This document shows, one piece after another, positions 1-64,000 of a stretch of 64,000 nt of DNA. The stretch is taken from the NCBI RefSeq assembly GCF_055900595.2, contig NZ_CM148325.1, one strand, 5' to 3'. A model generated the notes under the pieces. It had not been told where the DNA came from. It did no database searches and saw nothing but the letters and a program-made list of their open reading frames with translations. Positions within the stretch are counted from its first letter, which is position 1, and the number at the start of each line of letters is the position of its first letter. Both the position numbers and the translations under genes were made by a program.

Positions 1-24
1 TATCAGGTGGATTTGAGTAAGTAA
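1..24 (+). CDS. 3' terminal fragment of an upstream gene running off the window (7 codons ...YQVDLSK then TAA); position corresponds to cpdB in K-12 synteny
   Basis: Frame 1 is open from position 1 to TAA at 22-24; gene order (cpdB next to ytfH) recalled from E. coli K-12; too short to confirm by sequence. Confidence 0.3.
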   Translation, partial: YQVDLSK

Positions 25-49
25 AACACTTTTCCCGTCTATAAATATG

Positions 50-148
50 AACCGCATCCGGCATTTATTGGCGGATGCGGTGCTGCTGCATCTTATCCGC
101 CCTACAGGTCATGAACCGTAGGCCGAATAAGCGCAGCGCATCTGGCTG
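50..148. repeat. REP-like palindromic units (GC-rich imperfect inverted repeats, ccgcatccgg...ccggatgcgg style) in the cpdB-ytfH intergenic region
   Basis: Imperfect palindromes ccgcatccggca...gcggatgcgg and ...aggccgaataagcgcagcgcatctggc resemble E. coli REP consensus. Confidence 0.45.
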
Positions 149-529
149 TTATGCCGCACGTTCATCCCGCACTGCCAACACCTCAGGCAAATTCAACTCA
201 ATCCAGTCCGCCAGTGCAGCAACCTTTTCGCTCACCTGCTCGCCCAGCGGCGTGAGGCTGTATTCCACATGCGGCGGCACCACCGGATAAGAGATACGGT
301 TAAGAAACCCATCCTGCTCTAACGCCTGTAACGACTGCGCAAGCATCTTTTCACTCACCCCACCCATCTTGCGGCGCAGGTCGCTAAAACGGTGCGTACC
401 TTCGCGAAGCGCGACCAGAATCAATACCCCCCAACGGCTGGTGACGTGTTTCAACACCTCGCGCGACGGGCACTGTTCGGCGAAGAGGTTACCCTCTTTC
501 AGTTGTTGCGACAGGCTAGCCTGGCTCAT
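149..529 (-). CDS. ytfH: HxlR-type winged-helix transcriptional regulator YtfH
   Basis: 126-aa ORF; translation recognised as E. coli YtfH; divergent from qorB. Confidence 0.9.
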   Translation of the reverse strand: MSQASLSQQLKEGNLFAEQCPSREVLKHVTSRWGVLILVALREGTHRFSDLRRKMGGVSEKMLAQSLQALEQDGFLNRISYPVVPPHVEYSLTPLGEQVSEKVAALADWIELNLPEVLAVRDERAA

Positions 530-616
530 TCATACTTACCTTTTTGTACGTACTTACTAAAAGTAAGTTTAGGTGGTAGCGTATTTAAACACAAGACAAA
601 CCGATGGAGGCTTCCC

Positions 617-1477
617 ATGATCGCAATTACCGGCGCAACCGGCCAACTTGGTCACCATGTTATTAACTCCTTACTGAAAACCGTTCCTGCCAGCCAAATA
701 GTGGCTATCGCACGTAACCCGGCAAAAGCGCAGGCATTGAGCGCGCAAGGCATTACTGTACGTCAGGCTGAATACGGCGATGAGGCCGCACTGACATCTG
801 CGCTTCAGGGAGTGGAAAAACTGCTGCTGATCTCTTCCAGCGAAGTGGGGCAACGTGCCCCGCAGCATCGAAATGTTATTAATGCCGCTAAGGCGGCGGG
901 CGTGAAATTTATCGCTTATACCAGCCTGCTACATGCTGATACCTCCCCGCTCGGCCTCGCCGATGAGCACATCGAGACGGAGAAAATGCTGGCTGTTTCT
1001 GGCATCGCTTACACCTTGCTGCGCAACGGCTGGTACACCGAAAACTATCTCGCCAGCGCCCCGGCAGCACTGGAGCACGGCGTATTTATCGGTGCCGCGG
1101 GCGATGGCAAAATTGCCTCAGCTACGCGAGCTGATTATGCGGTAGCTGCGGCGCGCGTAATTAGCGAAGCAGGTCACGAAGGCAAGGTTTATGAACTGGC
1201 AGGTGATAGCGCCTGGACACTGACACAGTTAGCGGCGGAACTCACCAAACAGAGCGGCAAACAGGTTACCTATCAAAACCTGAGCGAAGCTGATTTCGCC
1301 GCGGCGCTGAAAAGCGTCGGTCTGCCTGACGGGCTGGCGGATATGCTGGCGGATTCTGACGTTGGCGCATCGAAAGGCGGCCTGTTTGATGACAGCAAAA
1401 CGCTTAGCAAATTGATTGGCCGCCCAACGACAACATTAGCCGAGAGCGTAAGCCATCTTTTTAATGTTAATAACTAG
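617..1477 (+). CDS. qorB: NAD(P)H:quinone oxidoreductase QorB (NmrA-like, YtfG)
   Basis: ATG at 617 preceded by GGAGG (606-610); N-terminal MIAITGATGQLG Rossmann motif; 286 aa; the longer track ORF from 392 overlaps ytfH and is rejected. Confidence 0.9.
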   Translation: MIAITGATGQLGHHVINSLLKTVPASQIVAIARNPAKAQALSAQGITVRQAEYGDEAALTSALQGVEKLLLISSSEVGQRAPQHRNVINAAKAAGVKFIAYTSLLHADTSPLGLADEHIETEKMLAVSGIAYTLLRNGWYTENYLASAPAALEHGVFIGAAGDGKIASATRADYAVAAARVISEAGHEGKVYELAGDSAWTLTQLAAELTKQSGKQVTYQNLSEADFAAALKSVGLPDGLADMLADSDVGASKGGLFDDSKTLSKLIGRPTTTLAESVSHLFNVNN

Positions 1478-1576
1478 TTAATTAAAGTGGCATCCTCCCG
1501 TATCCTCTCTGATAATGACGGGATGCGGGGAACGACTACGGTTGTTCCCTGAATATTTCTTCTGACAGATCAATGG

Positions 1577-2551
1577 ATGCCAGTAATGATTAGCGGCGTG
1601 CTGTACGCCCTGTTAGCAGGGTTGATGTGGGGGCTTATATTTGTCGGGCCGTTGATCGTGCCGGAATACCCGGCGATGTTGCAGTCGATGGGGCGTTATC
1701 TGGCGTTAGGGTTAATTGCGCTGCCCATTGCCTGGCTGGGACGCGTGCGTCTGCGTCAGTTGGCGCGTCGCGACTGGCTTACCGCCTTGATGCTCACTAT
1801 GATGGGCAACCTTATCTATTACTTCTGTCTTGCCAGTGCCATTCAACGTACTGGCGCGCCTGTTTCCACGATGATTATTGGCACCCTGCCGGTGGTGATT
1901 CCCGTTTTTGCCAATCTGCTTTATAGCCAGCGTGACGGTAAACTCGCGTGGGGGAAACTCGCCCCGGCGCTGGTTTGTATTGGCATCGGCCTTGCATGTG
2001 TAAATATTGCTGAGTTAGACCACGGACTCCCCGATTTTGACTGGGCACGTTATACCTCTGGCATCGTGTTGGCGTTAGTTTCCGTGGTCTGCTGGGCGTG
2101 GTATGCCTTGCGCAACGCCCGTTGGCTGCGGGAAAACCCAGACAAACATCCGATGATGTGGGCAACGGCGCAGGCGCTGGTCACGCTGCCGGTTTCTCTC
2201 ATCGGCTATCTCGTCGCCTGTTACTGGCTGAATACGCAAACGCCGGGCTTCTCCCTACCTTTTGGCCCCCGTCCGCTGGTGTTTATTAGTCTGATGATTG
2301 CGATAGCCGTGCTTTGCTCATGGGTTGGCGCACTCTGCTGGAACGTCGCCAGCCAGCGATTACCGACGGTTATCCTCGGACCGTTGATTGTTTTCGAAAC
2401 GCTGGCAGGTTTGCTGTACACCTTTTTACTCCGCCAGCAAATGCCGCCGCTAATGACGCTGAGCGGTATCGCGCTGTTAGTGATTGGCGTGGTCATTGCG
2501 GTCAGAGCCAAACCGGAAAAGCCTTTAACTGAACCTGTCTCAGAAAGTTGA
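1577..2551 (+). CDS. ytfF: Inner membrane transporter YtfF (EamA/DMT family)
   Basis: 324-aa highly hydrophobic ORF with multiple TM segments; synteny with ytfE and qorB; exact start (1577 or 1586) uncertain. Confidence 0.85.
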   Translation: MPVMISGVLYALLAGLMWGLIFVGPLIVPEYPAMLQSMGRYLALGLIALPIAWLGRVRLRQLARRDWLTALMLTMMGNLIYYFCLASAIQRTGAPVSTMIIGTLPVVIPVFANLLYSQRDGKLAWGKLAPALVCIGIGLACVNIAELDHGLPDFDWARYTSGIVLALVSVVCWAWYALRNARWLRENPDKHPMMWATAQALVTLPVSLIGYLVACYWLNTQTPGFSLPFGPRPLVFISLMIAIAVLCSWVGALCWNVASQRLPTVILGPLIVFETLAGLLYTFLLRQQMPPLMTLSGIALLVIGVVIAVRAKPEKPLTEPVSES

Positions 2552-2608
2552 CACGCTGGCAGTGAGTTAAATAAGCCTCTGCTACGTAAGGGTTATAGCA
2601 TTTGCCTT

Positions 2609-2632
2609 AAAGATGCATTTAAAATACATCTT
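2609..2632. promoter_or_regulatory. NsrR operator (11-1-11 inverted repeat AAGATGCATTT-A-AAATACATCTT) in the ytfE promoter
   Basis: Near-perfect inverted repeat read directly from sequence, 27 nt upstream of the ytfE ATG; matches the known NsrR binding motif; ytfE is an established NsrR target. Confidence 0.8.
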
Positions 2633-2658
2633 ATATTATTAAGAATGAGGTATCAGCT

Positions 2659-3321
2659 ATGGCTTATCGCGACCAACCTTTAGGTGAACTGGCGCTCTCT
2701 ATTCCTCGCGCTTCGGCTCTGTTTCGTAAATATGATATGGATTACTGCTGCGGCGGTAAGCAAACGCTGGCGCGTGCGGCGGCACGTAAAGAACTGGATG
2801 TTGACGTCATTGAAGCCGAACTGGCAAAGCTTGCTGAACAACCGATTGAGAAAGACTGGCGTAGCGCCCCACTGGCGGAAATCATCGACCATATCATCGT
2901 GCGCTACCACGATCGTCACCGCGAGCAGTTGCCGGAGCTGATCCTGCAAGCTACCAAAGTCGAGCGCGTTCACGCCGACAAACCGAGCGTGCCAAAAGGG
3001 CTGACAAAATACCTGACCATGCTGCATGAAGAGCTTTCCAGCCACATGATGAAAGAAGAGCAGATCCTCTTCCCGATGATCAAACAAGGCATGGGTAGCC
3101 AGGCGATGGGGCCAATTAGCGTAATGGAAAGCGAGCACGATGAAGCGGGCGAACTGCTGGAAGTGATTAAACACACCACCAATAACGTCACACCGCCGCC
3201 GGAAGCCTGCACCACCTGGAAAGCGATGTATAACGGTATTAATGAATTGATTGATGACCTGATGGATCACATCAGCCTGGAAAACAATGTACTGTTCCCA
3301 CGCGCGCTGGCGGGTGAGTGA
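2659..3321 (+). CDS. ytfE: Iron-sulfur cluster repair di-iron protein YtfE (RIC)
   Basis: 220-aa ORF; RBS GAGG upstream; translation recognised as E. coli YtfE. Confidence 0.92.
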
Positions 3322-3352
3322 TCTAAAAGCTGGATGGCATTGCGCCATCCAG
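3322..3352. terminator. Hairpin between convergent ytfE and cycA (ctggatggc-attgc-gccatccag), probable terminator mainly for cycA
   Basis: 9-bp perfect stem read from sequence; A-run on + strand upstream gives a U-tract on the minus-strand transcript. Confidence 0.5.
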
Positions 3353-3365
3353 CATGATAAAGCCG

Positions 3366-4778
3366 TTACTTCCGCAGTTCAGCAGTCCGCTTCTTACCAA
3401 TAAACAACCAGCCCAACCCCAGCGCGATAAACCACAGCGGGGTAACCAGCAGCGCCTGGCGAGTGTCATCTTCCAGTGTCAGCAACACGACCACGAACAC
3501 AAAGAACGCCATACATACCCAGCACATCAGCTTGCCGAGCGGCATCTTGTAGATCGACTTCTCATGCAGATGAGGTCGCTGTTTGCGATACACCAGGTAT
3601 GAGCAAAGGATAATCGTCCAGACGAACATAAACAGAATCGCGGAAACAGTCGTGATCATCGTGAACGCGCCAATTACACTTGGATTCACATACAACATCA
3701 CCACGCCGCCGAGCAGACAGATACAAGAGAAGGTCAGCCCTTTCGCGGGCACGGCGCGCTTAGAAAGTTTAGCGAACGCTTTCGGCGCAACACCTTCCTG
3801 GGCCAGACCAAACAGCATACGGCTGGTAGAGAAGACGCCGCTGTTAGCGGAAGACGCCGCAGAGGTCAGCACCACAAAGTTGATTACGCTGGCAGCCGCA
3901 GGCAAACCCACCAATACAAAAAGTTCAACGAACGGGCTTTTCTCCGGGACTACTGAACTCCACGGCGTCACGGACATAATCACAATCAGCGCGAAGACGT
4001 AGAACATAATGATACGGATCGGAATGGAGTTAATCGCGCGTGGCAGTGATTTCTCCGGATCTTTGGTTTCCGCAGCGGTTGTACCGACCAGCTCAATCCC
4101 CACGAAAGCGAATACCGCTATCTGGAATCCGGCAAAGAAGCCACTTAAACCTTTCGGGAACCAGCCGCCGTCATTCCACAAATGCGCAAACGACGCTTCC
4201 ACACCGGTCGGTGACTGGAAGTGCATCATGACCATGATCAAACCGACAACAATCAGTGACACGATGGCGACAATTTTGATCATCGCAAACCAGAACTCCA
4301 TCTCACCGAACATTTTCACGGTAGCGAGGTTGAGCGTCAGCAGCAGCACTATCACCGCCAGCGAGGCGACCCAGTCGGAGAGATCGGGGAACCAGAACTG
4401 AGCATAGGCCGTGATGGCCACCACGTCCGCCATACCGGTAACCACCCAACAGAACCAGTAGGTCCAGCCAGTAAAATACCCTGCCCACGGCCCCAGTAGA
4501 TCGGAAGCGAAGTCACTAAAAGATTTGTATTCCAGATTCGAAAGCAGCAATTCCCCCATTGCCCGCATCACGAAAAAGAGCATAAAACCGATGATCATAT
4601 AAACGAAGATGATCGACGGTCCGGCAAGACTGATTGTTTTACCGGAACCCATAAACAGCCCTGTACCAATGGCCCCACCAATGGCAATAAGCTGGATATG
4701 TCGGTTTGTGAGATTGCGCCGTAGCGACTGTTCAGCCGGAGCCTGTTCTTCGGCAACGACTTTTACCTGATCTACCAT
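3366..4778 (-). CDS. cycA: D-serine/D-alanine/glycine:H+ symporter CycA (APC family)
   Basis: 470-aa polytopic membrane ORF recognised as E. coli CycA. Confidence 0.93.
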   Translation of the reverse strand: MVDQVKVVAEEQAPAEQSLRRNLTNRHIQLIAIGGAIGTGLFMGSGKTISLAGPSIIFVYMIIGFMLFFVMRAMGELLLSNLEYKSFSDFASDLLGPWAGYFTGWTYWFCWVVTGMADVVAITAYAQFWFPDLSDWVASLAVIVLLLTLNLATVKMFGEMEFWFAMIKIVAIVSLIVVGLIMVMMHFQSPTGVEASFAHLWNDGGWFPKGLSGFFAGFQIAVFAFVGIELVGTTAAETKDPEKSLPRAINSIPIRIIMFYVFALIVIMSVTPWSSVVPEKSPFVELFVLVGLPAAASVINFVVLTSAASSANSGVFSTSRMLFGLAQEGVAPKAFAKLSKRAVPAKGLTFSCICLLGGVVMLYVNPSVIGAFTMITTVSAILFMFVWTIILCSYLVYRKQRPHLHEKSIYKMPLGKLMCWVCMAFFVFVVVLLTLEDDTRQALLVTPLWFIALGLGWLFIGKKRTAELRK

Positions 4779-5086
4779 GTTTTTTTCTTCCTGTACCTGT
4801 CTGTGTTGTTCAGGCTCTGCGGCCTTTAGTCAGTCTATGATACGACGAATCTGTATCGGGACTCATCGATATTAGGTAACAATACGCGGGATGAATACTA
4901 AGATTTAGATCTAATGTTAATTTTATGTTTAAAGTGAGTGTCATATCACGGTGATAACGCGAAACAGCTCACAAAAATACACGCTTACGTGGTCTTTGCA
5001 ACACAAAATAGCGCCATTTGGCAAACTGAAGGGTTTATTGCTGAATGCCTGCTCCCCTCTGGCTCGAGGGGAACAGAATGCGCTGC

Positions 5087-5707
5087 TTAGAGGATTTCCA
5101 GCAGTTCGACTTCAAACACCAGGGTGCTGAACGGAGGGATGGACGCGCCTGCGCCACGCTCGCCATATGCCAGTTCCTGCGGGATAGTCAGTTCCCATTT
5201 AGAACCTACCGGCATCAGAGTCAGTGCTTCAATCCAGCCAGGGATCACGCCGTTAACCGGGAATTCAGCTGGCTCGCCGCGAGCGACGGAGCTGTCAAAC
5301 ACGGTGCCGTCGATCAGTTTTCCGGTGTAATGAACACGAACGCGGTCGGTACGTGCCGGAATTGCGCCTGCACCCTGGTTGATCACGCGGAATTGCAGGC
5401 CAGATTCGGTGCTATTCACACCTTCTTTTTTGGCGTTTTCTTCCAGGTATTTCACACCTTCAGCAGCCATCGCCTGGAAACGCTGACGACGAACGGCATC
5501 GGCGCGTTCGTGGATTTCACGCAGCGCGCGGTGCACCACATCAACCGGAACAGCCGGATGTTTGCCTTCCAGCGCATCGGCAATGCCTGCAACCAGTGCT
5601 TCTGGCAGCAGCCCTTCCAGGCCTGATTCACTCAGTTGTTGCCCTACCTGCAAACCAATGCCGTAGCTTGCTTGCGCTTCGATGGTGTCAAAAGTTGGGG
5701 TGGTCAT
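5087..5707 (-). CDS. fklB: FKBP-type peptidyl-prolyl cis-trans isomerase FklB
   Basis: Start chosen at internal ATG (5705-5707) giving 206 aa [12 protein letters not shown]...; C-terminal FKBP domain; the track ORF extends 53 codons further upstream and is rejected. Confidence 0.9.
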
Positions 5708-5924
5708 CGTATTTCCTTTCTTAGGGTATAAAGTAGCGGGCAGCATATCAGCCACACTTCTTTGGGTAAAACTTTGTCGCGGGAATGATGACAAATCCCG
5801 GGGAAAAAGAAACAATAGCAATATCCCGTATGAATATAATAAAGGCGGGTTTACCACGGACATCATAGCGTTAGCTTATTCATAGGCTATGATTGAGGAA
5901 CAAGACGCGGAGCAGGAGGAAACC

Positions 5925-6563
5925 ATGCCCGGGCGCTTTGAACTAAAACCAACCCTGGAGAAAGTCTGGCACGCGCCGGACAATTTTCGCTTCATGGACC
6001 CGCTACCGCCGATGCATCGTCGGGGGATCATTATTGCCGCTATTGTATTGGTGGTCGGATTTCTACTCCCGTCTGATGATACGCCAAACGCGCCGGTGGT
6101 GACGCGTGAAGCACAGTTAGATATTCAGTCGCAATCACAACCGCCGACAGAAGAACAGCTGCGGGCGCAATTAGTCACACCACAAAATGATCCTGATCAG
6201 GTGGCTCCGGTCGCTCCAGAACCGATACAGGAAGGCCAACCGGAAGAGCAGCCGCAAACCTCGCAAGTGCAACCTTTCCAGCCAGATAGCGGAATTGACA
6301 ATCAATGGCGCTCTTATCGTGTCGAACCCGGTAAAACAATGGCGCAGCTGTTCCGCGACCACGGACTGCCCGCTACCGATGTCTATGCAATGGCGCAGGT
6401 AGAAGGCGCAGATAAGCCACTGAGTAATTTGCAAAATGGGCAGATGGTGAAAATCCGCCAGAACGCCAGCGGCGTGGTGACGGGCTTAACCATTGATACG
6501 GGAAATAATCAACAGGTCCTGTTTACCCGCCAGCCGGATGGCAGTTTTATTCGCGCGCGGTAG
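5925..6563 (+). CDS. ytfB: Cell-division-associated OapA-domain protein YtfB
   Basis: ATG at 5925 with AGGAGGA RBS (5913-5919); 212 aa; one TM helix then Pro/Gln-rich linker; in-frame upstream ATG at 5889 also possible. Confidence 0.85.
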
Positions 6564-7194
6564 ATGAAGGGTCAACCAGAAGCCAGCTAAGGATCGTCTC
6601 TTTGATGACCTTACGCCTGGCTTCCAGTGCCTGCGGTGAAACCATACTGATGTGATAAACCAGGCCAAGCGTATGTTGGTTGATCAAATAATATCCTCCA
6701 AGAGCAGCAATATTAATATTCACCTGCAACGGGTCGATATCTGGCTTAAAAATATTGCGCCGTTTGCCTTCAGCTAATAATGACTCCATTAACTGTAAGT
6801 GTGCGTGGTTAATTTCTAAAAGGCGCTGTGATTTTGCATAATGCACCCCTTTACTCTGGTTTTCACTATGCACAATTTTTAAAAACCAGGGGTTAGCAAT
6901 GTAATAATCCCAGGTGAAATCGATAATTTTCTCAATGGCTTTTTGTGGCGGAAGACCTGAGAAATCAAGGGATTTTTCTTTTTGCCGAATATCATTCCAG
7001 GTATATTCCAGCACTTCGATAAATAAATTTTCTTTATTACCAAAGTGATGATAAACCGTCTGTTTACTGCACTCCGCGGCCTTGACGATATTATCGACTC
7101 TGGCCCCTTCGTAACCATATTCGGCAAATTCATTAACCGCACATAACAACAGCTTTTCCTTCAGGCTTTGTACGTTGCTGGTATCAAGATACAT
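6547..7194 (-). CDS. TetR/AcrR-family transcriptional regulator, divergent from the downstream operon (possibly the full-length counterpart of the K-12 ytfA fragment)
   Basis: N-terminal HTH region [48 protein letters not shown] typical of TetR family; start set at ATG 7192-7194 (215 aa); upstream in-frame start at 7254 possible; low GC. Confidence 0.8.
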
Positions 7195-7316
7195 TCCGCT
7201 TCCCCACGTCTTCTTCGTGATGACTATCTTAACCCGATTTGTTAGAAGCTCCACTAAAATGGCTAAAAACTCGCAATTTCATCGGGTTATCAAATGCTCT
7301 GTGATCATTATCGCAT

Positions 7317-7338
7317 ATCAACCAACTAGATGGTTGAT
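7317..7338. promoter_or_regulatory. Candidate TetR operator: perfect 8-6-8 palindrome ATCAACCA-actaga-TGGTTGAT between the divergent regulator and SDR genes
   Basis: Palindrome read directly from sequence, about 70 nt upstream of the SDR start codon and 120 nt upstream of the TetR gene start. Confidence 0.5.
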
Positions 7339-7405
7339 CTTTCTTGCCACACATTGCAAGCTAATCGTCACTTAAGGAAATAATATTCAAAAAGAGGGTT
7401 ATTGT

Positions 7406-8197
7406 ATGAAGTCAACACGTCCTGTTGCTGTCATCACTGGAGCCGCACGTGGTATTGGAAAGGGCTGTGCACTGGAACTTGCGCGTGGCGGATTTAATCT
7501 GCTGATTAATGATCGTCCGGATGCCGACAGCGTAGAAAAATTACATGCCACACAACAAGAATGTCTGGCGGAAGGCGTGGAAGTGATTTGCTTCCCTGCT
7601 GATGTTGGCGATCTCTCCCTTCATGAAGAGATGCTCGACGCGGCGCAAAACCAGTGGGGACGTCTGGACTGTCTACTCAACAACGCAGGCATTTCAGTGA
7701 AAAAACGCGGTGACCTCCTCGACCTCGAACCAGACAGCTTCGACCAAAACATTGCCATTAACACCCGTGCGCCGTTCTTCCTTGCTCAGGCATTCAGTAA
7801 GCGATTACTGGCACAGCCGAAACCGGAAGCAGAACTGCCGCACCGCTCGATTATTTTTGTCAGTTCCATAAACGCCATCATGCTGGCGATGAATCGCGGC
7901 GAATATACCATTGCCAAAACTGCCGTCTCCGCCGCAGCTCGCCTGTTTGCCGCTCGCCTTTGCAATGAACAAATTGGCGTTTATGAAGTGCGCCCTGGCC
8001 TAATCAAAACCGATATGACCATTCCGGCAACGGCTTATTACGACGAACTGATTGCTAAGGGGTTAGTGCCGTGGGGACGTTGGGGTTATCCGGCTGATAT
8101 TGCCTCAACGGTCCGCGCGATGGCGGAAGGCAAACTGATTTACACCTGTGGTCAGGCGGTCGCCATCGACGGCGGCTTAAGTATGCCGCGCTTCTGA
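7406..8197 (+). CDS. Short-chain dehydrogenase/reductase (SDR) family oxidoreductase
   Basis: 263 aa; TGAARGIG cofactor-binding motif, NNAG, and catalytic Ser...YxxxK (YTIAK); RBS GAGGG. Confidence 0.85.
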   Translation: MKSTRPVAVITGAARGIGKGCALELARGGFNLLINDRPDADSVEKLHATQQECLAEGVEVICFPADVGDLSLHEEMLDAAQNQWGRLDCLLNNAGISVKKRGDLLDLEPDSFDQNIAINTRAPFFLAQAFSKRLLAQPKPEAELPHRSIIFVSSINAIMLAMNRGEYTIAKTAVSAAARLFAARLCNEQIGVYEVRPGLIKTDMTIPATAYYDELIAKGLVPWGRWGYPADIASTVRAMAEGKLIYTCGQAVAIDGGLSMPRF

Positions 8198-8206
8198 GGC
8201 TGAATC

Positions 8207-9049
8207 ATGAGAGATCTGTTACAACGCCCGGATTTATTCAGTATCAATACTGCGACACTGGGCTATAAAACACCGCTACCTGCCATTATTGATGCCTGCG
8301 CCGCACGCGGTATTGGCGCGATTGCCCCCTGGCGCAGGGAGTTACAGGGTGAAGATCTCCAACAAATCGCCCGCCAGCTTGCTGCCAGTAACATGAGCGT
8401 TTCCGGTTTGTGCCGTAGCACCTATTACACCGCGCCGACGCTGACGGAACGCAAACTGGCGATTGATGATAACCGCCGGGCGCTGGACGACGCCGCTGTA
8501 CTAAACGCCGCCTGTTATATGCAGGTGGTTGGCGGTCTGCCAATGGGAACAAAAGATCTGTACGAAGCGCGGGAACAAGTGAAACAAGGGATTCGCCAGT
8601 TGCTGCCACATTCGAAAGATGTCGGCGTGCCAATTGCGCTGGAGCCGCTGCACCCGATGACAGCTGCCGATCGCTCTTGCCTGTGCACGTTACGTCAGGC
8701 GCTGGACTGGTGTGATGAACTCGATCCCGATGGGGAGTTTGGCCTCGGCGTGGCGGTAGATGTCTACCACGTTTGGTGGGATCCGGATCTCGCCAGTCAG
8801 ATCCTGCGTGCCGGAAAACGCATCCTCGCGTTTCATGTTTCCGACTGGCTGGTGCCAACCACCGATTTAGTCAATGACCGGGGAATGCCGGGAGATGGCG
8901 TAATCAATATTCCGTCTATTCGTCGCCAGGTAGAAAATGCCGGATTTAACGGTGCTGTGGAACTGGAAATTTTCTCACCGTACTGGTGGCAGCAAGATAT
9001 TAACAGCACGTTGGATATTAGCGTCGATCGCATCGCGCATTATTGCTAA
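8207..9049 (+). CDS. Sugar phosphate isomerase/epimerase-like (xylose isomerase-like TIM barrel) enzyme
   Basis: 280 aa; family assignment from overall sequence character (judged by eye, less certain than neighbours); 9-nt gap after the SDR gene. Confidence 0.6.
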   Translation: MRDLLQRPDLFSINTATLGYKTPLPAIIDACAARGIGAIAPWRRELQGEDLQQIARQLAASNMSVSGLCRSTYYTAPTLTERKLAIDDNRRALDDAAVLNAACYMQVVGGLPMGTKDLYEAREQVKQGIRQLLPHSKDVGVPIALEPLHPMTAADRSCLCTLRQALDWCDELDPDGEFGLGVAVDVYHVWWDPDLASQILRAGKRILAFHVSDWLVPTTDLVNDRGMPGDGVINIPSIRRQVENAGFNGAVELEIFSPYWWQQDINSTLDISVDRIAHYC

Positions 9050-9052
9050 GGA

Positions 9053-9835
9053 ATGATCATGAGTGACCAACCCGTTCTGTTCAGCAGAGCGGCGGCTTCC
9101 TGCCGCCTGACATTGAACCGTGAAGATAAATGTCATGCTATTAATGAAGAAATGATCGAATCTCTCGACCATTATTTAAATGAAATTGAAAACGACACCA
9201 CATTACGATTAGTCGAATTAACGGCAACCGGCGATAAATTCTTTTGTGCGGGCGGCGATATTAAATCGTGGTCGGCCTATTCGCCATTAGATATGGGCAG
9301 AAAATGGATTAAACGCGGCAATGACGTTTTTAATCGCCTGCGCAACTTACCCCAATTAACGGTTGCGAATCTCAACGGTCATACCATCGGCGGCGGTATT
9401 GAACTTGCCTTGTGCTGCGATATTCGTATTGCCCGCCCCAGTGCGAAATTCTCTAATCCGGAAGTAATGCTCGGCATGGTGCCTGGCTGGATGGGCATTG
9501 AACGCGTGCTTAATCAGGTCGGTCCGGTGGTCGGTCGCCAGATGCTGATGCTGGGTAAACGCCTGACGGCGCAGGAAGCTCAGGCGGCGAATTTAATTGA
9601 TGAAGTGGTAGAAAAAGAACAGGTGGAAAGCTGGATGGCGAATCAGTTAGCGCAGCTGGAAAAATGCGGTCCGGTGGCGCTCGCACATATCAAGCAACTG
9701 ATTCTGGCTCTAGAAAATAAACATGCTGATTACCCGCACCAGTTACTGGCTGGATTAATGTCCGCCACTCAGGATTGCCAGCAGGCGACGCGCGCATTTG
9801 CCGAAAAAAGTAGCGTGAGCTTCCAAAATCAATAA
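9053..9835 (+). CDS. Enoyl-CoA hydratase/isomerase (crotonase) family protein
   Basis: 260 aa; FCAGGDIKSW and GHTIGGGIELALCCDIRIA crotonase signature segments; 3-nt gap after the upstream gene. Confidence 0.85.
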   Translation: MIMSDQPVLFSRAAASCRLTLNREDKCHAINEEMIESLDHYLNEIENDTTLRLVELTATGDKFFCAGGDIKSWSAYSPLDMGRKWIKRGNDVFNRLRNLPQLTVANLNGHTIGGGIELALCCDIRIARPSAKFSNPEVMLGMVPGWMGIERVLNQVGPVVGRQMLMLGKRLTAQEAQAANLIDEVVEKEQVESWMANQLAQLEKCGPVALAHIKQLILALENKHADYPHQLLAGLMSATQDCQQATRAFAEKSSVSFQNQ

Positions 9836-9844
9836 GGAAATTGT

Positions 9845-11386
9845 ATGCGTAAGATAACAACCGCCGAGACACTGGCGGCGCAAATTCAGGACGGCGCAAC
9901 CATTGCCATTAGCGGTAATGGCGGCGGCATGGTGGAAGCGGACCATATTCTGGCTGCTATTGAAGCGCGTTTCCTGCAAACCGGACACCCGCGCGATCTG
10001 ACATTAATCCACTCACTGGGCATTGGCGATCGCGACTGCAAAGGCACTAACCGCTTCGCTCATGCAGAGATGCTCAAACGCATCATTGCCGGACATTTTA
10101 CCTGGTCGCCCAAGATGCAGGATCTGGTGAAAAACAATGCTATTGAAGCCTACTGCTTCCCTGGTGGCGTAATTCAGGCACTGCTGCGGGAGATCGGTGC
10201 CGGACGTCCAGGGCTTTTTACCCACGTTGGGCTGGGATCGTTTGTTGATCCGCGCAACGGCGGCGGTAAGTCGAACGCTAGCAGCACTGAGGATCTGGTA
10301 GAACTGATTGAAATCGACGGTGAAACCAAACTTCGTTATCGCCCCTTCAAAGTGGACTACGCGATTTTGCGTGGCACTTATGCCGATCCGCGTGGCAACG
10401 TCAGCCTCGAAGAAGAGGCGATTGATATGGATAGCTATTCCATGGCGCTGGCAGCACACAACAGCGGCGGCAAAGTGTTCGTACAGGTGCGCGATGTGCT
10501 GGAAGCTGGTGCCATTGAACCACGCCGGGTCAAATTACCGGGCATTCTGGTTGATGGCATCGTTGAACACCGCGAACAACCGCAAACCTATCTTGGCGGT
10601 TACGACCTGACCATCAGCGGTCAGCATCGCCGTCTAAGTTCTAACGACGCAATTGAACTGGTTAGTCATCCGGTGCGCCGCCTGATTGCCCGTCGGGCAG
10701 CACGCGAACTGGTGGCTGGCGCTTCAACCAACTTTGGCTTTGGCATTCCCGGCGGCATTCCTGGGGTTGCACTGCGCGAAGGCGTGCCTTATCAAAGTTT
10801 ATGGCTGAGCGTAGAACAGGGTGTACATAACGGCATGATGCTGGATGATGCTCTGTTCGGCTGCGCCCGCAACGCCGATGCCATTATTCCATCACTCGAT
10901 CAATTCGAATTCTACAGTGGCGGAGGGATCGATATCACCTTCCTCGGCATGGGAGAGATGGATCAGTACGGTAACGTCAACGTCTCCCATCTCAATGGCA
11001 ATCTCATTGGCCCCGGCGGATTTCTCGAAATTGCGCAAAACGCCCGTAAAGTGGTGTTCTGCGGCACGTTCGACGCCAAAGGTAGCACGATTGATGTAAC
11101 ACCAGATGGCTTGCATATCGCCCAGTCAGGTCAAATCCCTAAACTGGTTACCCAGGTGGAAAAAATCACTTTTAGCGCCGCCTACGCACAGCAAAGCGGT
11201 CAGGAAGTGTTGTATATCACTGAACGTGCAGTATTCCAGTTAACAGCAGAAGGCGTTGAATTAATTGAAATCGCACCAGGTGTGGAGATTGAGCGCGACA
11301 TTCTGCCGCATATGGCCTTCCGTCCAATTATCAATCAGCCACGCCTGATGGAAAGTAGCCTGTTTACGCCGATGGAGGATGCATGA
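9845..11386 (+). CDS. Family-I CoA-transferase (fused alpha/beta, YdiF / propionate-CoA-transferase-like)
   Basis: 513 aa; N-terminus TAETLAAQIQDGATIAISGNGGGM and size match acyl-CoA:acetate/3-ketoacid CoA-transferases; RBS AAGGA. Confidence 0.75.
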   Translation: MRKITTAETLAAQIQDGATIAISGNGGGMVEADHILAAIEARFLQTGHPRDLTLIHSLGIGDRDCKGTNRFAHAEMLKRIIAGHFTWSPKMQDLVKNNAIEAYCFPGGVIQALLREIGAGRPGLFTHVGLGSFVDPRNGGGKSNASSTEDLVELIEIDGETKLRYRPFKVDYAILRGTYADPRGNVSLEEEAIDMDSYSMALAAHNSGGKVFVQVRDVLEAGAIEPRRVKLPGILVDGIVEHREQPQTYLGGYDLTISGQHRRLSSNDAIELVSHPVRRLIARRAARELVAGASTNFGFGIPGGIPGVALREGVPYQSLWLSVEQGVHNGMMLDDALFGCARNADAIIPSLDQFEFYSGGGIDITFLGMGEMDQYGNVNVSHLNGNLIGPGGFLEIAQNARKVVFCGTFDAKGSTIDVTPDGLHIAQSGQIPKLVTQVEKITFSAAYAQQSGQEVLYITERAVFQLTAEGVELIEIAPGVEIERDILPHMAFRPIINQPRLMESSLFTPMEDA

Positions 11387-13455
11387 GTCAGCTTGATGAC
11401 ACCCTCCTTGATGCGCTGACGCACGTCACTTTCCCGAAGGGTTTTGCACAGGCAGAACCCGCATGGGTTGTCACGGTAGACGGTGTTGATTACCCACTCT
11501 GGCAAACAGATGCCCTGGTAGTCGGCAGTGGTGCAGCCGGGCTGCGTGCAGCTGTGGAACTTAAGCGCCGCCAGCAAAATGTGCTGATCGCCACCGCCGG
11601 GTTATATATGGGGACATCGGCATGTTCTGGTTCCGATAAACAGACGCTGTTTACCGCCGCTACCGCGGGCAACGGCGATAACTTCGCCAAACTGGCAGAG
11701 GCACTGGCGAGCGGCGGCGCAATGGATCACGATACCGCTTATGTTGAAGCGGTTGGTTCCCTGCACACTCTTGGCGGGTTGCAATATCTTGGTCTGGAAT
11801 TACCGGAAGATCGCTATGGCGCAATTCTTCGTTATCAAACCGACCATGACGAAGCCGGGCGAGCAACCTCGTGTGGGCCGCGGACCTCAAGGTTAATGGT
11901 GAAAGTACTGCTGGAAGAAGTACAGCGTCTCGCCATTCCAGTGTTGACCAGTGCAACAGTAATTAAACTGCTGCATCAGCGTGACGAAAACGGTGAAGAC
12001 CGCGTGGCGGGGGCAATCCTCGCGACCGGTCATCGTGCCCATAACCCATGGGGGCTGGCAATTGTGACTGCGCCCAATGTGGTACTGGCAACAGGAGGGC
12101 CTGGCGAGCTTTATCGTGACAGTGTGTACCCACACAAATGTTTCGGCTCGCTGGGGCTGGCGCTGGAAGAAGGTCTGACGTTAACGAATCTGACCGAAAG
12201 CCAGTTTGGTATAGGCACGCCGCGCAGCACCTTTCCGTGGAATTTATCCGGGACTTATGTACAGGTGATCCCATACATCTATTCGGTGGATGCCGGGGGC
12301 AACGAGTATAACTTCCTCGCAGATTACTATCGCACCACCCAGGAGCTGGCTTCAAACATCTTCCGTAAAGGCTATCAGTGGCCGTTTCACGCCACACGAG
12401 TGATGGATTTTGGCTCCAGCTTGTTAGATATGGCAGTAGCGCAAGAGCAGCAATCAGGACGTCAGGTATTTATGGATTTCAATCGCAATCCTGAACCTGT
12501 GCCGGGTGACCTGCCGTTCTCATTAGATCGACTGGACGACGACGTTCGCGCGTATCTGGAAAATAACGACGCTCTGGCACCATCGCCCATCGAACGACTG
12601 CAACGAATGAATCCGCTGTCTATCTCGCTGTATAAGATGCACGGTTACGATCTCACCACGCAGCCATTGCAGTTTGCCATGAATAATCAGCATATGAATG
12701 GCGGCATTGAAGTGGATATCTGGGGGCAAACCTCCCTGTCCGGCTGTTTCGCCGTGGGGGAAGTTGCTGGCACACACGGCGTCACTCGCCCTGGTGGTGC
12801 GGCATTGAATGCCGGGCAGGTTTTTGCTGTTCGTCTGGCACGTTTTATTGGTTGCACGCAAAAACGTAATATTGATGGAGATATAGCACAGCTGGTAGCT
12901 CCGGCACTGGCTTCTATAAGAGAGATCATTACTCAGGCGCACGATAACGGGACCGGGATGCCGTTGTCGGTTGTGAGGGAAAAAATTCAGGCACGAATGT
13001 CTGACCATGCGGGATTTATTTGTCATGCCGATAAAGTCCGACGCGCCACTCGTGATGCCCTGCTATTGAACGAATTTGTGCAACGGCATGGATTGGCAAT
13101 CAAACATGTGGGTGAAGTTGCCGAGCTGTTTATGTGGCGGCATATGGCGCTGACTTCTGCCGCGGTATTAACACAATTAACGCATTATATTGATGCTGGT
13201 GGTGGTAGCCGTGGGGCGCGTATGGTTATTGATCCACAAGGCAAATGCCTACCACAAACTCGTCGCGGCGCAAAAGAAGAATGGCGTTTTCGCTCTGAAC
13301 TCGCTGAAGACAAAAATCACAAATTAACAATTCAATATTCGCAAGGTTCTTTTATTACCGAAGTAAAGTCTTTACGTATGCAACCGTGTATTAACGGTAT
13401 TTACTTTGAAAAAAACTGGCCAGACTTTTTAAAGGGAGACATTTACACACAGTAA
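11383..13455 (+). CDS. FAD-dependent oxidoreductase of the fumarate reductase/succinate dehydrogenase flavoprotein superfamily (soluble, stand-alone)
   Basis: 690 aa; ALVVGSGAAGLRAAVEL dinucleotide-binding motif after a ~45-aa N-terminal extension; C-terminal GEVAGTHGVTRPGGAALNAGQVFA resembles the FrdA/SdhA HGANRLGxNSL segment; start overlaps the CoA-transferase stop (ATGA). Confidence 0.8.
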   Translation: MSQLDDTLLDALTHVTFPKGFAQAEPAWVVTVDGVDYPLWQTDALVVGSGAAGLRAAVELKRRQQNVLIATAGLYMGTSACSGSDKQTLFTAATAGNGDNFAKLAEALASGGAMDHDTAYVEAVGSLHTLGGLQYLGLELPEDRYGAILRYQTDHDEAGRATSCGPRTSRLMVKVLLEEVQRLAIPVLTSATVIKLLHQRDENGEDRVAGAILATGHRAHNPWGLAIVTAPNVVLATGGPGELYRDSVYPHKCFGSLGLALEEGLTLTNLTESQFGIGTPRSTFPWNLSGTYVQVIPYIYSVDAGGNEYNFLADYYRTTQELASNIFRKGYQWPFHATRVMDFGSSLLDMAVAQEQQSGRQVFMDFNRNPEPVPGDLPFSLDRLDDDVRAYLENNDALAPSPIERLQRMNPLSISLYKMHGYDLTTQPLQFAMNNQHMNGGIEVDIWGQTSLSGCFAVGEVAGTHGVTRPGGAALNAGQVFAVRLARFIGCTQKRNIDGDIAQLVAPALASIREIITQAHDNGTGMPLSVVREKIQARMSDHAGFICHADKVRRATRDALLLNEFVQRHGLAIKHVGEVAELFMWRHMALTSAAVLTQLTHYIDAGGGSRGARMVIDPQGKCLPQTRRGAKEEWRFRSELAEDKNHKLTIQYSQGSFITEVKSLRMQPCINGIYFEKNWPDFLKGDIYTQ

Positions 13456-13547
13456 TTTTCAATATTTACTCTGTACCTGATTTTTATTGCCTATTACATG
13501 GAAATACCAACAACCAGGGTTTATTAATATAATTAAAAGGTTTAAAA

Positions 13548-14825
13548 ATGAATAAAATAAAGAATTATCGATGGCATATGATTGCCCTCGTATGCTTTAT
13601 CACTGTAATCAATTATCTGGACAGAACGGCGTTAGGTATTGCGGCTCCAACGATTATGGAGACAACCGGAATAACCAAAGAACAATATTCATGGATTGTC
13701 AGTGCATTCCAGTTGGCCTATACATTGGGGCAACCGGTAATGGGCTTCTTTATTGATACCGTGGGTCTGAAGTTAAGTTTTGCGATATGTGCCGCAATCT
13801 GGGGCCTGGCGACAATGGGGCATGCCTTGACAGGAACATGGTCAGGTCTGGCATTTATGCGCGCCCTGATGGGTTTCAGCGAAGCATCGGCAATTCCTGC
13901 GGGTGTAAAAACCGCATCAACATGGTTCCCGGCAAAAGAGCGTGGCGTGGCGACAGGTGTTTTCAATATGGGCACCTCACTCGGCGCGATGCTTGCTCCA
14001 CCGTTGATTGCCTGGTGCATTATGTTTCATAGCTGGCAATTTGCGTTTATTGTCTCAGGTAGCCTTGCTTTACTCGCGGCTTTATTTTGGTTCTTTTGTT
14101 ATAAAGATCCAAAAGATGCTAAACGCCTTTCTGATGAAGAGCGCCACTATATTGAGTCTGGGCAAGAACAGCATCTTAAAACAGATAAGAAAGAAAAAAC
14201 GTCAATCAAGCATATCCTCAGCCAACGTAATTTCTGGGGGATTGGCATCGCGCGTTTTCTCGCTGACCCGGCATGGGGAACCATTAACTTCTGGGTACCG
14301 ATTTTCTTCGTCGAAACGCTGCATTTTAGCCTGAAAGAAATTGCCATGTTCGTCTGGCTGCCTTTCCTGCTGGGCGATCTCGGCTGTTTAGCCAGTGGTT
14401 TTGTCGCGAAGTTCTTCCACGATCGCGGCGTGAGTTTAATTAACTCACGAAGAATTACCTTCACTATTGCAGCCGTCATTATGATGACGATTGGTCTGGT
14501 GAGTATTGTCGAAAATCCCTACATCGCCGTATTACTGATTAGCATTGGCGCATTCTCGCATCAATGTCTTTCTACTGTTGCAGCAACTCTGGGCGGTGAC
14601 CTATTCAAAAAAGACGAAGTAGCTACCGCTGTGGGTATGGCAGGAGCCTGTGCATGGAGCGGTCAGTTGATTTTCAACCTGTTTATCGGGGCATTCGTTC
14701 ACATTATTGGCTTCGCGCCGTTCTTTATTGCCCTGGCTTTCTTTGACATTATTGGTGCTATTGCGTTGTGGACGCTTATCAAAGTTAAAGATGAAGAACC
14801 ACAAGTACAGTTAGCTACCCACTAA
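13548..14825 (+). CDS. MFS transporter, anion:cation symporter (ACS) subfamily-like (ExuT/DgoT/GudP-type)
   Basis: 425 aa, about 12 TM segments; N-terminal RWHMIALVCFITVINYLDRTALGIAAP is characteristic of ACS-family organic-anion permeases. Confidence 0.8.
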   Translation: MNKIKNYRWHMIALVCFITVINYLDRTALGIAAPTIMETTGITKEQYSWIVSAFQLAYTLGQPVMGFFIDTVGLKLSFAICAAIWGLATMGHALTGTWSGLAFMRALMGFSEASAIPAGVKTASTWFPAKERGVATGVFNMGTSLGAMLAPPLIAWCIMFHSWQFAFIVSGSLALLAALFWFFCYKDPKDAKRLSDEERHYIESGQEQHLKTDKKEKTSIKHILSQRNFWGIGIARFLADPAWGTINFWVPIFFVETLHFSLKEIAMFVWLPFLLGDLGCLASGFVAKFFHDRGVSLINSRRITFTIAAVIMMTIGLVSIVENPYIAVLLISIGAFSHQCLSTVAATLGGDLFKKDEVATAVGMAGACAWSGQLIFNLFIGAFVHIIGFAPFFIALAFFDIIGAIALWTLIKVKDEEPQVQLATH

Positions 14826-14836
14826 TTATTTTAAAT

Positions 14837-14868
14837 AAAAACGCTATAATTGAGGTTATGGCGTTTTT
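14837..14868 (+). terminator. Intrinsic terminator after the MFS transporter gene
   Basis: Hairpin aaaacgctataa/ttatggcgtttt (one mismatch) with short loop, followed by a T-run, 12 nt past the stop codon. Confidence 0.55.
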
Positions 14869-15094
14869 AAAGAAGCTTGAGTTATCGAACCTAGCTTACC
14901 AACGCGTTGTCAGTCATCTCCCCCCTCCCTGGTGCATCGTTATATCCGTGATGAGCGATTTTTGATATTAATATCTTTCACCATCCGCTATTTTCACCAC
15001 TTCAGAAAACAAACTTATTTTTATTAATATCAATTCTTTTTCTTTGAACATTCAACTGCGATATTTGTAAAAATATTAAACAGGCAACAATAAA

Positions 15095-15889
15095 ATGACA
15101 TTACCAACAACTATTTATTCATTCCCCGCATATTTACCTCGTTTTTCGTCCACCGACAAACCAGCAAAACTAAAATTTCATCAATACGCACGCGCTACAT
15201 TACTGTCAAATCGTGGAAGAGATCATAATTGCGATGGCAGACGTACTGTTGAGATCCACAAACTAGATCTCTCAGACTGGCAAGCATTCAATAAGCTAGC
15301 GACGAGGTGTAATACTTACGATGGAATAACAATGAATGGTGATAATTCTTTTGGATGGAACCATGAAGCTACATTAGATAATATTCACGCCCAGAAATAC
15401 AATAAAGCTTACGCGGGTGCGCGGTTAACCGCAGAACTGAAATATTTATTGCAAGATGTCGAATCCTTCGAACCCAACAGTAAATACACAATACACGAAG
15501 TGGTTTTGGGACCTGGTTATGGTACTCCAGACTATACCGGCCAAACGATAGGATACGTTGTAACCCTTCCTGCCCAAATGCCTAATTGCTGGTCATCTGA
15601 ACTACCAACAATCGATCTTTATATCGACCAACTTCGCACTGTTACAGGCGTTTCTAATGCCCTCGGATTCATCATTGCTGCATTGCTAAACGCGTATTCT
15701 GATTTACCCCATGATTTGAAAATTGGTCTACGTTCCTTATCAAATTCAGCCGCAATCTACTCGGGTTTAGGTTTCGAGCGAGTGCCGCAGGACCGAGACA
15801 TAAGGAGTGATCGTATGCATCTAACGCCAGCAAACCATCCTGACTTATGGACACAAGAGAATGGTGAATGGATCTACTTGCGAAATTAA
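15095..15889 (+). CDS. yjfZ: Uncharacterised protein YjfZ
   Basis: 264-aa ORF, AT-rich, preceded by an AT-rich 270-bp intergenic region; size and position next to rplI match K-12 yjfZ. Confidence 0.75.
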   Translation: MTLPTTIYSFPAYLPRFSSTDKPAKLKFHQYARATLLSNRGRDHNCDGRRTVEIHKLDLSDWQAFNKLATRCNTYDGITMNGDNSFGWNHEATLDNIHAQKYNKAYAGARLTAELKYLLQDVESFEPNSKYTIHEVVLGPGYGTPDYTGQTIGYVVTLPAQMPNCWSSELPTIDLYIDQLRTVTGVSNALGFIIAALLNAYSDLPHDLKIGLRSLSNSAAIYSGLGFERVPQDRDIRSDRMHLTPANHPDLWTQENGEWIYLRN

Positions 15890-15911
15890 TGCCTGACGAA
15901 AAATAGAAAGC

Positions 15912-15938
15912 AAAACGCCGACCAATGGTCGGCGTTTT
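15912..15938. terminator. Bidirectional intrinsic terminator between convergent yjfZ and rplI (aaaacgccgacc-aatg-gtcggcgtttt)
   Basis: Perfect 12-bp stem whose A/T runs give a U-tract in both orientations. Confidence 0.75.
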
Positions 15939-15959
15939 TACGTCTCGTTGAATAACGAA

Positions 15960-16421
<462 letters not shown>

Positions 16422-16450
16422 TCAAAGTCGTATTAATGGACCGTGACCGA

Positions 16451-16997
<547 letters not shown>

Positions 16998-17003
16998 CAG
17001 AAA

Positions 17004-17520
<517 letters not shown>

Positions 17521-17726
17521 ACTCAAGGCCAGCCGACAAATAAATCTCATCTTTCACCAAATCGTACTAACACGCTGATTTGAAGTTCATCACACTTCAT
17601 CATGGTGTTTTTTTGAACAACTGCATCAGAAATGGTCACCATCCACTTCTTTATCATTGATTAAAATTAAATCAGAAGATCACCACAAGAGGAGAGCACA
17701 CAAAGTCAGCCGTCGAGGAGGTATCT

Positions 17727-18002
17727 ATGTTCAGCCGTGTTTTAGCCCTTCTGGCTGTGCTTTTGCTAAGTGCAAATACATGGGCAGCCATTGAAATTAA
17801 TAACCACCAGGCCAGAAATATGGACGATGTGCAAAGCTTAGGCGTGATTTATATCAATCATAATTTCGCCACTGAAAGCGAAGCGCGTCAGGCATTAAAT
17901 GAAGAGACAAATGCGCAGGGCGCAACGTACTACCACGTGATTCTGATGCGGGAACCGGGGAGTAACGGCAATATGCACGCCAGCGCGGATATTTATCGCT
18001 AG
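17727..18002 (+). CDS. yjfY: Secreted DUF1471 (YdgH/BhsA/McbA-family) protein YjfY
   Basis: 91 aa with N-terminal signal peptide MFSRVLALLAVLLLSANTWA; RBS GAGGAGG. Confidence 0.9.
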   Translation: MFSRVLALLAVLLLSANTWAAIEINNHQARNMDDVQSLGVIYINHNFATESEARQALNEETNAQGATYYHVILMREPGSNGNMHASADIYR

Positions 18003-18043
18003 CACCAGGTATAACCAACGAAACATTGCCATAGTTTGCTTTG

Positions 18044-18066
18044 CCCCCTTCTCAGGGGGCTTTTTT
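18044..18066 (+). terminator. Intrinsic terminator after yjfY (gccccc-ttctca-gggggc + TTTTTT)
   Basis: Perfect GC stem followed by a six-T run, read directly. Confidence 0.85.
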
Positions 18067-18075
18067 ATGCGCCAT

Positions 18076-18627
18076 TCAACGAATAACGACTTCCGGATCC
18101 GGCTCATGAGTAATGCGATTACGTAAGTCGCGGCGCATAATTTCTATTATCCAGAACCAGAAAATGTGCCCAAGGATTTCAGATGCATATTCGTCAAAAG
18201 GCAATTGAGTGAGCGGCGGCGTTAAATTCAGCGCCGGGCAAAATATACCGTGGACTGCCACTGTCACAATAAGCCCTGCTAATATCCCCTGCCATAATTT
18301 CACTTTCGGGAAAATTTCCGCGACCACACAATACCCTATCGCAAAAACCAGTGAGAAGATGATATGCGTCACCATCACCGGGTTGATAATATGTTCCGAG
18401 AATGTATACACAGTTTGGGTTGGGTCGATCCCTAAATAATCCCGTAGAAAGATATACGGCGGATTAAACTCATCGCGACCACCGGAAAATGTGCGCGGTG
18501 GCAAGGGAACTTCCGCTCCCCATTTAACAAATGCTGAAATAATTCCTGAAAGTACACCCACAAGTAACGCAACGCCATAACGGCGACGCTGCGGATCCGT
18601 TCTGACAAACAATCCGTTGATAGCCAT
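18076..18627 (-). CDS. Putative inner membrane protein, YagU/DUF1440-like
   Basis: 183-aa ORF with several hydrophobic helices; segments [37 protein letters not shown] resemble the YagU family as I recall it; I do not recall a gene at this position in K-12. Confidence 0.6.
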
Positions 18628-18723
18628 AAAAACACCTGTTGTTTATACGATTTTTTAACTGAAACGGCCCCGGAATCAGACCAATTACATCCCGCAGGAG
18701 GTAATAATTCCGGGGCGCACTGC

Positions 18724-19410
18724 TTACTTCTGCCCGTAATAGGCGTTAGGACCGTGCTTACGCATGAAGTGTTTATTCATGAGATAGCTGTCGATGTGAT
18801 TCAGTTGTGGGTTAATGCCGCGGGCAATCCACGCCATTTTCGCCACTTCTTCCATCACCACCGCGTTATGCACCGCATCGTGAGCATCTTTCCCCCAGGC
18901 GAATGGCCCGTGCTGATACACCACAATTCCCGGCGTATGCAGCGGCTCGGCGTCACCCAGCGTTTCGATAATCACTTTGCCAGTGTTTAGCTCGTATTCC
19001 CCCTGCACTTCTTCTTCGCTTAACCCGCGCGTACAGGGGATATCGCCAAAGAAGTAGTCAGCATGCGTGGTGCCTAATGCCGGGATCGCCAGCCCCGCTT
19101 GCGCCCATGCGGTGGCATGCGTGGAATGGGTATGGACAATGCCGCCAAGCGACGGATAACGACGGTAGAGTTCAAGATGCGTCGCAGTGTCGGAAGACGG
19201 ACGATACTCCCCTTCCACCACCTTGCCGCTCATATCAACCACCACCATATCGTTCGCTTTCATGCTTTCGTAGGCGACGCCGCTGGGCTTGATCACCACC
19301 AGCCCGCGTTCGCGGTCAATGGCGCTGACGTTGCCCCAGGTAAAGGTCACCAGCCCGTAATGCGGCAGATCCATATTGGCTTCAAACACCTGCTGTTTTA
19401 GCTTTTGCAT
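18724..19410 (-). CDS. ulaF: L-ribulose-5-phosphate 4-epimerase UlaF
   Basis: 228-aa class II aldolase/epimerase ORF at the end of the ula operon. Confidence 0.93.
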
Positions 19411-20264
19411 TATGCCGCCTCCACCATGCCGGCTTTAGCCATGCGCGCTTTCACCCAATCACGCGCTTTCGCCACTTCTGCCGCCGGGTCTTCCGCCGTT
19501 TCGCTCCACATCTCAATCAGGTACGGCCCGCAATAGCCACTCTGTTTGAGCGTTTCAAAGCAACGTTCGAAATCCACTACGCCTTCGCCAAACGGCACGT
19601 TTTTGAAGACGCCTGGTTTGGTGTCTTTCACATGCACCGCGACGATATGCCCGATCCCGGCCTGCAACTCCATCTGCACGTCGTTATCCCACGCCGATAA
19701 GTTGCCGATATCCGGGTAGAGCTGGAACCACGGGTTGTTGAGATAGTGCGCGTAACCCAGCGCCTTGCTGATGGAGTTCATCAACGGGTAATCCATGATC
19801 TCCATTGCCAGCGTCACCTGCGCGCGGCTCGCCATCTCAACGCTCTCTTTCAGGCCGTCACGGAAACGACGACGCGTTTCGTTATTGGCTTCCTGATAGT
19901 AAACGTCGTAGCCCGCCAGTTGGATCACGCGAATACCGACATCCTGGGCGAACTGGATAGCTTTGCGCATAATCTCCAGCCCCTGCGCCCGCACTGCGTC
20001 ATCTTCGCTGCCCAGCGGGAAACGACGATGAGCAGAAAGGCACATGGATGGTACGCGCACGCCGGTTTCAACAATCGCGTTCACCAGCGCCAGACGCTGC
20101 TCGCGGCTCCAGTCAAGGCGCGAGAGGCGATCGTCCGTTTCATCTACCGACATCTCGACAAAATCGAAGCCTAACGTTTTTGCCAGTTGCAGCCGTTCCA
20201 GCCAGCACTCCCCGGCGGGGAGCGCTTTTTCGTAGATGCCAAGCGGGATTTGTTTGGACAACAT
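19410..20264 (-). CDS. ulaE: L-ribulose-5-phosphate 3-epimerase UlaE
   Basis: 284-aa TIM-barrel ORF; stop overlaps the ulaF start by 1 nt. Confidence 0.93.
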
Positions 20265-20273
20265 ATCCGCTCC

Positions 20274-20924
20274 TTAGCCCCACAGTTCGGCGATGGAACG
20301 TTTGAACTGACGCGCGGCTTCAACCGGAGAGGCGGCATCACGGATACTACGCCCAGCGATAAACACATGAATCGGAATGCCTTTGAACAGCGGCAGGTCT
20401 TCCAGCGCCAGGCCACCGGTGACGGTGACTTTGAAGCCCATATCGGAAAGACGTTTGATCGCGGTGATATCCGCTTCGCCCCACGCCACGCCTGCGGCCT
20501 GCGCGTCACGGCTGCGGTGATAAACAACCTGTTGAATGCCTGCGTCGCGCCACTGCTGCGCCTGTTCCCAGGTCCAGTAACCGGTCAGTTCGATCTGCAC
20601 GTCGCCATTAAACTCTTTTGCCACGTCCAGCGCGCCTTTGGCTGTGTTGATATCTGCACAGCAAATTACGGTCACCCAGTCAGCGTTGGCTTCAAAGCAC
20701 ATACGAGAAAGGATTTTTCCGGCATCGGCGATTTTGGCGTCTGCCAGCACGATTTTGTGCGAATAAAGCGCTTTCAGATCGCGAACCGCACGCACGCCTT
20801 CGCCCACGCACAGAATGGTGCCCACTTCGATAATGTCGACTTCTTCGGCAATCAGGCGAGTAGTTTCGTAGGCGCTAGCCATAGTCTGGTTGTCCAGCGC
20901 GACTTGCAACATCGGTAATGACAT
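20274..20924 (-). CDS. ulaD: 3-keto-L-gulonate-6-phosphate decarboxylase UlaD
   Basis: Start set at internal ATG (20922-20924) giving 216 aa [11 protein letters not shown]...; the track ORF has a 51-codon upstream extension. Confidence 0.92.
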
Positions 20925-20937
20925 TTTCAATTCCTTC

Positions 20938-21402
20938 TTAAGCAGCCGCGTTGGTGCGGTCAATGAGATCCAGGACTTCCTGCTCGGTACGGCAGGCGCG
21001 TAAACGGTCGAAATTCTCTTCATCTTCAAACAGGTTGACGATCTGCATGATGCCCACTTCCTGATGCGTGTTGGCATCGACTGCCGCCATCGTGATGAGG
21101 ATATCCACCGGGTCGTTATCTTCGTGGTTGAACTCCAGCGGCTTTTTCAGCGTCACCAGTGCAAAACCGGTTTTCTTGACGCCCTCTTCCGGGCGACCAT
21201 GCGGCATTGCCAGGCCCGGTGCGAGCACAAAGTACGGGCCGTGTTGTTCAACCGCATCCAGAATCGCCTGGTAGTAACGCGGCTCGACAACATCCGCCGC
21301 CACCAGCAGGTCAACGCCGATTTTCACTGCGTCCTGCCATGTCTCAGCTTCAGCCTGCAGACGGATAGATTTATTCTCCGCCAGCGAATCACGTAATTTC
21401 AT
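20938..21402 (-). CDS. ulaC: Ascorbate-specific PTS EIIA component UlaC
   Basis: 154-aa ORF, PTS EIIA-2 type. Confidence 0.93.
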
Positions 21403-21411
21403 AGCGCGCCC

Positions 21412-21717
21412 TTACTTCACGTCCTGCGGGAAATGTTCTTTGATCACTTCCAGCAGTTTCGGGCCAAAGTCAGCAGGAGAGAGCATGTTGCGCACGCCAA
21501 CGACATATTTGTTGCCGGTCACGGTGATCTCGCCCGCGATGTGCGTAGAAGCGATGATGATATCCGCGCCGCTCAACTCGCTTTTGTATTCACCAACCGC
21601 GCAGCTGTTTACCGTGTGGTCGATGTTCGACTGGGTTAAAAACTGGTCCACTTTCATCTTCATGATCATGGAACTGCCTTGTCCGTTACCACACACAGCC
21701 AGAATACGTACGGTCAT
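21412..21717 (-). CDS. ulaB: Ascorbate-specific PTS EIIB component UlaB
   Basis: 101 aa starting [16 protein letters not shown] (phospho-Cys loop). Confidence 0.93.
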
Positions 21718-21732
21718 AATCAAAACTCCTTA

Positions 21733-23484
<1,752 letters not shown>

Positions 23485-24549
23485 ATGAGTAAAGTGAAAA
23501 GTATCACCCGTGAATCCTGGATCCTGAGCACTTTCCCGGAGTGGGGTAGCTGGTTGAATGAAGAAATTGAACAAGAACAGGTAGCTCCTGGCACATTCGC
23601 GATGTGGTGGCTAGGCTGCACCGGGATCTGGCTGAAATCTGAAGGAGGCACCAACGTTTGCGTCGATTTCTGGTGTGGTACTGGCAAACAAAGTCACGGT
23701 AACCCACTAATGAAACAGGGTCACCAGATGCAGCGCATGGCTGGCGTGAAAAAACTGCAACCGAACCTGCGTACCACCCCATTTGTTCTTGATCCGTTTG
23801 CGATTCGCCAGATCGACGCGGTACTGGCAACTCACGATCACAACGATCATATCGACGTCAACGTCGCTGCTGCCGTGATGCAGAACTGCGCTGATGACGT
23901 GCCATTTATCGGGCCGAAAACCTGCGTGGATTTGTGGATTGGCTGGGGTGTGCCGAAAGAACGTTGCATCGTGGTCAAACCGGGCGATGTCGTTAAAGTG
24001 AAAGACATTGAAATTCATGCCCTTGACGCGTTTGACCGTACTGCACTGATCACTTTGCCTGCCGATCAAAAAGCGGCTGGCGTACTGCCAGACGGCATGG
24101 ACGATCGCGCGGTAAACTACCTGTTCAAAACGCCGGGCGGTACCCTGTATCACAGTGGCGATTCCCACTACTCTAACTACTATGCGAAGCACGGTAACGA
24201 GCATCAGATCGACGTGGCATTAGGTTCATACGGTGAAAACCCTCGTGGTATCACCGACAAAATGACCAGTGCTGATATCTTGCGTATGGCAGAAGCGCTG
24301 AATACAAAAGTGGTTATCCCGTTCCACCATGATATCTGGTCAAACTTCCAGGCCGATCCGCAAGAGATCCGCGTACTGTGGGAGATGAAAAAAGATCGCC
24401 TGAAGTATGGCTTCAAGCCGTTTATCTGGCAGGTCGGTGGCAAATTTACCTGGCCGCTGGATAAAGACAACTTCGAGTACCACTATCCACGTGGTTTTGA
24501 CGATTGCTTCACCATTGAACCGGATCTGCCGTTCAAGTCGTTCCTGTAA
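23485..24549 (+). CDS. ulaG: L-ascorbate-6-phosphate lactonase UlaG (metallo-beta-lactamase fold)
   Basis: 354 aa starting [10 protein letters not shown]; HDHNDH metal-binding motif. Confidence 0.93.
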
Positions 24550-24656
24550 TCTGTCGTTTATACCGGATGGCGTGGAGAAGTTCGCGCTATCCGGCGTAGT
24601 ATTTCCTGGCTATTTCAAATATCATCTAAAAAAATCAAATTTTATCGGAATAGCTC

Positions 24657-25412
24657 ATGACTGAAGCACAAAGACATCAAATTCTCCTGGAAATGCTCGC
24701 ACAATTGGGCTTTGTGACCGTTGAGAAAGTCGTTGAGCGTCTGGGAATTTCGCCTGCTACCGCTCGACGCGATATCAATAAACTTGACGAAAGCGGCAAA
24801 CTGAAAAAAGTGCGCAATGGCGCAGAAGCCATCACCCAGCAGCGCCCACGCTGGACGCCGATGAATCTGCATCAGGCGCAGAACCATGATGAAAAAGTAC
24901 GTATCGCTAAAGCAGCCTCGCAGCTGGTGAATCCCGGCGAAAGCGTCGTCATCAACTGCGGTTCCACCGCGTTTCTGCTTGGGCGGGAAATGTGTGGCAA
25001 GCCAGTGCAAATCATTACTAATTATCTACCGCTGGCGAATTACCTGATCGATCAGGAGCATGACAGCGTGATTATCATGGGCGGCCAATACAACAAAAGC
25101 CAGTCCATCACCTTAAGTCCACAGGGCAGCGAAAACAGTCTCTATGCCGGGCACTGGATGTTTACCAGTGGCAAAGGACTGACCGCAGAAGGGTTGTATA
25201 AAACCGATATGCTGACGGCAATGGCAGAGCAGAAGATGTTGAGCGTGGTAGGGAAACTGGTGGTACTGGTTGATAGCAGTAAGATCGGCGAACGTGCGGG
25301 GATGCTCTTTAGTCGTGCAGATCAAATCGATATGCTGATCACCGGCAAAAATGCTAACCCGGAAATCCTGCAACAACTGGAAGCGCAAGGGGTCAGCATT
25401 CTGCGTGTTTAA
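24657..25412 (+). CDS. ulaR: DeoR-family repressor of the ula regulon UlaR
   Basis: 251-aa ORF with N-terminal HTH ([16 protein letters not shown]). Confidence 0.93.
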
Positions 25413-26158
25413 AGATGCTGCTGGAAAAATGTCACGGCAGCATCTAATGCCTCAGGCGTAATGCGGTGACGCACGCCTGGCTGCCATGAACAGGTTAGCA
25501 GTTTATCCCGTCCCGTCTCGCTTAAGGCCTGCTGCAAACGTAGTGATTCGTCGGCAGGCACGACGTCATCGTCAAGGCCATGCCACAGCAGTAGAGGTCT
25601 GTCACCAAGTTGTTCCAGGTGGTTTGTCGCTTCCCACTCTGCCAGCGGCGCGACAATGTTATTGAATTCATTCTGCTGTGCTGCCGTTTCAGGTATCAGC
25701 GGTGGAAACAGTGAACGGGCGAGCGATGTAAAATAGCCCGATCCCATCATGCTGGCGGTACATTTCACCGTGGGGTGGCGAGCGGTAATTCCCAGTGCCG
25801 TCATCGCGCCCATCGACGCGCCACCGACTGCCAGACGGTCAGCAAGCAGCCAGTTTTCTTCGGCTATTGCCGCACGTAAGGTAGTGAATTCCTGCATACT
25901 TTGTAGCAAAATTTGCCAAAATTGATTTAACCGCCGCGCTGCGTCGCCCCTAAAACGGCTACCGTGATCGGGCGCATCCGGCATGATCACCCGCAAACCA
26001 GCCTGCGCCAGCGCAACGGCAAAATAGCTATACACCAGACTGGACGAAGTAAAGCCGTGATAAAAAATCACGCACGGTAACGGGGTATCTTTTTGCCCGA
26101 CAGGATAAGCATGAAGAACGGGAATATCTGCCAGCACGCGCGAGTCTATTTCAATCAT
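25409..26158 (-). CDS. yjfP: Esterase YjfP (alpha/beta hydrolase)
   Basis: 249-aa ORF; GASMG nucleophile elbow; stop overlaps the ulaR stop region (convergent). Confidence 0.9.
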
Positions 26159-26339
26159 CTGTCTCTCCTTTTTGTCTGGTATGACATGAAGAAATCCTTA
26201 GCACAAGTTTCTGCTGGCGGTATTAGTTCATAATGTTGAGATGTGGGTTACGCTTTCATCACGTTTTCATTCGAAAATCGCGTACCAGGTAACAATTCGG
26301 GAACATTCCCCCAAAGTTAAATTAATAAGGCACTACACT

Positions 26340-26669
26340 ATGGTTAGCAGGAAACGTAATAGCGTTATTTACCGGTTTGCCAGTTTATTATTGGTGTTGA
26401 TGTTAAGTGCCTGTAGCGCACTGCAAGGTACGCCACAGCCAGCACCGCCAGTAACGGACCATCCGCAAGAGATTCGCCGCGACCAGACGCAAGGGTTACA
26501 GCGAATAGGTAGCGTAAGCACGATGGTTCGGGGTTCTCCGGATGACGCATTAGCAGAAATCAGAGCGAAAGCTGTCGCTGCAAAAGCTGATTATTACGTT
26601 GTCGTCATGGTGGACGAAACCATTGTGACAGGACAGTGGTATTCACAAGCTATTTTATACCGTAAATAA
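26340..26669 (+). CDS. bsmA: Biofilm peroxide resistance lipoprotein BsmA (YjfO)
   Basis: 109 aa starting MVSRKRN... with lipoprotein signal ...LMLSAC; DUF1471 C-terminal domain; track ORF extended 33 codons. Confidence 0.85.
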   Translation: MVSRKRNSVIYRFASLLLVLMLSACSALQGTPQPAPPVTDHPQEIRRDQTQGLQRIGSVSTMVRGSPDDALAEIRAKAVAAKADYYVVVMVDETIVTGQWYSQAILYRK

Positions 26670-26817
26670 ATCAGACAACTTATACAGCCAGCTTTACATT
26701 GCTTTGCGTCCCTATGCGTTTACCTGTGCACAATAAATTACCAGCTGGAAGCTCGGGCGTTTATTACCGCGATGGAATGCCCTGCAACATGTGGGGAAAC
26801 GAAAAATGGAGCTGACG

Positions 26818-27093
26818 ATGAAACAATTACTTGCCTCACCCTCGCTGCAATTAGTGACTTATCCTGCGAGCACCACGGCACAGTCTGCAGAATTCGCCAG
26901 TGCTGACTGCGTGACGGGCCTGAATGAAATAGGTCAGATCTCGGTTAGCAATATTTCAGGGGATCCGCAGGACGTGGAACGTATCGTGGCGTTAAAGGCC
27001 GATGAACAAGGTGCATCATGGTACCGCATTATTACCATGTACGAAGACCAGCAGCCTGATAACTGGCGCGTACAGGCGATCCTGTATGCGTGA
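26818..27093 (+). CDS. yjfN: DUF1471-family secreted protein YjfN
   Basis: 91 aa from ATG 26818 with GGAG RBS; upstream in-frame starts at 26791 (GTG) and 26806 possible. Confidence 0.8.
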   Translation: MKQLLASPSLQLVTYPASTTAQSAEFASADCVTGLNEIGQISVSNISGDPQDVERIVALKADEQGASWYRIITMYEDQQPDNWRVQAILYA

Positions 27094-27117
27094 GTGTCAT
27101 CTACAGCAAATGAACAA

Positions 27118-27152
27118 TGCCGGATGCGGCACCTGTGCCTTATCCGGCCAAC
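27118..27152. repeat. REP element (gccggatgcggc...cttatccggcc)
   Basis: Classic REP palindrome read directly, between yjfN and aidB. Confidence 0.7.
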
Positions 27153-27242
27153 AGTTCCTGAAATTTCATTGTGTTAGTTGATAACACGTAATGCTGCTGT
27201 TGCCATTATAAGACGCGCTAGAATCACATCTGGCTGACTCGT

Positions 27243-28868
27243 TTATAAACATACTCCCCCCGTCGCCCGCAGCAATAAATCATTCTGGATCTGCTCTGAC
27301 AACCGCACGCCGCCGCGCGTATCAAACATCATCTGACACCACGCCTGCGCCATTGGCGGAGAGGCATATTTCAACATTTGCGCGCCGCAACCCAGCAGGA
27401 ATAGCTGACGAGTAATCTCTCGCCCCATTTCTTCAGCTGGCTTACGCAGTTGCTGCTGCAAACGACGAACCGCGCGATCAAAATAGCGATCCTGCCCTTT
27501 CACTTCCATAAACGCTTCCGACAGTAAGTCGTATACACCCGCCTGCTTATTAAGAACGCGCAATACATCCAGGCACATAATATTGCCAGAACCTTCCCAG
27601 ATGCTGTTCACCGGCATTTCCCTGTAAAGCCGCGGCAGCTCGCTCTCCTCGCAATAACCAATACCGCCCAGCACCTCCATCGCTTCGGCCACAAACGGCA
27701 TACCACGTTTGCAGATAACAAATTTCGCCGCAGGCGTAAATAAACGCGCCCACAAGGCTTCTTTGGCATCGGCACGCCGATCCCACGCTCGCGCAAGACG
27801 AAACAGCAACGCCGTTTGCCCTTCAAGCTGGAGAGCCATGCGGCTTAAGACATGACGCATCAGAGGCTGTTGGATCAATGGATTACCAAAAACATGGCGT
27901 TGATGTGCATGATAAATCGCCAGTGAGAATGCACGGCGCATCATGGCATGGCTGCCCAGAGCACAATCAAAACGTGTCATCCCGCCCATTTTCAGGATCA
28001 GGTGAATTCCTTCCCCTTCCTGCCCCAATAACCAGCCTATGGCATCCTGAAACTCCACCTCGCCGCTGGCGTTGGAGCGATTGCCCAGCTTATCTTTCAG
28101 CCGCTCCAGGCGAATCGCGTTGCGTTGCCCGTCAGGCAAAAAGCGCGGCACAAAAAAGCAGGACAAACCGCCAGTGGTCTGCGCCAGTACCAGATGCGCA
28201 TCGCTTTGCGGCACCGAGAAAAACCATTTATGCCCCACCAGCCGATAAGAGCCATCGTCCAGACGCTCTGCGCGGGTAGTGTTGCTCATCACATCGGAAC
28301 CGCCCTGCTTTTCCGTCATGCCCATGCCAATCAACAAACCGCGTTTTTGCCCACCTGGCAATAAGTGGGAATCGTAGCGATCGCTCAACAGCGGCGTGGT
28401 CCAGTCCTGAAACGGTGCGGGTAACATCTGTAATAACAATGGCGTGGCGGCAAAGGTCATCGTTATCGGGCATAACGACCCAGCCTCAACCTGTGCGTGC
28501 AACATAAAACGCGCCGCTCGCGCCACAAATGCGCCGGAGCGAGCGTCTTCTTCCCAGGCCAGATTGTGTACCCGATTGGTACATAACGCCTGCATCAGCA
28601 GGTGCCAGGCGGGGTGAAAACGCACATCGTCCAGACGGCGTCCTTGCGCATCGTAGCGCAATAATTCGGGCGGATTCACATTCGCCAGTCGCCCCAGTTC
28701 AAGGGATTCAGCCGTTCCTAACTGCTGACCAATACTGGCGAGAAAATCGCTATCCCAGCCAGCACCTTCACGCGTTACCGCTTCGCAGAGCGCGCCATCA
28801 GACAGGTATAAGTTGCTGTTATTTAATGGTATAGGTTGATTAAAAACGGTGTGAGTTTGCCAGTGCAC
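27243..28868 (-). CDS. aidB: Adaptive-response acyl-CoA dehydrogenase-like protein AidB
   Basis: 541 aa if initiated at GTG (28866-28868, VHWQTH...); acyl-CoA dehydrogenase fold. Confidence 0.9.
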   Translation of the reverse strand: MHWQTHTVFNQPIPLNNSNLYLSDGALCEAVTREGAGWDSDFLASIGQQLGTAESLELGRLANVNPPELLRYDAQGRRLDDVRFHPAWHLLMQALCTNRVHNLAWEEDARSGAFVARAARFMLHAQVEAGSLCPITMTFAATPLLLQMLPAPFQDWTTPLLSDRYDSHLLPGGQKRGLLIGMGMTEKQGGSDVMSNTTRAERLDDGSYRLVGHKWFFSVPQSDAHLVLAQTTGGLSCFFVPRFLPDGQRNAIRLERLKDKLGNRSNASGEVEFQDAIGWLLGQEGEGIHLILKMGGMTRFDCALGSHAMMRRAFSLAIYHAHQRHVFGNPLIQQPLMRHVLSRMALQLEGQTALLFRLARAWDRRADAKEALWARLFTPAAKFVICKRGMPFVAEAMEVLGGIGYCEESELPRLYREMPVNSIWEGSGNIMCLDVLRVLNKQAGVYDLLSEAFMEVKGQDRYFDRAVRRLQQQLRKPAEEMGREITRQLFLLGCGAQMLKYASPPMAQAWCQMMFDTRGGVRLSEQIQNDLLLRATGGVCL

Positions 28869-28951
28869 TGTGTCTCCCTCCATCAATGGCAGTTACCATT
28901 AGTATGGTCACTGCCACGGATTCCTGACAGAAAGAGATTGCTAAAACATTC

Positions 28952-30115
28952 TTAGCCAGCAATATAATGCGGAACGAAACGTGAGGTGTCTTTGGTGATC
29001 AGCGTGTTATCTTCACGGATCCCCATTCCGCACGCTTCATCATCAACAATCCAGCTACCAATGAGTGTGTAGCTATCGCCAAATCGTGGCAGAGGTTGAA
29101 ATGCCTGGTAGATCATCGGTTCATCGGCATAATCACCCTCAGCGTGGTCAACGACGTTATTCTGACCATCGAAAATGGTGACGTTACCGCCCTCGCGTGA
29201 GTAGATCGGTTTACGCACATAGCTTTCGCCAGCGGCAATCTGCGGTTTTTCGCCATCAAACCAGGATGCAAGTAGGTTAGGATGACCAGGAAAGAAGCGC
29301 CAAAGCAGCGGCATTAACCCTTTGTTGCTCAAGATACTTTTCCATAACGGCTCCACCCATTGCTCGCGGCGCTTGCGCAGCAGCGGACCGTTATCGTCAC
29401 GCATCATCCATTCCAGCGGATACAGCTTAAATGCACGCTGGATGACATTATCATCAAGATCGGTCAGTACACCGCCGACGCCTAAACCGAGATCTTCAAT
29501 GTAGATAAACCGTGACTCCTGCCCAGCCTGCTGAGCGCAGTCCTGCAAGTACAGCACAGTACTCCTGTCTTCGTCGGTATCCTGACAACAGCAGAAATAA
29601 AACGGTTCCCGACTGTAAAGCTCGCTAAAACGCGAAATCAGGCGTTCCTGAATGGCATTGTACTGATCGGCATCACGCGGAATACTGCCGCTACGCCGCG
29701 CATCTTCCAGCCACAGCCACTGGAAATAAGCCGACTCATACAATGAGGTCGGCGTATCGGCGTTGTACTCCAGCAGCTTCACCGGCGCATTACCACACCA
29801 GGCAAAATCCATCCGACCATACAGCGAAGGATCGCGTGCGCGCCAGCTTTCAGCGATCACATCCCAGTACAGCGGGGGGATCGCCAGTTGCGTCAGGATC
29901 TCTTCGTCTTGAACCGCACGATCCACCACCTCAAGGCACATCTGATGCAGTTCCGCAGTTGGTTTTTCGATCTGCTCTTCTATCTGCCGCAGAGTAAAGC
30001 GGTAAGCCAGACTCTCATCCCAATAAATTTCATTATCGATGATATGAAAGTCGAAACCGTTGTCGGCGGCGATCTGGTCCAGATCCCGTCGTACAGGAAC
30101 GTTGTGTCTCAGCAT
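28952..30115 (-). CDS. yjfC: Glutathionylspermidine-synthase-like ATP-grasp protein YjfC
   Basis: 387-aa ORF, last gene of the yjfKLMC unit. Confidence 0.88.
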   Translation of the reverse strand: MLRHNVPVRRDLDQIAADNGFDFHIIDNEIYWDESLAYRFTLRQIEEQIEKPTAELHQMCLEVVDRAVQDEEILTQLAIPPLYWDVIAESWRARDPSLYGRMDFAWCGNAPVKLLEYNADTPTSLYESAYFQWLWLEDARRSGSIPRDADQYNAIQERLISRFSELYSREPFYFCCCQDTDEDRSTVLYLQDCAQQAGQESRFIYIEDLGLGVGGVLTDLDDNVIQRAFKLYPLEWMMRDDNGPLLRKRREQWVEPLWKSILSNKGLMPLLWRFFPGHPNLLASWFDGEKPQIAAGESYVRKPIYSREGGNVTIFDGQNNVVDHAEGDYADEPMIYQAFQPLPRFGDSYTLIGSWIVDDEACGMGIREDNTLITKDTSRFVPHYIAG

Positions 30116-30117
30116 GA

Positions 30118-30756
30118 TTAGCCTCCCCAGTGCCCACGGGCGCTGGAAGAACGACCATAGCCGCCGCGAGAAACAGTTGACGCTTTTCTGGTGGTAAAGC
30201 CGCCCGAGGAGTAAGACTCTTTTTTGCCAGAACCGGAGCGCCAGGAGTAATCACCGGAAGTATTGCGCCAGACGGGGCGGGAAGCAAATGAGGATCCACC
30301 GCTGTTATAAACGAACGGCTCATCGCGATCTTTACGAATAACCCGGCTTAATAAAAATCCAGAAATGACCGGGATCCAACTCTGTTCAACATTGTCGTAG
30401 TAGCAATTTTCGTACTTAGACTGACAATTCTGCTGAGTCATATTCTTCGGAACATCGGCATAAAATGCCGCTTTGGCATTGTTCCAGCCATGAGCACAGA
30501 TATCTGAATTATTACCGTCATCAATACAATCCTGCACTGTCGAGTAAAACGTTCCGTCACCGTCGTTATCGACATCACCACTATCGCCACAACCTTTCAA
30601 TACAAAAAAAGCTGCACCGCCCATTAGCGCCAACGTTAAGTATTTTTGTGCGTAGCGATTGCGTCGCGGCTCAAAAGGATTATTAGGTCTTCCAATGCGA
30701 CTGATCGCTCCGTGACCAATTTTACTGTTATTTCTTGATTTGCGTTTTCTGGCCAT
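30118..30756 (-). CDS. yjfM: DUF1190 protein YjfM
   Basis: 212-aa ORF with N-terminal basic segment and Gly/Ser-rich C-terminus. Confidence 0.85.
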   Translation of the reverse strand: MARKRKSRNNSKIGHGAISRIGRPNNPFEPRRNRYAQKYLTLALMGGAAFFVLKGCGDSGDVDNDGDGTFYSTVQDCIDDGNNSDICAHGWNNAKAAFYADVPKNMTQQNCQSKYENCYYDNVEQSWIPVISGFLLSRVIRKDRDEPFVYNSGGSSFASRPVWRNTSGDYSWRSGSGKKESYSSGGFTTRKASTVSRGGYGRSSSARGHWGG

Positions 30757-30765
30757 GATCGTCCA

Positions 30766-31164
30766 TTACCATGTCATACAAGCTGCGTTAAAAATACCGC
30801 CAGCCAGCGCGGCGGTTCCCATAAACATTCCTGCTGCGGTATTGTGATTAATAATTTTTTCGCTTAATGCTGGCATATAAAGTCTGACGCCAGCAAAAAC
30901 GAGTAACTGAATCACCAGTGCGATCCCGCCCCAGGCAAAATAATCCGGAATACTCACCGCATTGATTGCCGCACTAGATAATGGGATCACGTAACCCAAC
31001 AATGTACCACTGAACGCCAGTGCCGCCGCGGTATTATTGTTTTTAATTAACTGCCATTCGTTGTGCGGTGTAATTTTGGAGTAGATAAACAGAAAAATAA
31101 TCACCATAGCCACGCCAATAAAAAAATAGGCGCTAAAGGCAAGAAGTGAATCCAGTATATGCAT
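30766..31164 (-). CDS. yjfL: DUF350 inner membrane protein YjfL
   Basis: 132-aa hydrophobic ORF. Confidence 0.85.
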   Translation of the reverse strand: MHILDSLLAFSAYFFIGVAMVIIFLFIYSKITPHNEWQLIKNNNTAAALAFSGTLLGYVIPLSSAAINAVSIPDYFAWGGIALVIQLLVFAGVRLYMPALSEKIINHNTAAGMFMGTAALAGGIFNAACMTW

Positions 31165-31181
31165 CGTAAACGTCCTTGTAA

Positions 31182-31841
31182 TTAACCAATAATATGAAGT
31201 GATGTCAGTGGGATATCAACACCCAGTGCGCGCGAAAATAACCACTCCGGCTCGCCGAGATCGTTAAAAGATTCCTCACCATTTAACAGCAAATATTCAC
31301 AGGTATCTTCGGTCACCTGCCGTTCATAGCCCATGGTAAAATTATGCACTTCCCATTTGGCGTGGTTTTGATTTTCAACTTTTTCCAGCATATAGACGGG
31401 TTCGATATTCCCCGGTTCTTCGCTGTTAAAAAATCGCTGCCAGCGTTTTTCCTGCCAGTTTAAAGTCATTGCCCCCATCGCTTTGGCATTGATCGCCTCG
31501 CGCCAGTGGCTCTCTTTACTGATACCGTAGCTCTCTTCATAGACAAAGAGCTTGATATCATCAATGTCATCAATATCTTCGCCGCCGGTGGTATTGATTT
31601 GCAGAAATTCATCGCCCGAAGTGTAGTAGCGGAAAATCTGACTACCGCCGCCCAGATCGATGTGGCTGACAGCGGCTACCGTAAATTCTTCACCCGGCAG
31701 CGCAATCAGCAATTCATCTTCCAGCAAACGAAACGCTAACGTGTCGAGCGTAAAGCCGCTATTGAGATGAAGTCCCAGTGGGCCACGTGCGATTGCAGGT
31801 TTATCATCCTTACCAAACAGACGCTTGAAAAAACTTGTCAT
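31182..31841 (-). CDS. yjfK: DUF2491 protein YjfK
   Basis: 219-aa ORF; start codon overlaps the stop of the upstream channel-like gene (ATGA). Confidence 0.85.
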   Translation of the reverse strand: MTSFFKRLFGKDDKPAIARGPLGLHLNSGFTLDTLAFRLLEDELLIALPGEEFTVAAVSHIDLGGGSQIFRYYTSGDEFLQINTTGGEDIDDIDDIKLFVYEESYGISKESHWREAINAKAMGAMTLNWQEKRWQRFFNSEEPGNIEPVYMLEKVENQNHAKWEVHNFTMGYERQVTEDTCEYLLLNGEESFNDLGEPEWLFSRALGVDIPLTSLHIIG

Positions 31842-32908
31842 ATGCTTCCCTCAATGTCCTGCCATGCCACTTCTTCAGCCAAAATACGGTTATTGCCAAT
31901 AAGATGCAGCCACATACCGCCTTTAACTTCCGTTGCAATGACTGGATTCAGTTCCATTCCCCTACCATTTTTACAACTGCTTATTCCCAGGACGGTGGCA
32001 TCATGATGAAGTTTCATATAATGCATCAATGCGCCATAACGCATTGAGGTAACCCGTTCAGGAATCGGTAAAACAAACCCCGTATCCCCCAGCATTGGAT
32101 TCATAATCGATGCCACTGATTGAGATGAACCGGGATCTTGTATTGAACGGGAAAGTTGTTCTGCTGAAATATTTCGCACTATTTCAATACGTTGACAATG
32201 AACCTCTAATAAACGAGCGTAGCGTTCATCTTCCAGATAAGCGACGATATGGCATCTTTCAGGAATAAAATCCGCCAGGGATAGTGCGGTCGTGAACGTC
32301 TGCTCATCAGTTTGCGAAAAGATGATGACACTTTGGCAATTTGCCAGTCCCATGCGGGTATGTTCATGCGGATCATTAAAATTACTAATACGAATGAAAT
32401 CGACCCAATTATTTCCAGGCATCGGATGTTGAATATCATCCCGCTCACACAAAAGTACCCGGCCAAATGCTCTTCGGGAATCAAACAACAATAATGAAAT
32501 CATCTTTTCAGTCTGATGCCCGCGCCATCCAATGACCAGCATATGGTTGCGCAAATTGCTGTAGTCGCCCATTCCCGTCATTCCTTTCGCCAATATGTCT
32601 TGCACTAATGCAATGACTTTTCCCATTAAAGCGCCAAATAAACCAACACTCACAGGAATCTGCCAGAGCGCTGTGAACAGACGTCCCCCCACCGTTTGGG
32701 GTGTGATATCACCAAACCCCAGCGTTGATCCCACAACCGAGCAGTAATAAATAAAATTACTCAGTTGACCTACCAACGCCTCTTCATGCAACGCAGTTAA
32801 CACCAGATAACAAAACAGATACTGTCCTGTAAATAATCCAGTCAATGCCGGCCAGGTAAGCCTGGAAAGGTGACGTCGGCAGGTTTTAATGATCCATGAG
32901 AAGAACAT
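31838..32908 (-). CDS. Two-TM K+-channel-like membrane protein with a C-terminal cytoplasmic domain (possibly RCK/TrkA-like), inserted between yjfJ and yjfK
   Basis: 356-aa ORF; hydrophobic helix - pore-loop TLGFGDITP - hydrophobic helix; C-terminal soluble domain with VIGWRG segment; about 43% GC in sampled stretches and rare codons CGA/AGA/AGG/GGA/TTA seen; coupled by TAATG to yjfJ and ATGA to yjfK. Confidence 0.8.
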   Translation of the reverse strand: MFFSWIIKTCRRHLSRLTWPALTGLFTGQYLFCYLVLTALHEEALVGQLSNFIYYCSVVGSTLGFGDITPQTVGGRLFTALWQIPVSVGLFGALMGKVIALVQDILAKGMTGMGDYSNLRNHMLVIGWRGHQTEKMISLLLFDSRRAFGRVLLCERDDIQHPMPGNNWVDFIRISNFNDPHEHTRMGLANCQSVIIFSQTDEQTFTTALSLADFIPERCHIVAYLEDERYARLLEVHCQRIEIVRNISAEQLSRSIQDPGSSQSVASIMNPMLGDTGFVLPIPERVTSMRYGALMHYMKLHHDATVLGISSCKNGRGMELNPVIATEVKGGMWLHLIGNNRILAEEVAWQDIEGSI

Positions 32909-33606
32909 TACTCGCCCTGTTGGCGTTGCAGTCTTGCTAATACATCCTGGGCGCTACTTTTGTTGCTACCGCCAATTCCGGCTTCCGCCAGTTTTTCATC
33001 AAGATCGCGACCATCTGCCACTTTTTCCAGCTGTGCGGCAGCATCCAGGCGAGCTTGACGTTCGGCCTGACGCGTTTGCAGACGCTTTAAGGATTCTGCC
33101 GCTGTCGAAACGCTGGAAGATGCGCCAACAGTAGAGGTCGTTACGGCCTGTTGTGCACGCTGCATGGCTTCAGTAGCTTTAACGACTTCCATTTGTTGCT
33201 CAAATTGAGCGATACGCTGTGCTGTCGCTGTAACCGCTTTTTCCACACCATCGCGAGAGACTTCCAGATTCGACAACACTTGCTCTTCAGCGGTAATGAC
33301 ATTCTCAAGACGGGCGATTTCTTCAGCAACTTCGTTAATCAACGACGGATTAACATTCTTGCTTAACGCTTCCAGCGCGCGAGCTTCCAGACTGGCTTTA
33401 CGCTCACGCAAATCTTTCAGTTTATCGTTGCTCAATTTCACTCTTGCCAGTAGATCGACACGTGATTTACCGGCCTTATCCAGTTCTGCTTTGGCATCGC
33501 GTATATGCTGTTCAAGCATTCTAACGCCCTGTGCTTCTTCAATGGATTCTTCCGCTTGCGAGATCACCGATTTACCCAGCGTAAATAAAGTTTTTAAAAT
33601 TCCCAT
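32908..33606 (-). CDS. yjfJ: PspA/IM30-family protein YjfJ
   Basis: 232-aa coiled-coil-rich ORF. Confidence 0.9.
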   Translation of the reverse strand: MGILKTLFTLGKSVISQAEESIEEAQGVRMLEQHIRDAKAELDKAGKSRVDLLARVKLSNDKLKDLRERKASLEARALEALSKNVNPSLINEVAEEIARLENVITAEEQVLSNLEVSRDGVEKAVTATAQRIAQFEQQMEVVKATEAMQRAQQAVTTSTVGASSSVSTAAESLKRLQTRQAERQARLDAAAQLEKVADGRDLDEKLAEAGIGGSNKSSAQDVLARLQRQQGE

Positions 33607-33624
33607 AAATACCTGTCCTTGTAA

Positions 33625-34026
33625 TTAATGTGAATATTCTTCTGTAATTTCAGCAAGATCCAAAGCGTTATCTACCAGCGTGGTTATTTCCAGCAGGATA
33701 TCTTCAAGAGAAGATTTAAGCGATAACGCCCCGAAAACAATGTAATACTCTTCCTGTTGCACGCTGGAGATCCCTACCGATGACAACGGCATCATCTTCT
33801 GATTTCTTAATAAGAAGGTATGAAATTCATCTGGATTGCTGATACTACTTACCGGGCAAATAAAGGTTTCGATGATCATTTGGCGGGAAGTAAAAAGAAT
33901 ATTGATTTGCAAATCGCCATAATCATTCATTTTAATAATTAATGCGTTTTCATTATTTGTTACATCAATATTTTGTTCAGGTACAGTTTGCAGCGCCGTC
34001 GCCAGCGCCAACGGATTCCATGTCAT
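33625..34026 (-). CDS. yjfI: DUF2170 protein YjfI
   Basis: 133-aa ORF, first gene of the yjfIJ unit. Confidence 0.85.
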   Translation of the reverse strand: MTWNPLALATALQTVPEQNIDVTNNENALIIKMNDYGDLQINILFTSRQMIIETFICPVSSISNPDEFHTFLLRNQKMMPLSSVGISSVQQEEYYIVFGALSLKSSLEDILLEITTLVDNALDLAEITEEYSH

Positions 34027-34105
34027 ATATTATTCCATATAAATTAAGTTTAAATATTAATAAAATGAATATTTGTAGTACGTAATTATCTTACCAGCTA
34101 TAGAC

Positions 34106-34132
34106 AAAAAAAAACCATCCAAATCTGGATGG
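34106..34132 (-). terminator. Intrinsic terminator after rlmB (ccatcc-agattt-ggatgg followed by a U-run on the minus-strand transcript)
   Basis: 6-bp stem with the + strand A9 run giving T9 downstream on the minus strand. Confidence 0.6.
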
Positions 34133-34152
34133 CTTTTCATAATTCCGAGAAA

Positions 34153-34884
34153 TTAGCTACGCTGGCGTACCGCTTCAAATAAGCAAATGCCTGTCGCCAC
34201 AGAAACGTTCAGCGAAGAAACACTTCCTGCCATTGGGATGCTGATCAACTCATCGCAATGTTCACGGGTCAGGCGACGCATGCCTTCACCTTCTGCGCCC
34301 ATCACCAGTGCCAGCCGTCCGGTCATTTTGCTCTGATAGAGCGTATGATCCGCCTCACCTGCCGTACCGACGATCCAGATATTCTCTTCCTGCAACATAC
34401 GCATGGTGCGCGCAAGGTTAGTCACCCGAATCAGCGGAACGCTTTCTGCCGCGCCGCAGGCTACTTTTTTCGCCGTGGCGTTGAGCTGTGCGGAGCGATC
34501 TTTCGGCACAATCACCGCATGAACACCTGCGGCGTCCGCGCTACGCATACATGCACCCAGGTTATGCGGATCGGTTACACCGTCGAGGATCAGCAGGAAC
34601 GGCTGATCGAGCGAAGCGAGCAGATCCGGCAGATCATTTTCCTGATACTGACGTCCAGGCTTCACACGGGCGATAATGCCCTGATGCACGGCACCGTCGC
34701 TTTTCTCGTCGAGATATTGGCGGTTTGCCAGCTGGATAACCACGCCCTGGGACTCAAGGGCGTGAATCAGCGGCAACAGACGTTTATCTTCACGGCCTTT
34801 TAAAATAAAGACTTCCTGAAAACGTTCAGGGGCGCGCTCCAGCAGGGCCTGCACTGCGTGGATGCCGTAAATCATTTCGCTCAT
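34153..34884 (-). CDS. rlmB: 23S rRNA (guanosine2251-2'-O)-methyltransferase RlmB
   Basis: 243-aa SpoU-family ORF. Confidence 0.93.
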
Positions 34885-34908
34885 TAATGTACTCGTTGTT
34901 TACGTTTT

Positions 34909-35007
34909 GCCTGATGCGCTACGCTTATCAGGCCTACATGATCCCTGCAATGTATTGAATTTGCCTGATTATGTAGGCCGGATAAGGCGTTCACGCCGCA
35001 TCCGGCA
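34909..35007. repeat. BIME-type repeat: two REP units flanking an AT-rich spacer (gcctgatgcgctacgcttatcaggcctac ... gtaggccggataaggcgttcacgccgcatccggca)
   Basis: Classic REP consensus palindromes read directly, between rnr and rlmB. Confidence 0.8.
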
Positions 35008-35064
35008 TGAACAAAGCGCATTTTGTCAGCAATCTGCCCCTCTTCTGTTTGAAGAGGGTAATGA

Positions 35065-37506
35065 TCACTCTGCCACTTTTTTCTTCGCCGCACGCTTCGC
35101 TTTGGTCGCTGCGGCTATTTTCTGCGTTTTCGCCGATGGCTTTTTCGCTTTTCTCGCGTCTTTCTTCGCCGCTTTCGGCTTCGTTTTTTTCTCGCCGCGG
35201 AAAGCGCTGTCTGGCTCAAAGTTTACCTTTTTACCAACCTGACGACGCTTGCCGCCTTTTTTGCCTGCATCGCCTTTTTTCGCTTTCTCGCGCGCGGTTT
35301 TACCGACGTTGCGCGGTGCGCGTTCGCTGGAGATCAGGCTAAAGTCGATTTTGCGCTCGTCCATATTAACCGCTTCGACGCGAACTTCCACGCGATCGCC
35401 CAGGCGATAAGTCTGGCCGCTGGATTCACCCATCAGGCGTTGTCCCACCTGGTCAAAGCGATAGTAGTCATTGTCCAGCGAAGAGACGTGGACCAGACCA
35501 TCGATGAACAAGTCATCCAGGCGAACAAAGAAGCCAAAGCCAGTGACACTGGAAATCACGCCTTTAAAGACGTTACCTACCTGGTCGAGCATGAAGTCAC
35601 ACTTCAGCCAGTCAGCCACATCGCGCGTTGCTTCGTCGGCACGACGTTCCGCCATCGAACAGTGCTGACCCAGTTGCAGCATTTCTTCCATCGAATAATG
35701 GTAGCCGCCGGTTTCAGTGGTGTTGCCCTGATGCCCTTGCTCTTTCGCCAGCAGATACTTAATGGCGCGGTGGAGCGTCAGATCAGGATAACGACGAATC
35801 GGCGAAGTAAAGTGCGCATAGGACTGCAATGCCAGACCGAAGTGACCGCGGTTTTCCGGATCGTAAATCGCTTGTTTCATCGAGCGCAACAGCATGGTTT
35901 GCAGCATTTCTGCGTCAGGACGGTCAGCAACCGATTCCAACAGTTCCGCGTAGTCACGCGGTTCCGGCTTGTTACCGCCAGGCAATTCCAGCCCCAGCTC
36001 CGCCAGCACTGAACGGAAAGAGGTTATTGCTTCAGTGCTCGGCTTGTCGTGAATACGGAACAGTGCCGGTTCTTTGGCCTTCTCAACGAAACGCGCCGCC
36101 GAGATATTCGCCAGAATCATGCACTCTTCAATTAACTTGTGTGCGTCGTTACGCTGGGTCTGTTCGATACGCTCAATACGGCGTTCAGCGTTGAAAATGA
36201 ACTTCGCTTCTTCGCTCTCAAACGAGATCCCGCCGCGTTCTTCACGGGCTTTATCCAGCACTTTATAGAGGTTATGCAGCTCTTCGAGATGCTTAACCAG
36301 CGGGGAGTACTGCTCGCGCAGATCCTGATCGCCCTGCAGAATATGCCAGACTTTGGTGTAGGTCAGACGCGCGTGAGAGCTCATCACCGCTTCGTAGAAT
36401 TTGTAGCCCGTCAGGCGGCCTTTCGACGAAATGGTCATCTCGCAAACCATACACAAGCGGTCTACCTGCGGGTTGAGCGAGCACAGGCCGTTAGAGAGCA
36501 CTTCCGGCAGCATCGGGATAACCTGCGAAGGGAAGTACACCGACGTACCACGGTTACGCGCTTCTCTGTCCAGCGGTGTTGGCGGACGCACATAGTAGCT
36601 GACATCGGCAATTGCGACCCACAAACGCCAGCCGCCGCCGCGTTTTTTCTCGCAGTAAACTGCATCGTCAAAGTCACGGGCGTCTTCGCCATCAATGGTG
36701 ACCAGCGGTAAATCGCGCAGATCGACACGGCCAGCTTTCGCCTCTTCCGGTACTTCTTCTTTCAGCCCGGCAACCTGTTGCTCAACAGCCTGCGGCCAGA
36801 TGTACGGAATTTCATGGGTGCGCAGAGCGATATCAACCGCCATGCCAGTCCCCATATTATCGCCCAGCACTTCGACGATTTTACCCACCGCTTTGGTACG
36901 GCGAGTCGGGCGTTGGGTCAGTTCAACCACCACCACAAAGCCCATCCGCGCGCCCATGATCTGATCGGGCGGGATTAAGATATCGAAGCTCAAACGACTG
37001 TCGTCAGGAACCACAAAGCCGACACCCGCTTCGGTAAAGTAGCGACCAACAATCTGGCTGGTTTTTGGTACCAGTACGCGGACAATACGCGCTTCACGGC
37101 GGCCTTTACGGTCAGCGCCCAGCGGCTGTGCCAGCACCTGATCGCCATGAATGCATGTTTTCATCTGCTCGCTGGAGAGATACAAATCATCTTTACGTCC
37201 TTCAACCCGCAGAAAGCCGTAGCCATCACGGTGGCCAATAACGGTACCTTTCACCAGGTCGAGGCGTTCCGGCAGCGCATAGCACTGACGGCGAGTGAAG
37301 ACCAGTTGACCATCGCGCTCCATCGCGCGCAGGCGGCGACGCAGGCCTTCAAGCTGCTCTTCGCCTTCAATGTGCAGTTCTACCGCCAGCTCATCACGGC
37401 TGGCCGGTTTTTCACGTTTGGTTAAATGTTCGAGGATAAATTCCCGACTAGGGATGGGATTCGCGTATTTTTCAGCTTCGCGTTCCTGGAAAGGATCTTG
37501 TGACAT
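35065..37506 (-). CDS. rnr: Ribonuclease R
   Basis: 813 aa from ATG 37504-37506 ([10 protein letters not shown]...); RNB domain and Lys-rich C-terminal tail; track ORF extended 14 codons. Confidence 0.93.
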
Positions 37507-37544
37507 CTCGGTTCCTCCGTTGTCATCTCTGATGAAGATTTTCG

Positions 37545-37970
37545 TCACTCCACCAGCAATAATTTATAAAGCGGTTGATTCTCTTCAACCAAATCGGCAA
37601 GCGTGTAGTTATCCAGTTCCATAAGAAAACTTTGCACGGCCTTAGAAAGCGCCTGTTTCAACCGACAGGCAGGTGTAATGTGGCAAAACTCACTGCTGCA
37701 ATTCACCAGCGATAAGGGCTCCAGCTCGCGCACCACATCACCAATACGTATCGCACTCGCCGGTTTACCCAGGCGAATGCCGCCATTTTTTCCACGAACA
37801 GCAGTCACGTAGCCGGCACGACTAAGTTGATTGATTATTTTGACCATATGATTACGGGAGACGCCGTAGACGTCAGTCACTTCAGAAATACTGGTCATCC
37901 GCCCTTCTGGCAATGACGCCATGTAGATCAGCGCACGTAATCCGTAATCAGTGAAACTCGTTAACTGCAC
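37545..37970 (-). CDS. nsrR: Nitric-oxide-sensing Rrf2-family repressor NsrR
   Basis: 141-aa ORF with N-terminal HTH; three Cys for the Fe-S cluster. Confidence 0.93.
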
Positions 37971-38174
37971 ATCAACCTCAAAAGGGAAAGCGGGAAAAAA
38001 TACATTTATATTGATGATAAACCAGCCACAAGCTGTGTCGCTAATTTATTTCAGTTCGGGGAAGGAAAAAAGCGAGGATTTAACACTGTGTCGGATAGCG
38101 TAATGGCTTACCCGACACAGCAATGTATCACACTGTTAGCCCGGCAGGCAAAATATCTGCCAGGCGTACCAGAA

Positions 38175-39476
<1,302 letters not shown>

Positions 39477-39576
39477 TCAAAATCACCGTTTGCTTAAAAA
39501 TGGATTCTACCATCGCTTTTTCAGAGTTACAGCACTTTTTGCACTCAAAAATGACCTCGATCAGTCTGTTTTTTGT

Positions 39577-39774
39577 TCAGCCAATCGTTTTCCTCAACAT
39601 GTAGTAGACCACAACGCCCGCAACCACAAGTCCACCGCCAAAACGACGTAAAATATTATCGGGCAAATTGGTCATCGCAGCGATCATCTTCTTCCATGCC
39701 TTCGGGTAAAGCATCGGCCCTAAACCTTCCAGCACCAAAACCAGGGCAAGCGCCAGCCAGATTGTCGAATTCAT
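39577..39774 (-). CDS. yjeT: DUF2065 small membrane protein YjeT
   Basis: 65-aa hydrophobic ORF between purA and hflC. Confidence 0.8.
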   Translation of the reverse strand: MNSTIWLALALVLVLEGLGPMLYPKAWKKMIAAMTNLPDNILRRFGGGLVVAGVVVYYMLRKTIG

Positions 39775-39790
39775 TCATTATCCTTATAGA

Positions 39791-39826
39791 AAAAGAAAAC
39801 CACCGACATCCCTGAGGATGCGGTGG
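39791..39826 (-). terminator. Intrinsic terminator after hflC
   Basis: Hairpin ccaccgcatcc-tcag-ggatgtcggtgg (one mismatch) followed by a U-run on the minus-strand transcript. Confidence 0.6.
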
Positions 39827-39855
39827 CTTTATTGACCTGTACCGCAGTCGTTATA

Positions 39856-40860
39856 TTAACGCGTTGCGGAAGTCGGCGTCTTCATGTAGCGGAAGAAATC
39901 GCTGTCCGGGCTCATGACCATCACGTCCTGATTGCCAGAGAAGCTGTTCTCATAAGCACGCAGGCTACGGATGAATGCGTAGAAGTCCGGATCTTTACTG
40001 AATGCATCAGCAAACAGTTTGGCTGCTTCTGCATCGCCTTCACCACGCATGATGCGGCCCTGACGCTCAGCTTCTGCCAGCGTTCTGGTCACTTCATAGT
40101 CGGCAGTCGCGCGCAGTTTTTCCGCTTCTTCCTGACCTTGTGAACGGTGACGACGTGCTACCGCTTCACGCTCGGCGCGCATACGGTTGTAGATCGCTTC
40201 AGACACTTCGGTCGGCAGGTTAATCTGCTTGATACGCACATCGACAACTTCAATACCCAGCGCCGCCATACTGTTCGGGTTGATGACCGGAACTTTGCCC
40301 TTCGTCTCAGCCGTTACGCGCTCTGCCGCTTCGGCAATGGCGTTATCCGCTGCCGGGGTAGTAACTTCATCTTCTGTACCCGCAGAACCGGAGTTTAGCG
40401 CGTCACGCACTTCCAGGGTCAGACGACCACGGGAATCGGTGACGATATCTTTAACATCCAGACGACCAATTTCAGAACGCAGACGGTCAGAGAACTTACG
40501 TTTCAATAGCACTTCCGCTTGCGAAATGTCGCCACCACCCGTTGCCAGGTAGTAACGGCTGAAATCGCTGATGCGCCATTTGATGTAAGAGTCGACGATC
40601 AGGTCTTTCTTCTCTTTGGTCACAAAGCGGTCGGCCTGGTTGTCCATGGTCTGAATACGTGCGTCGAGCATTTTCACCGTTTCAATGAACGGTATCTTGA
40701 AATGCAGACCCGGCTCATAAACCAGAGGTTTGTTGTCATCGTCACGCAGTACCTTACCAAAACGCAGCGTAATACCGCGCTCACCTTCTTTGACGACAAA
40801 GACAGACATGTAAAGCACTACCAGCACGATGATGATAATCGCGATAACTGACTTACGCAT
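39856..40860 (-). CDS. hflC: FtsH modulator HflC (SPFH/band-7)
   Basis: 334-aa ORF. Confidence 0.95.
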   Translation of the reverse strand: MRKSVIAIIIIVLVVLYMSVFVVKEGERGITLRFGKVLRDDDNKPLVYEPGLHFKIPFIETVKMLDARIQTMDNQADRFVTKEKKDLIVDSYIKWRISDFSRYYLATGGGDISQAEVLLKRKFSDRLRSEIGRLDVKDIVTDSRGRLTLEVRDALNSGSAGTEDEVTTPAADNAIAEAAERVTAETKGKVPVINPNSMAALGIEVVDVRIKQINLPTEVSEAIYNRMRAEREAVARRHRSQGQEEAEKLRATADYEVTRTLAEAERQGRIMRGEGDAEAAKLFADAFSKDPDFYAFIRSLRAYENSFSGNQDVMVMSPDSDFFRYMKTPTSATR

Positions 40861-40862
40861 CG

Positions 40863-42122
40863 TTATTCCCCCTGACGCTGGTAGTCGTTACGCTGCGCGT
40901 TAGCGCGGCGTTGGTCCATAATATCGCCCTGACTGGTGGACGACGTGTTGCTTGCTCCACTGGTTGTGGAGGAAGAGGCTGGCGGCAGACGCAGCAGATT
41001 GCTGGCACCGTTATCGCTCTTCGCCGCAGGGGCGTTACCACCTTTCAGCATCTGGTCTAACGGCAGAACCATCAGGTTGCCACCTTTATCGTTAACCAGC
41101 ACTTTGCGGGTGTTGCCCAACACTTTTTCCATCGTCTCGATATACAGACGCTCGCGGGTAATTTCCGGCGCAGCTTTATATTCCGGCAGAAGTTTAGCAA
41201 AGCGTGCCACTTCACCCTGGGCTTCCAGGATAGTCTGAGCCTTGTACGCACGCGCCTCTTCGAGGATACGTTGCGCCTGACCGTTCGCACGCGGCTGAAC
41301 TTCGTTGGTATACGCTTCTGCTTCACGAATGTATTGCTGTTCGTTTTCACGCGCGGCAATCGCATCGTCAAACGCCGCTTTTACTTCTTCCGGCGGACGA
41401 GCTGCCTGGAAGTTGACGTCCAGCAGAGTGATACCCATGTCATACGGACGAATCGTCTCTTCCAGTTCGCGCTGAGTATCGCTACGAATCACGGTACGAC
41501 CTTCCGTCAGAATGCGGTCCATGGTGTATTTACCGATAACCCCACGCAGGGCGCTGTCGGTAGCCTGACGCAGGCTGTCATCCGGGCTGGTCACGCTATA
41601 CAGATATTTTTCCGGATTGGTGACGCGGTACTGTACGTTCATCTCAACGCGCACCACGTTTTCGTCCGACGTCAGCATCACACCGGAAGCAGCCAGTTCA
41701 CGCACGGCTTCCACGTTCACCGGTTTGACTTCGTCGATAAACGTCGGTTTCCAGTTCAGACCCGGCTCAACCAGATGGCTGAATTTACCAAAGCGTGTTA
41801 CCACGCCGCGTTCGGCTTCTTTAATGGTGTAGAAACCACTGGCCGCCCAAATAATGACAATCGCTGCCGCTGCGATGGTAACGACACGACCGCCAAGCTG
41901 CGGGCGCGGGCCTTGCGATGAATTACCACCGCCAGATCCGGTGCCTTTACCGCCGCCCAGACCACCGAGCTTTTTGCTCAGTTTGCGGAAGATATCATCT
42001 AAATCAGGTGGCCCTTGATCGCGACCGCCTTTGTTTCCATTTCCCTCAGAGTTGCCGCCAGGTTTGCTGCTTCCCCACGGGTCGCGGTCTTGTCCGTTAT
42101 TACCGGGCTGATTCCACGCCAT
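40863..42122 (-). CDS. hflK: FtsH modulator HflK (SPFH/band-7)
   Basis: 419-aa ORF with Gly-rich N-terminus. Confidence 0.95.
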   Translation of the reverse strand: MAWNQPGNNGQDRDPWGSSKPGGNSEGNGNKGGRDQGPPDLDDIFRKLSKKLGGLGGGKGTGSGGGNSSQGPRPQLGGRVVTIAAAAIVIIWAASGFYTIKEAERGVVTRFGKFSHLVEPGLNWKPTFIDEVKPVNVEAVRELAASGVMLTSDENVVRVEMNVQYRVTNPEKYLYSVTSPDDSLRQATDSALRGVIGKYTMDRILTEGRTVIRSDTQRELEETIRPYDMGITLLDVNFQAARPPEEVKAAFDDAIAARENEQQYIREAEAYTNEVQPRANGQAQRILEEARAYKAQTILEAQGEVARFAKLLPEYKAAPEITRERLYIETMEKVLGNTRKVLVNDKGGNLMVLPLDQMLKGGNAPAAKSDNGASNLLRLPPASSSTTSGASNTSSTSQGDIMDQRRANAQRNDYQRQGE

Positions 42123-42207
42123 GTTTGTGCTCCATATTTGTTATGCGGTGATCCCTGTTGTCTTTCGACGCCAGAGGATATGACTCCACGCTTCAGACGC
42201 TACGCCG

Positions 42208-43488
42208 TTAGATCAAGTAATCGATCAACGCCGGTTCTTGTTTGCAGAGGCGACGCCAGTCAACGATCGGCATACGAACTTGCAGACTTACGCTGCCGTC
42301 CTCCTCCATCCACTCTTTTTCTATTGCCTGAAGCTGATAAAAACGACTTCTCAGACGCCCTTCCTGCGGCGGCAGACGCAATGTATGCTGCGCCACCTCG
42401 CCGGAAAGCCGCTCCGTCAAAGCCTGAAAAAGCTGTGGTATCCCCGCTCCGGTCTGCGCAGAAAGCCAGACACGGATCGGTTTGTTCTCTTCGTCCCGAT
42501 CAATACGCGGTTCAAAATCTTCCAGCATATCGATCTTGTTCATCACCAGCAGGGTTGGGATCTCGTGAGCATCGATCTCTTCAAGAACCGTATTCACCGC
42601 TTCGATGTTTTCTTGTACTCGCACATCTGCCGCGTCAATGACGTGCAGCAGCAATGTGGCTTGCCGCGTCTCTTGTAACGTGGCTTTAAATGCCGCCACC
42701 AGATCGTGCGGCAGGTGGCGAATAAACCCTACGGTATCTGCCAGCACGGTTTCACCGACATCCGCGACGTCAATACGCCGCAACGTCGGGTCGAGGGTGG
42801 CAAACAACTGGTCTGCCGCATAGACCCGCGCTTCGGTGATGCGATTGAAAAGGGTAGATTTACCGGCGTTGGTATATCCCACCAGCGAAACAGTAGGAAC
42901 GTCGGCTTTGATACGCGATTGCCGCCCCTGCTCACGCTGTTTTTCAACTCTTTCCAGGCGCGACTGTATCTGCACGATGCGATTACGCAACAAACGACGG
43001 TCGGTTTCGAGCTGGGTTTCACCCGGACCACGCAAACCGATCCCGCCTTTCTGTCTTTCAAGGTGGGTCCAGCCACGCACCAGGCGCGTAGCCAGATGGC
43101 GCAACTGCGCCAGCTCAACCTGCAACTTACCCTCATGGGTACGCGCACGTTGGGCGAAAATATCTAAAATAAGGCCGGTGCGGTCGATAACACGACACTC
43201 GCACAAACGCTCCAGGTTACGCTCTTGCGCCGGGCTCAGGGCATGGTCAAAAAGAACGACCGAAGCACCCGTCGCTTTGACAGCTTCCGCAATTTCAACT
43301 GCTTTACCTTCACCTACAAAATACTTTGGGTGCGGCGCTTTACGGCTACCGGTAATCACCTGCAATGCTTCGACACCGGCGGAAGAAACCAGAGATTCAA
43401 ACTCCTGGAGGTCTTCCATATCTTTGTCTTGCGTAAAATAGATGTGTACCAGTACCGCCTGCTCACCAGCATCATAACGGTCAAACAA
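42208..43488 (-). CDS. hflX: Ribosome-associated GTPase HflX
   Basis: 426-aa ORF with G1-G4 GTPase motifs (GYTNAGKST). Confidence 0.95.
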
Positions 43489-43564
43489 GCGTATAACCCT
43501 CTAAATAGATCAGCGGGGAACGCAGGATCGCTGGCTCCCCGTGTAAAAAAAACAGCATGAAACC

Positions 43565-43885
<321 letters not shown>

Positions 43886-43958
43886 TTATATGCTTATTTG
43901 TACTTTGAACCTTTCGATTCTGAAAAAATTGCGCACGATACGTCTCAATTGTACACAT

Positions 43959-44909
43959 TCAGCCTGCGATAGCACCAACAACCTGTAATACTTCGTCACG
44001 CGCCTGTTCTGGTTTTTCACTGTCAAGCCAGTGAACCCCTTCCCAACCACGCAGCCAGGTTATCTGCCGCTTCGCCAACTGTCTCGTGGCGCAAACACCT
44101 CGATAAACCATTTCATCGTATGAGATTTCGCCTTCAAGGTAAGACCACATCTGGCGATAACCCACGCAACGAATGGAAGGCAAGTCCGTATGCAAATCTC
44201 CTCGGGCAAAAAGCGCCCGGACTTCTGCTTCAAAACCTGAAGCCAACATCTGATGAAAACGCTGCTCAATTCGTTGATGGAGCAGTTCACGGCTCGCCGG
44301 GGCGATGGCGAACTGATGCACCTGATACGGTAGAGCGTCTCCTGACGTTTGCGTCAGTTCCGTTAAAGTTTTACCCGAAATGAAAAAAACTTCCAGTGCC
44401 CGGGAAAGCCTTTGTGGATCATTTGGATGAATCCTTGCTGCCGCAACCGGATCGATCTCCTGAAGTTGACGATGCAATGACTCCCAACCTTGCTCTGCCG
44501 CCTGTTGCTCAATTCTGGCCCGCACTTCGGAGTCCGCCGACGGTAGCGGCGACAACCCTTCCAGCAATGCCTTGAAATACAACATCGTACCGCCCACTAA
44601 TAGTGGGATCCGCCCCGCCGCGGTGATATCGGCCATTTCCGCCAGCGCATCGCGGCGAAAATCAGCGGCCGAATAAGCCTGCGACGGATCGCGAATATCC
44701 AGCAATCGGTGCGGCGCGGCGAGTAACTCTTCAGCGTTCGGCTTCGCCGTCCCGATATCCATCCCTTTGTAAATAAGGGCAGAATCAACGCTTATCAACT
44801 CTACTGGTAAAATTTTACGCAGCTCAATGGCTAACGCCGTTTTACCGGAGGCCGTCGGCCCCATCAAAAAAATCGCCTTAGGCAGGCTCGCCTTACTGAT
44901 ATCACTCAT
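43959..44909 (-). CDS. miaA: tRNA dimethylallyltransferase MiaA
   Basis: 316-aa ORF with P-loop GPTASGKT. Confidence 0.95.
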
Positions 44910-46749
44910 CTTTCAGGGCTTTTATCGCCGGATGTAAATCAACAGATTGTAACAGACCACCCGGCGGCGTTTTCACAAGTTGCGGACATAACCGTTCCAC
45001 GTCCGCCAGCAGGGTGATGGCCTGTGCCATTGACCACTGCGCATGTTCGCTCATCAGATTTCGTGCAATCCACTGCGCAATATTGCCAGGTTCGAATACG
45101 GACTGCTTCGCCAGGTAGCCTATCAGTTCAGGAATCAAGATTTGTAAATTTTGTTGGCGTAAGGGTAAAGGCACGGCCCTGATGGTCACATACTGTGCAT
45201 CGGACTGGAAATCAATACCCAATTCCGCCAGGGCAGACTGCGCTTTTTCTAATGCCGATTTTTCTTCGCCAGAAACTTTTAGCCGCAACGGAATAAGCAA
45301 CGGCTGAGCGCAAACTGGCGTTTCACCCGGCGTCAACTGCGCCTGACGCAGCCAACGTTCTGCCACTGGCAGGGCTAAAAGTGAAATGTTGCCGTCGCGC
45401 TCCAGCAACGCACAGTCGGAATGGACGATAGTCAGTACCCGACCAAAACTCTGACTGTTCGCCGCAAGCGCTGGCTCCTGCGGTTCAGGTGCTTTTGGTT
45501 TTTGCATCGGCGCAGGCGTTTGCAAAAGCTGGCGATACACTTCACCTTGCTGTTTCTGGTAGCCTGGCTGCGCATTCGGCCAGGAAGCTGCTGGACGACC
45601 ACCAGAGGCGGGCGCAGGAGAGTAGCGGGGGGCTACCGGTTCACGAACTGCCGGTTCAGCAAAATGATTACGCCCGGCGGCCACGCGGTTCTCCGGAATG
45701 GTGCGCGGTGCAGGTTGAGGTTCATCGTCCAGTGGCAGCGGCGTTTCCAGCTGTTGTTGTAGCACACTCAGCACGCCCTGATAGATAAAGTCGTGCACCA
45801 GACGCGACTGATGGAAACGCACTTCGTGTTTGGCGGGGTGCACGTTGACGTCCACTTGATGTGGGTCGATCTCCAGATACAACACAAATGCCGGTTGCTG
45901 ATCGGCCCCCAGTTTGTCTTCACAGGCCTGACGGATCGCATGATTGATCAAGCGATCGCGCATCATGCGACCATTCACGTAGCAATACTGAATTTCTGCC
46001 AGTGTGGGCGTGGTGTGGTTTGGATCTGCCACCCAACCGCGCAGCGTGAGATCGCCGTGCTGCCATTCAATCGCCAGCGCATGTTCGAGAAAAGCGGTGC
46101 CGCAAATCGCGCCTAAACGCCGTTCTTTTTGCCCGCCTTCCGGCACTGCGCGGTACTGGCGAACTATTTTGCCGTTATGCGACAGATTGATAGTGACGTC
46201 GAAACGCGCCAGCGCAATGCGGCGGATGATTTCATCAATATGGTTAAATTCGGTTTTCTCGGTACGCAGGAATTTCCGCCGCGCCGGGGTGTTGTAGAAC
46301 AGATCCAGCACTTCCAGCGTCGTTCCCACCGGATGCGCCGCCGGTTTAACCGTCACGTCCATATCGCGCCCTTCGGCATACGCCTGCCAGGCTTCCTGCT
46401 GATCTACGGTGCGCGAAGTGAGCGTTAGACGGGAAACTGAACTGATACTCGCCAGCGCCTCACCGCGGAACCCCAGGCTGATAATAGCTTCGAGATCGTC
46501 CAGAGAGGCGATTTTACTGGTAGCATGACGCGCCAGCGCCAGCGCCAGTTCATCTTTTTTGATACCGCAGCCGTTATCACGAATGCGGATAAGTTTCGCC
46601 CCACCGCGTTCGATATCAATATCAATACGCGTCGCACCCGCATCGAGGCTGTTTTCCACCAGTTCTTTGACTACCGACGCAGGTCGCTCGACCACCTCAC
46701 CTGCGGCAATCTGGTTCGCCAGTTGTGGCGGTAAGACCTGAATTGGCAT
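44902..46749 (-). CDS. mutL: DNA mismatch repair protein MutL
   Basis: 615 aa from ATG 46747-46749 ([23 protein letters not shown]); overlaps miaA by 8 nt. Confidence 0.95.
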
Positions 46750-46758
46750 CAATCATCC

Positions 46759-48096
46759 TTAGTTTGGCAGCGTGCGATCTGGCGTCGTCACCGTGCTGGC
46801 CGTTTGTGCCGTTGCCCCCTGCGGCGCAGATTGCATCGGATGCGCAAGGAAATAATTGCGCAGGCCTTTGTAAATGGCTTCTGCCAGCTGTTGTTGGTAA
46901 TCGTCGCTCGCCAGCAAACGTTCTTCGCTGTTGTTGCTGATAAAACCGGTTTCGACCAGTACTGATGGGATATCCGGCGAACGCAGAACGCCAAGGCTGG
47001 CATGTTCTGGTCGACGTTTATGTATTTCGCCAATGCGTTGCAACTGACTGATCATACTGGTCGCTACATCATACCCTACCCGCTGGGAATGACCGAACTG
47101 TAAATCCAGCACCGCCTGGCTTAAATACGGGTCAGACTGACTGTTCGCCAGCACATCGCCCGCCCCACCCAGCAGCTCCGACTGTTTCTCATGCTGCTCC
47201 AGCCAGCTGGCCATTTCGCTGTTGGCGCGACGGTTAGAGAGCACCCATACGGAAGCGCCAGTCGCACTGCGGTTCGGTGCGGCATCAGCGTGAATCGACA
47301 CGAGGAAATTGGCGTTTTGCTTACGTGCCACATCGCTGCGCCCCATTACCGAGATAAAGTAATCCCCGTCACGGGTTAAAACGCCTTTAAACATTGGATC
47401 GTCATTGAGTAAAGTACGCAATTTACGCGCGATGGCGATGGTGACATTTTTCTCCCGCGTGCCACCAGGGCCGATAGCGCCAGGATCCTGACCGCCGTGT
47501 CCGGCATCAATAGCGATGATAATTTTATCGCCTGTGTTAGCCGTCGCGCGCGCTGCCGGACGCGTTACCGTATTACTGCTGATAACACCCGTAGTGCGGT
47601 TACTTTCCGTTTTAAACGGATTGCGCGCCGGTTCGCTGACGCGCGGTGCTACAACCGTAGGCGTTTCAACGCGCTTCGCAACCACAGGCGGCGGAGGAGG
47701 CGGGGGCGGCACATCGGCGTTAATCGTAAAGACGACAGTGTAATTGCTACCATTCTGCCGCTTCACCGCTTCGGTTTTACCGTTTTCGGTGAGATCGACC
47801 ACTAGCCGTAGCGTTTGTGCATCTTTAGGCGTTCCAGAGCGAATCGCCTTCACCAGATTATTACCGCTGAACAACAACGGTAGCCCCTGAATCACGCCCG
47901 TTTGTTTGATATCGAGCGCCACGGTGCGTTTGTTTTGATGGCTAAACGCGTAATCAGGATCGCCAGTAAAACTCAATGTTATTCGCGCCTGTTGATTACC
48001 GTTAGAAACCTGAATATCAGAGAGCGTAGCGGCGCCAGCCTGCGCGCACAGCAGCAGCAACGTCGCTACCAACCAATTTCTGATGCGATACATCAT
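46759..48096 (-). CDS. amiB: N-acetylmuramoyl-L-alanine amidase AmiB
   Basis: 445 aa from ATG 48094-48096 ([22 protein letters not shown] signal peptide). Confidence 0.93.
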
Positions 48097-48114
48097 CCCG
48101 CCACCTTTCAAAGG

Positions 48115-50093
<1,979 letters not shown>

Positions 50094-50095
<2 letters not shown>

Positions 50096-51233
50096 GTCAG
50101 AGCCCCTCGATCTCAATCAGTTAGCGCAAAAAATTAAACAGTGGGGGCTGGAACTGGGCTTTCAGCAGGTAGGTATTACCGATACCGATCTCAGCGCGTC
50201 CGAGCCCAAACTGCAAGCATGGCTGGACAAACAATACCACGGCGAAATGGACTGGATGGCGCGTCACGGTATGCTGCGCGCCCGCCCCCATGAGTTATTG
50301 CCCGGTACGCTGCGCGTCATCAGCGTGCGGATGAATTACCTTCCTGCTAACGCTGCATTTGCCAGCACGCTGAAAAACCCCAAACTCGGCTATGTAAGTC
50401 GTTATGCGTTGGGCCGTGACTATCACAAACTTCTGCGCAACCGACTCAAAAAGCTTGGCGAGATGATTCAGCAACATTGTGTTTCGCTGAATTTTAGACC
50501 GTTTGTCGATTCTGCGCCTATTCTCGAGCGCCCGTTAGCTGAAAAAGCAGGTCTTGGCTGGACAGGTAAGCACTCACTTATCCTCAATCGCGAGGCCGGT
50601 TCGTTCTTCTTTTTAGGTGAATTACTGGTCGATATTCCGCTGCCCGTGGATCAACCGGTCGAGGAAGGATGTGGTAAATGCGTGGCCTGTATGACGATTT
50701 GCCCGACCGGCGCCATCGTCGAGCCATATACCGTCGATGCTCGCCGCTGTATCTCTTATCTCACCATTGAACTGGAAGGGGCGATCCCGGAAGAGCTGCG
50801 TCCATTGATGGGAAACCGTATTTACGGTTGCGATGACTGCCAGCTTATCTGCCCATGGAATCGCTATTCGCAACTCACTACAGAAGACGATTTCAGCCCG
50901 CGCAAACCACTACACGCACCGGAACTCATTGAGTTATTCGCCTGGAGTGAAGAGAAGTTTTTAAAAGTCACGGAAGGTTCGGCGATTCGCCGTATAGGTC
51001 ACCTGCGTTGGCTGCGTAATATCGCCGTGGCATTAGGCAATGCCCCCTGGGATAAAACGATTTTGACAGCGCTGGAAAGTCGTAAAGGTGAGCACCCACT
51101 TCTTGATGAGCACATAGCGTGGGCGATTGCGCAGCAAATCGAGAGGCGAAATGCGTGCGTCGTAGAGGTACAACTACCGAAAAAACAGCGTCTGGTTCGG
51201 GTGATTGAAAAAGGGTTACCGCGTGACGCCTGA
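50094..51233 (+). CDS. queG: Epoxyqueuosine reductase QueG
   Basis: 379 aa from ATG 50094 (MSEPLDLNQ...); 4Fe-4S ferredoxin Cys clusters (CGKCVACMTICP, CDDCQLICP). Confidence 0.92.
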
Positions 51234-51502
51234 TTCATCCACAGCTTGTGAATAAAAATAAAAACGCATTGCAATTCAAGGCGAATAAAATCGTCAAGTG
51301 ATCGACTCGACAAAACGAGATCTTAATTTTCAACCTATATATCAATAAGTTAAAAAAATACTATTCACCGTGCGAAGTTTCTTTGAAATTAAGATTACGA
51401 CATGAGGCTGTGGATAACTCTGTTTACAAGAGTTTGTCAGAGACAACAAAAACCAGCAATAACGCATCGCGTCGCTGTGGATATTTTATTGAGAGAAGAA
51501 TT

Positions 51503-51578
<76 letters not shown>

Positions 51579-51613
51579 TTGGGTGGTCTGTGCTTTGCAG
51601 CACTTTCAAATTT

Positions 51614-51689
<76 letters not shown>

Positions 51690-51846
51690 TTAATCTTCGT
51701 CTTTCGAACCGCTACTGCCTTGGCTGCCTTCACTCACCTTAGTCACTTACTTTTGTAAGCTCCCAAGGATTCGTTCAGTTGCCGCCTTGTCACAATTCGA
51801 AATACTGCGATTGGGTGGTCTGTGCTTTGCAGCACTTTTCAAATTT

Positions 51847-51922
<76 letters not shown>

Positions 51923-52132
51923 GTACTACTTAATTTTGCTTTCGTAATTTTCGCATTTCTGCGTCGTTACGGGAGGCGCATTATACGAGAAATCTTTTCC
52001 TCTGCAACCCCCCTAAAAATTTTTTTTTGAGTTTTTATCTCAAGTGCTGAAATTATCAGCAAGACGTTCAATTTAGCGTCAAAATCACGCCGCCGCAAGT
52101 GGATTCCGGCGCTTACGTGACCAGGAAAAATT

Positions 52133-52678
52133 TTACAGCTTGATAAAATGCTCGCGGTAGTAAGCCAGTTCTGCCACCGACTCACGGATATCATCCATCG
52201 CCTGATGCGTCCCCTGCTTGGTAAAACCATCAAGAATTTCCGGCTTCCAGCGGCGCGCCAGCTCTTTCAGTGTGCTGACATCCAGATAACGGTAGTGGAA
52301 GTAGGCTTCCAGCTCCGGCATGTATTTAAACAGGAAGCGACGATCCTGGCCGATGCTGTTACCGCAAATCGGCGATTTTCCCGCAGGCACCCACTGTTTT
52401 AAGAATTCGAGCGTTGCCAGTTCAGCTTCACGATCGCCCATTGTGCTCGCTTTCACGCGCTCCACCAGCCCGCTGGCGGTATGGGTGCGCACGTTCCAGT
52501 CATCCATCAGCGCCAGCTGTTCATCAGACTGGTGTACTGCAATGGTCGGCCCTTCTGCCAGAATATTCAGGTTGGCATCGGTCACCAGCGTGGCAATCTC
52601 AATAATGCGATCGCGCTCGGGATCCAGACCGGTCATCTCAAGATCGATCCAAATCAGGTTGTTTTCATTGGCACTCAT
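52133..52678 (-). CDS. orn: Oligoribonuclease
   Basis: 181 aa from ATG 52676-52678 ([21 protein letters not shown], DEDDh exonuclease); track ORF extended 48 codons. Confidence 0.93.
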
Positions 52679-52772
52679 GCTATTTTCCACCCATTCACAG
52701 TGACTATATTGATCCACAATTGCGTGTATCATAGATGTTTTGCCCATCAGGGGCGACCAGGAGTCAGTACGA

Positions 52773-53825
52773 TTGAGTAAAAATAAACTCTCCAAAGGCC
52801 AGCAGCGCCGCGTGAACGCCAATCACCAGCGTCGTCTTAAAACGTCTAAGGAGAAGCCCGACTACGACGACAATCTGTTTGGCGAGCCTGATGAAGGTAT
52901 CGTCATCAGCCGCTTTGGTATGCACGCTGATGTGGAATCCGCCGATGGCGACGTTCACCGCTGCAATATTCGCCGTACCATCCGTTCGCTGGTGACCGGC
53001 GATCGCGTAGTCTGGCGTCCGGGTAAACCGGCGGCGGAAGGCGTAAATGTCAAAGGGATCGTGGAAGCGGTGCATGAGCGCACCTCAGTGTTGACGCGCC
53101 CGGATTTCTACGACGGTGTGAAACCCATTGCTGCCAACATCGACCAGATTGTTATTGTCTCCGCCATTTTGCCGGAGCTGTCGCTCAATATTATCGACCG
53201 TTACCTGGTGGCCTGCGAAACCTTGCAGATTGAGCCGATTATTGTGCTCAACAAGATAGACCTGCTGGACGACGAAGGCATGGAATTCGTCAACGAGCAG
53301 ATGGATATCTACCGCAATATCGGTTATCGCGTATTGATGGTTTCCAGTCATACTCAGGATGGACTGAAACCGCTGGAAGAGGCGTTGACCGGGCGCATCA
53401 GTATTTTTGCCGGGCAGTCTGGCGTCGGCAAATCCAGCCTGCTGAACGCGTTGCTGGGGCTGCAAAAAGAGATCCTGACCAACGACGTCTCGGATAACTC
53501 GGGGCTTGGTCAGCACACCACGACTGCCGCGCGGCTGTATCACTTCCCGCACGGCGGTGATGTGATTGATTCCCCAGGTGTGCGTGAGTTTGGTCTCTGG
53601 CATCTGGATCCGGAACAAATTACTCGGGGTTTTGTCGAATTCCATGACTACTTAGGTCTGTGTAAATATCGCGATTGCAAACACGATACCGATCCGGGCT
53701 GCGCTATCCGGGAAGCAGTTGAGGAAGGGAAAATCGCGGAAACCCGTTTCGAAAACTATCACCGTATTCTGGAAAGCATGGCGCAGGTAAAAACGCGTAA
53801 AAACTTTTCTGATACGGATGACTGA
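52773..53825 (+). CDS. rsgA: Small-subunit ribosome biogenesis GTPase RsgA
   Basis: 350 aa if initiated at TTG 52773 with CAGGAG RBS 10 nt upstream; G motifs [10 protein letters not shown]; C-terminal zinc-binding Cys cluster. Confidence 0.88.
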
Positions 53826-53921
53826 CAATTAAGCTAACCGTCGTTAGAATCGTCCCCTTTTTTTCAGGATCCGGCATGTAGGCCGGATCAGGAACGACAA
53901 AACAATGGCCTGGAGGCTACC

Positions 53922-54890
53922 TTGTTAAATTCATTTAAACTTTCGCTACAGTACATTCTGCCGAAATTATGGCTTACTCGCCTGGCGGGTTGGGGCGCAA
54001 GCAAGCGGGCAGGATGGCTGACAAAACTGGTTATCGATCTGTTCGTTAAATACTACAAGGTCGACATGAAAGAGGCGCAAAAGCCGGACACCGCCAGCTA
54101 CCGCACCTTTAACGAATTCTTTGTCCGTCCGCTGCGTGACGAAGTACGCCCAATCGATACCGATCCGAATGTACTGGTCATGCCTGCCGATGGCGTTATC
54201 AGCCAGTTAGGTAAAATCGAAGAAGATAAAATCCTGCAAGCTAAAGGCCACAACTACAGCCTCGAAGCTCTGCTGGCAGGTAACTATCTGATGGCGGATC
54301 TTTTCCGTAACGGTACGTTTGTGACCACTTACCTCTCCCCGCGTGACTACCACCGCGTACACATGCCGTGCAACGGTATTCTGCGTGAGATGATCTATGT
54401 GCCGGGCGATCTCTTCTCCGTTAACCATCTCACCGCTCAGAACGTGCCGAATCTGTTTGCCCGTAACGAACGCGTGATCTGCCTGTTCGATACCGAATTT
54501 GGCCCGATGGCACAGATTCTGGTCGGGGCGACGATTGTTGGCAGCATTGAAACTGTCTGGGCGGGCACCATTACGCCGCCGCGCGAAGGCATCATCAAGC
54601 GCTGGACCTGGCCTGCCGGAGAAAACGACGGTTCTGTGGCGCTGCTGAAAGGCCAGGAAATGGGTCGCTTTAAACTCGGCTCTACCGTTATCAACCTGTT
54701 TGCACCGGGTAAAGTTAATCTGGTTGAGCAACTGGAAAGCCTGTCTGTCACGAAAATTGGTCAGCCGCTGGCAGTATCTACCGAAACCTTTGTTGCGCCA
54801 GACGCAGAACCTGCCCCGCTTCCTGCCGAAGAGATCGAGGCAGAACACGACGCCAGCCCATTGGTTGACGACAAAAAAGACCAGGTCTAA
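53922..54890 (+). CDS. psd: Phosphatidylserine decarboxylase proenzyme
   Basis: 322-aa ORF. Confidence 0.95.
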
Positions 54891-54911
54891 TCCATCAAAG
54901 GAAACGCTGAC

Positions 54912-57900
54912 GTGCGCCTGATTATCACTTTTCTGATGGCCTGGTGCCTCAGTTGGGGGGCGTACGCCGCGACGGCCCCCGATAGTAAACAAATCACCCA
55001 GGAACTGGAGCAGGCAAAAGCGGCGAAACCCGCGCAGCCGGAAGTCGTAGAGGCACTCCAGTCCGCCTTAAATGCGCTTGAGGAACGAAAAGGTTCCCTT
55101 GAGCGCATCAAGCAATATCAAGAAGTCATTGATAATTACCCGAAACTTTCCGCTACTCTGCGCGCGCAATTAAACAACATGCGTGACGAGCCGCGCAGCG
55201 TATCGCCGGGAATGTCTACCGACGCGCTGAATCAGGAAATTCTCCAGGTCAGCAGTCAGTTACTGGATAAGAGCCGTCAGGCCCAGCAAGAGCAGGAGCG
55301 CGCCCGCGAGATTGCCGATTCGCTGAATCAACTGCCGCAACAGCAAACTGACGCCCGCCGCCAGTTGAATGAAATCGAGCGCCGCCTTGGAACGCTTACC
55401 GGCAATACCCCGCTTAATCAGGCGCAAAATTTTGCTTTGCAGTCTGACTCTGCGCGACTGAAGGCGCTCGTTGATGAACTGGAACTGGCACAGCTGTCTG
55501 CCAATAACAGGCAAGAATTAGCGCGTTTACGCTCAGAGCTGGCGGAAAAAGAGAGCCAGCAGCTGGATGCATATTTGCAGGCCTTGCGTAATCAGTTGAA
55601 CAGCCAACGTCAGCTTGAGGCGGAGCGGGCGCTGGAAAGCACCGAACTTCTGGCGGAAAACAGTGCCGATTTGCCGAAAGATATCGTCGCGCAATTCAAA
55701 ATTAACCGCGAGCTGTCGGCGGCGTTGAATCAACAGGCGCAGCGGATGGATCTCGTTGCCTCGCAACAGCGTCAGGCTGCCAGCCAGACGTTACAGGTCC
55801 GGCAGGCGTTGAATACGCTGCGTGAACAATCACAATGGCTGGGATCGTCCAACCTACTCGGTGAAGCGTTGCGGGCGCAGGTGGCACGGCTGCCGGAAAT
55901 GCCAAAACCACAACAGCTTGATACCGAAATGGCGCAGTTGCGTGTGCAACGGTTACGTTATGAGGATCTGCTCAATAAACAGCCGCTGCTACGGCAAATC
56001 CATCAGGCAGACGGTCAGCCGCTGACCGCCGAGCAAAACCGTATTCTGGAAGCACAGCTGCGCACTCAGCGTGAGTTGCTGAACTCATTGTTGCAGGGTG
56101 GCGACACGTTACTGCTGGAGCTGACCAAGCTGAAAGTCTCCAACGGGCAACTGGAAGATGCGCTGAAAGAAGTGAATGAAGCGACGCACCGCTACCTGTT
56201 CTGGACTTCTGACGTGCGCCCGATGACCATCGCCTGGCCGCTGGAGATCGCTCAGGATCTGCGTCGTCTCATTTCGCTGGACACCTTCAGTCAGTTGGGC
56301 AAAGCCAGCGTAATGATGCTGACCAGCAAAGAGACGATTTTGCCGCTGTTTGGCGCGTTGATTCTGGTCGGTTGCAGTATTTACTCACGCCGCTATTTCA
56401 CCCGTTTTCTTGAACGTTCGGCGGCGAAAGTCGGCAAAGTGACTCAGGATCACTTCTGGCTGACGTTGCGCACCCTTTTCTGGTCGATTCTCGTCGCCTC
56501 GCCGCTACCGGTGCTGTGGATGACGCTGGGTTACGGCTTGCGCGAGGCGTGGCCTTATCCGCTGGCGGTCGCAATTGGTGATGGCGTAACGGCCACCGTA
56601 CCGCTGCTGTGGGTAGTGATGATTTGCGCCACCTTTGCCCGTCCGAACGGCTTGTTTATCGCTCATTTCGGCTGGCCACGCGAACGGGTTTCCCGTGGGA
56701 TGCGTTACTACCTGATGAGCATCGGGCTTATTGTGCCGCTGATTATGGCGCTGATGATGTTCGATAACCTCGACGACCGTGAATTCTCCGGTTCGCTGGG
56801 ACGGCTTTGTTTTATCCTCATTTGCGGTGCACTGGCGGTGGTCACCCTCAGCCTGAAAAAGGCCGGGATTCCGTTGTATCTCAACAAAGAAGGCAGCGGC
56901 GACAACATTACCAACCATATGCTGTGGAACATGATGATTGGCGCGCCGTTGGTAGCCATTCTGGCGTCGGCGGTGGGTTATCTGGCAACGGCGCAGGCAC
57001 TGTTAGCAAGGCTTGAAACCTCAGTTGCCATCTGGTTCCTACTATTAGTGGTTTATCACGTTATCCGCCGCTGGATGCTGATCCAACGCCGCAGGCTGGC
57101 GTTTGACCGGGCGAAGCATCGCCGGGCAGAGATGTTAGCGCAGCGTGCGCGTGGCGAAGAGGAAGCGCATCATCACAGTAGCCCGGAAGGGGCAATTGAA
57201 GTCGATGAAAGTGAAGTCGATCTCGATGCTATCAGTGCACAATCCTTGCGGCTGGTGCGCTCAATCCTGATGTTGATCGCCCTACTTTCAGTCATTGTGC
57301 TGTGGTCAGAAATCCATTCCGCTTTCGGCTTCCTCGAAAATATTTCGCTGTGGGATGTCACTTCCACGGTACAGGGCGTGGAAAGCCTGGAGCCGATTAC
57401 CCTCGGTGCGGTGCTAATTGCCATTCTGGTGTTTATCATCACCACGCAGCTGGTGCGCAACCTGCCCGCGCTGCTGGAACTGGCGATTTTGCAGCACCTC
57501 GATTTAACGCCGGGCACTGGTTACGCCATCACCACCATCACCAAATATCTGCTGATGCTGATTGGCGGGCTGGTCGGCTTCTCAATGATTGGTATTGAGT
57601 GGTCGAAATTGCAGTGGCTGGTCGCCGCGCTCGGTGTTGGTCTGGGCTTTGGTTTGCAGGAAATTTTCGCCAACTTTATCTCTGGCCTGATCATCCTGTT
57701 CGAAAAACCGATTCGTATTGGCGATACGGTGACGATCCGCGATCTCACCGGTAGCGTGACGAAAATTAACACCCGCGCCACCACCATCAGCGACTGGGAC
57801 CGTAAAGAGATAATCGTGCCAAACAAGGCGTTTATTACCGAGCAGTTTATCAACTGGTCGCTCTCTGACTCGGTCACGCGCGTGGTGTTGACGATTCCGG

Positions 57901-58235
57901 CCCCAGCCGATGCCAACAGTGAAGAAGTGACGGAAATCCTGCTAACCGCAGCGCGTCGCTGCTCGCTGGTGATCGATAACCCAGCACCGGAAGTCTTCCT
58001 GGTGGATCTACAACAGGGGATTCAGATTTTCGAGCTGCGTATTTACGCCGCTGAGATGGGTCACCGCATGCCACTACGCCATGAGATTCACCAGCTGATT
58101 CTGGCAGGATTCCATGCCCACGGTATTGATATGCCATTCCCGCCCTTCCAGATGCGTCTGGAAAGCCTCAACGGTAAACAAACGGGGAGAACATTAACTT
58201 CTGCGGGCAAAGGTCGTCAGGCGGGAAGTTTGTAA
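54912..58235 (+). CDS. mscM: Miniconductance mechanosensitive channel MscM (YjeP, MscS family)
   Basis: 1107-aa ORF from GTG 54912; signal peptide, long coiled-coil periplasmic region, multi-TM region and MscS-like C-terminal domain. Confidence 0.92.
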   Translation: MRLIITFLMAWCLSWGAYAATAPDSKQITQELEQAKAAKPAQPEVVEALQSALNALEERKGSLERIKQYQEVIDNYPKLSATLRAQLNNMRDEPRSVSPGMSTDALNQEILQVSSQLLDKSRQAQQEQERAREIADSLNQLPQQQTDARRQLNEIERRLGTLTGNTPLNQAQNFALQSDSARLKALVDELELAQLSANNRQELARLRSELAEKESQQLDAYLQALRNQLNSQRQLEAERALESTELLAENSADLPKDIVAQFKINRELSAALNQQAQRMDLVASQQRQAASQTLQVRQALNTLREQSQWLGSSNLLGEALRAQVARLPEMPKPQQLDTEMAQLRVQRLRYEDLLNKQPLLRQIHQADGQPLTAEQNRILEAQLRTQRELLNSLLQGGDTLLLELTKLKVSNGQLEDALKEVNEATHRYLFWTSDVRPMTIAWPLEIAQDLRRLISLDTFSQLGKASVMMLTSKETILPLFGALILVGCSIYSRRYFTRFLERSAAKVGKVTQDHFWLTLRTLFWSILVASPLPVLWMTLGYGLREAWPYPLAVAIGDGVTATVPLLWVVMICATFARPNGLFIAHFGWPRERVSRGMRYYLMSIGLIVPLIMALMMFDNLDDREFSGSLGRLCFILICGALAVVTLSLKKAGIPLYLNKEGSGDNITNHMLWNMMIGAPLVAILASAVGYLATAQALLARLETSVAIWFLLLVVYHVIRRWMLIQRRRLAFDRAKHRRAEMLAQRARGEEEAHHHSSPEGAIEVDESEVDLDAISAQSLRLVRSILMLIALLSVIVLWSEIHSAFGFLENISLWDVTSTVQGVESLEPITLGAVLIAILVFIITTQLVRNLPALLELAILQHLDLTPGTGYAITTITKYLLMLIGGLVGFSMIGIEWSKLQWLVAALGVGLGFGLQEIFANFISGLIILFEKPIRIGDTVTIRDLTGSVTKINTRATTISDWDRKEIIVPNKAFITEQFINWSLSDSVTRVVLTIPAPADANSEEVTEILLTAARRCSLVIDNPAPEVFLVDLQQGIQIFELRIYAAEMGHRMPLRHEIHQLILAGFHAHGIDMPFPPFQMRLESLNGKQTGRTLTSAGKGRQAGSL

Positions 58236-58265
58236 GGTCTTTGTGGCCGGATGACCCCATCCGGC

Positions 58266-58580
58266 TCACAAGCAAAACTGATAGCGCAGAAAAAACTGCC
58301 ACAACCAGTAGCCGAAAATAGCCAGCGCGGTGGCGTACATAAACCAGCCGCGTTTTTTTCGCCACAAAGCGAACCAGAGAAAAGGGAAAAAGAGCGGTAA
58401 CGTCATTATCACACCGACATCGCGAGTATCGTCATCTTCGAGATACATCAAAACATCACAGACGTTGTTAATCCCGCGTCCATCAATCATCCACTCTTTG
58501 TCCAGCGCGGAGGTAATGGTTATCCAGAGGAACGCCACAATGAACCAGATGCAGCACAAGACAAACATGCGCGCACTCAT
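58266..58580 (-). CDS. yjeO: Small inner membrane protein, YjeO-like
   Basis: 104-aa ORF with three hydrophobic segments; assignment between the K-12 small genes yjeN and yjeO is from memory and uncertain. Confidence 0.6.
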   Translation of the reverse strand: MSARMFVLCCIWFIVAFLWITITSALDKEWMIDGRGINNVCDVLMYLEDDDTRDVGVIMTLPLFFPFLWFALWRKKRGWFMYATALAIFGYWLWQFFLRYQFCL

Positions 58581-58677
58581 GAGATAATCGGTCGCTTAAT
58601 TTCGCTATAGCGCATACGAAATCCCGCTAATTCCCTGTCATTGCGCCCTATCGTCAGGCAGACGATAGGGCATCGGG

Positions 58678-60180
58678 TTATTCCACCGCCCACTGCGGAT
58701 TTTTTGCCACTCTGCTGCAATAGTTCTGGTAAATCGCCATCGCTAACAGCGAGAAGAAGACAGGGCCGCCAATCATCCACAATGTGCTGTCCCAGTCTCC
58801 GGCTTCAACCACAGGTTGAATGATGGTGAAGACGTTCGCAAATGTCACCACCAGTACGACAACCACCGTCGCAATCATTGCCGACATACGCGTTTTGAAA
58901 ATCACAAACGGTCTGTCGAGATCCTGACGTGCTTTAAAGAATGGGAAAGCCAGCGCGAGGAACAAGTAAGGAAGCGTCATAGACACGTTCGCCATCAGCG
59001 TCAGCTTGTTAAAGAACGCCGATGCGGTACCGCCACCAAACGAAACCAGCAGGATGAAGATAGTAACCAGCCCACACTGCATCCACATGGCGATAGACGG
59101 CATCCCCATCGCATTCAGGCGCGTCATCGGTTCTGGCCACAACGCTTTCGGCGTCCCCTGGATGATGGCTTTCAGCGGTGAATAGCAAAGCGTAAAGAAC
59201 GCACCGGTATAAGCGAGGAACATCGAAAGTCCGGTAATACGCGCAAACCATACGCCCAGCGACAATGACGCTTCAGGTGACAAATGCAGTGCGTTACCCA
59301 GCGTCATCCCGAGGCTCTTCATCAGCACATAGGTAATATTGCCAAGGTTAACGGAACCATTACTTAATACCTGCTGCCAGTTTGTGCTGACGCCCCATAA
59401 AAATATTGCCAGCGAATAACCGATTGAAATAACAATAGCGGCAAAAACAATACCTTTGGCAAAGTTCTTTTCTGGATTTTCCGTTTTATCGACCAGACCA
59501 CCCACCGCTTCAATTCCGCCATAGGCAAAAATGGCAAATACCACAAACGATAGCATCGCCAGACCGGATTGATATCCAGGGTTCGGTGATGTCAGGAAAT
59601 TAATATCCTGCGCGAAATGCCCACCATTTAATAACAAAATAGTAATGCTTACTAACAGTAATACTAAATTCAGGCACATTACTGCAATACCGCCCACCGC
59701 AGTAATGCGGGCAATTTTATTAATCCCTTTTGAAGCAACGACGGTGACCAGAATCATCCATGCCACTGCCAGCAGACCAACCACCTGCGTAGGTTCCAGT
59801 CCGGCAATACGCCAGTGCTGGGTCATGTCGCTACCGTAGAGAAATGTTGAGAACGGTACCCAAACTTTCGCGGAGGTGCTCACCATCCAGATGATATAAG
59901 AGGAAAACCACATAAACGTACCAATGAAGGCAAAACGGGGTCCGACACTATTATTCATCCAGGAATAGATACCGCCTTCTTCTTTGCGATACGCAGCGCC
60001 CATTTCAGCCATCATTAAGGCGAATGGAATAAAGAATAACAATGCAGAAAATATATAAAAGGGAATCGCACTATAACCCATTAAGTAATAAGCCGATGGG
60101 CTATTGGCAAATCCAAATACGGAAGTAAAGATCATCAATATGAGTCCTATCAGACTCATCTTTTTTATCGTGTGAGGCAT
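58678..60180 (-). CDS. yjeM: APC-superfamily amino acid transporter YjeM
   Basis: 500 aa from ATG 60178-60180 (MPHTIKKMSLIGLILMIF...); polytopic. Confidence 0.88.
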   Translation of the reverse strand: MPHTIKKMSLIGLILMIFTSVFGFANSPSAYYLMGYSAIPFYIFSALLFFIPFALMMAEMGAAYRKEEGGIYSWMNNSVGPRFAFIGTFMWFSSYIIWMVSTSAKVWVPFSTFLYGSDMTQHWRIAGLEPTQVVGLLAVAWMILVTVVASKGINKIARITAVGGIAVMCLNLVLLLVSITILLLNGGHFAQDINFLTSPNPGYQSGLAMLSFVVFAIFAYGGIEAVGGLVDKTENPEKNFAKGIVFAAIVISIGYSLAIFLWGVSTNWQQVLSNGSVNLGNITYVLMKSLGMTLGNALHLSPEASLSLGVWFARITGLSMFLAYTGAFFTLCYSPLKAIIQGTPKALWPEPMTRLNAMGMPSIAMWMQCGLVTIFILLVSFGGGTASAFFNKLTLMANVSMTLPYLFLALAFPFFKARQDLDRPFVIFKTRMSAMIATVVVVLVVTFANVFTIIQPVVEAGDWDSTLWMIGGPVFFSLLAMAIYQNYCSRVAKNPQWAVE

Positions 60181-60398
60181 GAAACCATCCTTCATTTCAG
60201 CGCGTGTATAAAACGCGCCCACTGAACTGCACCGCCCAACATTGAGCGGGCAGCGTAAAAACCAATACAGAATTGATACCTGGATGATATCAAATATCCA
60301 GTCTTAAATTGTGGCCTTTAGCGGAAAAATGAAAACATATGCTACAGAATGGCGCTCATCACGCCATTCTTCGCTGTTAATTCAGTAATTTTTCAGAA

Positions 60399-61376
60399 TT
60401 ATGCCCGGTCAACGCTAAAGGCGATGACTTCAGCCAGTGTCTCCGCGCCCAGCGCCAACATCACCAGACGATCAACGCCTAATGCCACGCCGGAACAGTC
60501 AGGCATACCGACTTTCAAGGCTTCAATAAGATTCTGGTCAATGGGGTGCTGCGGCAAACCGCGCGCCGCGCGCTTACGGTTATCTTGTTCAAAACGTTGT
60601 TGCTGCTCACGGGCATCCGTCAATTCATGGAAACCATTCGCCAGCTCAATACCTTTATAATAAACCTCAAAGCGTTCAGCGACCCGATGATCTTCGGTAC
60701 TGATTTGCGCCAGTGATGCCTGGCTGGCCGGAAAGTGGTACACAAAGGTCGGTTTTTCTTTGCCAATATTTGGCTCTACGCCAAAGGTAAACAGCAGTTG
60801 TAGCAGCGTGTCGCGGTCTTCTTCGGTATCGGCAACGTTGCTCAAATCCAGTTTCGCTGCCACTTCCCGCAGTTGCGTTTTGTCGGCAGAGAGCGGGTCA
60901 ATTTCCAGATAACGCAAGAAAGCTTGTTGATAAGAAAGACTTTCTGCTGCCGGGCAGTCCAGCACCTGTTGCAAGAGATCGTCCACCTCGTTCATCAACC
61001 GGTACATATCATAGTGCGGTCGATACCACTCCAGCATAGTGAATTCAGGGTTGTGATAACGCCCCATCTCTTCATTACGGAAGCTGCGACACAGCTGGAA
61101 AACCGGCCCACAACCGGCAACCAGCAGGCGTTTCATATGGTATTCCGGGCTGGTCATTAACCAGAGATTCATCCCCTGCGAATGCCCGGGGCCAACGAAA
61201 CGCGTCTCAAACGGGACCAAATGAATATCGGTTACCGTCGCCTGGCTCATACAAGGCGTCTCCACCTCCAGCACTCCACGATCGGCAAAGAAACGACGGA
61301 TCTCCGCCATAATCGCCGCGCGTTTTAATAAGTTAGGAATGGATGCGCTCGGCTGCCAGGATGCCGTTTCGCTCAT
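60399..61376 (-). CDS. epmA: EF-P (R)-beta-lysine ligase EpmA (PoxA, lysyl-tRNA-synthetase-like)
   Basis: 325 aa from ATG 61374-61376 ([20 protein letters not shown]...); class II aaRS catalytic core. Confidence 0.92.
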
Positions 61377-61549
61377 AGTTAAATCTCCATTTTTTGACAA
61401 GGGCACGAAGTCTACTCGCAACGCGGCGGCGAGACAAATTTTACGCAGGTATCAATCAACGGTGGGCGGTGACTAAAAAAAGCACGATCTGATGGTTTAG
61501 TAATTAAATTAATCATCTTCAGTGATAATTTAGCCCTCTTGCGCACTAA

Positions 61550-61571
61550 AAAAATCGATCTCGTCAAATTT
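61550..61571. promoter_or_regulatory. Candidate FNR site in the frdA promoter region (aaaaTCGATctcgTCAAAttt)
   Basis: Imperfect TTGAT-N4-ATCAA-like dyad about 130 nt upstream of the frdA GTG; frd is a known FNR-activated operon. Confidence 0.35.
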
Positions 61572-61700
61572 CAGACTTATCCATCAGACTATACTGTTGT
61601 ACCTATAAAGGAGCAGTGGAATAGCGTTCGCAGACCGTAACTTTCAGGCACTTACCCTGAAGTACGGGGCTGTGGGATAAAAACAATCTGGAGGAATGTC

Positions 61701-63509
61701 GTGCAAACCTTTCAAGCCGATCTTGCCATTGTAGGCGCCGGTGGCGCGGGATTACGTGCTGCAATTGCTGCCGCGCAGGCAAATCCAAATGCAAAAATCG
61801 CACTAATCTCAAAAGTATACCCTATGCGTAGCCATACCGTTGCTGCAGAAGGGGGCTCCGCCGCTGTCGCGCAGGATCATGACAGCTTCGAATATCACTT
61901 TCACGATACAGTAGCGGGTGGCGACTGGTTGTGTGAGCAGGATGTCGTGGATTATTTCGTCCACCACTGCCCAACCGAAATGACCCAACTGGAACTGTGG
62001 GGATGCCCATGGAGCCGTCGCCCGGATGGTAGCGTCAACGTACGTCGCTTCGGCGGCATGAAAATCGAGCGTACCTGGTTCGCCGCCGATAAGACCGGCT
62101 TCCATATGCTGCACACGCTGTTCCAGACCTCTCTGCAATTCCCGCAGATCCAGCGTTTTGACGAGCACTTCGTACTGGATATTCTGGTTGATGATGGTCA
62201 TGTTCGCGGCCTGGTGGCAATGAACATGATGGAAGGCACGCTGGTGCAGATCCGCGCTAACGCGGTCGTTATGGCTACCGGCGGTGCGGGTCGCGTTTAT
62301 CGTTACAACACCAACGGCGGTATCGTTACCGGTGACGGTATGGGTATGGCGCTAAGCCACGGCGTTCCGCTGCGTGACATGGAATTCGTTCAGTATCACC
62401 CAACCGGTCTGCCAGGTTCCGGTATCTTGATGACCGAAGGCTGCCGCGGTGAAGGCGGTATTCTGGTCAACAAAAATGGCTACCGTTATCTGCAAGATTA
62501 CGGCATGGGCCCGGAAACTCCGCTGGGCGAGCCGAAAAACAAATATATGGAACTGGGTCCACGCGACAAAGTTTCTCAGGCCTTCTGGCACGAATGGCGT
62601 AAAGGCAACACCATCTCCACGCCGCGTGGCGATGTGGTTTATCTCGACCTGCGTCACCTCGGCGAGAAAAAACTGCATGAACGTCTGCCGTTCATCTGCG
62701 AACTGGCGAAAGCGTACGTTGGCGTCGATCCGGTTAAAGAACCGATTCCAGTACGTCCGACCGCACACTACACCATGGGCGGTATCGAAACCGATCAGAA
62801 CTGTGAAACCCGCATTAAAGGTCTGTTCGCCGTGGGTGAATGTTCCTCTGTTGGTCTGCACGGTGCAAACCGTCTGGGCTCCAACTCGCTGGCGGAACTG
62901 GTGGTCTTCGGTCGTCTGGCCGGTGAACAAGCGACAGAACGTGCAGCAACTGCCGGTAATGGCAACGAAGCGGCAATTGAAGCGCAGGCTGCTGGCGTTG
63001 AACAACGTCTGAAAGATCTGGTTAACCAGGATGGCGGCGAAAACTGGGCGAAGATCCGCGACGAAATGGGCCTGGCAATGGAAGAAGGTTGCGGTATCTA
63101 CCGTACGCCGGAACTGATGCAGAAAACCATCGACAAGCTGGCTGAGCTGCAGGAACGCTTCAAGCGCGTGCGCATCACCGACACCTCCAGCGTGTTCAAC
63201 ACCGACCTGCTCTACACCATTGAACTGGGTCACGGTCTGAACGTTGCTGAATGTATGGCGCACTCCGCAATGGCACGTAAAGAGTCCCGCGGCGCGCACC
63301 AGCGTCTGGACGAAGGTTGCACCGAGCGTGACGACGTCAACTTCCTCAAACACACCCTCGCCTTCCGCGATGCTGATGGCACTACTCGCCTGGAGTACAG
63401 CGACGTGAAGATTACTACGCTGCCGCCAGCTAAACGCGTTTACGGTGGCGAAGCGGATGCAGCCGATAAGGCGGAAGCAGCCAATAAGAAGGAGAAGGCG
63501 AATGGCTGA
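61701..63509 (+). CDS. frdA: Fumarate reductase flavoprotein subunit
   Basis: 602-aa ORF from GTG 61701; [22 protein letters not shown] motif; HTVAAEGG covalent-FAD His region. Confidence 0.97.
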
Positions 63510-64000
63510 GATGAAAAACCTGAAAATTGAGGTGGTGCGCTATAACCCGGAAGTCGATACCGCACCGCATAGCGCATTCTATGAAGTGCCTTATGACGCA
63601 ACTACCTCATTACTGGATGCGCTGGGCTATATCAAAGACAACCTGGCACCGGACCTGAGCTACCGCTGGTCCTGCCGTATGGCGATTTGTGGTTCCTGCG
63701 GCATGATGGTTAACAACGTGCCAAAACTGGCATGCAAAACCTTCCTGCGTGACTACACCGACGGTATGAAGGTTGAAGCGTTAGCTAACTTCCCGATTGA
63801 ACGCGATCTGGTGGTCGATATGACTCACTTTATCGAAAGTCTGGAAGCGATCAAACCGTACATCATCGGCAACTCCCGCACTGCGGATCAGGGTACTAAC
63901 ATCCAGACCCCGGCGCAGATGGCGAAGTATCACCAGTTCTCCGGTTGCATCAACTGTGGTCTGTGCTACGCCGCGTGCCCGCAGTTTGGCCTGAACCCAG
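63502..64000 (+). CDS. frdB: Fumarate reductase iron-sulfur subunit (5' portion; runs off the window)
   Basis: ATG 63502 overlapping the frdA stop; [23 protein letters not shown]...; 2Fe-2S Cys motif [10 protein letters not shown]; truncated by the window end. Confidence 0.95.

Follow-up and report, generated by a model that had tools for sequence, protein, structure and literature searches.

In Escherichia coli CFT073, no 11-1-11 NsrR site of the genome ranks above the operator in front of ytfE (ln P -25.13), which carries an NsrR ChIP-seq peak with 9.65-fold enrichment and a summit at -50 from the ytfE start; its half-sites are tabulated at start-codon distances of 33 and 45, and nitrate, through nitrate-derived NO, induces the gene 69.6-fold (PMC5320621). 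At least as summarized in that same paper, ytfE was also among the promoters bound in an earlier ChIP-chip study of K-12 (PMC5320621). In a Salmonella nsrR mutant the ytfE mRNA is up 544-fold (PMC2884951), and an NsrR site of ytfE was predicted by comparative genomics by Rodionov et al. (PMC1274295). The published evidence of binding that we found comes from ChIP; a footprint of ytfE with E. coli NsrR in vitro is not among it. For Streptomyces coelicolor NsrR, the crystal structure of the complex with a 23-bp operator shows protein and DNA each about 80 Å in length, with HTH and wing contacts on the outer operator, and about 2 NO per cluster suffice to abolish binding to the operator (PMC9338935). 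It is from these studies that we take the occupancy of the site in vivo, the induction by NO or nitrate, the loss of repression when nsrR is mutated and the way in which a homologous NsrR sits on a 23-bp operator. Enterobacteria rely on the NsrR-ytfE circuit, among other means, to survive the nitric oxide produced by a host, and the analysis presented here leaves that picture unchanged. An NsrR operator of ytfE is already known biology and is not a discovery; what we add is small and descriptive, namely a near-invariant position of the site over 80 species, a polymorphism at one base of the operator and a derived base of K-12 in the adjacent TATATT hexamer.

The DNA analyzed here, referred to as the window, is a single stretch of 64,000 nucleotides that, judged by its sequence, belongs to E. 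coli. Of 5,426 complete E. coli genomes, 5,416 match its ytfF-ytfE junction, which in strain 2013C-4282 is the same at every base (100% identity), and identity over the whole region is 97-99.7% to strain 2013C-4282 and about 95-98% to K-12. Around the operator the window reads ...GCCTTAAAGATGCATTTAAAATACATCTTATATTATTAAGAATGAGGTATCAGCTATG..., and the 23-nt string AAGATGCATTTAAAATACATCTT has one exact match in the 64 kb, at 2610-2632 (Table 1), which remains the only match even with three mismatches, while dinucleotide-preserving shuffles give an expectation of 0.00 matches at up to three mismatches. The two arms, as delimited by the repeat finder, lie 1 nt apart and are complementary at 10 of 11 positions (91%). 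Symmetry fails only at A2626, a position that would have to be G in a perfect palindrome; on the minus strand this base is the T at position 7 of the right half-site, which is the K-12 allele. The preliminary description, made from the letters of the DNA, had read here an 11-1-11 inverted repeat, which is borne out by arms at 2610-2620 and 2622-2632 around a spacer of 1 nt, although the repeat is not perfect. It had also placed the site at 2609-2632; the end at 2632 stands, and the start has to be moved to 2610, as one extra A had been taken in. The 24-nt span 2609-2632 is as wide as the NsrR matrix of RegulonDB, which has the consensus taaGatGCatttsarataCayCtt. The distance of 27 nt upstream of ytfE given in that description holds if the last base of the operator, at -27, is taken as the reference; 26 nt separate the end of the operator from the ATG at 2659.

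Table 1. Coordinates of the operator, of the neighboring control elements and of the two genes of the circuit in the window.
Feature	Position	Strand	Basis and remarks
Second conserved block, TAAGGGTTATAGC	2587..2599		Conservation profile and alignment; 10 nt upstream of the operator
NsrR operator, 11-1-11 inverted repeat AAGATGCATTT-A-AAATACATCTT	2610..2632		Exact match, repeat, PWM, conservation
Left half-site of the operator, AAGATGCATTT	2610..2620	+	Top half-site PWM match in the window, 15.7 bits
Right half-site of the operator, AAGATGTATTT on the minus strand	2622..2632	-	Second half-site match in the window, 15.05 bits
Candidate -10, TAAAAT (inferred)	2620..2625	+	At the operator centre; 5/6 to TATAAT
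Alternative candidate -10, TATATT (inferred)	2632..2637	+	Overlaps the right arm by one base
Shine-Dalgarno sequence of ytfE, GAGG	2647..2650	+	Direct reading; 8 nt before the ATG
ytfE, di-iron Fe-S cluster repair protein, RIC family	2659..3321	+	220-aa ORF, NCBIfam, Pfam
nsrR, Rrf2-family NO-sensing trans-acting repressor, GTG start	37545..37970	-	141-aa ORF, NCBIfam, Pfam Rrf2

The strength of the match was measured with a position weight matrix (PWM) built from the 27 11-1-11 NsrR sites of E. coli CFT073 in Table 4 of PMC5320621, from which the ytfE site itself and one duplicate were dropped, leaving 25 sites that were symmetrised and converted to log-odds. On this ytfE-free matrix the operator at 2610-2632 scores 30.66 bits; the runner-up anywhere in the window reaches 12.29 bits and the maximum over 100 first-order Markov simulations of the window is 19.68 bits, which is the outcome of the weight-matrix scan that the preliminary description had proposed as a check. 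The sites on which the matrix was trained span 12.2-26.9 bits (the best at 26.88), all below the operator, and the departure from full symmetry, with 10 of 11 positions complementary, costs it just 0.8 bits. Its two halves are likewise the two top 11-nt matches of the window. Against the RegulonDB NsrR consensus, taken as quoted in PMC3035439, the operator agrees at 22 of the 23 positions that are specified, a result equalled by 0 of 500 shuffled versions of the intergenic DNA. The label "canonical" that had been given to this operator is thus justified, since it lies nearer to the NsrR consensus than all the other published sites.

We then consider conservation, for which orthologous loci were sampled with the YtfE protein as query and one genome per species, giving 80 loci at 90-100% amino acid identity from Escherichia, Enterobacter, Citrobacter, Klebsiella, Raoultella, Kosakonia, Kluyvera, Lelliottia, Buttiauxella, Cedecea, Trabulsiella, Yokenella, Phytobacter and others. 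With the ytfE-free matrix, scanned over 2-3 kb at each locus, an NsrR site is present upstream of ytfE in 80 of 80 loci at 24.3-31.5 bits, with no second-best match above 10.8 bits at any of them. These sites end 24-27 nt before the start codon and in 62 of the 80 exactly 26 nt before it. In the alignment of the 150 nt upstream of ytfE, the mean majority fraction is 0.945 over the operator columns and 0.446 over the intergenic DNA upstream of it (2552-2609), and for the first 30 nt of the ytfE coding sequence it is 0.864; the GAGGTA of the ribosome-binding region is kept in every aligned species. The probability that the palindrome is a functionless chance feature is negligible, even though the region is indeed AT-rich and short half-site-like strings elsewhere in the window reach 12-13 bits: the expectation is 0.00, no simulated 64-kb sequence attains 20 bits as against the 30.66 of the operator, and the site recurs at the same position in 80 of 80 species amid intergenic DNA that is otherwise poorly conserved. 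Conservation and statistics together already refute that explanation. As a separate observation, a record titled Escherichia albertii NBRC 107761 has a YtfE that is 100% (rounded) identical to that of the window, with DNA only 93.3% identical, and the same 23-nt operator.

The manner in which the operator varies between species bears on what kind of element it is. The changes remain within the NsrR consensus (AAGWTG, GYAT, central A/T) and are not compensatory between the arms, as with the A/G difference at 2626, which is unmatched in the other arm; substitutions that keep the consensus without compensating one another are the signature of a protein-binding site and not of an RNA helix. An inverted repeat between two genes on the same strand could of course work as RNA, either as the terminator of ytfF or as a hairpin in the leader of ytfE. 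We give this next to no credence, since, besides this pattern of changes, the best fold is of -4 kcal/mol (z = -0.42), 52 of 200 shuffles fold equally well or better, a full hairpin cannot form with operator arms only 1 nt apart, and the scan of 2400-2800 contained no terminator-like site above threshold.

If the element is bound by a protein, that protein need not in principle be NsrR. NsrR-regulated promoters are reported to respond when iron is limiting, and ytfE has a link to Fe-S metabolism, both of which could point to Fur, FNR or the Rrf2 paralogue IscR as the main regulator bound at the operator. The relationship between IscR and NsrR is also apparent in the window, as its NsrR matches IscR structures at 1e-9 to 5e-10. 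Nevertheless, the best FNR, Fur and IscR type-1 matches in the intergenic DNA are equalled by 498, 475 and 411 of 500 shuffles, respectively, and no FNR, Fur or IscR type-1 match is centred on the operator. These figures stand against the 22 of 23 positions of the NsrR consensus that no shuffle equals and against the NsrR ChIP-seq peak in CFT073 (PMC5320621), and we consider it very improbable that a regulator other than NsrR is the main one here.

Both partners of the proposed circuit are encoded in the window, and both genes are intact. The product of the gene downstream of the operator passes the NCBIfam equivalog model for YtfE (NF008221) with 417 bits against a cut-off of 254, aligned over residues 1-219 of 220, and has the Pfam domains ScdA_N (PF04405) and Hemerythrin (PF01814); the gene is also annotated as ytfE by RefSeq in a collinear strain. 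The target named in the preliminary description is therefore ytfE indeed. The repressor gene that it had located some 35 kb away likewise proves to be nsrR, the product of which passes the NsrR equivalog (NF008240) with 292 bits against a cut-off of 182 and is identical to K-12 NsrR at 140 of 141 residues, the single change being T117M. In the alignment with S. coelicolor NsrR (5N07/7B0C), Asp8 and three Cys of the window protein are in register with the cluster ligands. Hence, the equivalog and alignment results place regulator and target together in the window, 34.9-35.3 kb from nsrR to the operator. Since NsrR acts in trans, this spacing has no functional implication.

We consider it almost certain that NsrR controls ytfE by way of the inverted repeat at 2610-2632 as its operator, and the mechanism best supported is the established one. 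A homodimer of NsrR carrying its Fe-S cluster, provided in trans by the gene about 35 kb away, would bind the two 11-bp half-sites with one winged-helix domain each. The operator would lie on the ytfE core promoter, where it either overlaps the -10 region or adjoins it, and because of this position bound NsrR would keep RNA polymerase from initiating. NO would nitrosylate the cluster of NsrR, upon which DNA binding would be lost and ytfE derepressed, and YtfE, once made, would repair the Fe-S clusters damaged by NO.

Where exactly the core promoter lies depends on which hexamer serves as the -10. In a promoter scan of 2400-2800 against the consensus, no pair of sigma-70 hexamers passed the threshold, and a text search of the literature found no published transcription start for ytfE. 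The first candidate in Table 1, at 2620-2625, reads TAAAAT in 58, TAATAT in 21 and TATAAT in 2 of the 81 sequences formed by the window and the 80 species; the second, at 2632-2637, reads TATATT in 67, TATAAT in 6 and TATAAA in 4 of the same 81, and may be the real -10 of ytfE. A recognizable -35 is absent for both. The operator would thus cover about -22 to +1 if TAAAAT is used, or about -35 to -12 if it is TATATT, and would lie on the core promoter in either case. In the abstract of their 2006 paper, Bodenmiller and Spiro reportedly describe an overlap of the inverted repeat with the -10 element in the promoters of ytfE, hmp and ygbA.

Given that no canonical -35/-10 pair is detectable and that a conserved, TATA-containing block lies 10-20 nt upstream of the operator, one can envisage that NsrR, instead of occluding the promoter, acts as a roadblock to a polymerase that has started further upstream. 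On this reading the -10 would lie in the TTATAG/GTATAT block at about 2593-2598 and the start near 2605, which we regard as decidedly improbable: the block (TATAGC or TATATC) does not have the near-invariant final T of a -10 element, the region where its -35 would fall is poorly conserved, better -10 matches (TAAAAT and TATATT) occur inside or next to the operator, and the primary paper is said to have the repeat overlapping the -10. Repression by occupation of the core promoter is hence the arrangement that we prefer.

Within E. coli the operator and its surroundings are not uniform. Operator position 17 (2626) is polymorphic, with A in the window and K-12 and G in CFT073 and SA186; of 5,426 complete E. 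coli genomes, 874 or more contain the exact 74-mer queried, which has the G allele. Position 2635 also varies, being A in the window, giving the TATATT that is the majority form across genera, and C in K-12 and most E. coli, giving TATCTT. TATCTT of K-12 is the derived form and TATATT the ancestral one. The exact 61-mer of the window is common to only 32 complete E. coli genomes. K-12-type sequences contain an ATCTT tandem repeat, and in E. coli strain 774 a 5-bp slippage deletion, aligned to 2628-2637, has removed one copy of ATCTT-ATCTT, so that the operator of this strain, itself intact, has moved 5 nt towards the start of ytfE.

The conserved block at 2587-2599 is possibly part of the same control region as the operator. 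The sites of NarL/NarP have the 7-2-7 consensus TACYYMT-NN-AKRRGTA. In many genera the block reads ...CCTCnAAAGGGGTA and resembles such a site; a NarL/NarP-like match is found at a fixed position in 54 of 81 sequences with 11-13 of 14 positions agreeing, where shuffles reach at least 12 in 2.8% of cases. For the block of the window itself a NarL/NarP site was dropped, as its 10 of 14 is chance level. The IscR type-2 consensus agrees with the block at 17 of 24 positions, which is equalled by 36 of 500 shuffles. We think it rather unlikely that the variation described above (A or G at 2626, and TATATT or TATCTT, giving lineage-specific ytfE levels) and an activator site at 2587-2599 are functional. 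If they were, A/G at 2626 and the adjacent hexamer could together set the basal and induced levels of ytfE by lineage, and 2587-2599 could be the site, so far unrecognized, of an activator such as NarL/NarP, giving most Enterobacteriaceae an activator-plus-NsrR design like that of yeaR-yoaG, with the activator site degenerated in E. coli.

A string resembling an NsrR half-site (TAAATGTATTT / AAAATACATTT) is also present at 37997-38008, 27-38 nt upstream of nsrR and over a TATAAAT. At 13.4 bits it is the third-best half-site of the window, and the background that follows is at 12.9 and 12.7 bits. It could hint at autoregulation of nsrR or be due to chance, and with a score only marginally above the background we did not adopt it as an autoregulatory half-site.

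The distance between ytfE and nsrR is lineage-specific, being 25.4 kb in K-12 and about 35 kb in the window, and the larger value is accounted for by three differences in gene content from K-12. The first is a stretch of about 9.5 kb of genes between ytfB and rplI that replaces yjfZ-ytfA of K-12. This accessory stretch lies at about 6547-16309, its K-12 counterpart being yjfZ and the ytfA pseudogene, and it encodes a TetR regulator, a 3-ketoacyl-ACP reductase, a sugar-phosphate isomerase, an enoyl-CoA hydratase, a CoA-transferase, an FAD oxidoreductase and a TRAP transporter; within it, about 13452-15903 is also unlike strain 2013C-4282. The second is a gene of the potassium-channel family between yjfK and yjfJ, at about 31840-32910 of the window (corresponding to 31706-32776 of the collinear E. 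coli locus L001), where none is annotated in K-12. The third is a gene of the YagU family (183 aa, 18076-18627, minus strand) between yjfY and ulaF, which is found in 603 of 5,426 complete E. coli genomes and is missing in K-12 and in strain 2013C-4282.

Set beside the characterized systems, the locus is closest to the ytfE operators of E. coli itself. The K-12 operator, for which Bodenmiller and Spiro (2006), Partridge et al. (2009) and the RegulonDB NsrR matrix are the references, has the identical 23 nt at the same distance from the start codon and between the same neighbors, ytfF and ytfE, and the flanks differ by two substitutions only, at 2600 (A in the window, T in K-12) and 2635 (A in the window, C in K-12). 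The CFT073 operator, at the same locus and position, is one base off, being the perfect palindrome AAGATGCATTTAAAATGCATCTT with G in place of A2626. The left half-site AAGATGCATTT is identical to the ytfE half-site in the CFT073 ChIP-seq table (PMC5320621), and the half-site centres of the window, 32 and 44 nt from the ATG, fit the CFT073 offsets of 33 and 45. The comparison with the published ytfE promoter that the preliminary description had called for therefore returns the K-12 site itself and, with a single base different, a site bound in ChIP. A published footprint that placed NsrR elsewhere was to have counted against the reading; the published binding data do not put the site elsewhere, and the CFT073 summit at -50 and the offsets of 33 and 45 fit 2610-2632. 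The site had been put forward as known biology and a clean positive control for reading raw sequence, and weight matrix, conservation and literature all agree with that reading.

The more distant counterparts share the architecture to different degrees. The structure of S. coelicolor [4Fe-4S]-NsrR on the hmpA1 operator (7B0C) likewise has an Rrf2 dimer on 23 bp (PMC9338935), and the alignment of the protein with NsrR of the window spans residues 1-129 and keeps Asp8 and three Cys. The sequence of the hmpA1 operator is, however, unlike that of the window, and S. coelicolor NsrR binds the E. coli hmpA site very weakly (PMC9338935). Nearer at hand are the NsrR sites of E. coli hmp, hcp, ygbA and yeaR-yoaG, genes that all lie outside this window. 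They have in common with the ytfE operator the 11-1-11 architecture and the consensus but are more degenerate, the training sites scoring 12.2-26.9 bits as compared to 30.7 bits for ytfE.

Follow-up and report, generated by a model that had tools for sequence, protein, structure and literature searches.

An intact seven-gene unit, encoding a repressor, five enzymes, and an acid importer, lies between ytfB and yjfZ (positions 6547-14825, from the ORF list) in the window, by which we mean the entire 64,000-nucleotide stretch of E. coli contig NZ_CM148325.1 that was analyzed. Its features are as follows.

5889-6563: ytfB, flanking gene
6547-7194, minus strand: TetR/AcrR-family regulator, 215 amino acids (aa), divergent from the operon (longest ORF, 6547-7254)
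7300-7315, plus strand: putative CRP-like site, TGTGATCATTATCGCA, in the divergent promoter region
7317-7338, plus strand: 22-bp palindrome, ATCAACCAACT/AGATGGTTGAT, candidate TetR operator
7406-8197, plus strand: short-chain dehydrogenase/reductase (SDR), 263 aa, annotated as "3-ketoacyl-ACP reductase"
8207-9049, plus strand: xylose-isomerase-like TIM-barrel protein, 280 aa, PF01261, of the isomerase/epimerase/eliminase type
9059-9835, plus strand: crotonase-family enoyl-CoA hydratase, 258 aa (alternative start, 9053)
9845-11386, plus strand: fused family I CoA-transferase, 513 aa, a YdiF paralog
11383-13455, plus strand: stand-alone flavoprotein of the FrdA/SdhA/NadB superfamily, 690 aa, overlapping the CoA-transferase stop by 4 nt
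13548-14825, plus strand: ACS-family MFS anion permease, 425 aa
15095-15889: yjfZ, flanking gene
6950-14926: interval absent from K-12, a derived deletion

The initial annotation had described a divergent regulator and a tight, codirectional six-gene operon with gaps of 9, 3, 9, −4, and 92 nt. An ORF check of 6547-14825 found all seven genes where it had placed them; the ORF coordinates bear out the close spacing and common direction, and the gaps are exact for the starts used. Two starts needed small revisions, based on RefSeq annotation and on Klebsiella and Salmonella orthologs: that of TetR moves to 7194 and that of the crotonase to 9059, which makes its upstream gap 9 nt; the other coordinates stand. 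The protein families had been assigned by eye, and domain searches were named as a way to overturn them. NCBIfam searches with the window proteins and precomputed Pfam matches of K. oxytoca and Salmonella orthologs (PF00440 plus PF17938, PF00106, PF01261, PF00378, PF01144, PF00890, and PF07690) verified every assignment and contradicted none.

NCBIfam TetR-family models match the N-terminal helix-turn-helix of the regulator, which is 215 aa in the Nissle annotation, 216 aa in Klebsiella, and 215 aa in Salmonella, its orthologs carrying both PF00440 and PF17938. The palindrome in the shared promoter has 11-nt arms that are 91% complementary, with no spacer, and over a block of ∼24 bases around it the window, Nissle, K. 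oxytoca, and Salmonella sequences are identical, compared to a mean column identity of 78% for the intergenic region. The helix-turn-helix, the divergent gene, and this conserved palindrome, as candidate operator, are the features of a TetR repressor, which would sit on the palindrome until the substrate or its CoA ester binds it. CRP may add catabolite control. The CRP-like site is one of two matches with at most one mismatch in the 64-kb window; since 1.9 per window are expected by chance, its position alone proves nothing, but its GTGA-N6-TCACA arrangement is kept in Klebsiella and Salmonella.

K-12 aligns solely to window positions 5001-6949 and 14927-17000, in agreement with the absence from K-12 that had been proposed. 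What K-12 retains is a scar, a 66-bp fragment 88% identical to positions 7524-7589 inside the SDR gene, and the pseudogene ytfA, of which the window TetR is the full-length form. In K. oxytoca and Salmonella, the same seven genes are found flanked by ytfB and rplI. This common site argues that the locus is ancestral and was deleted in K-12, as the initial annotation had suspected; together, synteny, the SDR scar, and low dN/dS strongly support the K-12 state as derived. The accompanying claim of backbone-like GC content holds for the enzyme genes (0.50 to 0.55) but not for the TetR region (0.425), the MFS region (0.44 to 0.46), or the yjfZ region (∼0.40).

All seven genes are under strong purifying selection: dN/dS is 0 to 0.08 whether the comparison is with a deeply diverged E. 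coli allele or with Klebsiella (0.03 to 0.04 for TetR), the low values hold between alleles with dS of 0.18 to 0.37, and the SDR is 100% identical in amino acid sequence to the Nissle protein although dS is 0.27. The locus is also deleted in O157 and many other strains, which, like the K-12 deletion and the ACP reductase annotation of the SDR, would fit a decaying or silent accessory remnant without present function, or a FabG-like lipid biosynthesis module. We find either hardly credible. The selection data already contradict a remnant: every ORF is intact, the locus is kept at one site in three genera, and its regulatory palindrome is conserved. A transporter and a repressor are present, and the locus encodes no ACP, KAS, or acyltransferase. 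As for the SDR name, it is an annotation label for a putative activity. Counting as carriers those genomes that keep ≥80% of the five enzyme genes, we found these genes in 3,114 of 5,426 complete E. coli genomes (∼57%). The locus is not rare in E. coli.

Among carriers, 1,654 have the MFS permease, and ∼1,446 have a hexuronate-type TRAP transporter in its place. The MFS protein matches NCBIfam TIGR00893 (D-galactonate transporter subfamily; 315 bits), and IMG names it "ACS family hexuronate transporter-like." The TRAP binding protein is closest to 4ovr, 4x8r, 4n8y, 4n15, 4n91, and 4mhf, of which 4x8r, 4n8y, 4n91, and 4mhf are identified as glucuronate/galacturonate binders; at E-60 to E-72, this kinship is fairly distant, too far to transfer ligand specificity. 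The locus thus uses two interchangeable anion importers, an ACS-type MFS or a DctP-type TRAP, consistent with the organic acid or acid sugar substrate proposed earlier.

The catalytic motifs of the SDR, crotonase, and CoA-transferase are intact. The SDR matches NCBIfam PRK12745 at 420.6 bits (cutoff, 250) and PDB entries 4da9 and 4one at E-55 to E-57, and it has the classical TGAARGIG (at 11), NNAG (at 92), and YTIAK (at 167; Y167-x3-K171) motifs. The TIM-barrel protein has the AP_endonuc_2 fold, judging from PF01261 on its orthologs and its PDB matches to 3qc0 and 3ju2 (SMc04130, no function given) at E-86, followed by 7vpf at E-61. It weakly matches IolI and ketose 3-epimerases in the PDB sequence search and IolO, fructoselysine 3-epimerase, and hydroxypyruvate isomerase in NCBIfam; putative metal ligands were seen in its sequence by eye. 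The crotonase scores 153 bits against the NCBIfam short-chain enoyl-CoA hydratase model and E-45 to E-29 against enoyl-CoA hydratase models, all below their curated cutoffs. PF00378 on its orthologs and its GGGIE and NPE motifs, which we take to supply the two catalytic Glu residues by comparison with rat enoyl-CoA hydratase, point to a hydratase-type enzyme. The CoA-transferase matches YdiF, its sole E. coli paralog, over residues 6 to 508 (2ahu; E-114) and is 39% identical to K-12 YdiF. Fused alpha and beta CoA_trans domains, PF01144 on orthologs, and the alignment of LSVEQG (E324) with YdiF LTVETG mark it as a family I enzyme; E324 presumably stands opposite the catalytic Glu333 of YdiF.

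Pfam FAD_binding_2 (PF00890) spans residues 43 to 475 of the flavoprotein (E 2e-25). Its AlphaFold model (pLDDT 92) predicts this fold with capping and C-terminal helical domains, and the best Foldseek matches are FrdA, SdhA, and NadB (TM ∼0.65; probability, 1.0) at 15 to 18% identity. We mapped residues with hhalign, using a 30-sequence alignment of the flavoprotein family and the FrdA encoded in the window. Of the four residues in the FrdA dicarboxylate site, only two are kept (H355 as H437 and R390 as R469); H232 corresponds to an invariant glycine, G276, and R287 falls in a gap between invariant S345 and S346. The covalent-FAD histidine is likewise absent, FrdA H44 corresponding to a nearly invariant G77; covalent FAD is what permits complex II flavoproteins to oxidize a saturated C-C bond. 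FrdB/SdhB iron-sulfur and membrane anchor genes are also missing from the E. coli, Klebsiella, and Salmonella loci. We therefore rejected a fumarate reductase function on the basis of the incomplete dicarboxylate site and missing histidine; by these sequence features, the flavoprotein is not Frd, Sdh, or NadB. It belongs to a large family without a name (419 clusters at 50% identity; E ≤ 1e-30). One relative (P0147) is fused to an old yellow enzyme (OYE) domain, and in 15 of 80 loci the flavoprotein gene has OYE or OYE-GltD genes no more than 8 kb away; both observations count for a reductase role, and we favor reduction over C=C formation. By database and PDB names, no member of the flavoprotein, SDR, or TIM-barrel subfamilies has an assigned function.

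In other phyla, the flavoprotein gene neighbors SDR, TIM-barrel, Gfo/Idh/MocA, KDG kinase, KDPG aldolase, OYE, and CoA-transferase/crotonase genes. KDG kinase-like or KDPG aldolase-like genes lie within 8 kb in 28 of the 80 loci, and in many alphaproteobacterial loci, whose flavoproteins are 52 to 56% identical to that of the window, a KdgK-like gene follows directly. Two Rhodobacter loci (L041 and L047) share the order LGDH-like Gfo, flavoprotein, KdgK, CoA-transferase, crotonase, ALDH, and sugar ABC transporter, and in a Clostridia metagenome-assembled genome, genes for a GH28 polygalacturonase and a UxuB/UxaB-like reductase precede a flavoprotein-CoA-transferase-crotonase-SDR set. These neighborhoods count for a sugar-acid link. 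An OYE partner, a kinase, an aldolase, and a thiolase are all missing from the E. coli operon, which counts against the reading that we favor below. Flavoprotein, CoA-transferase, and crotonase recur together in unrelated phyla (L014, L041, L047, L067, and L086), while an SDR-TIM-flavoprotein set without CoA enzymes occurs in Brenneria (74%, 71%, and 58% identity, respectively) and in PVC-group bacteria. The Brenneria arrangement suggests that the three-enzyme core works on the free acid.

Alternatively, a small hydroxy, keto, or deoxy acid, for instance 2-deoxyribonate, might be broken down oxidatively in the manner of β-oxidation. Once activated by the transferase, it would undergo α,β-dehydrogenation by the flavoprotein, standing in for an acyl-CoA dehydrogenase, then hydration by the crotonase and conversion by the SDR to the 3-ketoacyl-CoA, which a housekeeping thiolase would split. 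Four enzyme types match such a cycle, the SDR fits a "3-ketoacyl reductase" model at 420 bits, and the transferase belongs to the 3-oxoacid/acetate family. However, the locus encodes no thiolase, the cycle has no place for the TIM-barrel enzyme, the flavoprotein lacks the covalent-FAD histidine, and its OYE fusions and neighbors point to reduction; in Brenneria and PVC-group bacteria the core does without any CoA enzyme. K. michiganensis does have an acyl-CoA route for deoxyribonate, a compound found in human urine, but its genes come from other families (PMC6365646). We consider such a cycle quite unlikely.

The function of the locus as a whole is something we infer. The reading we favor, with a probability of about 60%, is that of a functional operon under repressor control that breaks down an imported organic anion, in part via CoA thioesters; the substrate would most probably be a hexuronate-like acid sugar. 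The acid would enter via the MFS or TRAP transporter, and the SDR would turn a hydroxyl into a ketone. The metal-dependent TIM-barrel enzyme would exploit this carbonyl to isomerize, epimerize, or β-eliminate. The YdiF-type transferase would place CoA on the carboxylate, with acetyl-CoA or the pathway's own product as donor; the crotonase would add or remove water across the α,β position; and the FrdA-like flavoprotein would saturate (or, less probably, form) the α,β C=C bond. CoA would then be handed on in the manner of the carnitine (cai) cycle. The product, probably a 2-keto-3-deoxy-hexonate-like acid or a short acyl-CoA, would reach central metabolism via enzymes encoded elsewhere (KdgK/Eda or a thiolase).

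In Brenneria, the last gene of the cluster encodes a PcaK-like aromatic-acid/H+ symporter (369 bits), and this family also gives the best score for the Pseudescherichia-type MFS; the substrate of the three-enzyme core may thus be hydroaromatic rather than a sugar acid. Plant material in the gut would then supply the substrate, be it quinate, shikimate, 3-dehydroshikimate, or a related polyhydroxy-cyclohexane carboxylate. The first steps would be oxidation of a ring hydroxyl (SDR), dehydration (TIM-barrel enzyme), and reduction of the ring enoate or enone (flavoprotein); the CoA-transferase and crotonase would continue dehydroxylation on the CoA ester toward cyclohexanecarboxylate-type products. 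PF01261 includes 3-dehydroshikimate dehydratases, and gene order around the transferase paralog is parallel, ydiF directly following ydiN-ydiB (quinate/shikimate dehydrogenase)-aroD and preceding the flavoprotein gene ydiO. In loci L067 and L014, genes for CoA-transferase, crotonase, MaoC, and acyl-CoA dehydrogenases accompany that of the flavoprotein. By eye, L014 also has ETF subunits and L067 a Zn-dependent alcohol dehydrogenase, which we take to be typical of cyclohexanecarboxylate pathways. Published work indicates that gut bacteria reduce the shikimate enoate: shikimate, which occurs in feces, induces a single flavin reductase, and a later preprint lists a "shikimate reductase" among characterized flavin reductases. 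Nevertheless, we consider a hydroaromatic substrate unlikely. Close flavoprotein relatives (52 to 56% identity) lie beside sugar ABC transporters, LGDH-like dehydrogenases, KdgK, and Eda rather than aromatic genes; the importers found in E. coli are hexuronate-type; and the PDB sequence search with the TIM-barrel protein turned up no dehydroshikimate dehydratase. We also know of no report of quinate use by E. coli.

A bolder proposal, which we regard as doubtful, is a previously undescribed catabolic chemistry in which a polyhydroxylated ring acid is first activated as a CoA thioester and a new class of cytoplasmic FrdA-like ene-reductase then dehydrates and reduces it. Candidates for the ring acid would be an acid sugar of the pyranuronate type and the plant hydroaromatics quinate and shikimate. 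If so, the majority of E. coli strains, Nissle 1917 and the uropathogen CFT073 among them, would carry such chemistry; if the hydroaromatic version were true, the locus would supply the missing gut-bacterial genes for reductive dehydroxylation of quinate or shikimate toward cyclohexanecarboxylate and, through it, host hippurate.

No database assigns a function to the locus, all source names being generic, and our literature searches found no paper on it. The initial annotation held that it matches no named pathway; these results agree, as does the different gene set of the deoxyribonate route discussed below. Its dismissal of cai needs qualification: the protein families do differ, but the combination of CoA-transferase, crotonase, and flavoprotein makes cai the closest functional analogy. 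The cai system has an importer, attaches CoA by transfer rather than ligation, dehydrates with the crotonase-family CaiD, reduces enoyl-CoA with the flavoprotein CaiA, and recycles CoA to the next substrate, and the locus would share this logic. Only the crotonase family is common to both. CaiB is a family III transferase, in contrast to the family I, YdiF-type enzyme; CaiA has an acyl-CoA dehydrogenase fold rather than an FrdA/NadB fold; the cai transporter is a BCCT antiporter rather than an ACS MFS or TRAP; and cai has no SDR or TIM-barrel enzyme.

The K-12 ydi cluster, which to our knowledge has no established role, parallels the locus in having an MFS transporter, NAD-dependent dehydrogenase, dehydratase, CoA-transferase, and flavoprotein. 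Its partners come from other families: the dehydrogenase is AroE-type rather than an SDR, the dehydratase is a type I dehydroquinase rather than the TIM-barrel type found here, and the flavoprotein is an acyl-CoA dehydrogenase with ETF rather than FrdA-like.

FAD_binding_2 enoate reductases (for fumarate, urocanate, acrylate, cinnamate, and shikimate) share with the locus flavoprotein their fold and domain and the His/Arg pair that polarizes the carboxylate beside the C=C bond. Like NADH:acrylate and cinnamate reductases, relatives of the flavoprotein are fused or adjacent to OYE-type modules. It differs in being only 15 to 18% identical to any solved FAD_binding_2 member and in lacking counterparts of FrdA H232 and R287. 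Neither Pfam nor the locus ORFs revealed a signal peptide, FMN_bind domain, cytochrome, or FrdB-like partner, and its long C-terminal region is FrdA/SdhA-like rather than of the flavocytochrome c3 type.

Resemblance to the classical hexuronate systems (Uxa/Uxu/Kdu) is limited to transporter types, the locus having no genes for uronate isomerase, altronate/mannonate oxidoreductase, or dehydratase. Closer in logic, by analogy, are the 3-keto-sugar pathways (levoglucosan LgdA/LgdB, inositol IolG/IolE/IolI, and glycoside 3-dehydrogenase), where a Gfo/Idh/MocA or SDR enzyme makes a ketone that a metal-dependent, xylose-isomerase-like TIM-barrel enzyme then uses. In related loci, members of these TIM-barrel and SDR families occur alongside the flavoprotein, which adjoins a Gfo protein that is either LGDH-like (304 bits, full length) or IolG-like. 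Unlike the locus, these pathways handle neutral sugars or cyclitols and have no flavoprotein or CoA enzymes, and the locus TIM-barrel protein is only weakly similar to IolI and ketose epimerases.

An enterobacterium does break down an acid sugar via CoA thioesters: K. michiganensis degrades 2-deoxyribonate with a cluster encoding a CoA synthetase, β-hydroxyacyl-CoA dehydrogenase, thiolase, CoA-transferase, glycerate kinase, and lactonase (Price et al. 2019, PMC6365646). That cluster has no FrdA-like flavoprotein, crotonase, or TIM-barrel enzyme (PMC6365646), and window positions 6547-14825 encode no CoA synthetase, β-hydroxyacyl-CoA dehydrogenase, thiolase, or glycerate kinase. Both use MFS importers of the same broad type (PMC6365646), and the deoxyribonate route is the nearest CoA-dependent acid-sugar route to the one proposed here.

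ORF analysis of the ytfB-yjfZ interval (window 6547-14825) identified the same seven ORFs that the initial annotation had listed, confirming its observation and supporting its interpretation. Its coordinates and intergenic gaps were exact apart from two start codons, those of the TetR and crotonase genes, which we place according to RefSeq annotation of Escherichia coli Nissle 1917 and the Klebsiella and Salmonella orthologues:

5889-6563, flanking gene, ytfB
6547-7194, minus strand, TetR-family regulator (start at 7194; 215 aa)
7406-8197, plus strand, SDR dehydrogenase
8207-9049, plus strand, xylose-isomerase-like TIM-barrel protein
9053/9059-9835, plus strand, crotonase (9059 start; 258 aa)
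9845-11386, plus strand, CoA-transferase
11383-13455, plus strand, flavoprotein, overlapping the CoA-transferase stop by 4 nt
13548-14825, plus strand, MFS permease
15095-15889, flanking gene, yjfZ, followed by rplI

The ytfB and TetR genes overlap convergently at their 3′ ends by 17 nt (6547-6563), and are annotated likewise in Nissle, K-12, Klebsiella, and Salmonella. In a few E. coli genomes the CoA-transferase and flavoprotein form an apparent fusion protein (P0003, 1,078 aa; PF01144 plus PF00890), which presumably arose by stop loss in the 4-nt ATGA overlap (11383-11386). The flanking yjfZ gene (DUF2686, 264 aa) sits where the GC content of the region is lowest (about 0.40), and its product has no NCBIfam match; yjfZ is itself accessory, because it is missing from Nissle-type loci and from loci in which a TRAP transporter takes the place of the MFS permease.

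Family assignments made by eye were upheld by NCBIfam, by precomputed Pfam annotation of Klebsiella and Salmonella orthologues (PF00440 plus PF17938, PF00106, PF01261, PF00378, PF01144, PF00890, and PF07690), and by Pfam on the window flavoprotein, whose sole domain is FAD_binding_2 (residues 43 to 475). In NCBIfam, the SDR matches PRK12745 over its full length (420.6 bits, over the cutoff), the crotonase matches enoyl-CoA hydratase models, the CoA-transferase matches FadX and 3-oxoacid/acetate CoA-transferase models, and the permease falls in the ACS (D-galactonate transporter) subfamily; matches of the TIM barrel to epimerases/isomerases are weak, and those of the flavoprotein to TfrA, NadB, and SdhA are subthreshold only. 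The SDR catalytic motifs are intact (TGAARGIG, NNAG, and Y167-x3-K171), as are the crotonase motifs GGGIE and NPE, which we take to carry the two catalytic Glu residues by comparison with rat enoyl-CoA hydratase; E324 of the CoA-transferase, in LSVEQG, aligns with LTVETG of its K-12 paralogue YdiF. The MFS permease shows no meaningful similarity to YdiN, ruling it out as a YdiN relative. None of the seven proteins matched a defense-system model in PADLOC, and we rejected an anti-phage role on this ground.

The locus had been proposed to be ancestral and deleted in K-12, and the alignments bear this out. K-12 aligns only with window 5001-6949 and 14927-17000, and retains a 66-bp SDR gene fragment (88% identity to window 7524-7589; 3451-3553 of the K-12 locus, L003) between the TetR remnant (ytfA) and yjfZ. 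Because this fragment remains between the two aligned pieces, the K-12 state is a derived deletion and, since ytfA and yjfZ flank the fragment, at least two deletion events produced it. The ytfA pseudogene is what is left of the 3′ end of the window TetR gene. In many operon-less strains, including CV261 (L089, 1699-3346), O157-type, and O111, IS609 (tnpA plus InsQ/TnpB) is a later insertion in this remnant, dividing it into two pseudogene pieces.

Among 5,426 complete E. coli genomes, the five enzyme genes are ≥80% present in 3,114 (57%), including Nissle 1917 and the uropathogen CFT073. A 9.5-kb query of the MFS type is ≥80% present in 1,654; in about 1,446, a TRAP transporter (small permease, large permease, and binding protein) replaces the MFS permease and yjfZ. 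Homology of this TRAP variant to the window stops at 13223, within the final ~230 nt of the gene for the flavoprotein (690-aa versus 693-aa alleles). In Nissle, the MFS gene is followed by a hipA/HTH pair where the window has yjfZ. The 3′ end of the locus is a replacement hot spot (window 13223-15906; 11370-13580 and 12226-15390 in comparison loci L001 and L002), with three states in E. coli: MFS with yjfZ, MFS with hipA/HTH, and TRAP without yjfZ. Klebsiella and E. coli permeases are only 50% identical, versus 79 to 91% for the enzymes.

Klebsiella oxytoca and some Salmonella enterica carry all seven genes in the interval from ytfB to rplI, and the locus is also present in Escherichia albertii and Escherichia marmotae; this shared content and site supports an ancestral enterobacterial locus. 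A recent mobile island is ruled out by the common site across three genera and the lack of mobility genes. GC content had been described as backbone-like, which holds for the enzyme genes (0.50 to 0.55) but not for the TetR (0.425), MFS (0.44 to 0.46), and yjfZ regions, so that composition is nonuniform.

All genes are under purifying selection: dN/dS is 0 to 0.08 between window and Nissle alleles, and 0.025 to 0.04 against Klebsiella where dS is measurable. These selection data exclude a silent remnant, a reading to which we give next to no credence. The window tetR-to-flavoprotein segment (6547-13455) is a rare allele with unusually strong divergence from the one common in E. coli (dS of 0.18 to 0.37 versus Nissle): only 20 of 3,152 matching genomes are 95 to 99% identical to it, and none is closer. 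The MFS gene (13548-14825) is nearly identical to that of Nissle (dS, 0.025), and rplI is about 99.5% identical. The diverged allele and the near-identical MFS gene therefore form a recombinational mosaic, yet one that has preserved its protein sequences, and suggest that an old breakpoint, from recombination or introgression, lies near 13.5 kb. Overall, this is a real and ancestral locus that is common, under selection, and uncharacterized.

Between the divergent genes lies a 22-bp palindrome, ATCAACCAACT/AGATGGTTGAT (7317-7338), which is a candidate TetR operator. It is embedded in ~24 bases that do not vary among the window, Nissle, Klebsiella, and Salmonella, compared to a mean column identity of 78% for the region. 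The whole window has two near-consensus CRP sites, and one of them, TGTGATCATTATCGCA (7300-7315), is found just upstream of the palindrome, with the consensus TCACA as its second half-site in Klebsiella and Salmonella; this putative site, a consensus match only, is compatible with catabolite control. Rfam found no RNA family in window 5000-17000, and promoter and terminator scans yielded site counts below or no higher than those in shuffled sequence.

The flavoprotein belongs to a large family without named members. A PDB sequence search retrieved only NadB and FrdA, weakly (E value of about 1e-9); all 50 of the top 50 AFDB50 matches are unnamed, and the 120 closest relatives carry generic names throughout. 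Its AlphaFold model (pLDDT, 92) superposes on FrdA, SdhA, NadB, and AprA with a TM score of about 0.65 at 15 to 18% identity. As reference for the active site we used the canonical fumarate reductase flavoprotein FrdA (602 aa), whose gene lies about 48 kb downstream of the locus (61701-63509), and aligned a profile of 30 family members with it. FrdA H44, the site of covalent FAD attachment, corresponds to a nearly invariant G77; H232, which binds the distal carboxylate, corresponds to an invariant G276; and the proton-shuttle arginine R287 corresponds to a gap between invariant S345 and S346. H355 and R390, which bind the proximal carboxylate, are kept as H437 and R469. Because only this last pair is kept, the flavoprotein is not a fumarate reductase, succinate dehydrogenase, or aspartate oxidase; by alignment, it retains the pair predicted to polarize a carboxylate (or carbonyl) beside the bond being reduced or oxidized. 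No FrdB-like partner is encoded near it in the E. coli, Klebsiella, or Salmonella loci. The family comprises at least 419 clusters (50% identity; E value of ≤1e-30), and species-representative genomes contain no fewer than 594 of its loci; it spans Enterobacterales, Rhizobium, Rhodobacteraceae, Planctomycetes, Lentisphaerae, Verrucomicrobia, and Clostridia, as well as gut anaerobes such as Enterocloster bolteae and Succinatimonas.

As for substrate, the closest structures to the TRAP binding protein of the variant locus (WP_000695886) are 4ovr, 4x8r, 4n8y, 4n15, 4n91, and 4mhf (E-60 to E-72). Two papers covering four of these report glucuronate (4x8r), galacturonate (4n8y), D-glucuronate (4n91), and both glucuronate and galacturonate (4mhf) as ligands, and 4n15 served as template for the glucuronate-binding STM3169. 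This relationship, too distant for specificity transfer, points to a ring-shaped polyhydroxy carboxylate. The permease is named "ACS family hexuronate transporter-like" in databases. Our preferred reading, at a probability of roughly 0.6, is that the operon breaks down an imported anion resembling a sugar acid, which is partly processed as CoA thioesters. The SDR and TIM barrel would act as an oxidize-then-isomerize/eliminate pair; the transferase, crotonase, and flavoprotein would form a module like that of carnitine metabolism (cai), with activation by transfer, dehydration/hydration, and then saturation/desaturation; and the product would pass to enzymes encoded elsewhere. We considered explicit schemes (4-O-substituted uronates, 1,5-anhydro-uronates, and 3-keto elimination), but the data constrain none of them and we put none forward.

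Within 8 kb of the flavoprotein gene at 80 loci, we found an SDR of the same family (36 loci), KDG-kinase-like or KDPG-aldolase-like proteins (28 loci), OYE or OYE-GltD (15 loci), and the same TIM barrel (13 loci). Enterobacterales have three cluster types. The Escherichia/Klebsiella/Salmonella type is SDR-TIM-crotonase-CoA-transferase-flavoprotein followed by MFS or TRAP. The Brenneria type encodes TetR, SDR (74%), TIM barrel (71%), flavoprotein (58%), and a PcaK-like aromatic-acid permease, without CoA enzymes. The Pseudescherichia/Phytobacter/Mangrovibacter type encodes TetR, SDR, an IolG-like Gfo/Idh/MocA protein, TIM barrel, MFS, and flavoprotein, again without CoA enzymes; this second, paralogous type (L011, L012, L013, and L020; about 5660-12050) also occurs in "Escherichia sp. 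ESNIH1." A Salmonella serovar has a 58%-identical flavoprotein (AFDB A0A974KCP1).

The PcaK-like permease speaks for the main rival to a sugar-acid substrate, namely a hydroaromatic one (quinate or shikimate), as does the parallel ydiN-ydiB-aroD-ydiF-ydiO order around YdiF, the sole E. coli paralogue of the transferase; we consider this reading unlikely. Less likely still is a plain β-oxidation-like oxidative cycle: our locus lacks a thiolase gene, such a cycle would leave the TIM barrel without a role, and the SDR-TIM-flavoprotein core exists without CoA enzymes.

Outside the Enterobacterales, the alphaproteobacterial clusters comprise a sugar ABC transporter, two GMC oxidoreductases, Dabb, LacI, an LGDH-like Gfo/Idh/MocA protein (304 bits, full length), a flavoprotein 52 to 56% identical to the window protein, and a KdgK-like kinase; at two loci (L041 and L047) this set is followed by CoA-transferase, crotonase, and aldehyde dehydrogenase genes. 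A crotonase gene lies at the upstream edge of the examined flank at three other alphaproteobacterial loci (L024, L036, and L042). Planctomycetes clusters encode OYE-GltD, SDR, an Eda-like aldolase, a protein with BNR-type repeats by eye that has no NCBIfam match, flavoprotein, and a KDG-kinase-like protein. A Clostridia MAG from roe-deer gut has a GH28 polygalacturonase and a UxuB/UxaB-like reductase, and then flavoprotein-CoA-transferase-crotonase-cupin-SDR-CoA-transferase-LacI. In one MAG, an OYE-flavoprotein fusion (P0147) has TIM-barrel and SDR genes on either side. Two loci pair the flavoprotein with a CoA-transferase, crotonase, MaoC, and acyl-CoA dehydrogenases: L014, which by eye also has ETF subunits, and L067, which has IlvD-type and DapA-type sugar-acid enzymes by NCBIfam. 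We favor action of the flavoprotein as a reductase because its FAD is predicted to be noncovalent, because it has OYE partners and fusions in other taxa, and because its superfamily offers precedents for enoate reduction, such as gut flavin reductases that reduce shikimate.

E. coli is the best-annotated organism. This operon is without an assigned function despite its presence in most complete E. coli genomes and at the same site in Klebsiella and Salmonella; because K-12 deleted it, it is invisible to K-12-based genetics. The flavoprotein family reaches gut anaerobes, rhizobia, marine Rhodobacteraceae, and polysaccharide-degrading Planctomycetes and Verrucomicrobia. Assigning a substrate would annotate thousands of genes across phyla and would add a nutrient or electron-sink niche by which lineages of E. 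coli differ in the gut or the urinary tract; it might also show that acid sugars or hydroaromatic acids are processed in a CoA-dependent way. The system is tractable: strains with and without the operon occur naturally, K-12 is a clean recipient, the TRAP binding protein is soluble and suited to ligand screening, and the TetR/operator pair could serve as biosensor.

The earlier statement that no named pathway matches the operon stands. NCBI, UniRef, IMG, and AFDB give its proteins only generic names ("FAD-binding protein," "putative oxidoreductase," and "acyl CoA:acetate/3-ketoacid CoA transferase"). Literature searches on ytfA/yjfZ turned up only lists and a TetR census; those combining the operon product names, or for uronyl-CoA (e.g., glucuronyl-CoA) or shikimyl-CoA, found no papers, those for SMc04130 and its neighbors found nothing relevant, and that for 7VPF found only an unrelated paper. 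The published deoxyribonate acyl-CoA route of Klebsiella michiganensis is ruled out as a match by its different gene set (CoA synthetase, hydroxyacyl-CoA dehydrogenase, thiolase, and glycerate kinase). The nearest likeness is that of the transferase, crotonase, and flavoprotein to the cai module, which activates by transfer, (de)hydrates, and saturates/desaturates. The operon brings known enzyme families together in a combination that has not been described, centered on a family of flavoproteins without a characterized member.

Follow-up and report, generated by a model that had tools for sequence, protein, structure and literature searches.

A conserved palindrome beside ytfA is the probable operator of a TetR-family regulator of a CoA-dependent enteric operon

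Results

A palindrome in the divergent ytfA-SDR spacer

We analysed a 64,000-nucleotide stretch of DNA (hereafter the 64-kb window) and find that the palindrome ATCAACCAACTAGATGGTTGAT, located in the 211-bp divergent spacer between ytfA and an SDR gene (7195-7405), is probably the operator of the adjacently encoded TetR-family protein YtfA, which would repress the operon running from the SDR gene to a transporter gene (Table 1). The arms are perfect over 8 bp and flank a 6-bp spacer, and because the central CTAG is symmetric too, symmetry reaches 10 of the 11 positions in each half. The initial annotation had described a perfect 8-6-8 palindrome at this place in the TetR/SDR spacer, and its sequence, arms and coordinates were all verified.

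Table 1. Coordinates of the regulator, the operon and the proposed control elements in the 64-kb window.
Feature	Position	Strand	Basis or remark
ytfA-type TetR-family regulator, 215 aa, intact	6547-7194	-	Pfam, full-length alignment, RefSeq start
Predicted ytfA -10 hexamer, TAAGAT (minus-strand reading)	7226-7231	-	Predicted from conserved block; T7230 and A7231 invariant
CRP site, TGTGATCATTATCGCA	7300-7315	.	9/10 consensus positions; conserved in orthologues
8-6-8 palindrome, ATCAACCA-ACTAGA-TGGTTGAT	7317-7338	.	Proposed YtfA operator, full extent
Nested 16-bp element, CCAACTA-GA-TGGTTGA	7322-7337	.	Register of family 7-2-7 consensus TCAACCA-NN-TGGTTGA
Predicted operon -35 hexamer, TTGATC	7334-7339	+	In right arm; predicted from conservation
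Predicted weak operon -10 hexamer, CAAGCT	7357-7362	+	Conserved; distance to -35 fixed
Target operon, six genes	7406-14825	+	Pfam and NCBIfam scans
SDR	7406-8197	+	ATG at 7406
Xylose-isomerase-like TIM barrel	8207-9049	+	
Enoyl-CoA hydratase	9053-9835	+	
Fused CoA-transferase	9845-11386	+	
Fumarate-reductase-like flavoprotein, 690 aa	11383-13455	+	
MFS organic-anion transporter	13548-14825	+	

Taken alone, the symmetry is weak evidence. Of 5,000 dinucleotide-preserving shuffles of the spacer, 197 (approximately 4%) give a perfect inverted repeat whose arms reach 8 bp or more around a loop of 0-12 bp, so that the symmetry is barely above chance (p ~0.04), and the 64-kb window holds about 17 distinct inverted repeats of this kind. 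No second copy of the palindrome is present in the window at up to 3 mismatches. The symmetry statistic being insufficient, it is cross-species conservation that makes the palindrome significant.

The regulator matches Pfam TetR_N (PF00440) with an E-value of 2e-13 over residues 19-61 and TetR_C_29 (PF17938) with an E-value of 2.8e-30 over residues 83-201, the latter covering the entire profile, and it is 96% identical over its full length to an E. coli TetR/AcrR protein. RefSeq gives the same start (the minus-strand ATG at 7194) and the same length in E. coli H1, which is 99.8% identical over the ytfA-SDR region. Its closest solved structure is 3npi, an uncharacterised TetR protein (E = 8.5e-16). 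Published work names the gene ytfA; in the searchable literature, no binding, footprint or expression experiment on YtfA was found. Literature searches by gene name, RefSeq protein accessions and gene content likewise returned no functional study of the regulator or the operon. The gene order of the operon beside the regulator is identical in all enteric orthologues. Its TIM-barrel protein is close to the uncharacterised structures SMc04130 (3ju2) and 3qc0; literature reached via another relative of this protein, PDB code 7VPF, offered nothing useful on the operon. The flavoprotein has no PDB relative at an E-value of 1e-10 or better, and comparison with solved structures allowed no substrate to be assigned to the operon.

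The palindrome is the best conserved part of the spacer

We aligned 14 orthologous spacers from Escherichia, Salmonella, Citrobacter, Klebsiella, Lelliottia, Leminorella, Entomohabitans and a group with 58-65% identical regulators. The divergent layout is kept in all 14 loci, also in Leminorella and at two loci of the 58-65% group whose flanking genes are unrelated, and the spacer measures 204-233 bp, or 423 bp in Entomohabitans. In this alignment, the best conserved 22-bp stretch of the spacer begins at 7317-7321, and 7320-7338 contains 15 of the spacer's 29 invariant columns. Mean information is 1.74-1.85 bits in the palindrome versus 0.85-0.89 bits in its flanks. Compared with the 58-65% group, 17-18 of the 22 palindrome positions match, while the rest of the spacer is 40-42% identical. 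An inverted repeat in the control region is therefore co-conserved with the TetR regulator, the pattern of a TetR protein with its operator. Despite the shuffling result and the number of similar repeats in the window, a chance palindrome without function is a reading we would practically dismiss: the element is near-invariant across genera where the surrounding spacer falls to about 40% identity, and it is linked to one regulator clade, so that the conservation data already contradict chance.

Conservation is not even across the two arms. The left-arm block AACCAAC (7320-7326) is invariant and the outer three left-arm bases are not conserved; by contrast, the outer bases of the right arm are. 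The ytfA-SDR spacer contains no second conserved palindrome. A further inverted repeat, TAACCCGAT (7230-7238) with ATCGGGTTA (7281-7289), was considered as a second operator or looping site and set aside, given that its left arm overlaps the predicted ytfA -10 hexamer and that only TAAC...GTTA is kept across genera.

With an 8-bp stem and a 6-nt loop followed by CTTTCTTG, the repeat is called terminator-like in a consensus scan, with predicted hairpin energies of -9.1 kcal/mol (plus strand) and -10.5 kcal/mol (minus strand), at z = -3.3 to -4.2. It might accordingly be read as an RNA hairpin, acting as an intrinsic terminator, an attenuator or a stabilising stem-loop. However, only 3 of the 8 stem pairs are G-C, neither strand has a co-oriented gene ending upstream, the repeat lies upstream of both predicted transcription starts, and no Rfam family matches 7000-7600. 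Moreover, where the left arm has changed, as in E. albertii, Salmonella, Klebsiella and the 58-65% group, the right arm shows no compensating change, so it is the sequence that is conserved and not the pairing. We thus reject an intrinsic terminator on the pair count, the gene orientation and the uncompensated arm substitutions, and consider an RNA hairpin of any kind highly improbable.

The motif travels with the regulator clade

A related motif, TCAACCA-NN-TGGTTGA, flanks alphaproteobacterial homologues that are 33-40% identical to YtfA and lie beside different operons, which argues that the motif travels with the regulator. The SDR operon is absent beside these homologues; at the three loci examined, the neighbours are genes for an NMT1-type binding protein, an ABC permease, an amidase and an epimerase. 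The pattern [TC]CAA[AC]-N6-GTTG[AG] is found in the 400 bp preceding the TetR start at 15 of 19 loci with full-length homologues, but at none of 61 loci whose TetR genes are more distant. These loci are phylogenetically related, representing roughly 2 enteric and 6 alphaproteobacterial lineages, and the locus counts therefore overstate the number of independent observations. At seven listed alphaproteobacterial loci (L008-L011, L013, L016 and L020), two sites flank the TetR gene, often as the perfect 18-mer ATCAACCAACTGGTTGAT, and of 120 metagenome contigs with this exact 18-mer, 14 carry a TetR gene of the YtfA clade 45-240 bp away. YtfA and the motif-bearing homologues have the recognition helix (S/N)KQ(T/L)VYHHFGNKE in common. 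The loose family pattern has one further match in the window, at 10728 inside the CoA-transferase gene, which we set aside as an extra site, being conserved as coding sequence.

The family consensus has a 7-2-7 geometry, and its register in the window (the nested element in Table 1) is shifted by 2 bp relative to the 8-6-8 palindrome's centre. In most E. coli, the element reads CCAACCA-GA-TGGTTGA. The 58-65% group has CCAACTA-TT-TGGTTGA, one base apart from the TCAACTA-TT-TGGTTGA of the alphaproteobacterial locus L009. In the 7-2-7 register, the window site is symmetric at 5 of 7 positions and that of most E. coli at 6 of 7, whereas the alphaproteobacterial sites are often perfect. Given also that the outer three left-arm bases are not conserved, the 8-6-8 reading may differ from the true binding register. 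Because the perfect 8-6-8 repeat does not match the family geometry, part of its symmetry may be incidental, arising from the left arm's CAAC-CAAC repeat. The initial proposal that size and symmetry fit the operator of a TetR-family dimer thus gains comparative support in so far as the motif follows the regulator, but the geometry that goes with the family is 7-2-7.

A regulator with a similar box could occupy the site in place of YtfA, one candidate being RutR, a TetR-family protein found in all E. coli whose RUT box, 5'-TTGACCAnnTGGTCAA-3', is bound by a single dimer (PMC2475637). The RUT box is likewise a 16-bp 7-2-7 element with an ACCA-nn-TGGT core (PMC2475637), the geometry and core that also characterise the YtfA-clade consensus. 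We count 8 of 14 RUT consensus positions matched by the window element CCAACTAGATGGTTGA, among them the two reported to be most important; the weakest ChIP targets score comparably (7-9 of 14). The motif, however, strictly co-occurs with ytfA and its relatives and is gone where the island is gone, and in each orthologue and family member the TCAACCA half-site departs from TTGACCA at 2 of 7 positions. We therefore think it very unlikely that RutR or another such regulator, and not YtfA, is the cognate protein. The list of 20 RutR targets is mute on the palindrome because it was obtained in a K-12-type strain, and all that K-12 lineages keep is a TetR remnant, a pseudogene.

Occurrence in E. coli genomes

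The initial annotation had proposed a genome scan for additional copies and had regarded the palindrome as a handle for locating related operons. By BLAST, a 30-mer around the palindrome is present in 3143 of 5426 complete E. coli genomes, in a single place in each matching genome with one exception. Since a BLAST search with a 30-mer is blind to degenerate sites, this result refers to BLAST-detectable copies, and YtfA may still have a small regulon. Most of the ytfA-SDR query is carried by 3139 of the 5426 genomes; the carriers of the 30-mer are essentially the carriers of the island, and the motif is lost where the island is lost. With one BLAST-detectable copy in E. coli, the palindrome is a poor handle for other operons within the same genome, but it serves well to find the regulator's relatives in other taxa.

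The palindrome overlaps a predicted CRP-dependent promoter

The centre of a CRP site lies constantly 19-20 bp to the left of the palindrome centre. Matches to the CRP consensus amount to 8-10 of 10 positions in 13 orthologues; for locus L086, the site (TTTGAAACCCATCACA, 9 of 10) was read off the alignment. A CRP ChIP-seq peak of ETEC H10407 was assigned to TGTGATCACTATCGCA, between an ETEC-specific gene and ytfA, the reported peak coordinate being approximately 200 bp away from the assigned site (PMC4287617). We located TGTGATCACTATCGCA in the H10407 spacer, adjoining the palindrome, and the CRP site of the window matches it.

The predicted -35 hexamer of the operon reads TTGATC in 12 of 14 orthologues (by eye in the alignment for L086) and always lies 17 bp upstream of a conserved -10-like hexamer. 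The latter follows the pattern CA[AT]NNT, with the orthologue forms CATCTT, CATTTT or CATCGT; G7356, C7357, A7358 and T7362 are invariant in the 14-sequence alignment, and the start codon follows 39-46 nt downstream across orthologues. The transcription start is predicted near 7369. The CRP site centre would then fall at approximately -61.5, a figure that follows from the conserved -35/-10 prediction, and the operator would span about -52 to -31 of a class I CRP promoter. The palindrome thus overlaps the conserved predicted -35 hexamer, in agreement with the initial placement of the repeat in the promoter region. A generic consensus scan of 7100-7500 found no strong sigma-70 promoter, and none is expected since the promoter would be activator-dependent. 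Two other arrangements, a class II CRP promoter with a start near 7349 and a -10 hexamer at AATAAT (7379-7384), were rejected, as their hexamers are poor or unconserved beyond Escherichia and Citrobacter.

The outer bases of the right arm may be conserved as the -35 hexamer and not for repressor contact. Taken further, the whole conserved block could be mainly promoter architecture, namely the -35 hexamer plus a docking site beside CRP for the alpha subunit of RNA polymerase, with incidental symmetry and with YtfA binding elsewhere or not regulating the operon. The fixed 17-bp distance from TTGATC to the -10-like hexamer, the conservation of the outer bases on the right and not on the left, and a symmetry that by itself hardly exceeds the shuffled spacers all fit with this. 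It does not explain the invariant AACCAAC, which is not A/T-rich or UP-like and has no promoter role, nor why close motifs flank alphaproteobacterial TetR homologues in quite different promoter contexts. In addition, the 18-mer search retrieves TetR genes of the YtfA clade, and the spacer offers YtfA no alternative conserved palindrome. We regard promoter architecture as an improbable explanation of the block as a whole.

For ytfA itself, the predicted -10 hexamer reads TATGAT or TATAGT in orthologues. Autoregulation is common among TetR regulators. At this locus it is not evident, because some 108 bp separate the palindrome from the predicted ytfA start downstream of it; in alphaproteobacteria, on the other hand, autoregulation is implied by where the sites lie.

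Discussion

We propose that, without inducer, YtfA binds AACCAAC...TGGTTGAT as one dimer or possibly as two overlapping dimers. The right half-site would hold the operon -35 hexamer TTGATC, and the site would occupy the gap between this hexamer and the CRP site centred approximately 61.5 bp upstream of the predicted start. For these two reasons, bound YtfA would obstruct RNA polymerase at two points, sigma region 4 at the -35 hexamer and the alpha C-terminal domain beside CRP, leaving the SDR-to-transporter operon repressed. YtfA would be released by a ligand, for which the transported organic acid or a CoA-thioester intermediate is the most plausible candidate, and full expression would also need cAMP-CRP, giving a switch that responds to substrate present and glucose absent. 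In this scheme, we infer the promoter elements, the start, repression over activation, the register, the stoichiometry and the ligand.

Such a switch, with a repressor over the -35 hexamer of a CRP-dependent promoter, is of an ordinary kind, and it has not been described previously for YtfA. It resembles class I CRP promoters of lac-type logic in having CRP approximately 61.5 bp upstream of the predicted start, a weak -10 hexamer and a repressor site in the core promoter. Whereas the lac operator lies over +1, the candidate YtfA operator lies over the -35 hexamer and between it and CRP. As with TetR/tetO, AcrR, Bacillus FadR/YsiA and KstR2, the regulator is divergent from the operon it would control, and as with classical TetR repressors, a palindromic candidate operator in a spacer of approximately 200 bp overlaps core promoter elements. 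Unlike in these classical cases, we see no sign of an autoregulatory site close to the ytfA promoter. CoA-dependent enzymes are encoded in the target operon, as in those of FadR and KstR2, which respond to acyl-CoA. To our knowledge, the candidate YtfA operator sequence is unrelated to the tetO, KstR2 and FadR boxes.

YtfA resembles RutR in family membership, and its HTH region matches the RutR model weakly; we rejected orthology, with scores of 36 bits versus a cut-off of 368 for TIGR03613 and 28 versus 230 for PRK15008. It differs from RutR in its C-terminal domain (TetR_C_29) as well as in the half-site. While RutR has approximately 20 chromosomal targets, many of them intragenic, the YtfA motif has one copy per genome by BLAST, and unlike the RUT box, the window site has an extra, out-of-register perfect half-site, which makes the 8-6-8 palindrome. 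The best NCBIfam model for YtfA, that of Bacillus FadR, scores 44 bits versus a cut-off of 200 and was likewise rejected. A KstR2 model is absent among the NCBIfam matches listed for YtfA; 'KstR2' is a source-given label on some YtfA orthologues in databases and nothing more. Judged by sequence, YtfA is not orthologous to any characterised TetR member.

The extra half-site recalls QacR. Within its 22 bp, the palindrome accommodates two overlapping 16-bp pseudo-sites 4 bp apart, TCAACCA-AC-TAGATGG (7318-7333) and CCAACTA-GA-TGGTTGA (7322-7337), each with one consensus and one weak half-site. Two QacR dimers bind one long palindrome, IR1, cooperatively, each reading a non-palindromic half (PMC2952853). 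IR1 is 28 bp long, unlike the 22-bp YtfA palindrome; the likeness is one of sequence pattern only, and the alphaproteobacterial YtfA-clade sites, unlike IR1, fit a single dimer. It is nevertheless conceivable, if rather unlikely, that in the enteric lineage an ancestral 7-2-7 operator for a single dimer gained its out-of-register half-site by duplication of CAAC, and that two YtfA dimers cooperate in a QacR-like manner to give a sharper switch, gating an unrecognised CoA-dependent pathway for a gut-derived organic acid. If true, an inducer found through the YtfA operator would expose a new catabolic route.

YtfA is one of the few E. coli TetR-family regulators without a known target, site or ligand, and as ytfA is a pseudogene in K-12, the model strain is uninformative. 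Our analysis now assigns to it a candidate operator, a probable target in the six-gene CoA-dependent operon with its own transporter, and CRP as a putative co-regulator. Together, these give a cheap route to the substrate of the operon via inducer screens with an operator-reporter or purified YtfA, and TCAACCA-NN-TGGTTGA predicts target genes for the whole TetR clade in Proteobacteria. The value lies in annotation and in enabling experiments, the mechanism itself being textbook and not a conceptual advance. The target operon is present in approximately 58% of complete E. coli genomes as well as in Salmonella, Citrobacter, Klebsiella and others, and has been lost from K-12.

A perfect palindrome in the ytfA-SDR spacer

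The window derives from E. coli, and its TetR-family gene is the ytfA of the literature. The ORF listing gives a longer regulator frame with a GTG start; the ATG at 7194 is the start in all orthologues and is also the one used by RefSeq for an E. coli with 99.8% identity across the ytfA-SDR region. Across the spacer, the short-chain dehydrogenase (SDR) gene is followed on the same strand by 5 further genes, with gaps of -4 to 92 bp.

The perfect 8-6-8 palindrome that the initial annotation had placed in this spacer is confirmed: 2 arms of 8 bp, complementary without mismatch, flank 6 bp, and because the central CTAG is also symmetric, 10/11 positions per half are symmetric. The 64-kb window holds no other copy at up to 3 mismatches. 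By itself, the symmetry is only marginally unusual. An equal or better inverted repeat (perfect, arms of at least 8 bp, loop of 0-12 bp) was obtained in 197 of 5000 dinucleotide-preserving shuffles of the spacer, and approximately 17 distinct repeats of this kind are present in the window.

Features of the ytfA region and other elements of the window
Feature	Position	Strand	Remarks
ytfA, TetR-family gene	6547-7194	minus	215 aa; domains TetR_N and TetR_C_29
Divergent spacer	7195-7405		211 bp; holds the palindrome
Predicted ytfA -10	7231-7226	minus	TAAGAT, TATGAT or TATAGT; conserved in the alignment
Second inverted repeat	7230-7238 / 7281-7289		TAACCCGAT ... ATCGGGTTA
CRP site	7300-7315		TGTGATCATTATCGCA; directly left of the palindrome; 9/10 CRP consensus positions
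Palindrome	7317-7338		ATCAACCAACTAGATGGTTGAT; read from sequence
Element in 7-2-7 register	7322-7337		CCAACTA-GA-TGGTTGA; centre 7329.5
Predicted operon -35	7334-7339		TTGATC; inside the right arm; in 12/14 orthologues
SDR gene	start 7406	plus	
Xylose-isomerase-like TIM-barrel protein gene		plus	follows the SDR gene
Enoyl-CoA hydratase gene		plus	
Fused acyl-CoA:acetate/3-ketoacid CoA-transferase gene		plus	
Fumarate-reductase-like flavoprotein gene		plus	690 aa
MFS transporter gene		plus	relative of D-galactonate (organic-anion) transporter family
Loose family pattern	10728-10743	minus	TCAACCAACTTTGGCTTTGG, includes GTTGGTTGA; inside the CoA-transferase gene
Island 3' module	13548-15889		MFS transporter and yjfZ
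13-bp-arm inverted repeat	15912-15938		AAAACGCCGACCAATGGTCGGCGTTTT; between yjfZ and rplI
89-nt repeat, 3 copies	51493-51925	minus	palindrome CGACCTTGGCAAGGTCG in each

Conservation across orthologous spacers

Orthologous loci were collected from Escherichia whittamii, E. albertii, two further E. coli lineages, Klebsiella spallanzanii, Entomohabitans, Salmonella, Citrobacter, Lelliottia and Leminorella, together with 3 contigs whose regulators are only 58-65% identical to YtfA. All retain the divergent TetR / SDR-TIM-ECH-CoA-transferase layout; the flanking genes differ in Leminorella and in 2 loci of the 58-65% group. In an alignment of 14 spacers, the best-conserved 22-bp stretch begins at 7317-7321, and 7320-7338 holds 15 of the spacer's 29 invariant columns (AACCAAC, A7328, TGGTTG and T7338). 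The mean information in this alignment is 1.74-1.85 bits for the palindrome versus 0.85-0.89 bits for its flanks. The 58-65% group matches the palindrome at 17-18 of 22 positions, with the remaining spacer 40-42% identical, i.e., near random. Such conservation excludes a chance origin of the palindrome, to which we assign a negligible probability.

The outer 3 bases of the left arm are variable (AT-C, AC-C, TC-C, TA-A, TT-A) with no compensating changes in their right-arm partners, so that it is the sequence that is conserved and not the pairing potential. These uncompensated substitutions speak against a terminator or hairpin, which was flagged by a scan and has a predicted stem of -9 to -10.5 kcal/mol. 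Given also that no co-oriented gene ends upstream, that the palindrome lies upstream of both inferred transcription starts and that there is no Rfam match, this explanation is extremely unlikely.

One spacer (locus L086, with regulator P0079, 62% identical and labelled Salmonella enterica) has an extra lone half-site, AGATGGTTGTA, approximately 70 bp upstream of the main operator on the ytfA side.

The motif accompanies the YtfA clade

Full-length homologues with 33-40% identity are found in alphaproteobacteria (Ferrovibrio, Oceanibaculum, Tistrella, Belnapia, a Xanthobacteraceae MAG and others). No SDR operon was found beside them, and in the 3 loci examined the neighbours are genes for an NMT1-type binding protein, an ABC permease, an amidase and an epimerase. 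Closely related motifs lie directly upstream of the TetR start (for example TCAACTATTTGGTTGA, ATCAAACATTTGGTTGA and ATCCAACCATTTGGTTGGTTGAT; perfect form ATCAACCAACTGGTTGAT). In 7 listed loci (L008-L011, L013, L016 and L020), a second site is located just downstream of the TetR gene, before the next genes, with sites at about 3876-3919 and 4612-5069 of these loci. The alphaproteobacterial regulon thus differs from the enteric one, although the DNA motif is the same.

Of the 19 loci with full-length homologues, 15 have the pattern [TC]CAA[AC]-N6-GTTG[AG] in the 400 bp before the TetR start; these 19 loci are related by descent and correspond to closer to 8 than to 19 independent lineages. None of the 61 loci of more distant TetR genes has it there, and its background in them is approximately 1.7 sites per 100 kb. 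In a reverse search, at least 120 metagenome contigs match the exact 18-mer ATCAACCAACTGGTTGAT; among the 120 matching contigs listed, 14 have a TetR of the YtfA clade 45-240 bp from the 18-mer. YtfA and the motif-bearing homologues have the recognition helix (S/N)KQ(T/L)VYHHFGNKE in common. The scan for further copies suggested by the initial annotation locates a 30-mer around the palindrome in 3143/5426 E. coli genomes, essentially the island carriers, with a single occurrence per genome in all but one. Taken together, the upstream-motif counts, the reverse search, the common helix and the single copy make it probable that the element is the cognate operator of the YtfA clade, which is about the strongest comparative evidence possible; conservation and linkage to the regulator clade thus support the earlier assignment as a TetR-family operator. 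Cross-binding by RutR is conceivable from box similarity, the window element matching 8/14 RutR consensus positions by our own count, but would leave the strict co-occurrence of the motif with ytfA relatives unexplained and is very unlikely. The clade-wide recognition motif predicts targets in other Proteobacteria.

The loose family pattern is also present inside the CoA-transferase gene, where its conservation in orthologues is probably that of the encoded peptide.

Binding register

The family-wide consensus is a 16-bp palindrome, TCAACCA-NN-TGGTTGA, i.e., two 7-bp half-sites with a 2-bp gap (7-2-7). The RUT box of RutR (TTGACCAnnTGGTCAA) has the same geometry (PMC2475637) and was concluded to be likely occupied by a single dimer. 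In this register, the element reads CCAACCA-GA-TGGTTGA in most E. coli and CCAACTA-TT-TGGTTGA in the 58-65% group, one base off the Oceanibaculum site. The 8-6-8 palindrome, centred at 7327.5, has the same right half-site; its left half-site, (A)TCAACCA, is consensus-perfect and lies 4 bp further out, the left arm being in effect a CAAC-CAAC repeat. A single dimer may bind the 7-2-7 core, with the extra half-site as a lineage-specific addition, or two dimers may bind in overlapping registers 4 bp apart, each pairing a strong half-site with a weak one, resembling QacR on its operator IR1 (PMC2952853). The 7-2-7 core is more likely to be what is conserved, because the outer left bases are degenerate in the 58-65% group and because the -35 hexamer could account for the invariance of the right outer bases. 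The two-dimer reading stays alive because A7320 and A7321, outside the 16-bp core, are invariant.

A CRP site and predicted promoters

A conserved CRP site, absent from the initial annotation, adjoins the palindrome. In the orthologues, 13 sites score 8-10/10 and the fourteenth (L086; TTTGAAACCCATCACA) scores 9/10 as read from the alignment, with a constant 19-20 bp between CRP-site and palindrome centres. In CRP ChIP-seq of ETEC H10407, TGTGATCACTATCGCA is the predicted site of a peak that lies between ytfA and an ETEC-specific gene (PMC4287617). We find TGTGATCACTATCGCA exactly in the H10407 spacer, adjoining the palindrome; the reported peak coordinate is approximately 200 bp off.

Exactly 17 bp downstream of TTGATC is a hexamer in which A at position 2 and T at position 6 are invariant, as is the G just before it (hexamer CAAGCT in the window; CATCTT, CATTTT or CATCGT in orthologues), and the SDR start codon follows 39-46 nt after it. 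We infer that TTGATC and CAAGCT are the -35 and a weak -10, with transcription starting near 7369. A generic scan reported no promoter in this region, as a weak -10 would explain. With the predicted start, the CRP site would be centred at about -61.5, which is the class I arrangement known from lac, and the operator would span roughly -52 to -31. Pure promoter architecture would leave both the invariant, non-A/T-rich left block and the motif beside distant homologues unexplained, and is an unlikely account of the conserved block.

From these positions, the most likely mechanism would be repression by -35 occlusion at a class I CRP promoter: activity would require cAMP-CRP, YtfA on the operator would occlude the -35 hexamer and the alpha-CTD docking zone beside CRP, and a ligand would lift this block. 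ytfA appears to have a promoter of its own. The operator is approximately 108 bp upstream of the predicted ytfA start, and the enteric arrangement therefore gives no sign of autoregulation; in alphaproteobacterial loci, by contrast, one site abuts the TetR start.

The spacer also contains a second perfect inverted repeat, with 9-bp arms 42 bp apart; the predicted ytfA -10 falls partly in its left arm. In E. whittamii the arms are TAACCTGAT ... ATCAGGTTA and appear to have changed in a compensatory manner, but no more than TAAC...GTTA is retained in other genera.

Relation to known regulators

YtfA has the domains, gene layout and conserved operator of a local TetR-family repressor. It scores 36 bits against the RutR equivalog (cut-off 368) and 44 bits against Bacillus FadR (cut-off 200) and is a member of neither; its best PDB relative is an uncharacterised protein, and KstR2, the label on some orthologues, is a source-given name only. 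By sequence, YtfA is outside every characterised equivalog. We found no study of the YtfA site, target or ligand, or of operon function, and the probable operator is thus a very familiar device in a case not described before. YtfA, until now an orphan among E. coli transcription factors, is thereby linked to CRP, to an operator and to a CoA-dependent operon of six genes, one of them for a transporter; operator and repressor together are a reagent for an inducer screen.

The ytfA island

The island lies between ytfB and rplI, and most of the ytfA-SDR query is present in 3139/5426 complete E. coli genomes. Structure-database comparison of the TIM-barrel and flavoprotein components gave no clue to the operon substrate. 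In most E. coli, the operon ends 3' in a TRAP transporter (small permease, large permease, binding protein). This is one of two alternative 3' modules, the other being the MFS organic-anion transporter plus yjfZ (DUF2686) of the window, found in 289/5426 E. coli genomes; the two TRAP-type loci examined (L001, L089) are without yjfZ. In the window, the transporter/yjfZ segment shares 99.8% identity with strain RMDEC465; the ytfA-SDR segment shares 99.8% with strain Z0117EC0005 and only approximately 92% with the majority E. coli allele. C600, a K-12 derivative, has only the 3' part of the regulator gene left, and the K-12 layout, in which a ytfA remnant stands with yjfZ, appears to have arisen from the MFS version by deletion.

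yjfZ and rplI converge, and the strong inverted repeat between them resembles an intrinsic terminator acting in both directions. Elsewhere in the window, the 89-nt repeat looks like a tRNA gene by its CCA tail and T-arm; we take the 3 copies to be tRNA-Gly.

Follow-up and report, generated by a model that had tools for sequence, protein, structure and literature searches.

A crotonase and CoA-transferase pair in a predicted TetR-controlled operon of Escherichia coli, a possible CoA-dependent step in the catabolism of a hexuronate-like sugar acid

The question raised by the locus analyzed here is which carboxylic acid is processed by a crotonase and a CoA-transferase that are encoded side by side in a genomic island of Escherichia coli. 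The seven-gene island lies between ytfB and yjfZ/rplI, has no counterpart in strain K-12, is present in 3140 of the 5426 complete E. coli genomes (58%), including ATCC 8739, and is also found in Salmonella, the Klebsiella oxytoca group, and Citrobacter. In the public records of the identical proteins and of their clusters, every gene of the island bears only a generic name, and a literature search that covered few subscription journals (topics ytfB/yjfZ, 7VPF, SMc04130, YdiF-hydratase, and uronyl-CoA) turned up no study of it. In the window, that is, the whole stretch of 64,000 nucleotides that was analyzed (NCBI RefSeq assembly GCF_055900595.2, contig NZ_CM148325.1), the genes for an SDR, a xylose-isomerase-like TIM barrel, the crotonase, the CoA-transferase, an FrdA/NadB-like flavoprotein, and a transporter form, in this order, a single operon, with tetR located upstream in the divergent orientation (Table 1). 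The operon is compact, with 9-nt gaps, and the start of the flavoprotein gene overlaps the stop of the transferase gene (ATGA), such that the two are translationally coupled. We tentatively propose that the island, as yet uncharacterized, is under TetR control and serves to break down a hexuronate-like sugar acid, with the crotonase and the transferase providing a CoA-dependent step, an assignment that we consider a real possibility but still short of probable.

Table 1 Genes and candidate operator of the island in the window
Feature	Coordinates	Strand	Supporting match or location
tetR, TetR-family regulator	6547..7254	-	Pfam TetR_N 2.4e-13, TetR_C_29 3.5e-30
Candidate TetR operator, palindrome	7317..7338		tetR/SDR intergenic region
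SDR, 263 aa, PRK12745 type	7406..8197	+	Pfam adh_short_C2 4.5e-42; NCBIfam NF009386 1.7e-126
Xylose-isomerase-like TIM barrel, 280 aa, sugar isomerase/epimerase type	8207..9049	+	Pfam AP_endonuc_2 2.4e-37
Crotonase-family enoyl-CoA hydratase/dehydratase, 260 aa	9053..9835	+	Pfam ECH_1 (PF00378) 1.5e-45
Single-chain family-I CoA-transferase, YdiF/Pct type, 513 aa	9845..11386	+	Pfam CoA_trans (PF01144) 5.2e-23
Flavoprotein, succinate dehydrogenase/fumarate reductase/L-aspartate oxidase superfamily, 690 aa	11383..13455	+	Pfam FAD_binding_2 4.1e-26
MFS transporter, ACS family, ExuT paralogue	13548..14825	+	47% identity to K-12 ExuT

The regulator is annotated as a TetR/AcrR family protein in locus L001, and regulators of this kind are also encoded with related clusters of other phyla. 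Its longest ORF encodes 235 aa, compared with 215 aa in the RefSeq homologues, which would put its end near 7194; the 3' ends of tetR and ytfB overlap. Between tetR and the SDR gene there is a perfect 8+8 palindrome, ATCAACCA-ACTAGA-TGGTTGAT, which occurs once in the window, is retained with 0–3 changes at the Escherichia, Klebsiella, Entomohabitans, and Salmonella loci, and has degenerate copies adjoining tetR in a Bryobacterales locus (L015) and a metagenomic one (L043). This palindrome is a candidate operator of the TetR protein.

The two halves of the transferase match separate subunit models (subunit A, TIGR02429, residues 4–244, 8.7e-18; subunit B, TIGR02428, residues 278–483, 1.7e-10), and the protein is therefore a fused alpha/beta chain, in agreement with the initial annotation, which had described a single-chain transferase of family I. 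Among solved structures, that of E. coli YdiF (2ahu, 9.2e-114) is nearest, and the protein aligns to it over the full length; the identity to K-12 YdiF is 39% over 508 residues. Glu324, within an E-x-G motif (SVEQG), is aligned with Glu333 of YdiF (TVETG), reportedly the catalytic residue of that enzyme, and the GPGGF loop is aligned with GTGGF of YdiF; both the glutamate and GGF are retained in all 27 relatives compared. Apart from CoA_trans, no Pfam family was matched at E ≤ 1e-3, and hence no acetyl-CoA hydrolase/transferase family. These comparisons support placing the protein, named ‘acyl CoA:acetate/3-ketoacid CoA transferase’ by NCBI, within family I, in the YdiF/propionate-CoA-transferase type rather than in the acetyl-CoA hydrolase type. 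The use of a transferase had also been taken as typical of fermentative or anaerobic short-chain metabolism. Family-I transferases, however, serve aerobic pathways as well (PcaIJ, ScoAB, AtoDA), so that the transferase alone is no sign of anaerobiosis, and the genomic context does not fit that view either.

The crotonase, which contains FCAGGDIKSW at residues 64–73 and GGGIELALCCDIRIA at residues 113–127, has 3-hydroxypropionyl-CoA dehydratase (5zai, 1.5e-40) as its nearest solved relative and is recognized as having the ECH fold. The oxyanion-hole segments FCAGGD and GGG, as well as Glu117 (GGGIE) and Glu137 (NPEV), are retained in 12 of 12 orthologues. From their position in the motifs, along with the alignment to 5zai, we take the two glutamates to be the equivalents of Glu144 and Glu164 of rat ECH. 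The protein is thus predicted to be a true enoyl-CoA hydratase/dehydratase with both catalytic glutamates intact. Because the Shine-Dalgarno sequence AAGGA abuts the ATG at 9053, translation more likely starts from the next ATG, at 9059, which gives the 258 aa of the RefSeq protein. The gene ends with TAA at 9833–9835 and is followed, after the 9-nt gap noted in the initial annotation, by the ATG of the 513-aa transferase at 9845 on the same strand, with another AAGGA overlapping the stop codon.

The pair is found in unchanged order in Escherichia, Klebsiella, Salmonella, and Entomohabitans, as well as in Pseudovibrio, Accumulibacter, and Bryobacterales/Acidobacteria MAGs, where the crotonase is 37–42% and the transferase 61–65% identical; in Acidobacteria MAGs, the order is kept for the trio of SDR, crotonase, and transferase. 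Given this recurrence in the same order, the pairing is more than chance. In Pseudomonas and Actinomadura, with the contexts of such high-GC loci read from tblastn results and Pfam scans, the partner of the transferase is a short-chain acyl-CoA dehydrogenase, for which acryloyl-CoA reductase AcrC is the best model. Such a partner fits with the flavoprotein of the island acting on an alpha,beta bond. A Pfam scan and the annotation of the E. coli and Salmonella gene content revealed neither a CoA ligase nor a thiolase or thioesterase among the island genes; the operon is therefore naturally read as forming a thioester transiently and recycling its CoA. The CoA-thioester intermediate that had been proposed for this locus is well supported in our analysis by the homology of the enzymes, their intact catalytic residues, and the lack of those three activities. 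By analogy to CaiB/CaiD, the transferase and the crotonase may form a CoA-recycling couple that (de)hydrates a hexuronate-like acyl-CoA, which we regard as plausible if less than probable.

The transporters are informative with regard to the substrate. The MFS protein is 47% identical to K-12 ExuT over the full length (1e-151), compared with 28% for DgoT and 24% for GudP. About 1446 E. coli genomes carry, as an alternative allele, a TRAP system at the same position, and the binding protein of this system matches 4ovr, 4x8r, 4n8y, 4n15, 4n91, and 4mhf (1e-72 to 1e-56), the ligands of which are glucuronate and galacturonate (PMC11668362, PMC7660916). The Arg/Arg/Asn residues conserved in the glucuronate/galacturonate-binding clade are present, but the sugar-contacting Glu of the glucuronate-binding proteins is, as read from the alignment, apparently replaced by Gln, and therefore the ligand may be an analogue. 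Thus, two unrelated transporters in the same operon position are both closest to hexuronate-specific relatives, and these affinities favor a sugar acid resembling glucuronate over a small fermentation acid.

Placed beside a carrier of predicted hexuronate type, an SDR, and a TIM barrel resembling sugar isomerases, the pair does not conform to the suggestion in the initial annotation that the substrates are small carboxylic acids. In that version, acids of the acetoacetate, propionate, butyrate, or crotonate type would receive CoA from acetyl-CoA in a YdiF-like transfer, followed by hydration by the crotonase. The closest characterized relatives do act on C3–C4 substrates (YdiF, 3-hydroxypropionyl-CoA dehydratase, clostridial crotonase), and in the NCBIfam search the TetR protein weakly matched Bacillus FadR and AcuR, but both transporter alleles are, by homology, of the hexuronate type, related clusters occur in LacI and KdgK contexts, and YdiF, at 39% identity only, is kept by K-12 elsewhere in the genome. 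We consider a short-chain acid system to be very unlikely.

The SDR is the one enzyme that is common to nearly all cluster variants that were read, the exceptions including the Accumulibacter locus (L009). It is 29% identical to KduD, its NCBIfam model is named 3-ketoacyl reductase, and its best solved matches are structural-genomics SDRs with no function given. The TIM barrel likewise has its strongest matches among structures without assigned function (3qc0/3ju2, SMc04130, about 9e-86; 7vpf, 1.7e-60). Matches to named isomerases and dehydratases, namely, IolO, fructoselysine 3-epimerase, hydroxypyruvate isomerase, and IolI, were weak (1e-6), and none of these names was adopted.

The TIM-barrel fold is shared with known 3-dehydroshikimate dehydratases, which brings up a carbocyclic hydroxy acid of the quinate/shikimate type, converted via CoA esters as in the formation of cyclohexanecarboxyl-CoA from shikimate. 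Quinate and shikimate are, like pyranuronates, six-membered-ring polyhydroxy-carboxylates; the K-12 paralogue ydiF directly follows ydiB-aroD (quinate/shikimate dehydrogenase and dehydroquinase) and precedes an acyl-CoA dehydrogenase gene; and models of cyclohexane-carbonyl-CoA dehydrogenase are among those matched by the acyl-CoA dehydrogenase of Pseudomonas. Yet, no island protein matched the dehydroshikimate-dehydratase or shikimate-dehydrogenase models of NCBIfam, the known shikimate carriers belong to other transporter families, and the adjacency to KdgK described below does not fit, making this the least probable of the readings weighed here.

The flavoprotein forms, by its sequence, a distinct subfamily in the succinate dehydrogenase/fumarate reductase/L-aspartate oxidase superfamily. 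Its best NCBIfam matches are far below their cut-offs, sequence searches of solved structures found no close relative, and the public names of 120 homologues are all generic, while the family comprises 419 clusters at E ≤ 1e-30 and has 94 family-specific conserved positions. Comparison with FrdA showed no equivalent of the covalent-FAD His44 or of the catalytic His232, Thr244/Glu245, and Arg287, a one-position offset of His355, and retention of Arg390; in view of the absent catalytic residues, identification as a fumarate reductase, an aspartate oxidase, or a canonical enoate reductase was rejected. In other genomes, the module of flavoprotein, TIM barrel, and SDR occurs with a TRAP transporter of the hexuronate clade but without the transferase and the crotonase, and also with a DHDPS-family gene; LacI contexts also accompany related clusters. 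A flavoprotein homologue is encoded directly beside a KdgK-like kinase (39% identity to E. coli KdgK; NF052444, 4.7e-72), and it is only beside a flavoprotein homologue that the KdgK link was seen. These associations are in line with a hexuronate-like substrate. Because the module with the TRAP transporter exists without the CoA pair, it may be this module to which the transporter specificity pertains, the substrate of the pair being some product further downstream.

Some relatives of the flavoprotein are fused to, or adjoin, OYE-type FMN reductase domains, as is the case in NADH:fumarate and NADH:acrylate reductases. This is among the observations that would suit a reductive dehydroxylation serving as an electron sink under anoxia, comparable to that of carnitine, phenyllactate, or lactate, with the transferase and the crotonase dehydrating a beta-hydroxy acid and the flavoprotein reducing the enoate or enoyl-CoA. 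Of the alternatives, it comes nearest to the initial annotation; the order and translational coupling of crotonase, transferase, and flavoprotein resemble CaiD/CaiB/CaiA, and the best model of the Pseudomonas counterpart is, as indicated above, an acryloyl-CoA reductase. Nevertheless, the flavoprotein lacks the Arg/His set of the known enoate reductases of the superfamily, the Pfam scan and annotation showed no electron-donor module encoded in the E. coli island, and the adjacency to KdgK in a related cluster speaks for the assimilation of carbon and not for a reduced end product that is used no further, so that we find an electron sink quite unlikely.

A route resembling beta-oxidation, in which the flavoprotein would desaturate a deoxy sugar acid or some other transported acid at its alpha,beta bond, the crotonase would hydrate the enoyl-CoA, the SDR would oxidize the 3-hydroxyacyl-CoA, and the transferase, as a 3-ketoacid CoA-transferase, would free the 3-keto acid and load the next substrate, appears unlikely as well, if not to the same degree. 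The set of flavoprotein, crotonase, SDR, and CoA-transferase follows the order of beta-oxidation chemistry, an acyl-CoA dehydrogenase can stand in for the flavoprotein in Pseudomonas and Actinomadura, and the names of the transferase and of the SDR model include 3-ketoacid and 3-ketoacyl reductase, respectively. Against this, there is no thiolase or hydrolase to complete the cycle, FrdA-family enzymes act on free acids and not on CoA esters, the TIM barrel is left without a role, and hexuronates already have a beta-hydroxyl, which makes desaturation unneeded.

The specific form of the hexuronate-like assignment that we put forward, which in itself is doubtful, is a CoA-thioester route for a uronic acid beyond the UxaC pathway (for example, 4-O-methyl-glucuronate, iduronate, or mannuronate/guluronate): the transferase would form the C6 thioester, the crotonase would eliminate the C4 substituent to give a 4,5-unsaturated uronate, the flavoprotein would act on the double bond, and the product would enter the KDG/Entner-Doudoroff route. 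For the broader hexuronate-like assignment, in which the gene identities, the catalytic residues, the operon layout, the conservation, and the transporter affinities by homology are shown, we infer the substrate, the order of the steps, and the role of the flavoprotein as follows. Uptake of the acid would be by the ExuT-like MFS carrier or, where the alternative allele is present, by the hexuronate-type TRAP system, and the YdiF-type transferase would move CoA from a donor thioester to the substrate carboxylate via a Glu324-CoA intermediate. The crotonase, making use of the acidified alpha-proton, would then eliminate or add a beta-substituent; with a uronate, loss of the C4 hydroxyl would yield a 4,5-ene equivalent to 5-keto-4-deoxyuronate. 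The transferase would pass the CoA on to the next substrate molecule, so that CoA is catalytic and no ATP is spent, as in CaiB/CaiD, AcuN/AcuK, and Pct with lactoyl-CoA dehydratase. Next, the keto-deoxy sugar acid would be taken by the TIM-barrel isomerase and the SDR toward 2-keto-3-deoxygluconate and thence to the chromosomal KdgK/Eda route, and the flavoprotein would act, in one direction or the other, on the C=C/C-C bond beside the carboxyl.

Several observations run against a hexuronate pathway. The characterized YdiF/Pct enzymes use short-chain acyl groups; the literature searched held no precedent for a sugar-acid CoA thioester; E. coli already possesses the UxaC route for glucuronate and galacturonate; and, in tblastn searches of the related loci, no kdgK, eda, uxaC, uxaA, or kduI gene was found beside any transferase locus. 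The flavoprotein is unexplained by such a pathway because a single dehydration and a single reduction suffice to turn a hexuronate into KDG. The acyl-CoA cluster for deoxyribonate in Klebsiella michiganensis, which encodes a CoA synthetase, a hydroxyacyl-CoA dehydrogenase, a thiolase, and a glycerate kinase (Price et al. 2019, PMC6365646), was considered as a match and dismissed, being a different set of genes.

If what the transporters suggest holds, the island would join sugar-acid catabolism to CoA-thioester chemistry, a link that we did not find in the literature searched, and a uronate CoA-thioester route, if true, would be the first case of an acyl-CoA pathway for a sugar acid. The FrdA-like flavoproteins, with over 400 sequence clusters a large and unassigned branch of the fumarate-reductase superfamily, would then be given a first function. 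The island may bear on the use of host- or plant-derived uronates by gut and plant-associated bacteria, and the pathway is open to direct testing in tractable strains.

The enterobacterial hexuronate utilization system (ExuT, UxaC, UxuAB/UxaAB, KduI/KduD, KdgK, Eda) and the STM3169 TRAP glucuronate system share with it the ExuT paralogue or the TRAP clade and a KduD-type SDR, and a related cluster has the KdgK-like kinase. Unlike the enterobacterial route, the island encodes no uronate isomerase (UxaC), mannonate/altronate oxidoreductase (UxuB/UxaB), or dehydratase (UxuA/UxaA), and tblastn found neither UxaC nor UxaA in related loci; in the uronate catabolism literature searched, the combination of CoA chemistry and flavoprotein has no precedent. 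With FrdA, SdhA, and NadB, the flavoprotein shares the FAD_binding_2 fold, the helical domain, and Arg390 (FrdA numbering), and it differs from them by the motifs GSDKQT, RYQTDHD, FPWNLSGTY, FRKGYQWPF, and NQHMNGG and by extra N- and C-terminal segments, in addition to the missing residues. The transferase resembles YdiF (2ahu/2ahv/2ahw) and clostridial Pct in the fused alpha/beta chain, the full-length alignment, the E-x-G glutamate, and the GxGGF loop, but apart from the modest identity to YdiF, the setting is different: ydiF is accompanied by ydiB-aroD, ydiO, and ETF genes, and the island gene by those for a crotonase, a TIM barrel, an SDR, an FrdA-like flavoprotein, and a putative hexuronate-type transporter.

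In organization, the island parallels the carnitine (CaiB/CaiD/CaiA) and acrylate (AcuN/AcuK) systems, where a transferase likewise stands beside a (de)hydratase of the crotonase family, neither a ligase nor a thioesterase is present, and, judging from the gene content, CoA would be recycled. As in the CaiB/CaiD couple, transferase and crotonase are encoded together without a thiolase, and, as with CaiA, a flavoprotein that by gene content would act on an alpha,beta bond is encoded alongside. The substrate class of the Cai and Acu systems differs from that of the island. CaiA is an acyl-CoA dehydrogenase, whereas the partner in the island is FrdA/NadB-like, although an acyl-CoA dehydrogenase is indeed the partner in the variants from Pseudomonas and Actinomadura; CaiB belongs to family III (CaiB/BaiF) and the island transferase to family I, so that the island may be Cai-like in its working without being a member of that group.

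The window is part of an Escherichia chromosome, with E. coli genomes being 95-98% identical across positions 7000-15000, and the crotonase and CoA-transferase genes lie centrally in an operon of six genes, which has 9-nt spacers and a single ATGA overlap. The palindrome upstream of the operon is conserved in Escherichia, Klebsiella, Entomohabitans and Salmonella, degenerate copies are found beside tetR in a Bryobacterales MAG (L015:6128-6149) and on a metagenomic contig (L043:372-393), and it is a likely candidate for the TetR operator. At its other side, the TetR gene overlaps convergently, over 17 nt (6547-6563), with the 3' end of ytfB, which is on the plus strand.

Genes and elements of the island
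Feature	Coordinates	Strand	Details
TetR gene	6547-7254	-	divergent from operon
Perfect palindrome ATCAACCAACTAGATGGTTGAT	7317-7338		tetR/SDR intergenic region
SDR	7406-8197	+	operon gene 1
Xylose-isomerase-like TIM barrel	8207-9049	+	operon gene 2
Crotonase	9053-9835	+	260-aa translation; Pfam ECH_1
CoA-transferase	9845-11386	+	513 aa; Pfam CoA_trans; YdiF alignment
FAD_binding_2 flavoprotein	11383-13455	+	690 aa; start overlaps transferase stop (ATGA)
MFS transporter	13548-14825	+	last operon gene

As the initial annotation had proposed, ORF translation and Pfam searches identify a crotonase and a CoA-transferase 9 nt apart. The crotonase translation contains both FCAGGDIKSW and GGGIELALCCDIRIA, and matches Pfam ECH_1 (1.5e-45) and 3-hydroxypropionyl-CoA dehydratase 5zai (1.5e-40). 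Of its two in-frame ATGs, 6 nt apart, the second (9059) is the likelier start because the Shine-Dalgarno sequence AAGGA abuts the first (9053); the resulting 258-aa protein agrees with the RefSeq annotation. Another AAGGA sits over the crotonase stop codon, ahead of the transferase start. Given that both oxyanion-hole segments are retained and that the catalytic Glu117 and Glu137 are kept in 12 of 12 orthologues, the protein is predicted to be a competent hydratase/dehydratase rather than a decarboxylase, isomerase or hydrolase offshoot.

The CoA-transferase (CoA_trans, 5.2e-23) is a single-chain alpha/beta protein, also as previously suggested: the 3-oxoacid CoA-transferase subunit-A and subunit-B models match its N-terminal and C-terminal halves, respectively, and E. 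coli YdiF (PDB 2ahu) aligns end to end (9.2e-114, 39% identity). Glu324 (SVEQG) aligns with YdiF Glu333 (TVETG), the residue that bears the CoA thioester in YdiF crystal structures; the neighbouring GPGGF loop is retained, and the catalytic Glu and GGF are invariant among 27 relatives from other genomes. The Pfam search yielded no match to the acetyl-CoA-hydrolase family, and we assign the protein, by homology, to the YdiF/propionate-CoA-transferase type. Neither of the results that would have counted against the initial annotation, a hydrolase assignment or loss of the catalytic Glu, was obtained. Since the transferase and flavoprotein genes overlap by ATGA, a one-base change would fuse them, and two E. 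coli records, P0062 (1078 aa) and P0089 (1043 aa), combine CoA_trans and FAD_binding_2 in a single annotated product; these may be genuine fusions or may stem from frameshifts or annotation errors.

The operon ends with the genes of one of two unrelated transporters. In about 1654 E. coli genomes, as in the window (13548-15889), an ExuT-like MFS protein is followed by yjfZ, and in about 1446 genomes, including ATCC 8739, TRAP QMP genes replace both (L038:9187-12031, the E. coli TRAP-allele locus). The MFS protein is 47% identical to the hexuronate transporter ExuT over the whole length, compared with 28% for DgoT and 24% for GudP. The best solved relatives of the TRAP binding protein (1e-72 to 1e-56) are 4ovr, 4x8r, 4n8y, 4n15 and 4n91, with 4mij/4mhf, 4p1l, 4xfe and 4x04 in the same range. 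Among these, 4x8r has glucuronate and 4n8y galacturonate as the ligand (PMC11668362), 4n91 binds glucuronate, 4mhf binds glucuronate/galacturonate, and 4n15 served as template for STM3169, which binds glucuronate (PMC7660916). The Arg/Arg/Asn triad of the glucuronate/galacturonate clade is present as well (GARS, VRVQ, AEN). Two independent carrier families point the same way, the strongest evidence available, and suggest as the substrate a hexuronate, or something closely analogous to one, rather than a short-chain fatty acid. Of the earlier interpretation, the CoA-thioester intermediate stands, whereas the small fermentation acid should give way to a hexuronate-like sugar acid; with both carriers pointing elsewhere, a true short-chain acid system appears very unlikely.

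The island is located between ytfB and yjfZ/rplI (6547-15095), a site that is an insertion/deletion hotspot: only a TetR remnant is left in K-12 strains, other strains carry there IS200/IS605 (IS609) tnpA and TnpB or a HipA toxin gene, and in some, ISEcp1-blaCTX-M-15 or ISCro1 is inserted in or beside the island. The crotonase-transferase pair is present in 3140 of 5426 complete E. coli genomes, and the whole cluster occupies the same chromosomal site in Salmonella enterica and also occurs in Klebsiella spallanzanii, E. albertii, E. whittamii and Entomohabitans. Flavoprotein homologues are present in the Klebsiella oxytoca group, Citrobacter and Salmonella. All public names of these homologues and of the island proteins are generic, and a full-text literature search, with most subscription journals outside its scope so that earlier work may exist, uncovered neither a study of the island nor a reference to a uronyl-CoA.

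Transferase relatives at 55-65% identity keep company with these partners in varying arrangements. Among them, three Acidobacteria MAGs encode SDR-crotonase-transferase followed by a GMC oxidoreductase, and in a fourth a TetR regulator precedes the trio. In Pseudovibrio flavus, the order is TetR-SDR-TIM-crotonase-transferase, and the flavoprotein gene lies 6 kb off, next to one for a LacI regulator; Accumulibacter has crotonase-transferase, LacI and flavoprotein. The Pseudomonas locus consists of an ACS-type MFS, TIM, DUF993, SDR, a short-chain acyl-CoA dehydrogenase (best model, acryloyl-CoA reductase AcrC), transferase and TetR, and lacks the crotonase and the FrdA-like protein. Its DUF993 gene (L020:6715-7887 and L033; Pfam 9.2e-176) separates the TIM barrel from the SDR, the place taken by the crotonase in enterobacteria; the product had no NCBIfam match, and the literature search yielded no paper that mentions DUF993. 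Actinomadura combines TRAP, LacI, transferase and SDR with an acyl-CoA dehydrogenase like that of Pseudomonas. Around more distant transferases (44-46% identity), the neighbouring genes are unrelated. The K-12 paralogue, ydiF, directly follows ydiB (quinate/shikimate dehydrogenase) and aroD, and precedes the acyl-CoA dehydrogenase ydiO (L036, 1773789-1778347), recalling the Pseudomonas and Actinomadura variants. This neighbourhood raises the possibility of a quinate/shikimate-type substrate, which seems highly improbable.

Pfam and NCBIfam matches place the flavoprotein in the SdhA/FrdA/NadB superfamily. Alignment with NadB and the FrdA of the same window (61701-63509) shows that the covalent-FAD His is missing, as are His232, Thr244/Glu245 and Arg287, the proton donor, with Arg390 retained; the missing FrdA catalytic residues rule out a fumarate reductase or aspartate oxidase. 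Across 99 family members, 94 positions are at least 93% conserved, many of them aromatic or polar and in motifs that FrdA and NadB do not have. The protein defines a large unassigned subfamily of the superfamily, comprising 419 clusters at E<=1e-30 and marked by its own invariant motifs.

Flavoprotein relatives occur in a TetR-SDR-flavoprotein-TIM-TRAP locus that has a hexuronate-clade binding protein and neither transferase nor crotonase; between TIM and SDR as an OYE::flavoprotein fusion (P0206, 1084 aa; family records P0180-P0329), on a contig that has, some 8 kb upstream, a gene of the DHDPS family; and with a GH4 glycosidase and an OYE protein. In related locus L055, a Gfo/Idh/MocA-like dehydrogenase and LacI accompany the flavoprotein and its immediate neighbour, a KdgK-like kinase (39% identity to E. 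coli KdgK; NF052444, 4.7e-72). The arrangements around both proteins indicate a two-module island, SDR/TIM/flavoprotein and crotonase/transferase, with the SDR common to both and the former tied to sugar-acid and 2-keto-3-deoxy-acid genes. Because an acyl-CoA dehydrogenase replaces the flavoprotein in other taxa, the latter may act on the alpha,beta bond. The island could be a beta-oxidation-like oxidative module, which we consider unlikely, or a reductive electron sink, the reading nearest to the fermentative idea of the initial annotation and a quite unlikely one.

No ligase, thiolase or thioesterase is encoded in the island; given the transferase, the thioester is probably transient and CoA recycled, as in CaiB/CaiD, AcuN/AcuK and Pct with lactoyl-CoA dehydratase. 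In a hexuronate, C5 is the carbon alpha to the carboxylate and C4 bears the beta-hydroxyl; a C6 thioester would let the crotonase eliminate the C4 substituent, yielding a 4,5-unsaturated uronate, equivalent to 5-keto-4-deoxyuronate. The TIM barrel as an aldose-ketose isomerase and the SDR as a reductase could convert this to 2-keto-3-deoxygluconate, like KduI/KduD, and chromosomal KdgK and Eda would finish the route. This general hexuronate-CoA scheme, which we offer tentatively as quite possible, explains the conservation of the SDR-crotonase-transferase trio and the KdgK link and leaves the flavoprotein unaccounted for, because the conversion of hexuronate to 2-keto-3-deoxygluconate requires no more than a single dehydration and a single reduction.

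Each island enzyme belongs to a well-known family; what is new is the context, that is, hexuronate-type uptake, CoA chemistry and an unassigned FrdA-like flavoprotein together, in a common and testable island whose substrate and mechanism we infer. The transferase/crotonase couple would work similarly to the Cai-type CoA-recycling dehydratase systems, but the island transferase belongs to family I and the Cai transferase to family III, so that the couple is not a member of the Cai group.

Follow-up and report, generated by a model that had tools for sequence, protein, structure and literature searches.

A flavoprotein of an uncharacterised FrdA/SdhA/NadB-superfamily clade, encoded in an enterobacterial operon, that may act on a sugar-type acid

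The window analysed here, a 64,000-nucleotide stretch of contig NZ_CM148325.1 (RefSeq assembly GCF_055900595.2), encodes a flavoprotein resembling fumarate reductase immediately downstream of a CoA-transferase gene, at a distance from a true FrdA. This raises the question of what reaction such a protein could catalyze and on what kind of substrate.

The flavoprotein gene and its product

A preliminary description of this DNA proposed a stand-alone, 690-amino acid protein of the FrdA/SdhA superfamily translationally coupled to a family-I CoA-transferase. The ORF is present with an ATG start, and its translation is identical to the one quoted there. As had been noticed, the ATG overlaps the TGA of the 513-amino acid CoA-transferase ORF in the sequence ATGA (11383-11386); a GGAGGA sequence is located 5 nt 5′ of it. 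A chance ORF is excluded by the presence of the gene in 3136 of 5426 complete E. coli genomes, with 80-99% nucleotide identity. The sequence VVGSGAAG, which includes the GxGxxG motif (residues 48-53), begins at residue 46, versus residue 10 in the FrdA encoded in the window. An N-terminal extension is thus present, although it measures about 36 residues relative to FrdA and not the approximately 45 first given, and the AlphaFold model shows it as a helix (6-13) followed by a beta-hairpin (28-41). The C-terminal likeness to fumarate reductases is confirmed by a profile alignment in which GEVAGTHGVTRPGGAALNAGQV matches a segment of FrdA. The sole Pfam domain is FAD_binding_2 (residues 43-475, E=2.3e-25). 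The protein looks soluble (maximum Kyte-Doolittle 19-mer, 1.2), and its stand-alone character was borne out by the absence of genes for Fe-S or membrane-anchor subunits among its operon neighbours, which code for an SDR, a TIM barrel, a crotonase, the CoA-transferase and an MFS transporter. The true FrdA of the window agrees with the view that the flavoprotein is a diverged paralogue of the respiratory enzyme. The features are listed in Table 1.

Table 1. Location of the operon features and of the FrdA gene in the window
Feature	Coordinates	Strand	Basis
TetR-family regulator, divergent, longest ORF 235 aa	6547..7254	-	ORF; REL606 annotation TetR/AcrR
22-bp palindrome ATCAACCAACT/AGATGGTTGAT, TetR-SDR intergenic	7317..7338	.	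11-nt arms, 91% complementary, no spacer
SDR, PRK12745 type	7406..8197	+	NF009386, 420.6 bits vs cutoff 250
Xylose-isomerase-like TIM barrel (PF01261; sugar isomerase/epimerase/dehydratase superfamily)	8207..9049	+	weak epimerase/isomerase matches
Crotonase-family enoyl-CoA hydratase/isomerase	9053..9835	+	short-chain enoyl-CoA hydratase models <=150 bits, below cutoff
Single-chain family-I CoA-transferase, YdiF/Pct/FadX type, 513 aa	9845..11386	+	383.8 bits to YdiF 2AHU
Flavoprotein, FrdA/SdhA/NadB superfamily, uncharacterised clade A, 690 aa	11383..13455	+	ORF, Pfam, profile alignments, AlphaFold, Foldseek
MFS transporter, anion:cation symporter family (DgoT/sialin relatives)	13548..14825	+	TIGR00893, 315 bits vs cutoff 395
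FrdA, 602 aa	61701..63509		ORF and alignment

Organization and distribution of the operon

The operon consists of seven genes coding for the TetR regulator, SDR, TIM barrel, crotonase, CoA-transferase, flavoprotein and anion MFS transporter. It is syntenic in Escherichia, Salmonella and Klebsiella oxytoca, the latter two having the identical 4-nt overlap, and it is deleted in K-12, where the pseudogene ytfA corresponds to the C-terminal 133 codons of the TetR regulator (97% identity). A full-text literature search found no paper on this operon. Since the REL606 RefSeq homologue of the regulator has 215 amino acids versus 235 for the longest ORF, the true start is probably located about 60 nt inside the latter; the Klebsiella and Salmonella homologues include PF00440 and PF17938. 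The palindrome upstream of the SDR gene is a candidate operator, and its core is kept only in two E. coli loci, L001 and L004.

The SDR is similar to KduD (E about 1e-33), a level that is generic for SDRs. The nearest solved structures to the TIM barrel are the uncharacterised 3QC0 and 3JU2 (291 bits), and its gene adjoins that of the flavoprotein in Enterobacterales, a Lentisphaeria MAG, a betaproteobacterium and a planctomycete. The crotonase, whose Klebsiella and Salmonella homologues include PF00378, shows by eye the sequences GGGIEL and NPEV, which would correspond to the two catalytic-Glu motifs of crotonases. The CoA-transferase shares the single-chain family-I architecture of YdiF and Pct and has retained the catalytic Glu, E324 being aligned with E333 of YdiF. 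While YdiF and Pct are known from the context of the acyl-CoA dehydrogenase/ETF genes of ydiFO-QRST or of lactoyl-CoA dehydratase, the transferase of the window is found in a different operon, translationally coupled to a flavoprotein. Its BL21 orthologue, ECD_04073, shares 46% identity with the propionyl-CoA transferase of M. elsdenii and showed no expression in the transcriptomes of the study that reported it (PMC6150544). The MFS transporter, whose best solved relative is DgoT (142 bits) and which is matched by TIGR00893, a model of the D-galactonate transporter subfamily, is likely the uptake system for an acid substrate. At the MFS position the E. coli allele L004 has a TRAP system, DctQMP. 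The structures closest to its DctP are 4OVR, 4X8R, 4N8Y, 4N15 and 4N91, of which 4X8R has glucuronate bound and 4N8Y galacturonate, while 4N91 binds glucuronate.

Fold and superfamily placement

The AlphaFold (AF2) model (pLDDT 92.7) has the complete FrdA/SdhA fold, and Foldseek matched it to FrdA/SdhA with E about 1e-31 (target-normalised TM 0.77-0.79 to E. coli FrdA) as well as to SdhA, NadB and APS/PAPS reductases, in agreement with the superfamily first proposed. In contrast, UrdA, ArdA and KstD, the relatives named in the preliminary description, belong to the Fcc3 branch; the flavoprotein falls in the SdhA/FrdA/NadB/TfrA branch, which is the one with the helical and C-terminal domains. 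It shares with E. coli FrdA/SdhA the four-domain fold (FAD domain, cap, helical and C-terminal domains), the GxGxxG motif, the H355/R390-type pair, the HG-x-x-R-x-G loop and a C-terminal S-R-G motif. It differs from them in its N-terminal addition, a larger, remodelled cap, an identity of only about 17-18%, and the lack of Fe-S and anchor partners and of three catalytic residues discussed below.

Every NCBIfam match is far under its cutoff. The best sequence-level relatives are TfrA (126 bits versus a cutoff of 718) and NadB, with models at or below 108 bits (one at 99.6 versus a cutoff of 452.75) and the PDB entry 5KXJ at E=3e-9; the FrdA/SdhA models gave 38-81 bits (cutoffs, 567-933). These scores led us to reject an identity as a fumarate or aspartate enzyme or as one of the known enoate enzymes. 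All of its AFDB50 neighbours are unnamed.

Active-site residues

Residues were mapped by two profile alignments to FrdA, which are unstable in the cap domain (about 17% identity) and disagree around residues 276-300 of the flavoprotein; the roles of the catalytic motifs were taken from Bertsova et al. In these alignments the covalent-FAD His (FrdA H44) is replaced by G77, and FAD is predicted to be bound non-covalently. FrdA His232 corresponds to the family-invariant G276 or to a gap, and the proton donor Arg287 to the invariant S345/S346, within a G-S-S motif (344-346). Only the carboxylate-binding pair is kept, as the invariant H437 (FrdA H355) and R469 (FrdA R390). GxGxxG and GE-x-AG are also invariant across the family, together with other residues such as W286-N287, Q294, K329-G-Y-x-W-P and G344-S-S-x-x-D349. 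The outcome of the comparison that the preliminary description had called for is therefore mixed, with H437 and R469 kept and the FAD His, His232 and Arg287 lost, which counts against a classical enoate reductase. The missing acid/base may be supplied in three dimensions by another residue, for example K329, Y298 or R360.

These residues also bear on a NadB-like oxidase, which would oxidise an alpha-carbon C-N or C-O bond and release a 2-keto acid from a sugar acid with an amino or ether substituent, such as glucosaminate, opine-like conjugates or anhydro-aldonates. L-aspartate oxidase models are among the top NCBIfam and PDB matches, NadB is likewise soluble and stand-alone and binds FAD non-covalently, and a partner protein would be unneeded if the acceptor were O2, fumarate or quinone. 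Furthermore, clade A is frequent in rhizobia and Rhodobacteraceae, near sugar transporters and GMC oxidoreductases. Nevertheless, equivalents of the NadB catalytic His244 and Arg290, in the cap and hinge, are missing by alignment, the scores are four- to six-fold under the NadB cutoffs, and the recurrent neighbourhoods include no deaminase or aminotransferase except for one aminotransferase in locus L003. The genetic context is catabolic rather than that of NAD biosynthesis or, for TfrA, methanogen thiol metabolism. We consider this oxidase very improbable.

Gene neighbourhoods of the family

The uncharacterised family to which the flavoprotein belongs has 419 representatives (50%-identity clusters) at E<=1e-30. 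Of the first 600 matches to genomes 596 were confirmed, which gives a minimum of 596 species genomes with a relative. Neighbours were clustered over about 80 loci carrying family members. The commonest is the orthologous SDR, found in 34 loci from several phyla with 37-74% identity. A Gfo/Idh/MocA dehydrogenase gene is immediately upstream of the flavoprotein gene in 21 loci and a KdgK-like gene immediately downstream in 16; Eda-like genes occur in 15 (both KdgK-like and Eda-like proteins fall under their NCBIfam cutoffs), a sugar ABC transporter with LacI in about 18, OYE-type flavoproteins in 16 and the TIM barrel in eight. These component types match those of the hexuronate and unsaturated-uronate routes to KDG (UxaC/UxuB/UxuA; KduI/KduD; KdgK; Eda), namely a hexuronate/galactonate-type transporter, an isomerase-like TIM barrel, an SDR, and KdgK-like and Eda-like proteins near family members. 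However, the known routes have no flavoprotein step, and the operon of the window lacks their canonical enzymes as well as any kinase or aldolase, while a CoA-transferase and a crotonase are added. The lack of an obvious role for the crotonase and the CoA-transferase in a classical sugar-acid route counts against the sugar-acid reading that we propose below.

In alphaproteobacteria the genes follow a coupled order, Gfo, flavoprotein, KdgK and sometimes Eda, and no recognised sugar-acid dehydratase was found among the recurrent neighbour families of the KdgK-like/Eda-like operons. Both observations would fit an FAD-dependent hydro-lyase, non-redox or internally redox-neutral, acting on an aldonate or 5-keto-aldonate: with the carboxylate clamped, removal of the alpha-proton and elimination of the beta-hydroxyl would give a 2-keto-3-deoxy sugar acid. 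With fructuronate, for instance, the product would be 2,5-diketo-3-deoxygluconate, and its reduction to KDG would fall to the SDR; the TIM barrel, the flavoprotein and the SDR together would then offer a second path beside that of UxaC/UxuB/UxuA. The retention of the clamp with loss of the hydride/proton-relay residues is consistent with such a reaction, as are the hexuronate-type TRAP protein, which backs a uronate-like substrate, and the absence of any electron-transfer partner encoded in clade-A operons. There are precedents in oleate hydratase and 2-haloacrylate hydratase, which are flavin-dependent, and in the hydration of fumarate by Fcc3 and FrdA. On the other hand, the proposal is purely inferential, dehydratase genes could be elsewhere in those genomes, the crotonase and CoA-transferase of the window are left unexplained, and the strict conservation of the FAD motifs, together with the coupling of clade-B relatives to OYE/Fe-S flavoproteins, suggests real electron transfer. 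We regard a hydro-lyase as quite unlikely. The lack of a partner gene in the operon counts in turn against the two-electron step preferred here.

The clade-B relatives either form a fusion with an OYE-type protein (P0147) or show translational overlap with one, and these OYE partners carry a Cys-x2-Cys-x2-Cys-x11-12-Cys motif in place of an FMN_bind domain. This recalls the OYE-like plus FMN_bind plus FAD_binding_2 architecture of the cytoplasmic K. pneumoniae NADH:fumarate reductase and the V. harveyi NADH:acrylate reductase (ARD), which are soluble FAD_binding_2 proteins with non-covalent FAD that act beside a carboxylate, as is proposed for the flavoprotein. The clade-A protein of the window, in contrast, lacks OYE and FMN_bind domains, and the family lacks an Arg402 equivalent. 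As for the CoA-transferase, its linkage is limited to the Escherichia/Salmonella/Klebsiella operon and about five other loci among the 80: Pct-type transferases are 1-3 kb from the flavoprotein gene in L029, L038, L043 and L063, and a class-III CoA-transferase is immediately upstream in L078. Genes of the acyl-CoA dehydrogenase and MaoC-like types are present in L063 and L027.

A rival reading, built on the preliminary description, is a soluble enoate-type (acrylate, crotonate, cinnamate, urocanate) or enoyl-CoA reductase, stoichiometric with the CoA-transferase, whose substrate would be a short unsaturated acid, either free or as the thioester; crotonase, SDR and flavoprotein would form a beta-oxidation-like cycle with the flavoprotein replacing an acyl-CoA dehydrogenase. 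Conservation of the ATGA overlap in three genera, the gathering of crotonase, SDR and CoA-transferase in a single operon, the recurrence of two CoA-transferase classes near family members, the acyl-CoA dehydrogenase and MaoC-like genes of L063 and L027, and the OYE coupling of clade B all favour this proposal, as does the predicted non-covalent FAD, which is typical of one-way reductases. It is nonetheless unlikely in our view. Pfam detects no cytochrome, FMN_bind or OYE electron-input module in the window protein, the flavocytochrome-c NCBIfam model gave a score of 36.7 (cutoff, 285), nothing remains for the TIM barrel to do, and the genes around most family members are sugar-catabolic ones rather than CoA genes. 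In addition, the FrdA Arg287 equivalent (Fcc3 Arg402), conserved across the fumarate, methacrylate, urocanate and acrylate reductases compared by Bertsova et al., aligns to an invariant Ser. The transferase coupling, from which action on a CoA thioester or its free-acid partner had been suggested, is not a family trait, the CoA link being lineage-specific; this, together with the SDR and sugar-acid neighbours, makes a free hydroxylated acid a likelier substrate than a CoA thioester.

Transporters differ among family members, which also counts against the sugar-acid reading. The TRAP systems that flank the flavoprotein gene in L004, L033, L037 and L048 favour an acid substrate, but alphaproteobacterial loci include a glucose-type ABC binding protein, and in Brenneria a PcaK-like aromatic-acid:H+ symporter of the MFS (369 bits) comes after the operon (TetR, SDR, TIM barrel, flavoprotein); the Pseudescherichia-type MFS matches that family as well. 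The term hexuronate-like therefore rests mainly on one allelic TRAP system. The PcaK-like symporters raise the alternative that the enterobacterial operon processes a hydroaromatic or cyclitol carboxylate (quinate, shikimate or dehydroshikimate type) via CoA thioesters. In this scheme a ring C=C in conjugation with the carboxylate would be reduced or formed by the flavoprotein, the TIM barrel would be dehydroshikimate-dehydratase-like, and SDR, crotonase and transferase would act as in cyclohexanecarboxyl-CoA formation. In its favour are the alpha,beta-unsaturated carboxylate of shikimate, the dehydroshikimate dehydratases found within PF01261, and the fact that each of the five enzyme types of the window would have a role. 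Still, we give this alternative little credence: in the wider family, neighbours of the KdgK-like and Eda-like types, along with the glucose-type ABC and hexuronate-type TRAP proteins, indicate open-chain sugar acids, aromatic-ring enzymes are absent nearby, and the TIM barrel has uncharacterised "sugar isomerases" as its nearest solved relatives rather than AsbF or QuiC.

Proposed role

Our preferred reading, tentative and with somewhat less than an even chance of being correct, is that the clade-A flavoprotein acts, together with the SDR and the TIM barrel, beside the carboxylate of an imported free, hydroxylated sugar-type acid. The analysis established the fold, the residue pattern, the gene neighbourhoods, the synteny and the K-12 deletion; from these we infer the substrate class, the redox direction, what donates or accepts the electrons, and the sequence of steps. 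The anion transporter would import the acid, which may be uronate- or aldonate-like, as suggested by the TRAP binding protein of the allelic E. coli operon. In the cytoplasm, the H437/R469 pair of the stand-alone flavoprotein would clamp one substrate carboxylate over the flavin, as in FrdA and Fcc3, within a site otherwise rebuilt with family-invariant polar and aromatic residues, and a two-electron step would take place at the carbon or carbons adjoining that carboxylate. The co-conserved SDR and the isomerase/dehydratase-like TIM barrel would be its partners. The divergent TetR repressor probably silences the operon when the inducer is absent, and the 4-nt overlap would couple translation of the transferase and the flavoprotein.

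In other lineages this flavoprotein/SDR/TIM barrel core would feed KdgK-like and Eda-like enzymes, and to it the Escherichia/Salmonella/Klebsiella operon would have added the YdiF/Pct-type CoA-transferase and the crotonase, so that part of the route probably proceeds via a CoA thioester. As the family is uncharacterised, has lost catalytic residues of FrdA and is found in operons for sugar-acid breakdown, the flavoprotein probably represents a new enzyme activity.

Fold and family of the flavoprotein

Both its fold and its Pfam domain place the flavoprotein in the SdhA/FrdA/NadB superfamily. The only significant Pfam match is FAD_binding_2 (PF00890), which covers residues 43-475 (E = 2.3e-25). 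Translation of the ORF showed VVGSGAAGLRAAVEL at residues 46-60 and GEVAGTHGVTRPGGAALNAGQVFA at residues 459-482, as the preliminary description, whose factual statements were all confirmed, had reported for the dinucleotide-binding motif and a C-terminal region; in the N-terminal GxGxxG Rossmann motif, G48 and G50 never vary, and 36 of 45 sequences have G53. Foldseek comparison of an AlphaFold (AF2) model built on 45 diverse relatives (pLDDT 92.7, pTM 0.94) placed FrdA and SdhA on top (E about 1e-31, 17-18% identity, about 670 aligned columns with a range of 650-700, target-normalized TM 0.7-0.8), followed by NadB and the APS/PAPS reductases. These matches show the complete four-domain SdhA/FrdA/NadB architecture, helical and C-terminal domains included. 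The shorter Fcc3/UrdA/KstD-type enzymes did not figure in the first 50 Foldseek matches to the PDB, and TcuA and KstD were found neither there nor among the best 25 of 39 NCBIfam matches. The N-terminal extension is indeed present: residues 1-41, a helix and a hairpin in the model, are additional with respect to FrdA. This extension is common to close relatives, and the alignments of distant relatives start at about residues 29-43.

Judged by its sequence, however, the protein fails the tests that define fumarate reductase/succinate dehydrogenase, NadB and the characterized enoate reductases. Its NCBIfam scores, among the best 25 of 39 matches, are all far under the curated cutoffs (TfrA, 126 bits against 718; NadB models, at most 108 against 452-639, with TIGR00551 at 99.6 against 452.75; sdhA_frdA, 81 bits against 567; flavocytochrome c, 37 against 285). 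It shares with FrdA/SdhA the fold and a carboxylate-binding pair, but departs from them in this model score, in the covalent-FAD histidine, in His232 and Arg287, and in the iron-sulfur and anchor genes. As had been noted before, none of the latter adjoins the gene, whose neighbors encode an SDR, a TIM barrel, a crotonase, a CoA-transferase and an MFS transporter, and the window has a separate frdA near 61.7 kb. Kyte-Doolittle hydropathy over 19-residue stretches peaks at 1.2, and this speaks against a membrane segment. NadB is the closest solved relative by sequence (E = 3e-9), but the equivalog score failed and the positions of the catalytic His244 and Arg290 seem to be lost in the alignment to a profile including NadB; that the protein is a NadB-like C-N/C-O oxidase strikes us as most improbable.

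Of 1.84 billion cluster representatives searched, 3003 matched at E≤0.001, and 419 of them reached E≤1e-30; most have a length of 600-700 amino acids. When each species was represented by one genome, at least 596 genomes had a confirmed family member. RefSeq product names are merely "FAD-dependent oxidoreductase" or "FAD-binding protein", and the AFDB50 neighbors, from sources including Succinatimonas hippei, Enterocloster bolteae, Halanaerobium, Treponema and Coriobacterium, are all nameless "FAD-binding protein" entries. Two clades are cleanly distinct. Clade A, which includes the window protein, has 52-100% identity to it and is characterized by A80-C81, V293 and M438, with position 298 being Tyr mainly in Enterobacterales and His mainly in alphaproteobacteria; the more distant clade B (36-41% identity) has mostly Arg298 and N438.

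Active-site residues

The family profile was aligned to the window FrdA and, separately, to a FrdA+SdhA+NadB profile, and residues were counted in the 45-sequence alignment. The catalytic-residue alignment proposed in the preliminary description gave a divided answer: H437 and R469 stand at the carboxylate-binding positions, and the positions of His44, His232 and Arg287 seem to have lost their residues.

Counterparts of FrdA catalytic residues in the flavoprotein family, as aligned
FrdA residue	Role in FrdA	Family residue	Conservation
His44	8-alpha-N3-histidyl covalent FAD link	G77	Gly 42/45, Ser 3/45
His232	substrate binding	G276 or gap	Gly invariant
Arg287	proton donor, G-P-R-D	S345/S346 of G-S-S-L-x-D	Ser-Ser invariant
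His355	carboxylate binding	H437	invariant, 45/45
Arg390	carboxylate binding	R469	invariant, 45/45

The putative losses of His232 and Arg287 were seen in both independent profile alignments; the alignment of the cap region was unstable between the two runs, and a residue from elsewhere could take these roles in three dimensions. Pairing of FrdA Arg287 with position 298, which is Arg in clade B, was considered and rejected: read residue by residue, the alignment puts position 298 opposite the region of FrdA Arg248 and the G-S-S motif opposite Arg287.

When Fcc3 residue numbers are mapped onto FrdA, we take Fcc3 Arg402 to be the equivalent of FrdA Arg287. Bertsova et al. described Motif I as responsible for carboxylate binding (Fcc3 Arg402, His504 and Arg544), Motif II as His365 and Thr377, and Motif III as the proton relay, and found Arg402 of Motif I/III conserved in the reductases that they compared. 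In the flavoprotein family two-thirds of Motif I would be retained, Motif II appears to be lost, the Motif III relay is probably lost or altered, and the Arg402-equivalent position is aligned with the invariant Ser345/346. The window protein differs from the enoate reductases (Fcc3, UrdA, ARD, methacrylate and cinnamate) in the apparent loss of the Motif I/III arginine and also in the electron-input module: no cytochrome c, FMN_bind or OYE-like module was found in the 690-amino acid protein or in the window operon, and OYE-type partners accompany only clade-B relatives. Both differences weaken the case for a classical enoate or enoyl-CoA reductase, which we consider unlikely.

The family has in addition its own invariant residues (S79, G83-S-D-K-Q-T88, Y151, T153-D154, W286-N287, S289-G290, Q294, K329-G-Y331, W333-P334, S345-S346, D349, R405 and N410). 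Many of them are polar or aromatic, which we read as consistent with a hydroxylated substrate.

Gene neighborhoods across the family

ORFs were called and clustered in 80 loci, and the clusters were named by NCBIfam and PDB sequence searches. An orthologue of the window SDR, with 37-74% identity across phyla, is present in 34 of the 80 loci and usually adjoins the flavoprotein gene. A Gfo/Idh/MocA dehydrogenase is found directly upstream in 21 (levoglucosan-dehydrogenase-like, under the cutoff, and also kin of scyllo-inositol and L-glucose dehydrogenases) and a KdgK-like kinase directly downstream in 16. Other recurrent neighbors are an Eda-like aldolase (15 loci), a LacI regulator with a CUT1 ABC sugar system whose binding protein is nearest to glucose-binding proteins (about 18), GMC oxidoreductases of two types in alphaproteobacteria (15-16), a PF01261 TIM barrel (8) and, in clade B only, OYE-type flavoproteins (16). 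The gene orders are TetR, then SDR-Gfo-TIM-MFS-flavoprotein, in Pseudescherichia and Phytobacter; TetR, then SDR-TIM-flavoprotein-transporter, in Brenneria; ABC-GMC-GMC-Dabb-LacI-Gfo-flavoprotein-KdgK(-Eda), with overlapping stops and starts, in Rhodobacteraceae and Rhizobiales; OYE/GltD-SDR-Eda-BNR-flavoprotein in Phycisphaerae; and OYE-flavoprotein-SDR(-KdgK) in various anaerobes. These neighborhoods indicate that the family belongs to carbohydrate/sugar-acid catabolism and not to respiration.

L017, L021, L033 and about 15 other alphaproteobacterial loci have a conserved block 5' of Gfo-flavoprotein-KdgK. It encodes a glucose-type ABC transporter, a Dabb-like protein of 102 amino acids and two different GMC oxidoreductases, one of which scores just under the cutoff of the choline-dehydrogenase-type subfamily model. 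Five Phycisphaerae loci (L050, L058, L064, L072 and L077) encode, directly 5' of the flavoprotein, a 500-amino acid protein with a hydrophobic N-terminal stretch, which is "BNR-like" by eye only and had no NCBIfam match; a methylthioribose-1-phosphate-isomerase-like gene is often next.

The clade-B gene for an OYE-type TIM barrel abuts the flavoprotein gene, shares 4 nt with it or has merged with it into a fusion of 1084 amino acids. The OYE-type protein has a Cys-x2-Cys-x2-Cys-x11-12-Cys motif and no NAD(P)H domain; the clade-B flavoprotein stands where dienoyl-CoA-reductase-type enzymes have their NAD(P)H/FAD module.

These neighborhoods bear on a further alternative, a non-redox dehydratase yielding 2-keto-3-deoxy acids. 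The operons that contain KdgK or Eda have no recognized dehydratase, those of clade A encode no redox partner, and the hydride/proton relay would be gone while the carboxylate clamp would be retained. On the other hand, the strict conservation of the FAD motifs and the tight coupling of clade B with OYE/Fe-S proteins count against it, and we hold a dehydratase to be distinctly unlikely. That the family is no classical oxidoreductase but a flavin-dependent hydro-lyase, or is internally redox-neutral with an OYE/Fe-S partner, and makes 2-keto-3-deoxy sugar acids is likewise a long shot.

The operon in Escherichia and related bacteria

The window is part of an Escherichia chromosome, and the flavoprotein gene has matches in 3136 of 5426 complete E. 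coli genomes (about 58%), the best records being 96-97% identical at the nucleotide level. REL606 and BL21 have the same seven genes between ytfB and rplI, annotated as a divergent TetR, an SDR, a "sugar phosphate isomerase/epimerase family" TIM barrel, an enoyl-CoA hydratase, an "acyl CoA:acetate/3-ketoacid CoA transferase", a "FAD-dependent oxidoreductase" and an MFS transporter. At this site the operon is also found in Klebsiella oxytoca and some Salmonella enterica, the transferase and flavoprotein genes again overlapping by 4 nt, which indicates an old enterobacterial locus and no recent island. A second common E. coli allele encodes a flavoprotein of 693 amino acids that is 92% identical (cluster P0006, 4164 member sequences) and has TRAP DctQMP genes where the window-type allele, with its 690-amino acid flavoprotein, has an ACS-family MFS gene.

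Coordinates of the features discussed (L004, E. coli SCPM-O-B-8794; L084, K-12; the other L numbers, loci compared)
Feature	Location	Remark
Flavoprotein gene	window 11383..13455 (+)	690 codons, ATG start, by ORF calling
CoA-transferase gene	window 9845..11386	513 codons, ends in the TGA of ATGA
Transferase stop/flavoprotein start	window 11383-11386	ATGA
MFS gene	window 13548-14825	
TRAP DctQMP genes, second allele	L004 11103-13946	
Candidate operator	window 7317-7338	near-perfect 22-bp palindrome ATCAACCAACT/AGATGGTTGAT, between TetR and SDR genes
Segment absent from K-12	window 6950-14926	clean deletion, about 8 kb
Site of this deletion in K-12	L084 3590-3694	
Weak tblastn match of SDR in K-12	L084 3587-3730	52% over 48 aa, opposite strand
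yjfZ	window 15095-15889	also in K-12
frdA	window 61701..63509	602 aa
Class-III CoA-transferase and clade-B flavoprotein	L078 6652-10731	Planctomycetota MAG
Clade-B OYE/flavoprotein pair	L081 1060-4499	
Clade-B OYE/flavoprotein pair	L059 7472-11013	
Clade-B OYE/flavoprotein pair	L066 2624-6226	
Clade-B OYE/flavoprotein pair	L080 6001-9308	
Clade-B OYE/flavoprotein pair	L003 8001-11255	P0147, fused

In K-12 the operon is deleted, and the pseudogene ytfA corresponds to the C-terminal 133 codons of the operon TetR gene (97% identity). Some E. coli strains (records H5 and H6) have an IS1 insertion inside the region matched by the flavoprotein query, where an FAD-binding protein and an IS1 transposase are annotated. 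The E. coli protein P0003 (1078 amino acids) was considered as a natural CoA-transferase-flavoprotein fusion and rejected, being the product of an in-frame deletion that removed the C terminus of the transferase; as a damaged allele it gives no evidence for a complex of the two proteins. The IS1 insertion, the in-frame deletion and the K-12 deletion show that the operon is dispensable and often decaying.

The candidate operator is kept in the E. coli loci, and its exact core was not found in those of Klebsiella, Salmonella and E. albertii. Rfam analysis of window positions 6000-15500 revealed no riboswitch or other RNA family, and a consensus promoter/terminator scan gave sites no more numerous than in shuffled sequence. 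The CoA-transferase of BL21, ECD_04073, has been described as Pct-like and without expression in the transcriptomes of that study (PMC6150544), a silence that fits repression by TetR. Apart from this remark our literature search on the operon found nothing, and that on the solved relatives of the TIM barrel (SMc04130/3JU2 and 7VPF) found nothing informative.

Association with CoA-transferases

The overlap of the transferase stop with the flavoprotein start, claimed earlier, was borne out, and a GGAGGA sequence lies 5 nt 5' of the flavoprotein ATG. The window transferase aligns with YdiF over residues 6-508 as a two-domain single chain of family I, and its E324 falls on YdiF E333, so that the catalytic Glu, which we take to be the thioester-forming residue, is retained.

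Orthologues of the window transferase and crotonase are missing from most of the 80 loci. A Pct-type transferase of 39-41% identity is found 1-3 kb away in Devosia, Rhodobacter, Rubellimicrobium and a Desulfobacterales MAG, the last of which has acyl-CoA dehydrogenase and MaoC-like genes too. The Planctomycetota MAG locus L078 is a second, independent kind of association: a class-III (CaiB/Frc-type) CoA-transferase gene lies immediately 5' of the clade-B flavoprotein gene, and an Eda-like aldolase gene directly downstream. This sparse but recurrent occurrence indicates that the link to CoA-transferases is lineage-specific, yet has more than one origin.

Transporters, substrate class and proposed function

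The window MFS protein belongs to the anion:cation symporter family, scores 315 bits with the D-galactonate transporter subfamily and has DgoT as its nearest solved relative. The DctP of the second allele is most like 4OVR, 4X8R, 4N8Y, 4N15/4N17, 4N91 and 4MIJ/4MHF. The published reports confirm glucuronate in 4X8R, galacturonate in 4N8Y, glucuronate binding by 4N91 and glucuronate/galacturonate binding by 4MHF, and 4N15 has served as the template for a hexuronate binder; by sequence, this DctP resembles hexuronate-binding proteins. A Rhizobiales MAG, a Pelagimonas genome and a Bacillota MAG likewise have TRAP systems beside the flavoprotein gene. The DgoT-like MFS and the hexuronate-type TRAP proteins together point to a uronate- or aldonate-like acid as the probable substrate class. 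However, a PcaK-like aromatic-acid symporter ends the Brenneria operon and alphaproteobacteria have a glucose-type ABC system, so family members may use related but different compounds. A hydroaromatic-acid route is, in our estimate, very unlikely. The acyl-CoA deoxyribonate pathway of Klebsiella michiganensis was also considered and rejected, its cluster having a CoA synthetase, a thiolase, a lactonase and a glycerate kinase and no flavoprotein.

The model that we prefer, tentatively and at a little short of an even chance, is that of an enzyme with predicted non-covalent FAD whose H437 and R469 would clamp a free carboxylate and which would catalyze a two-electron step at the carbon or carbons next to the carboxylate of a hydroxylated acid. 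The SDR and the TIM barrel would be its partners, and in Enterobacteriaceae a precursor or product may be handled by the CoA-transferase/crotonase branch. With the operon present in BL21 and naturally deleted from K-12, the function is easy to test.

Implications

The protein represents a large clade with a putatively altered active site and has an unusual coupling to a CoA-transferase. The comparative evidence for novelty is solid, but the chemistry may equal that of another acid dehydrogenase. No function has been assigned to the clade, whose hundreds of sequence clusters are spread over Proteobacteria, Planctomycetota, Lentisphaerota and Firmicutes; the FrdA/SdhA/NadB fold is among the best-studied flavoenzyme scaffolds, and the clade appears to lack residues held essential to its chemistry. 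Were the hydro-lyase reading true, the family would be an FrdA-derived, previously unrecognized substitute for UxuA/UxaA/DgoD-type dehydratases, the order of hexuronate/aldonate catabolism would be isomerize, dehydrate, reduce, and in Enterobacteriaceae this route would have been grafted onto a CoA-transferase/crotonase branch. Should the enzyme prove to be a common dehydrogenase that acts on yet another acid, thousands of genomes would gain a useful annotation. Knowledge of the substrate would supply a missing step in the catabolism of sugar acids or related acids in gut and environmental bacteria, and would explain the unusual coupling of a flavoprotein to a CoA-transferase.
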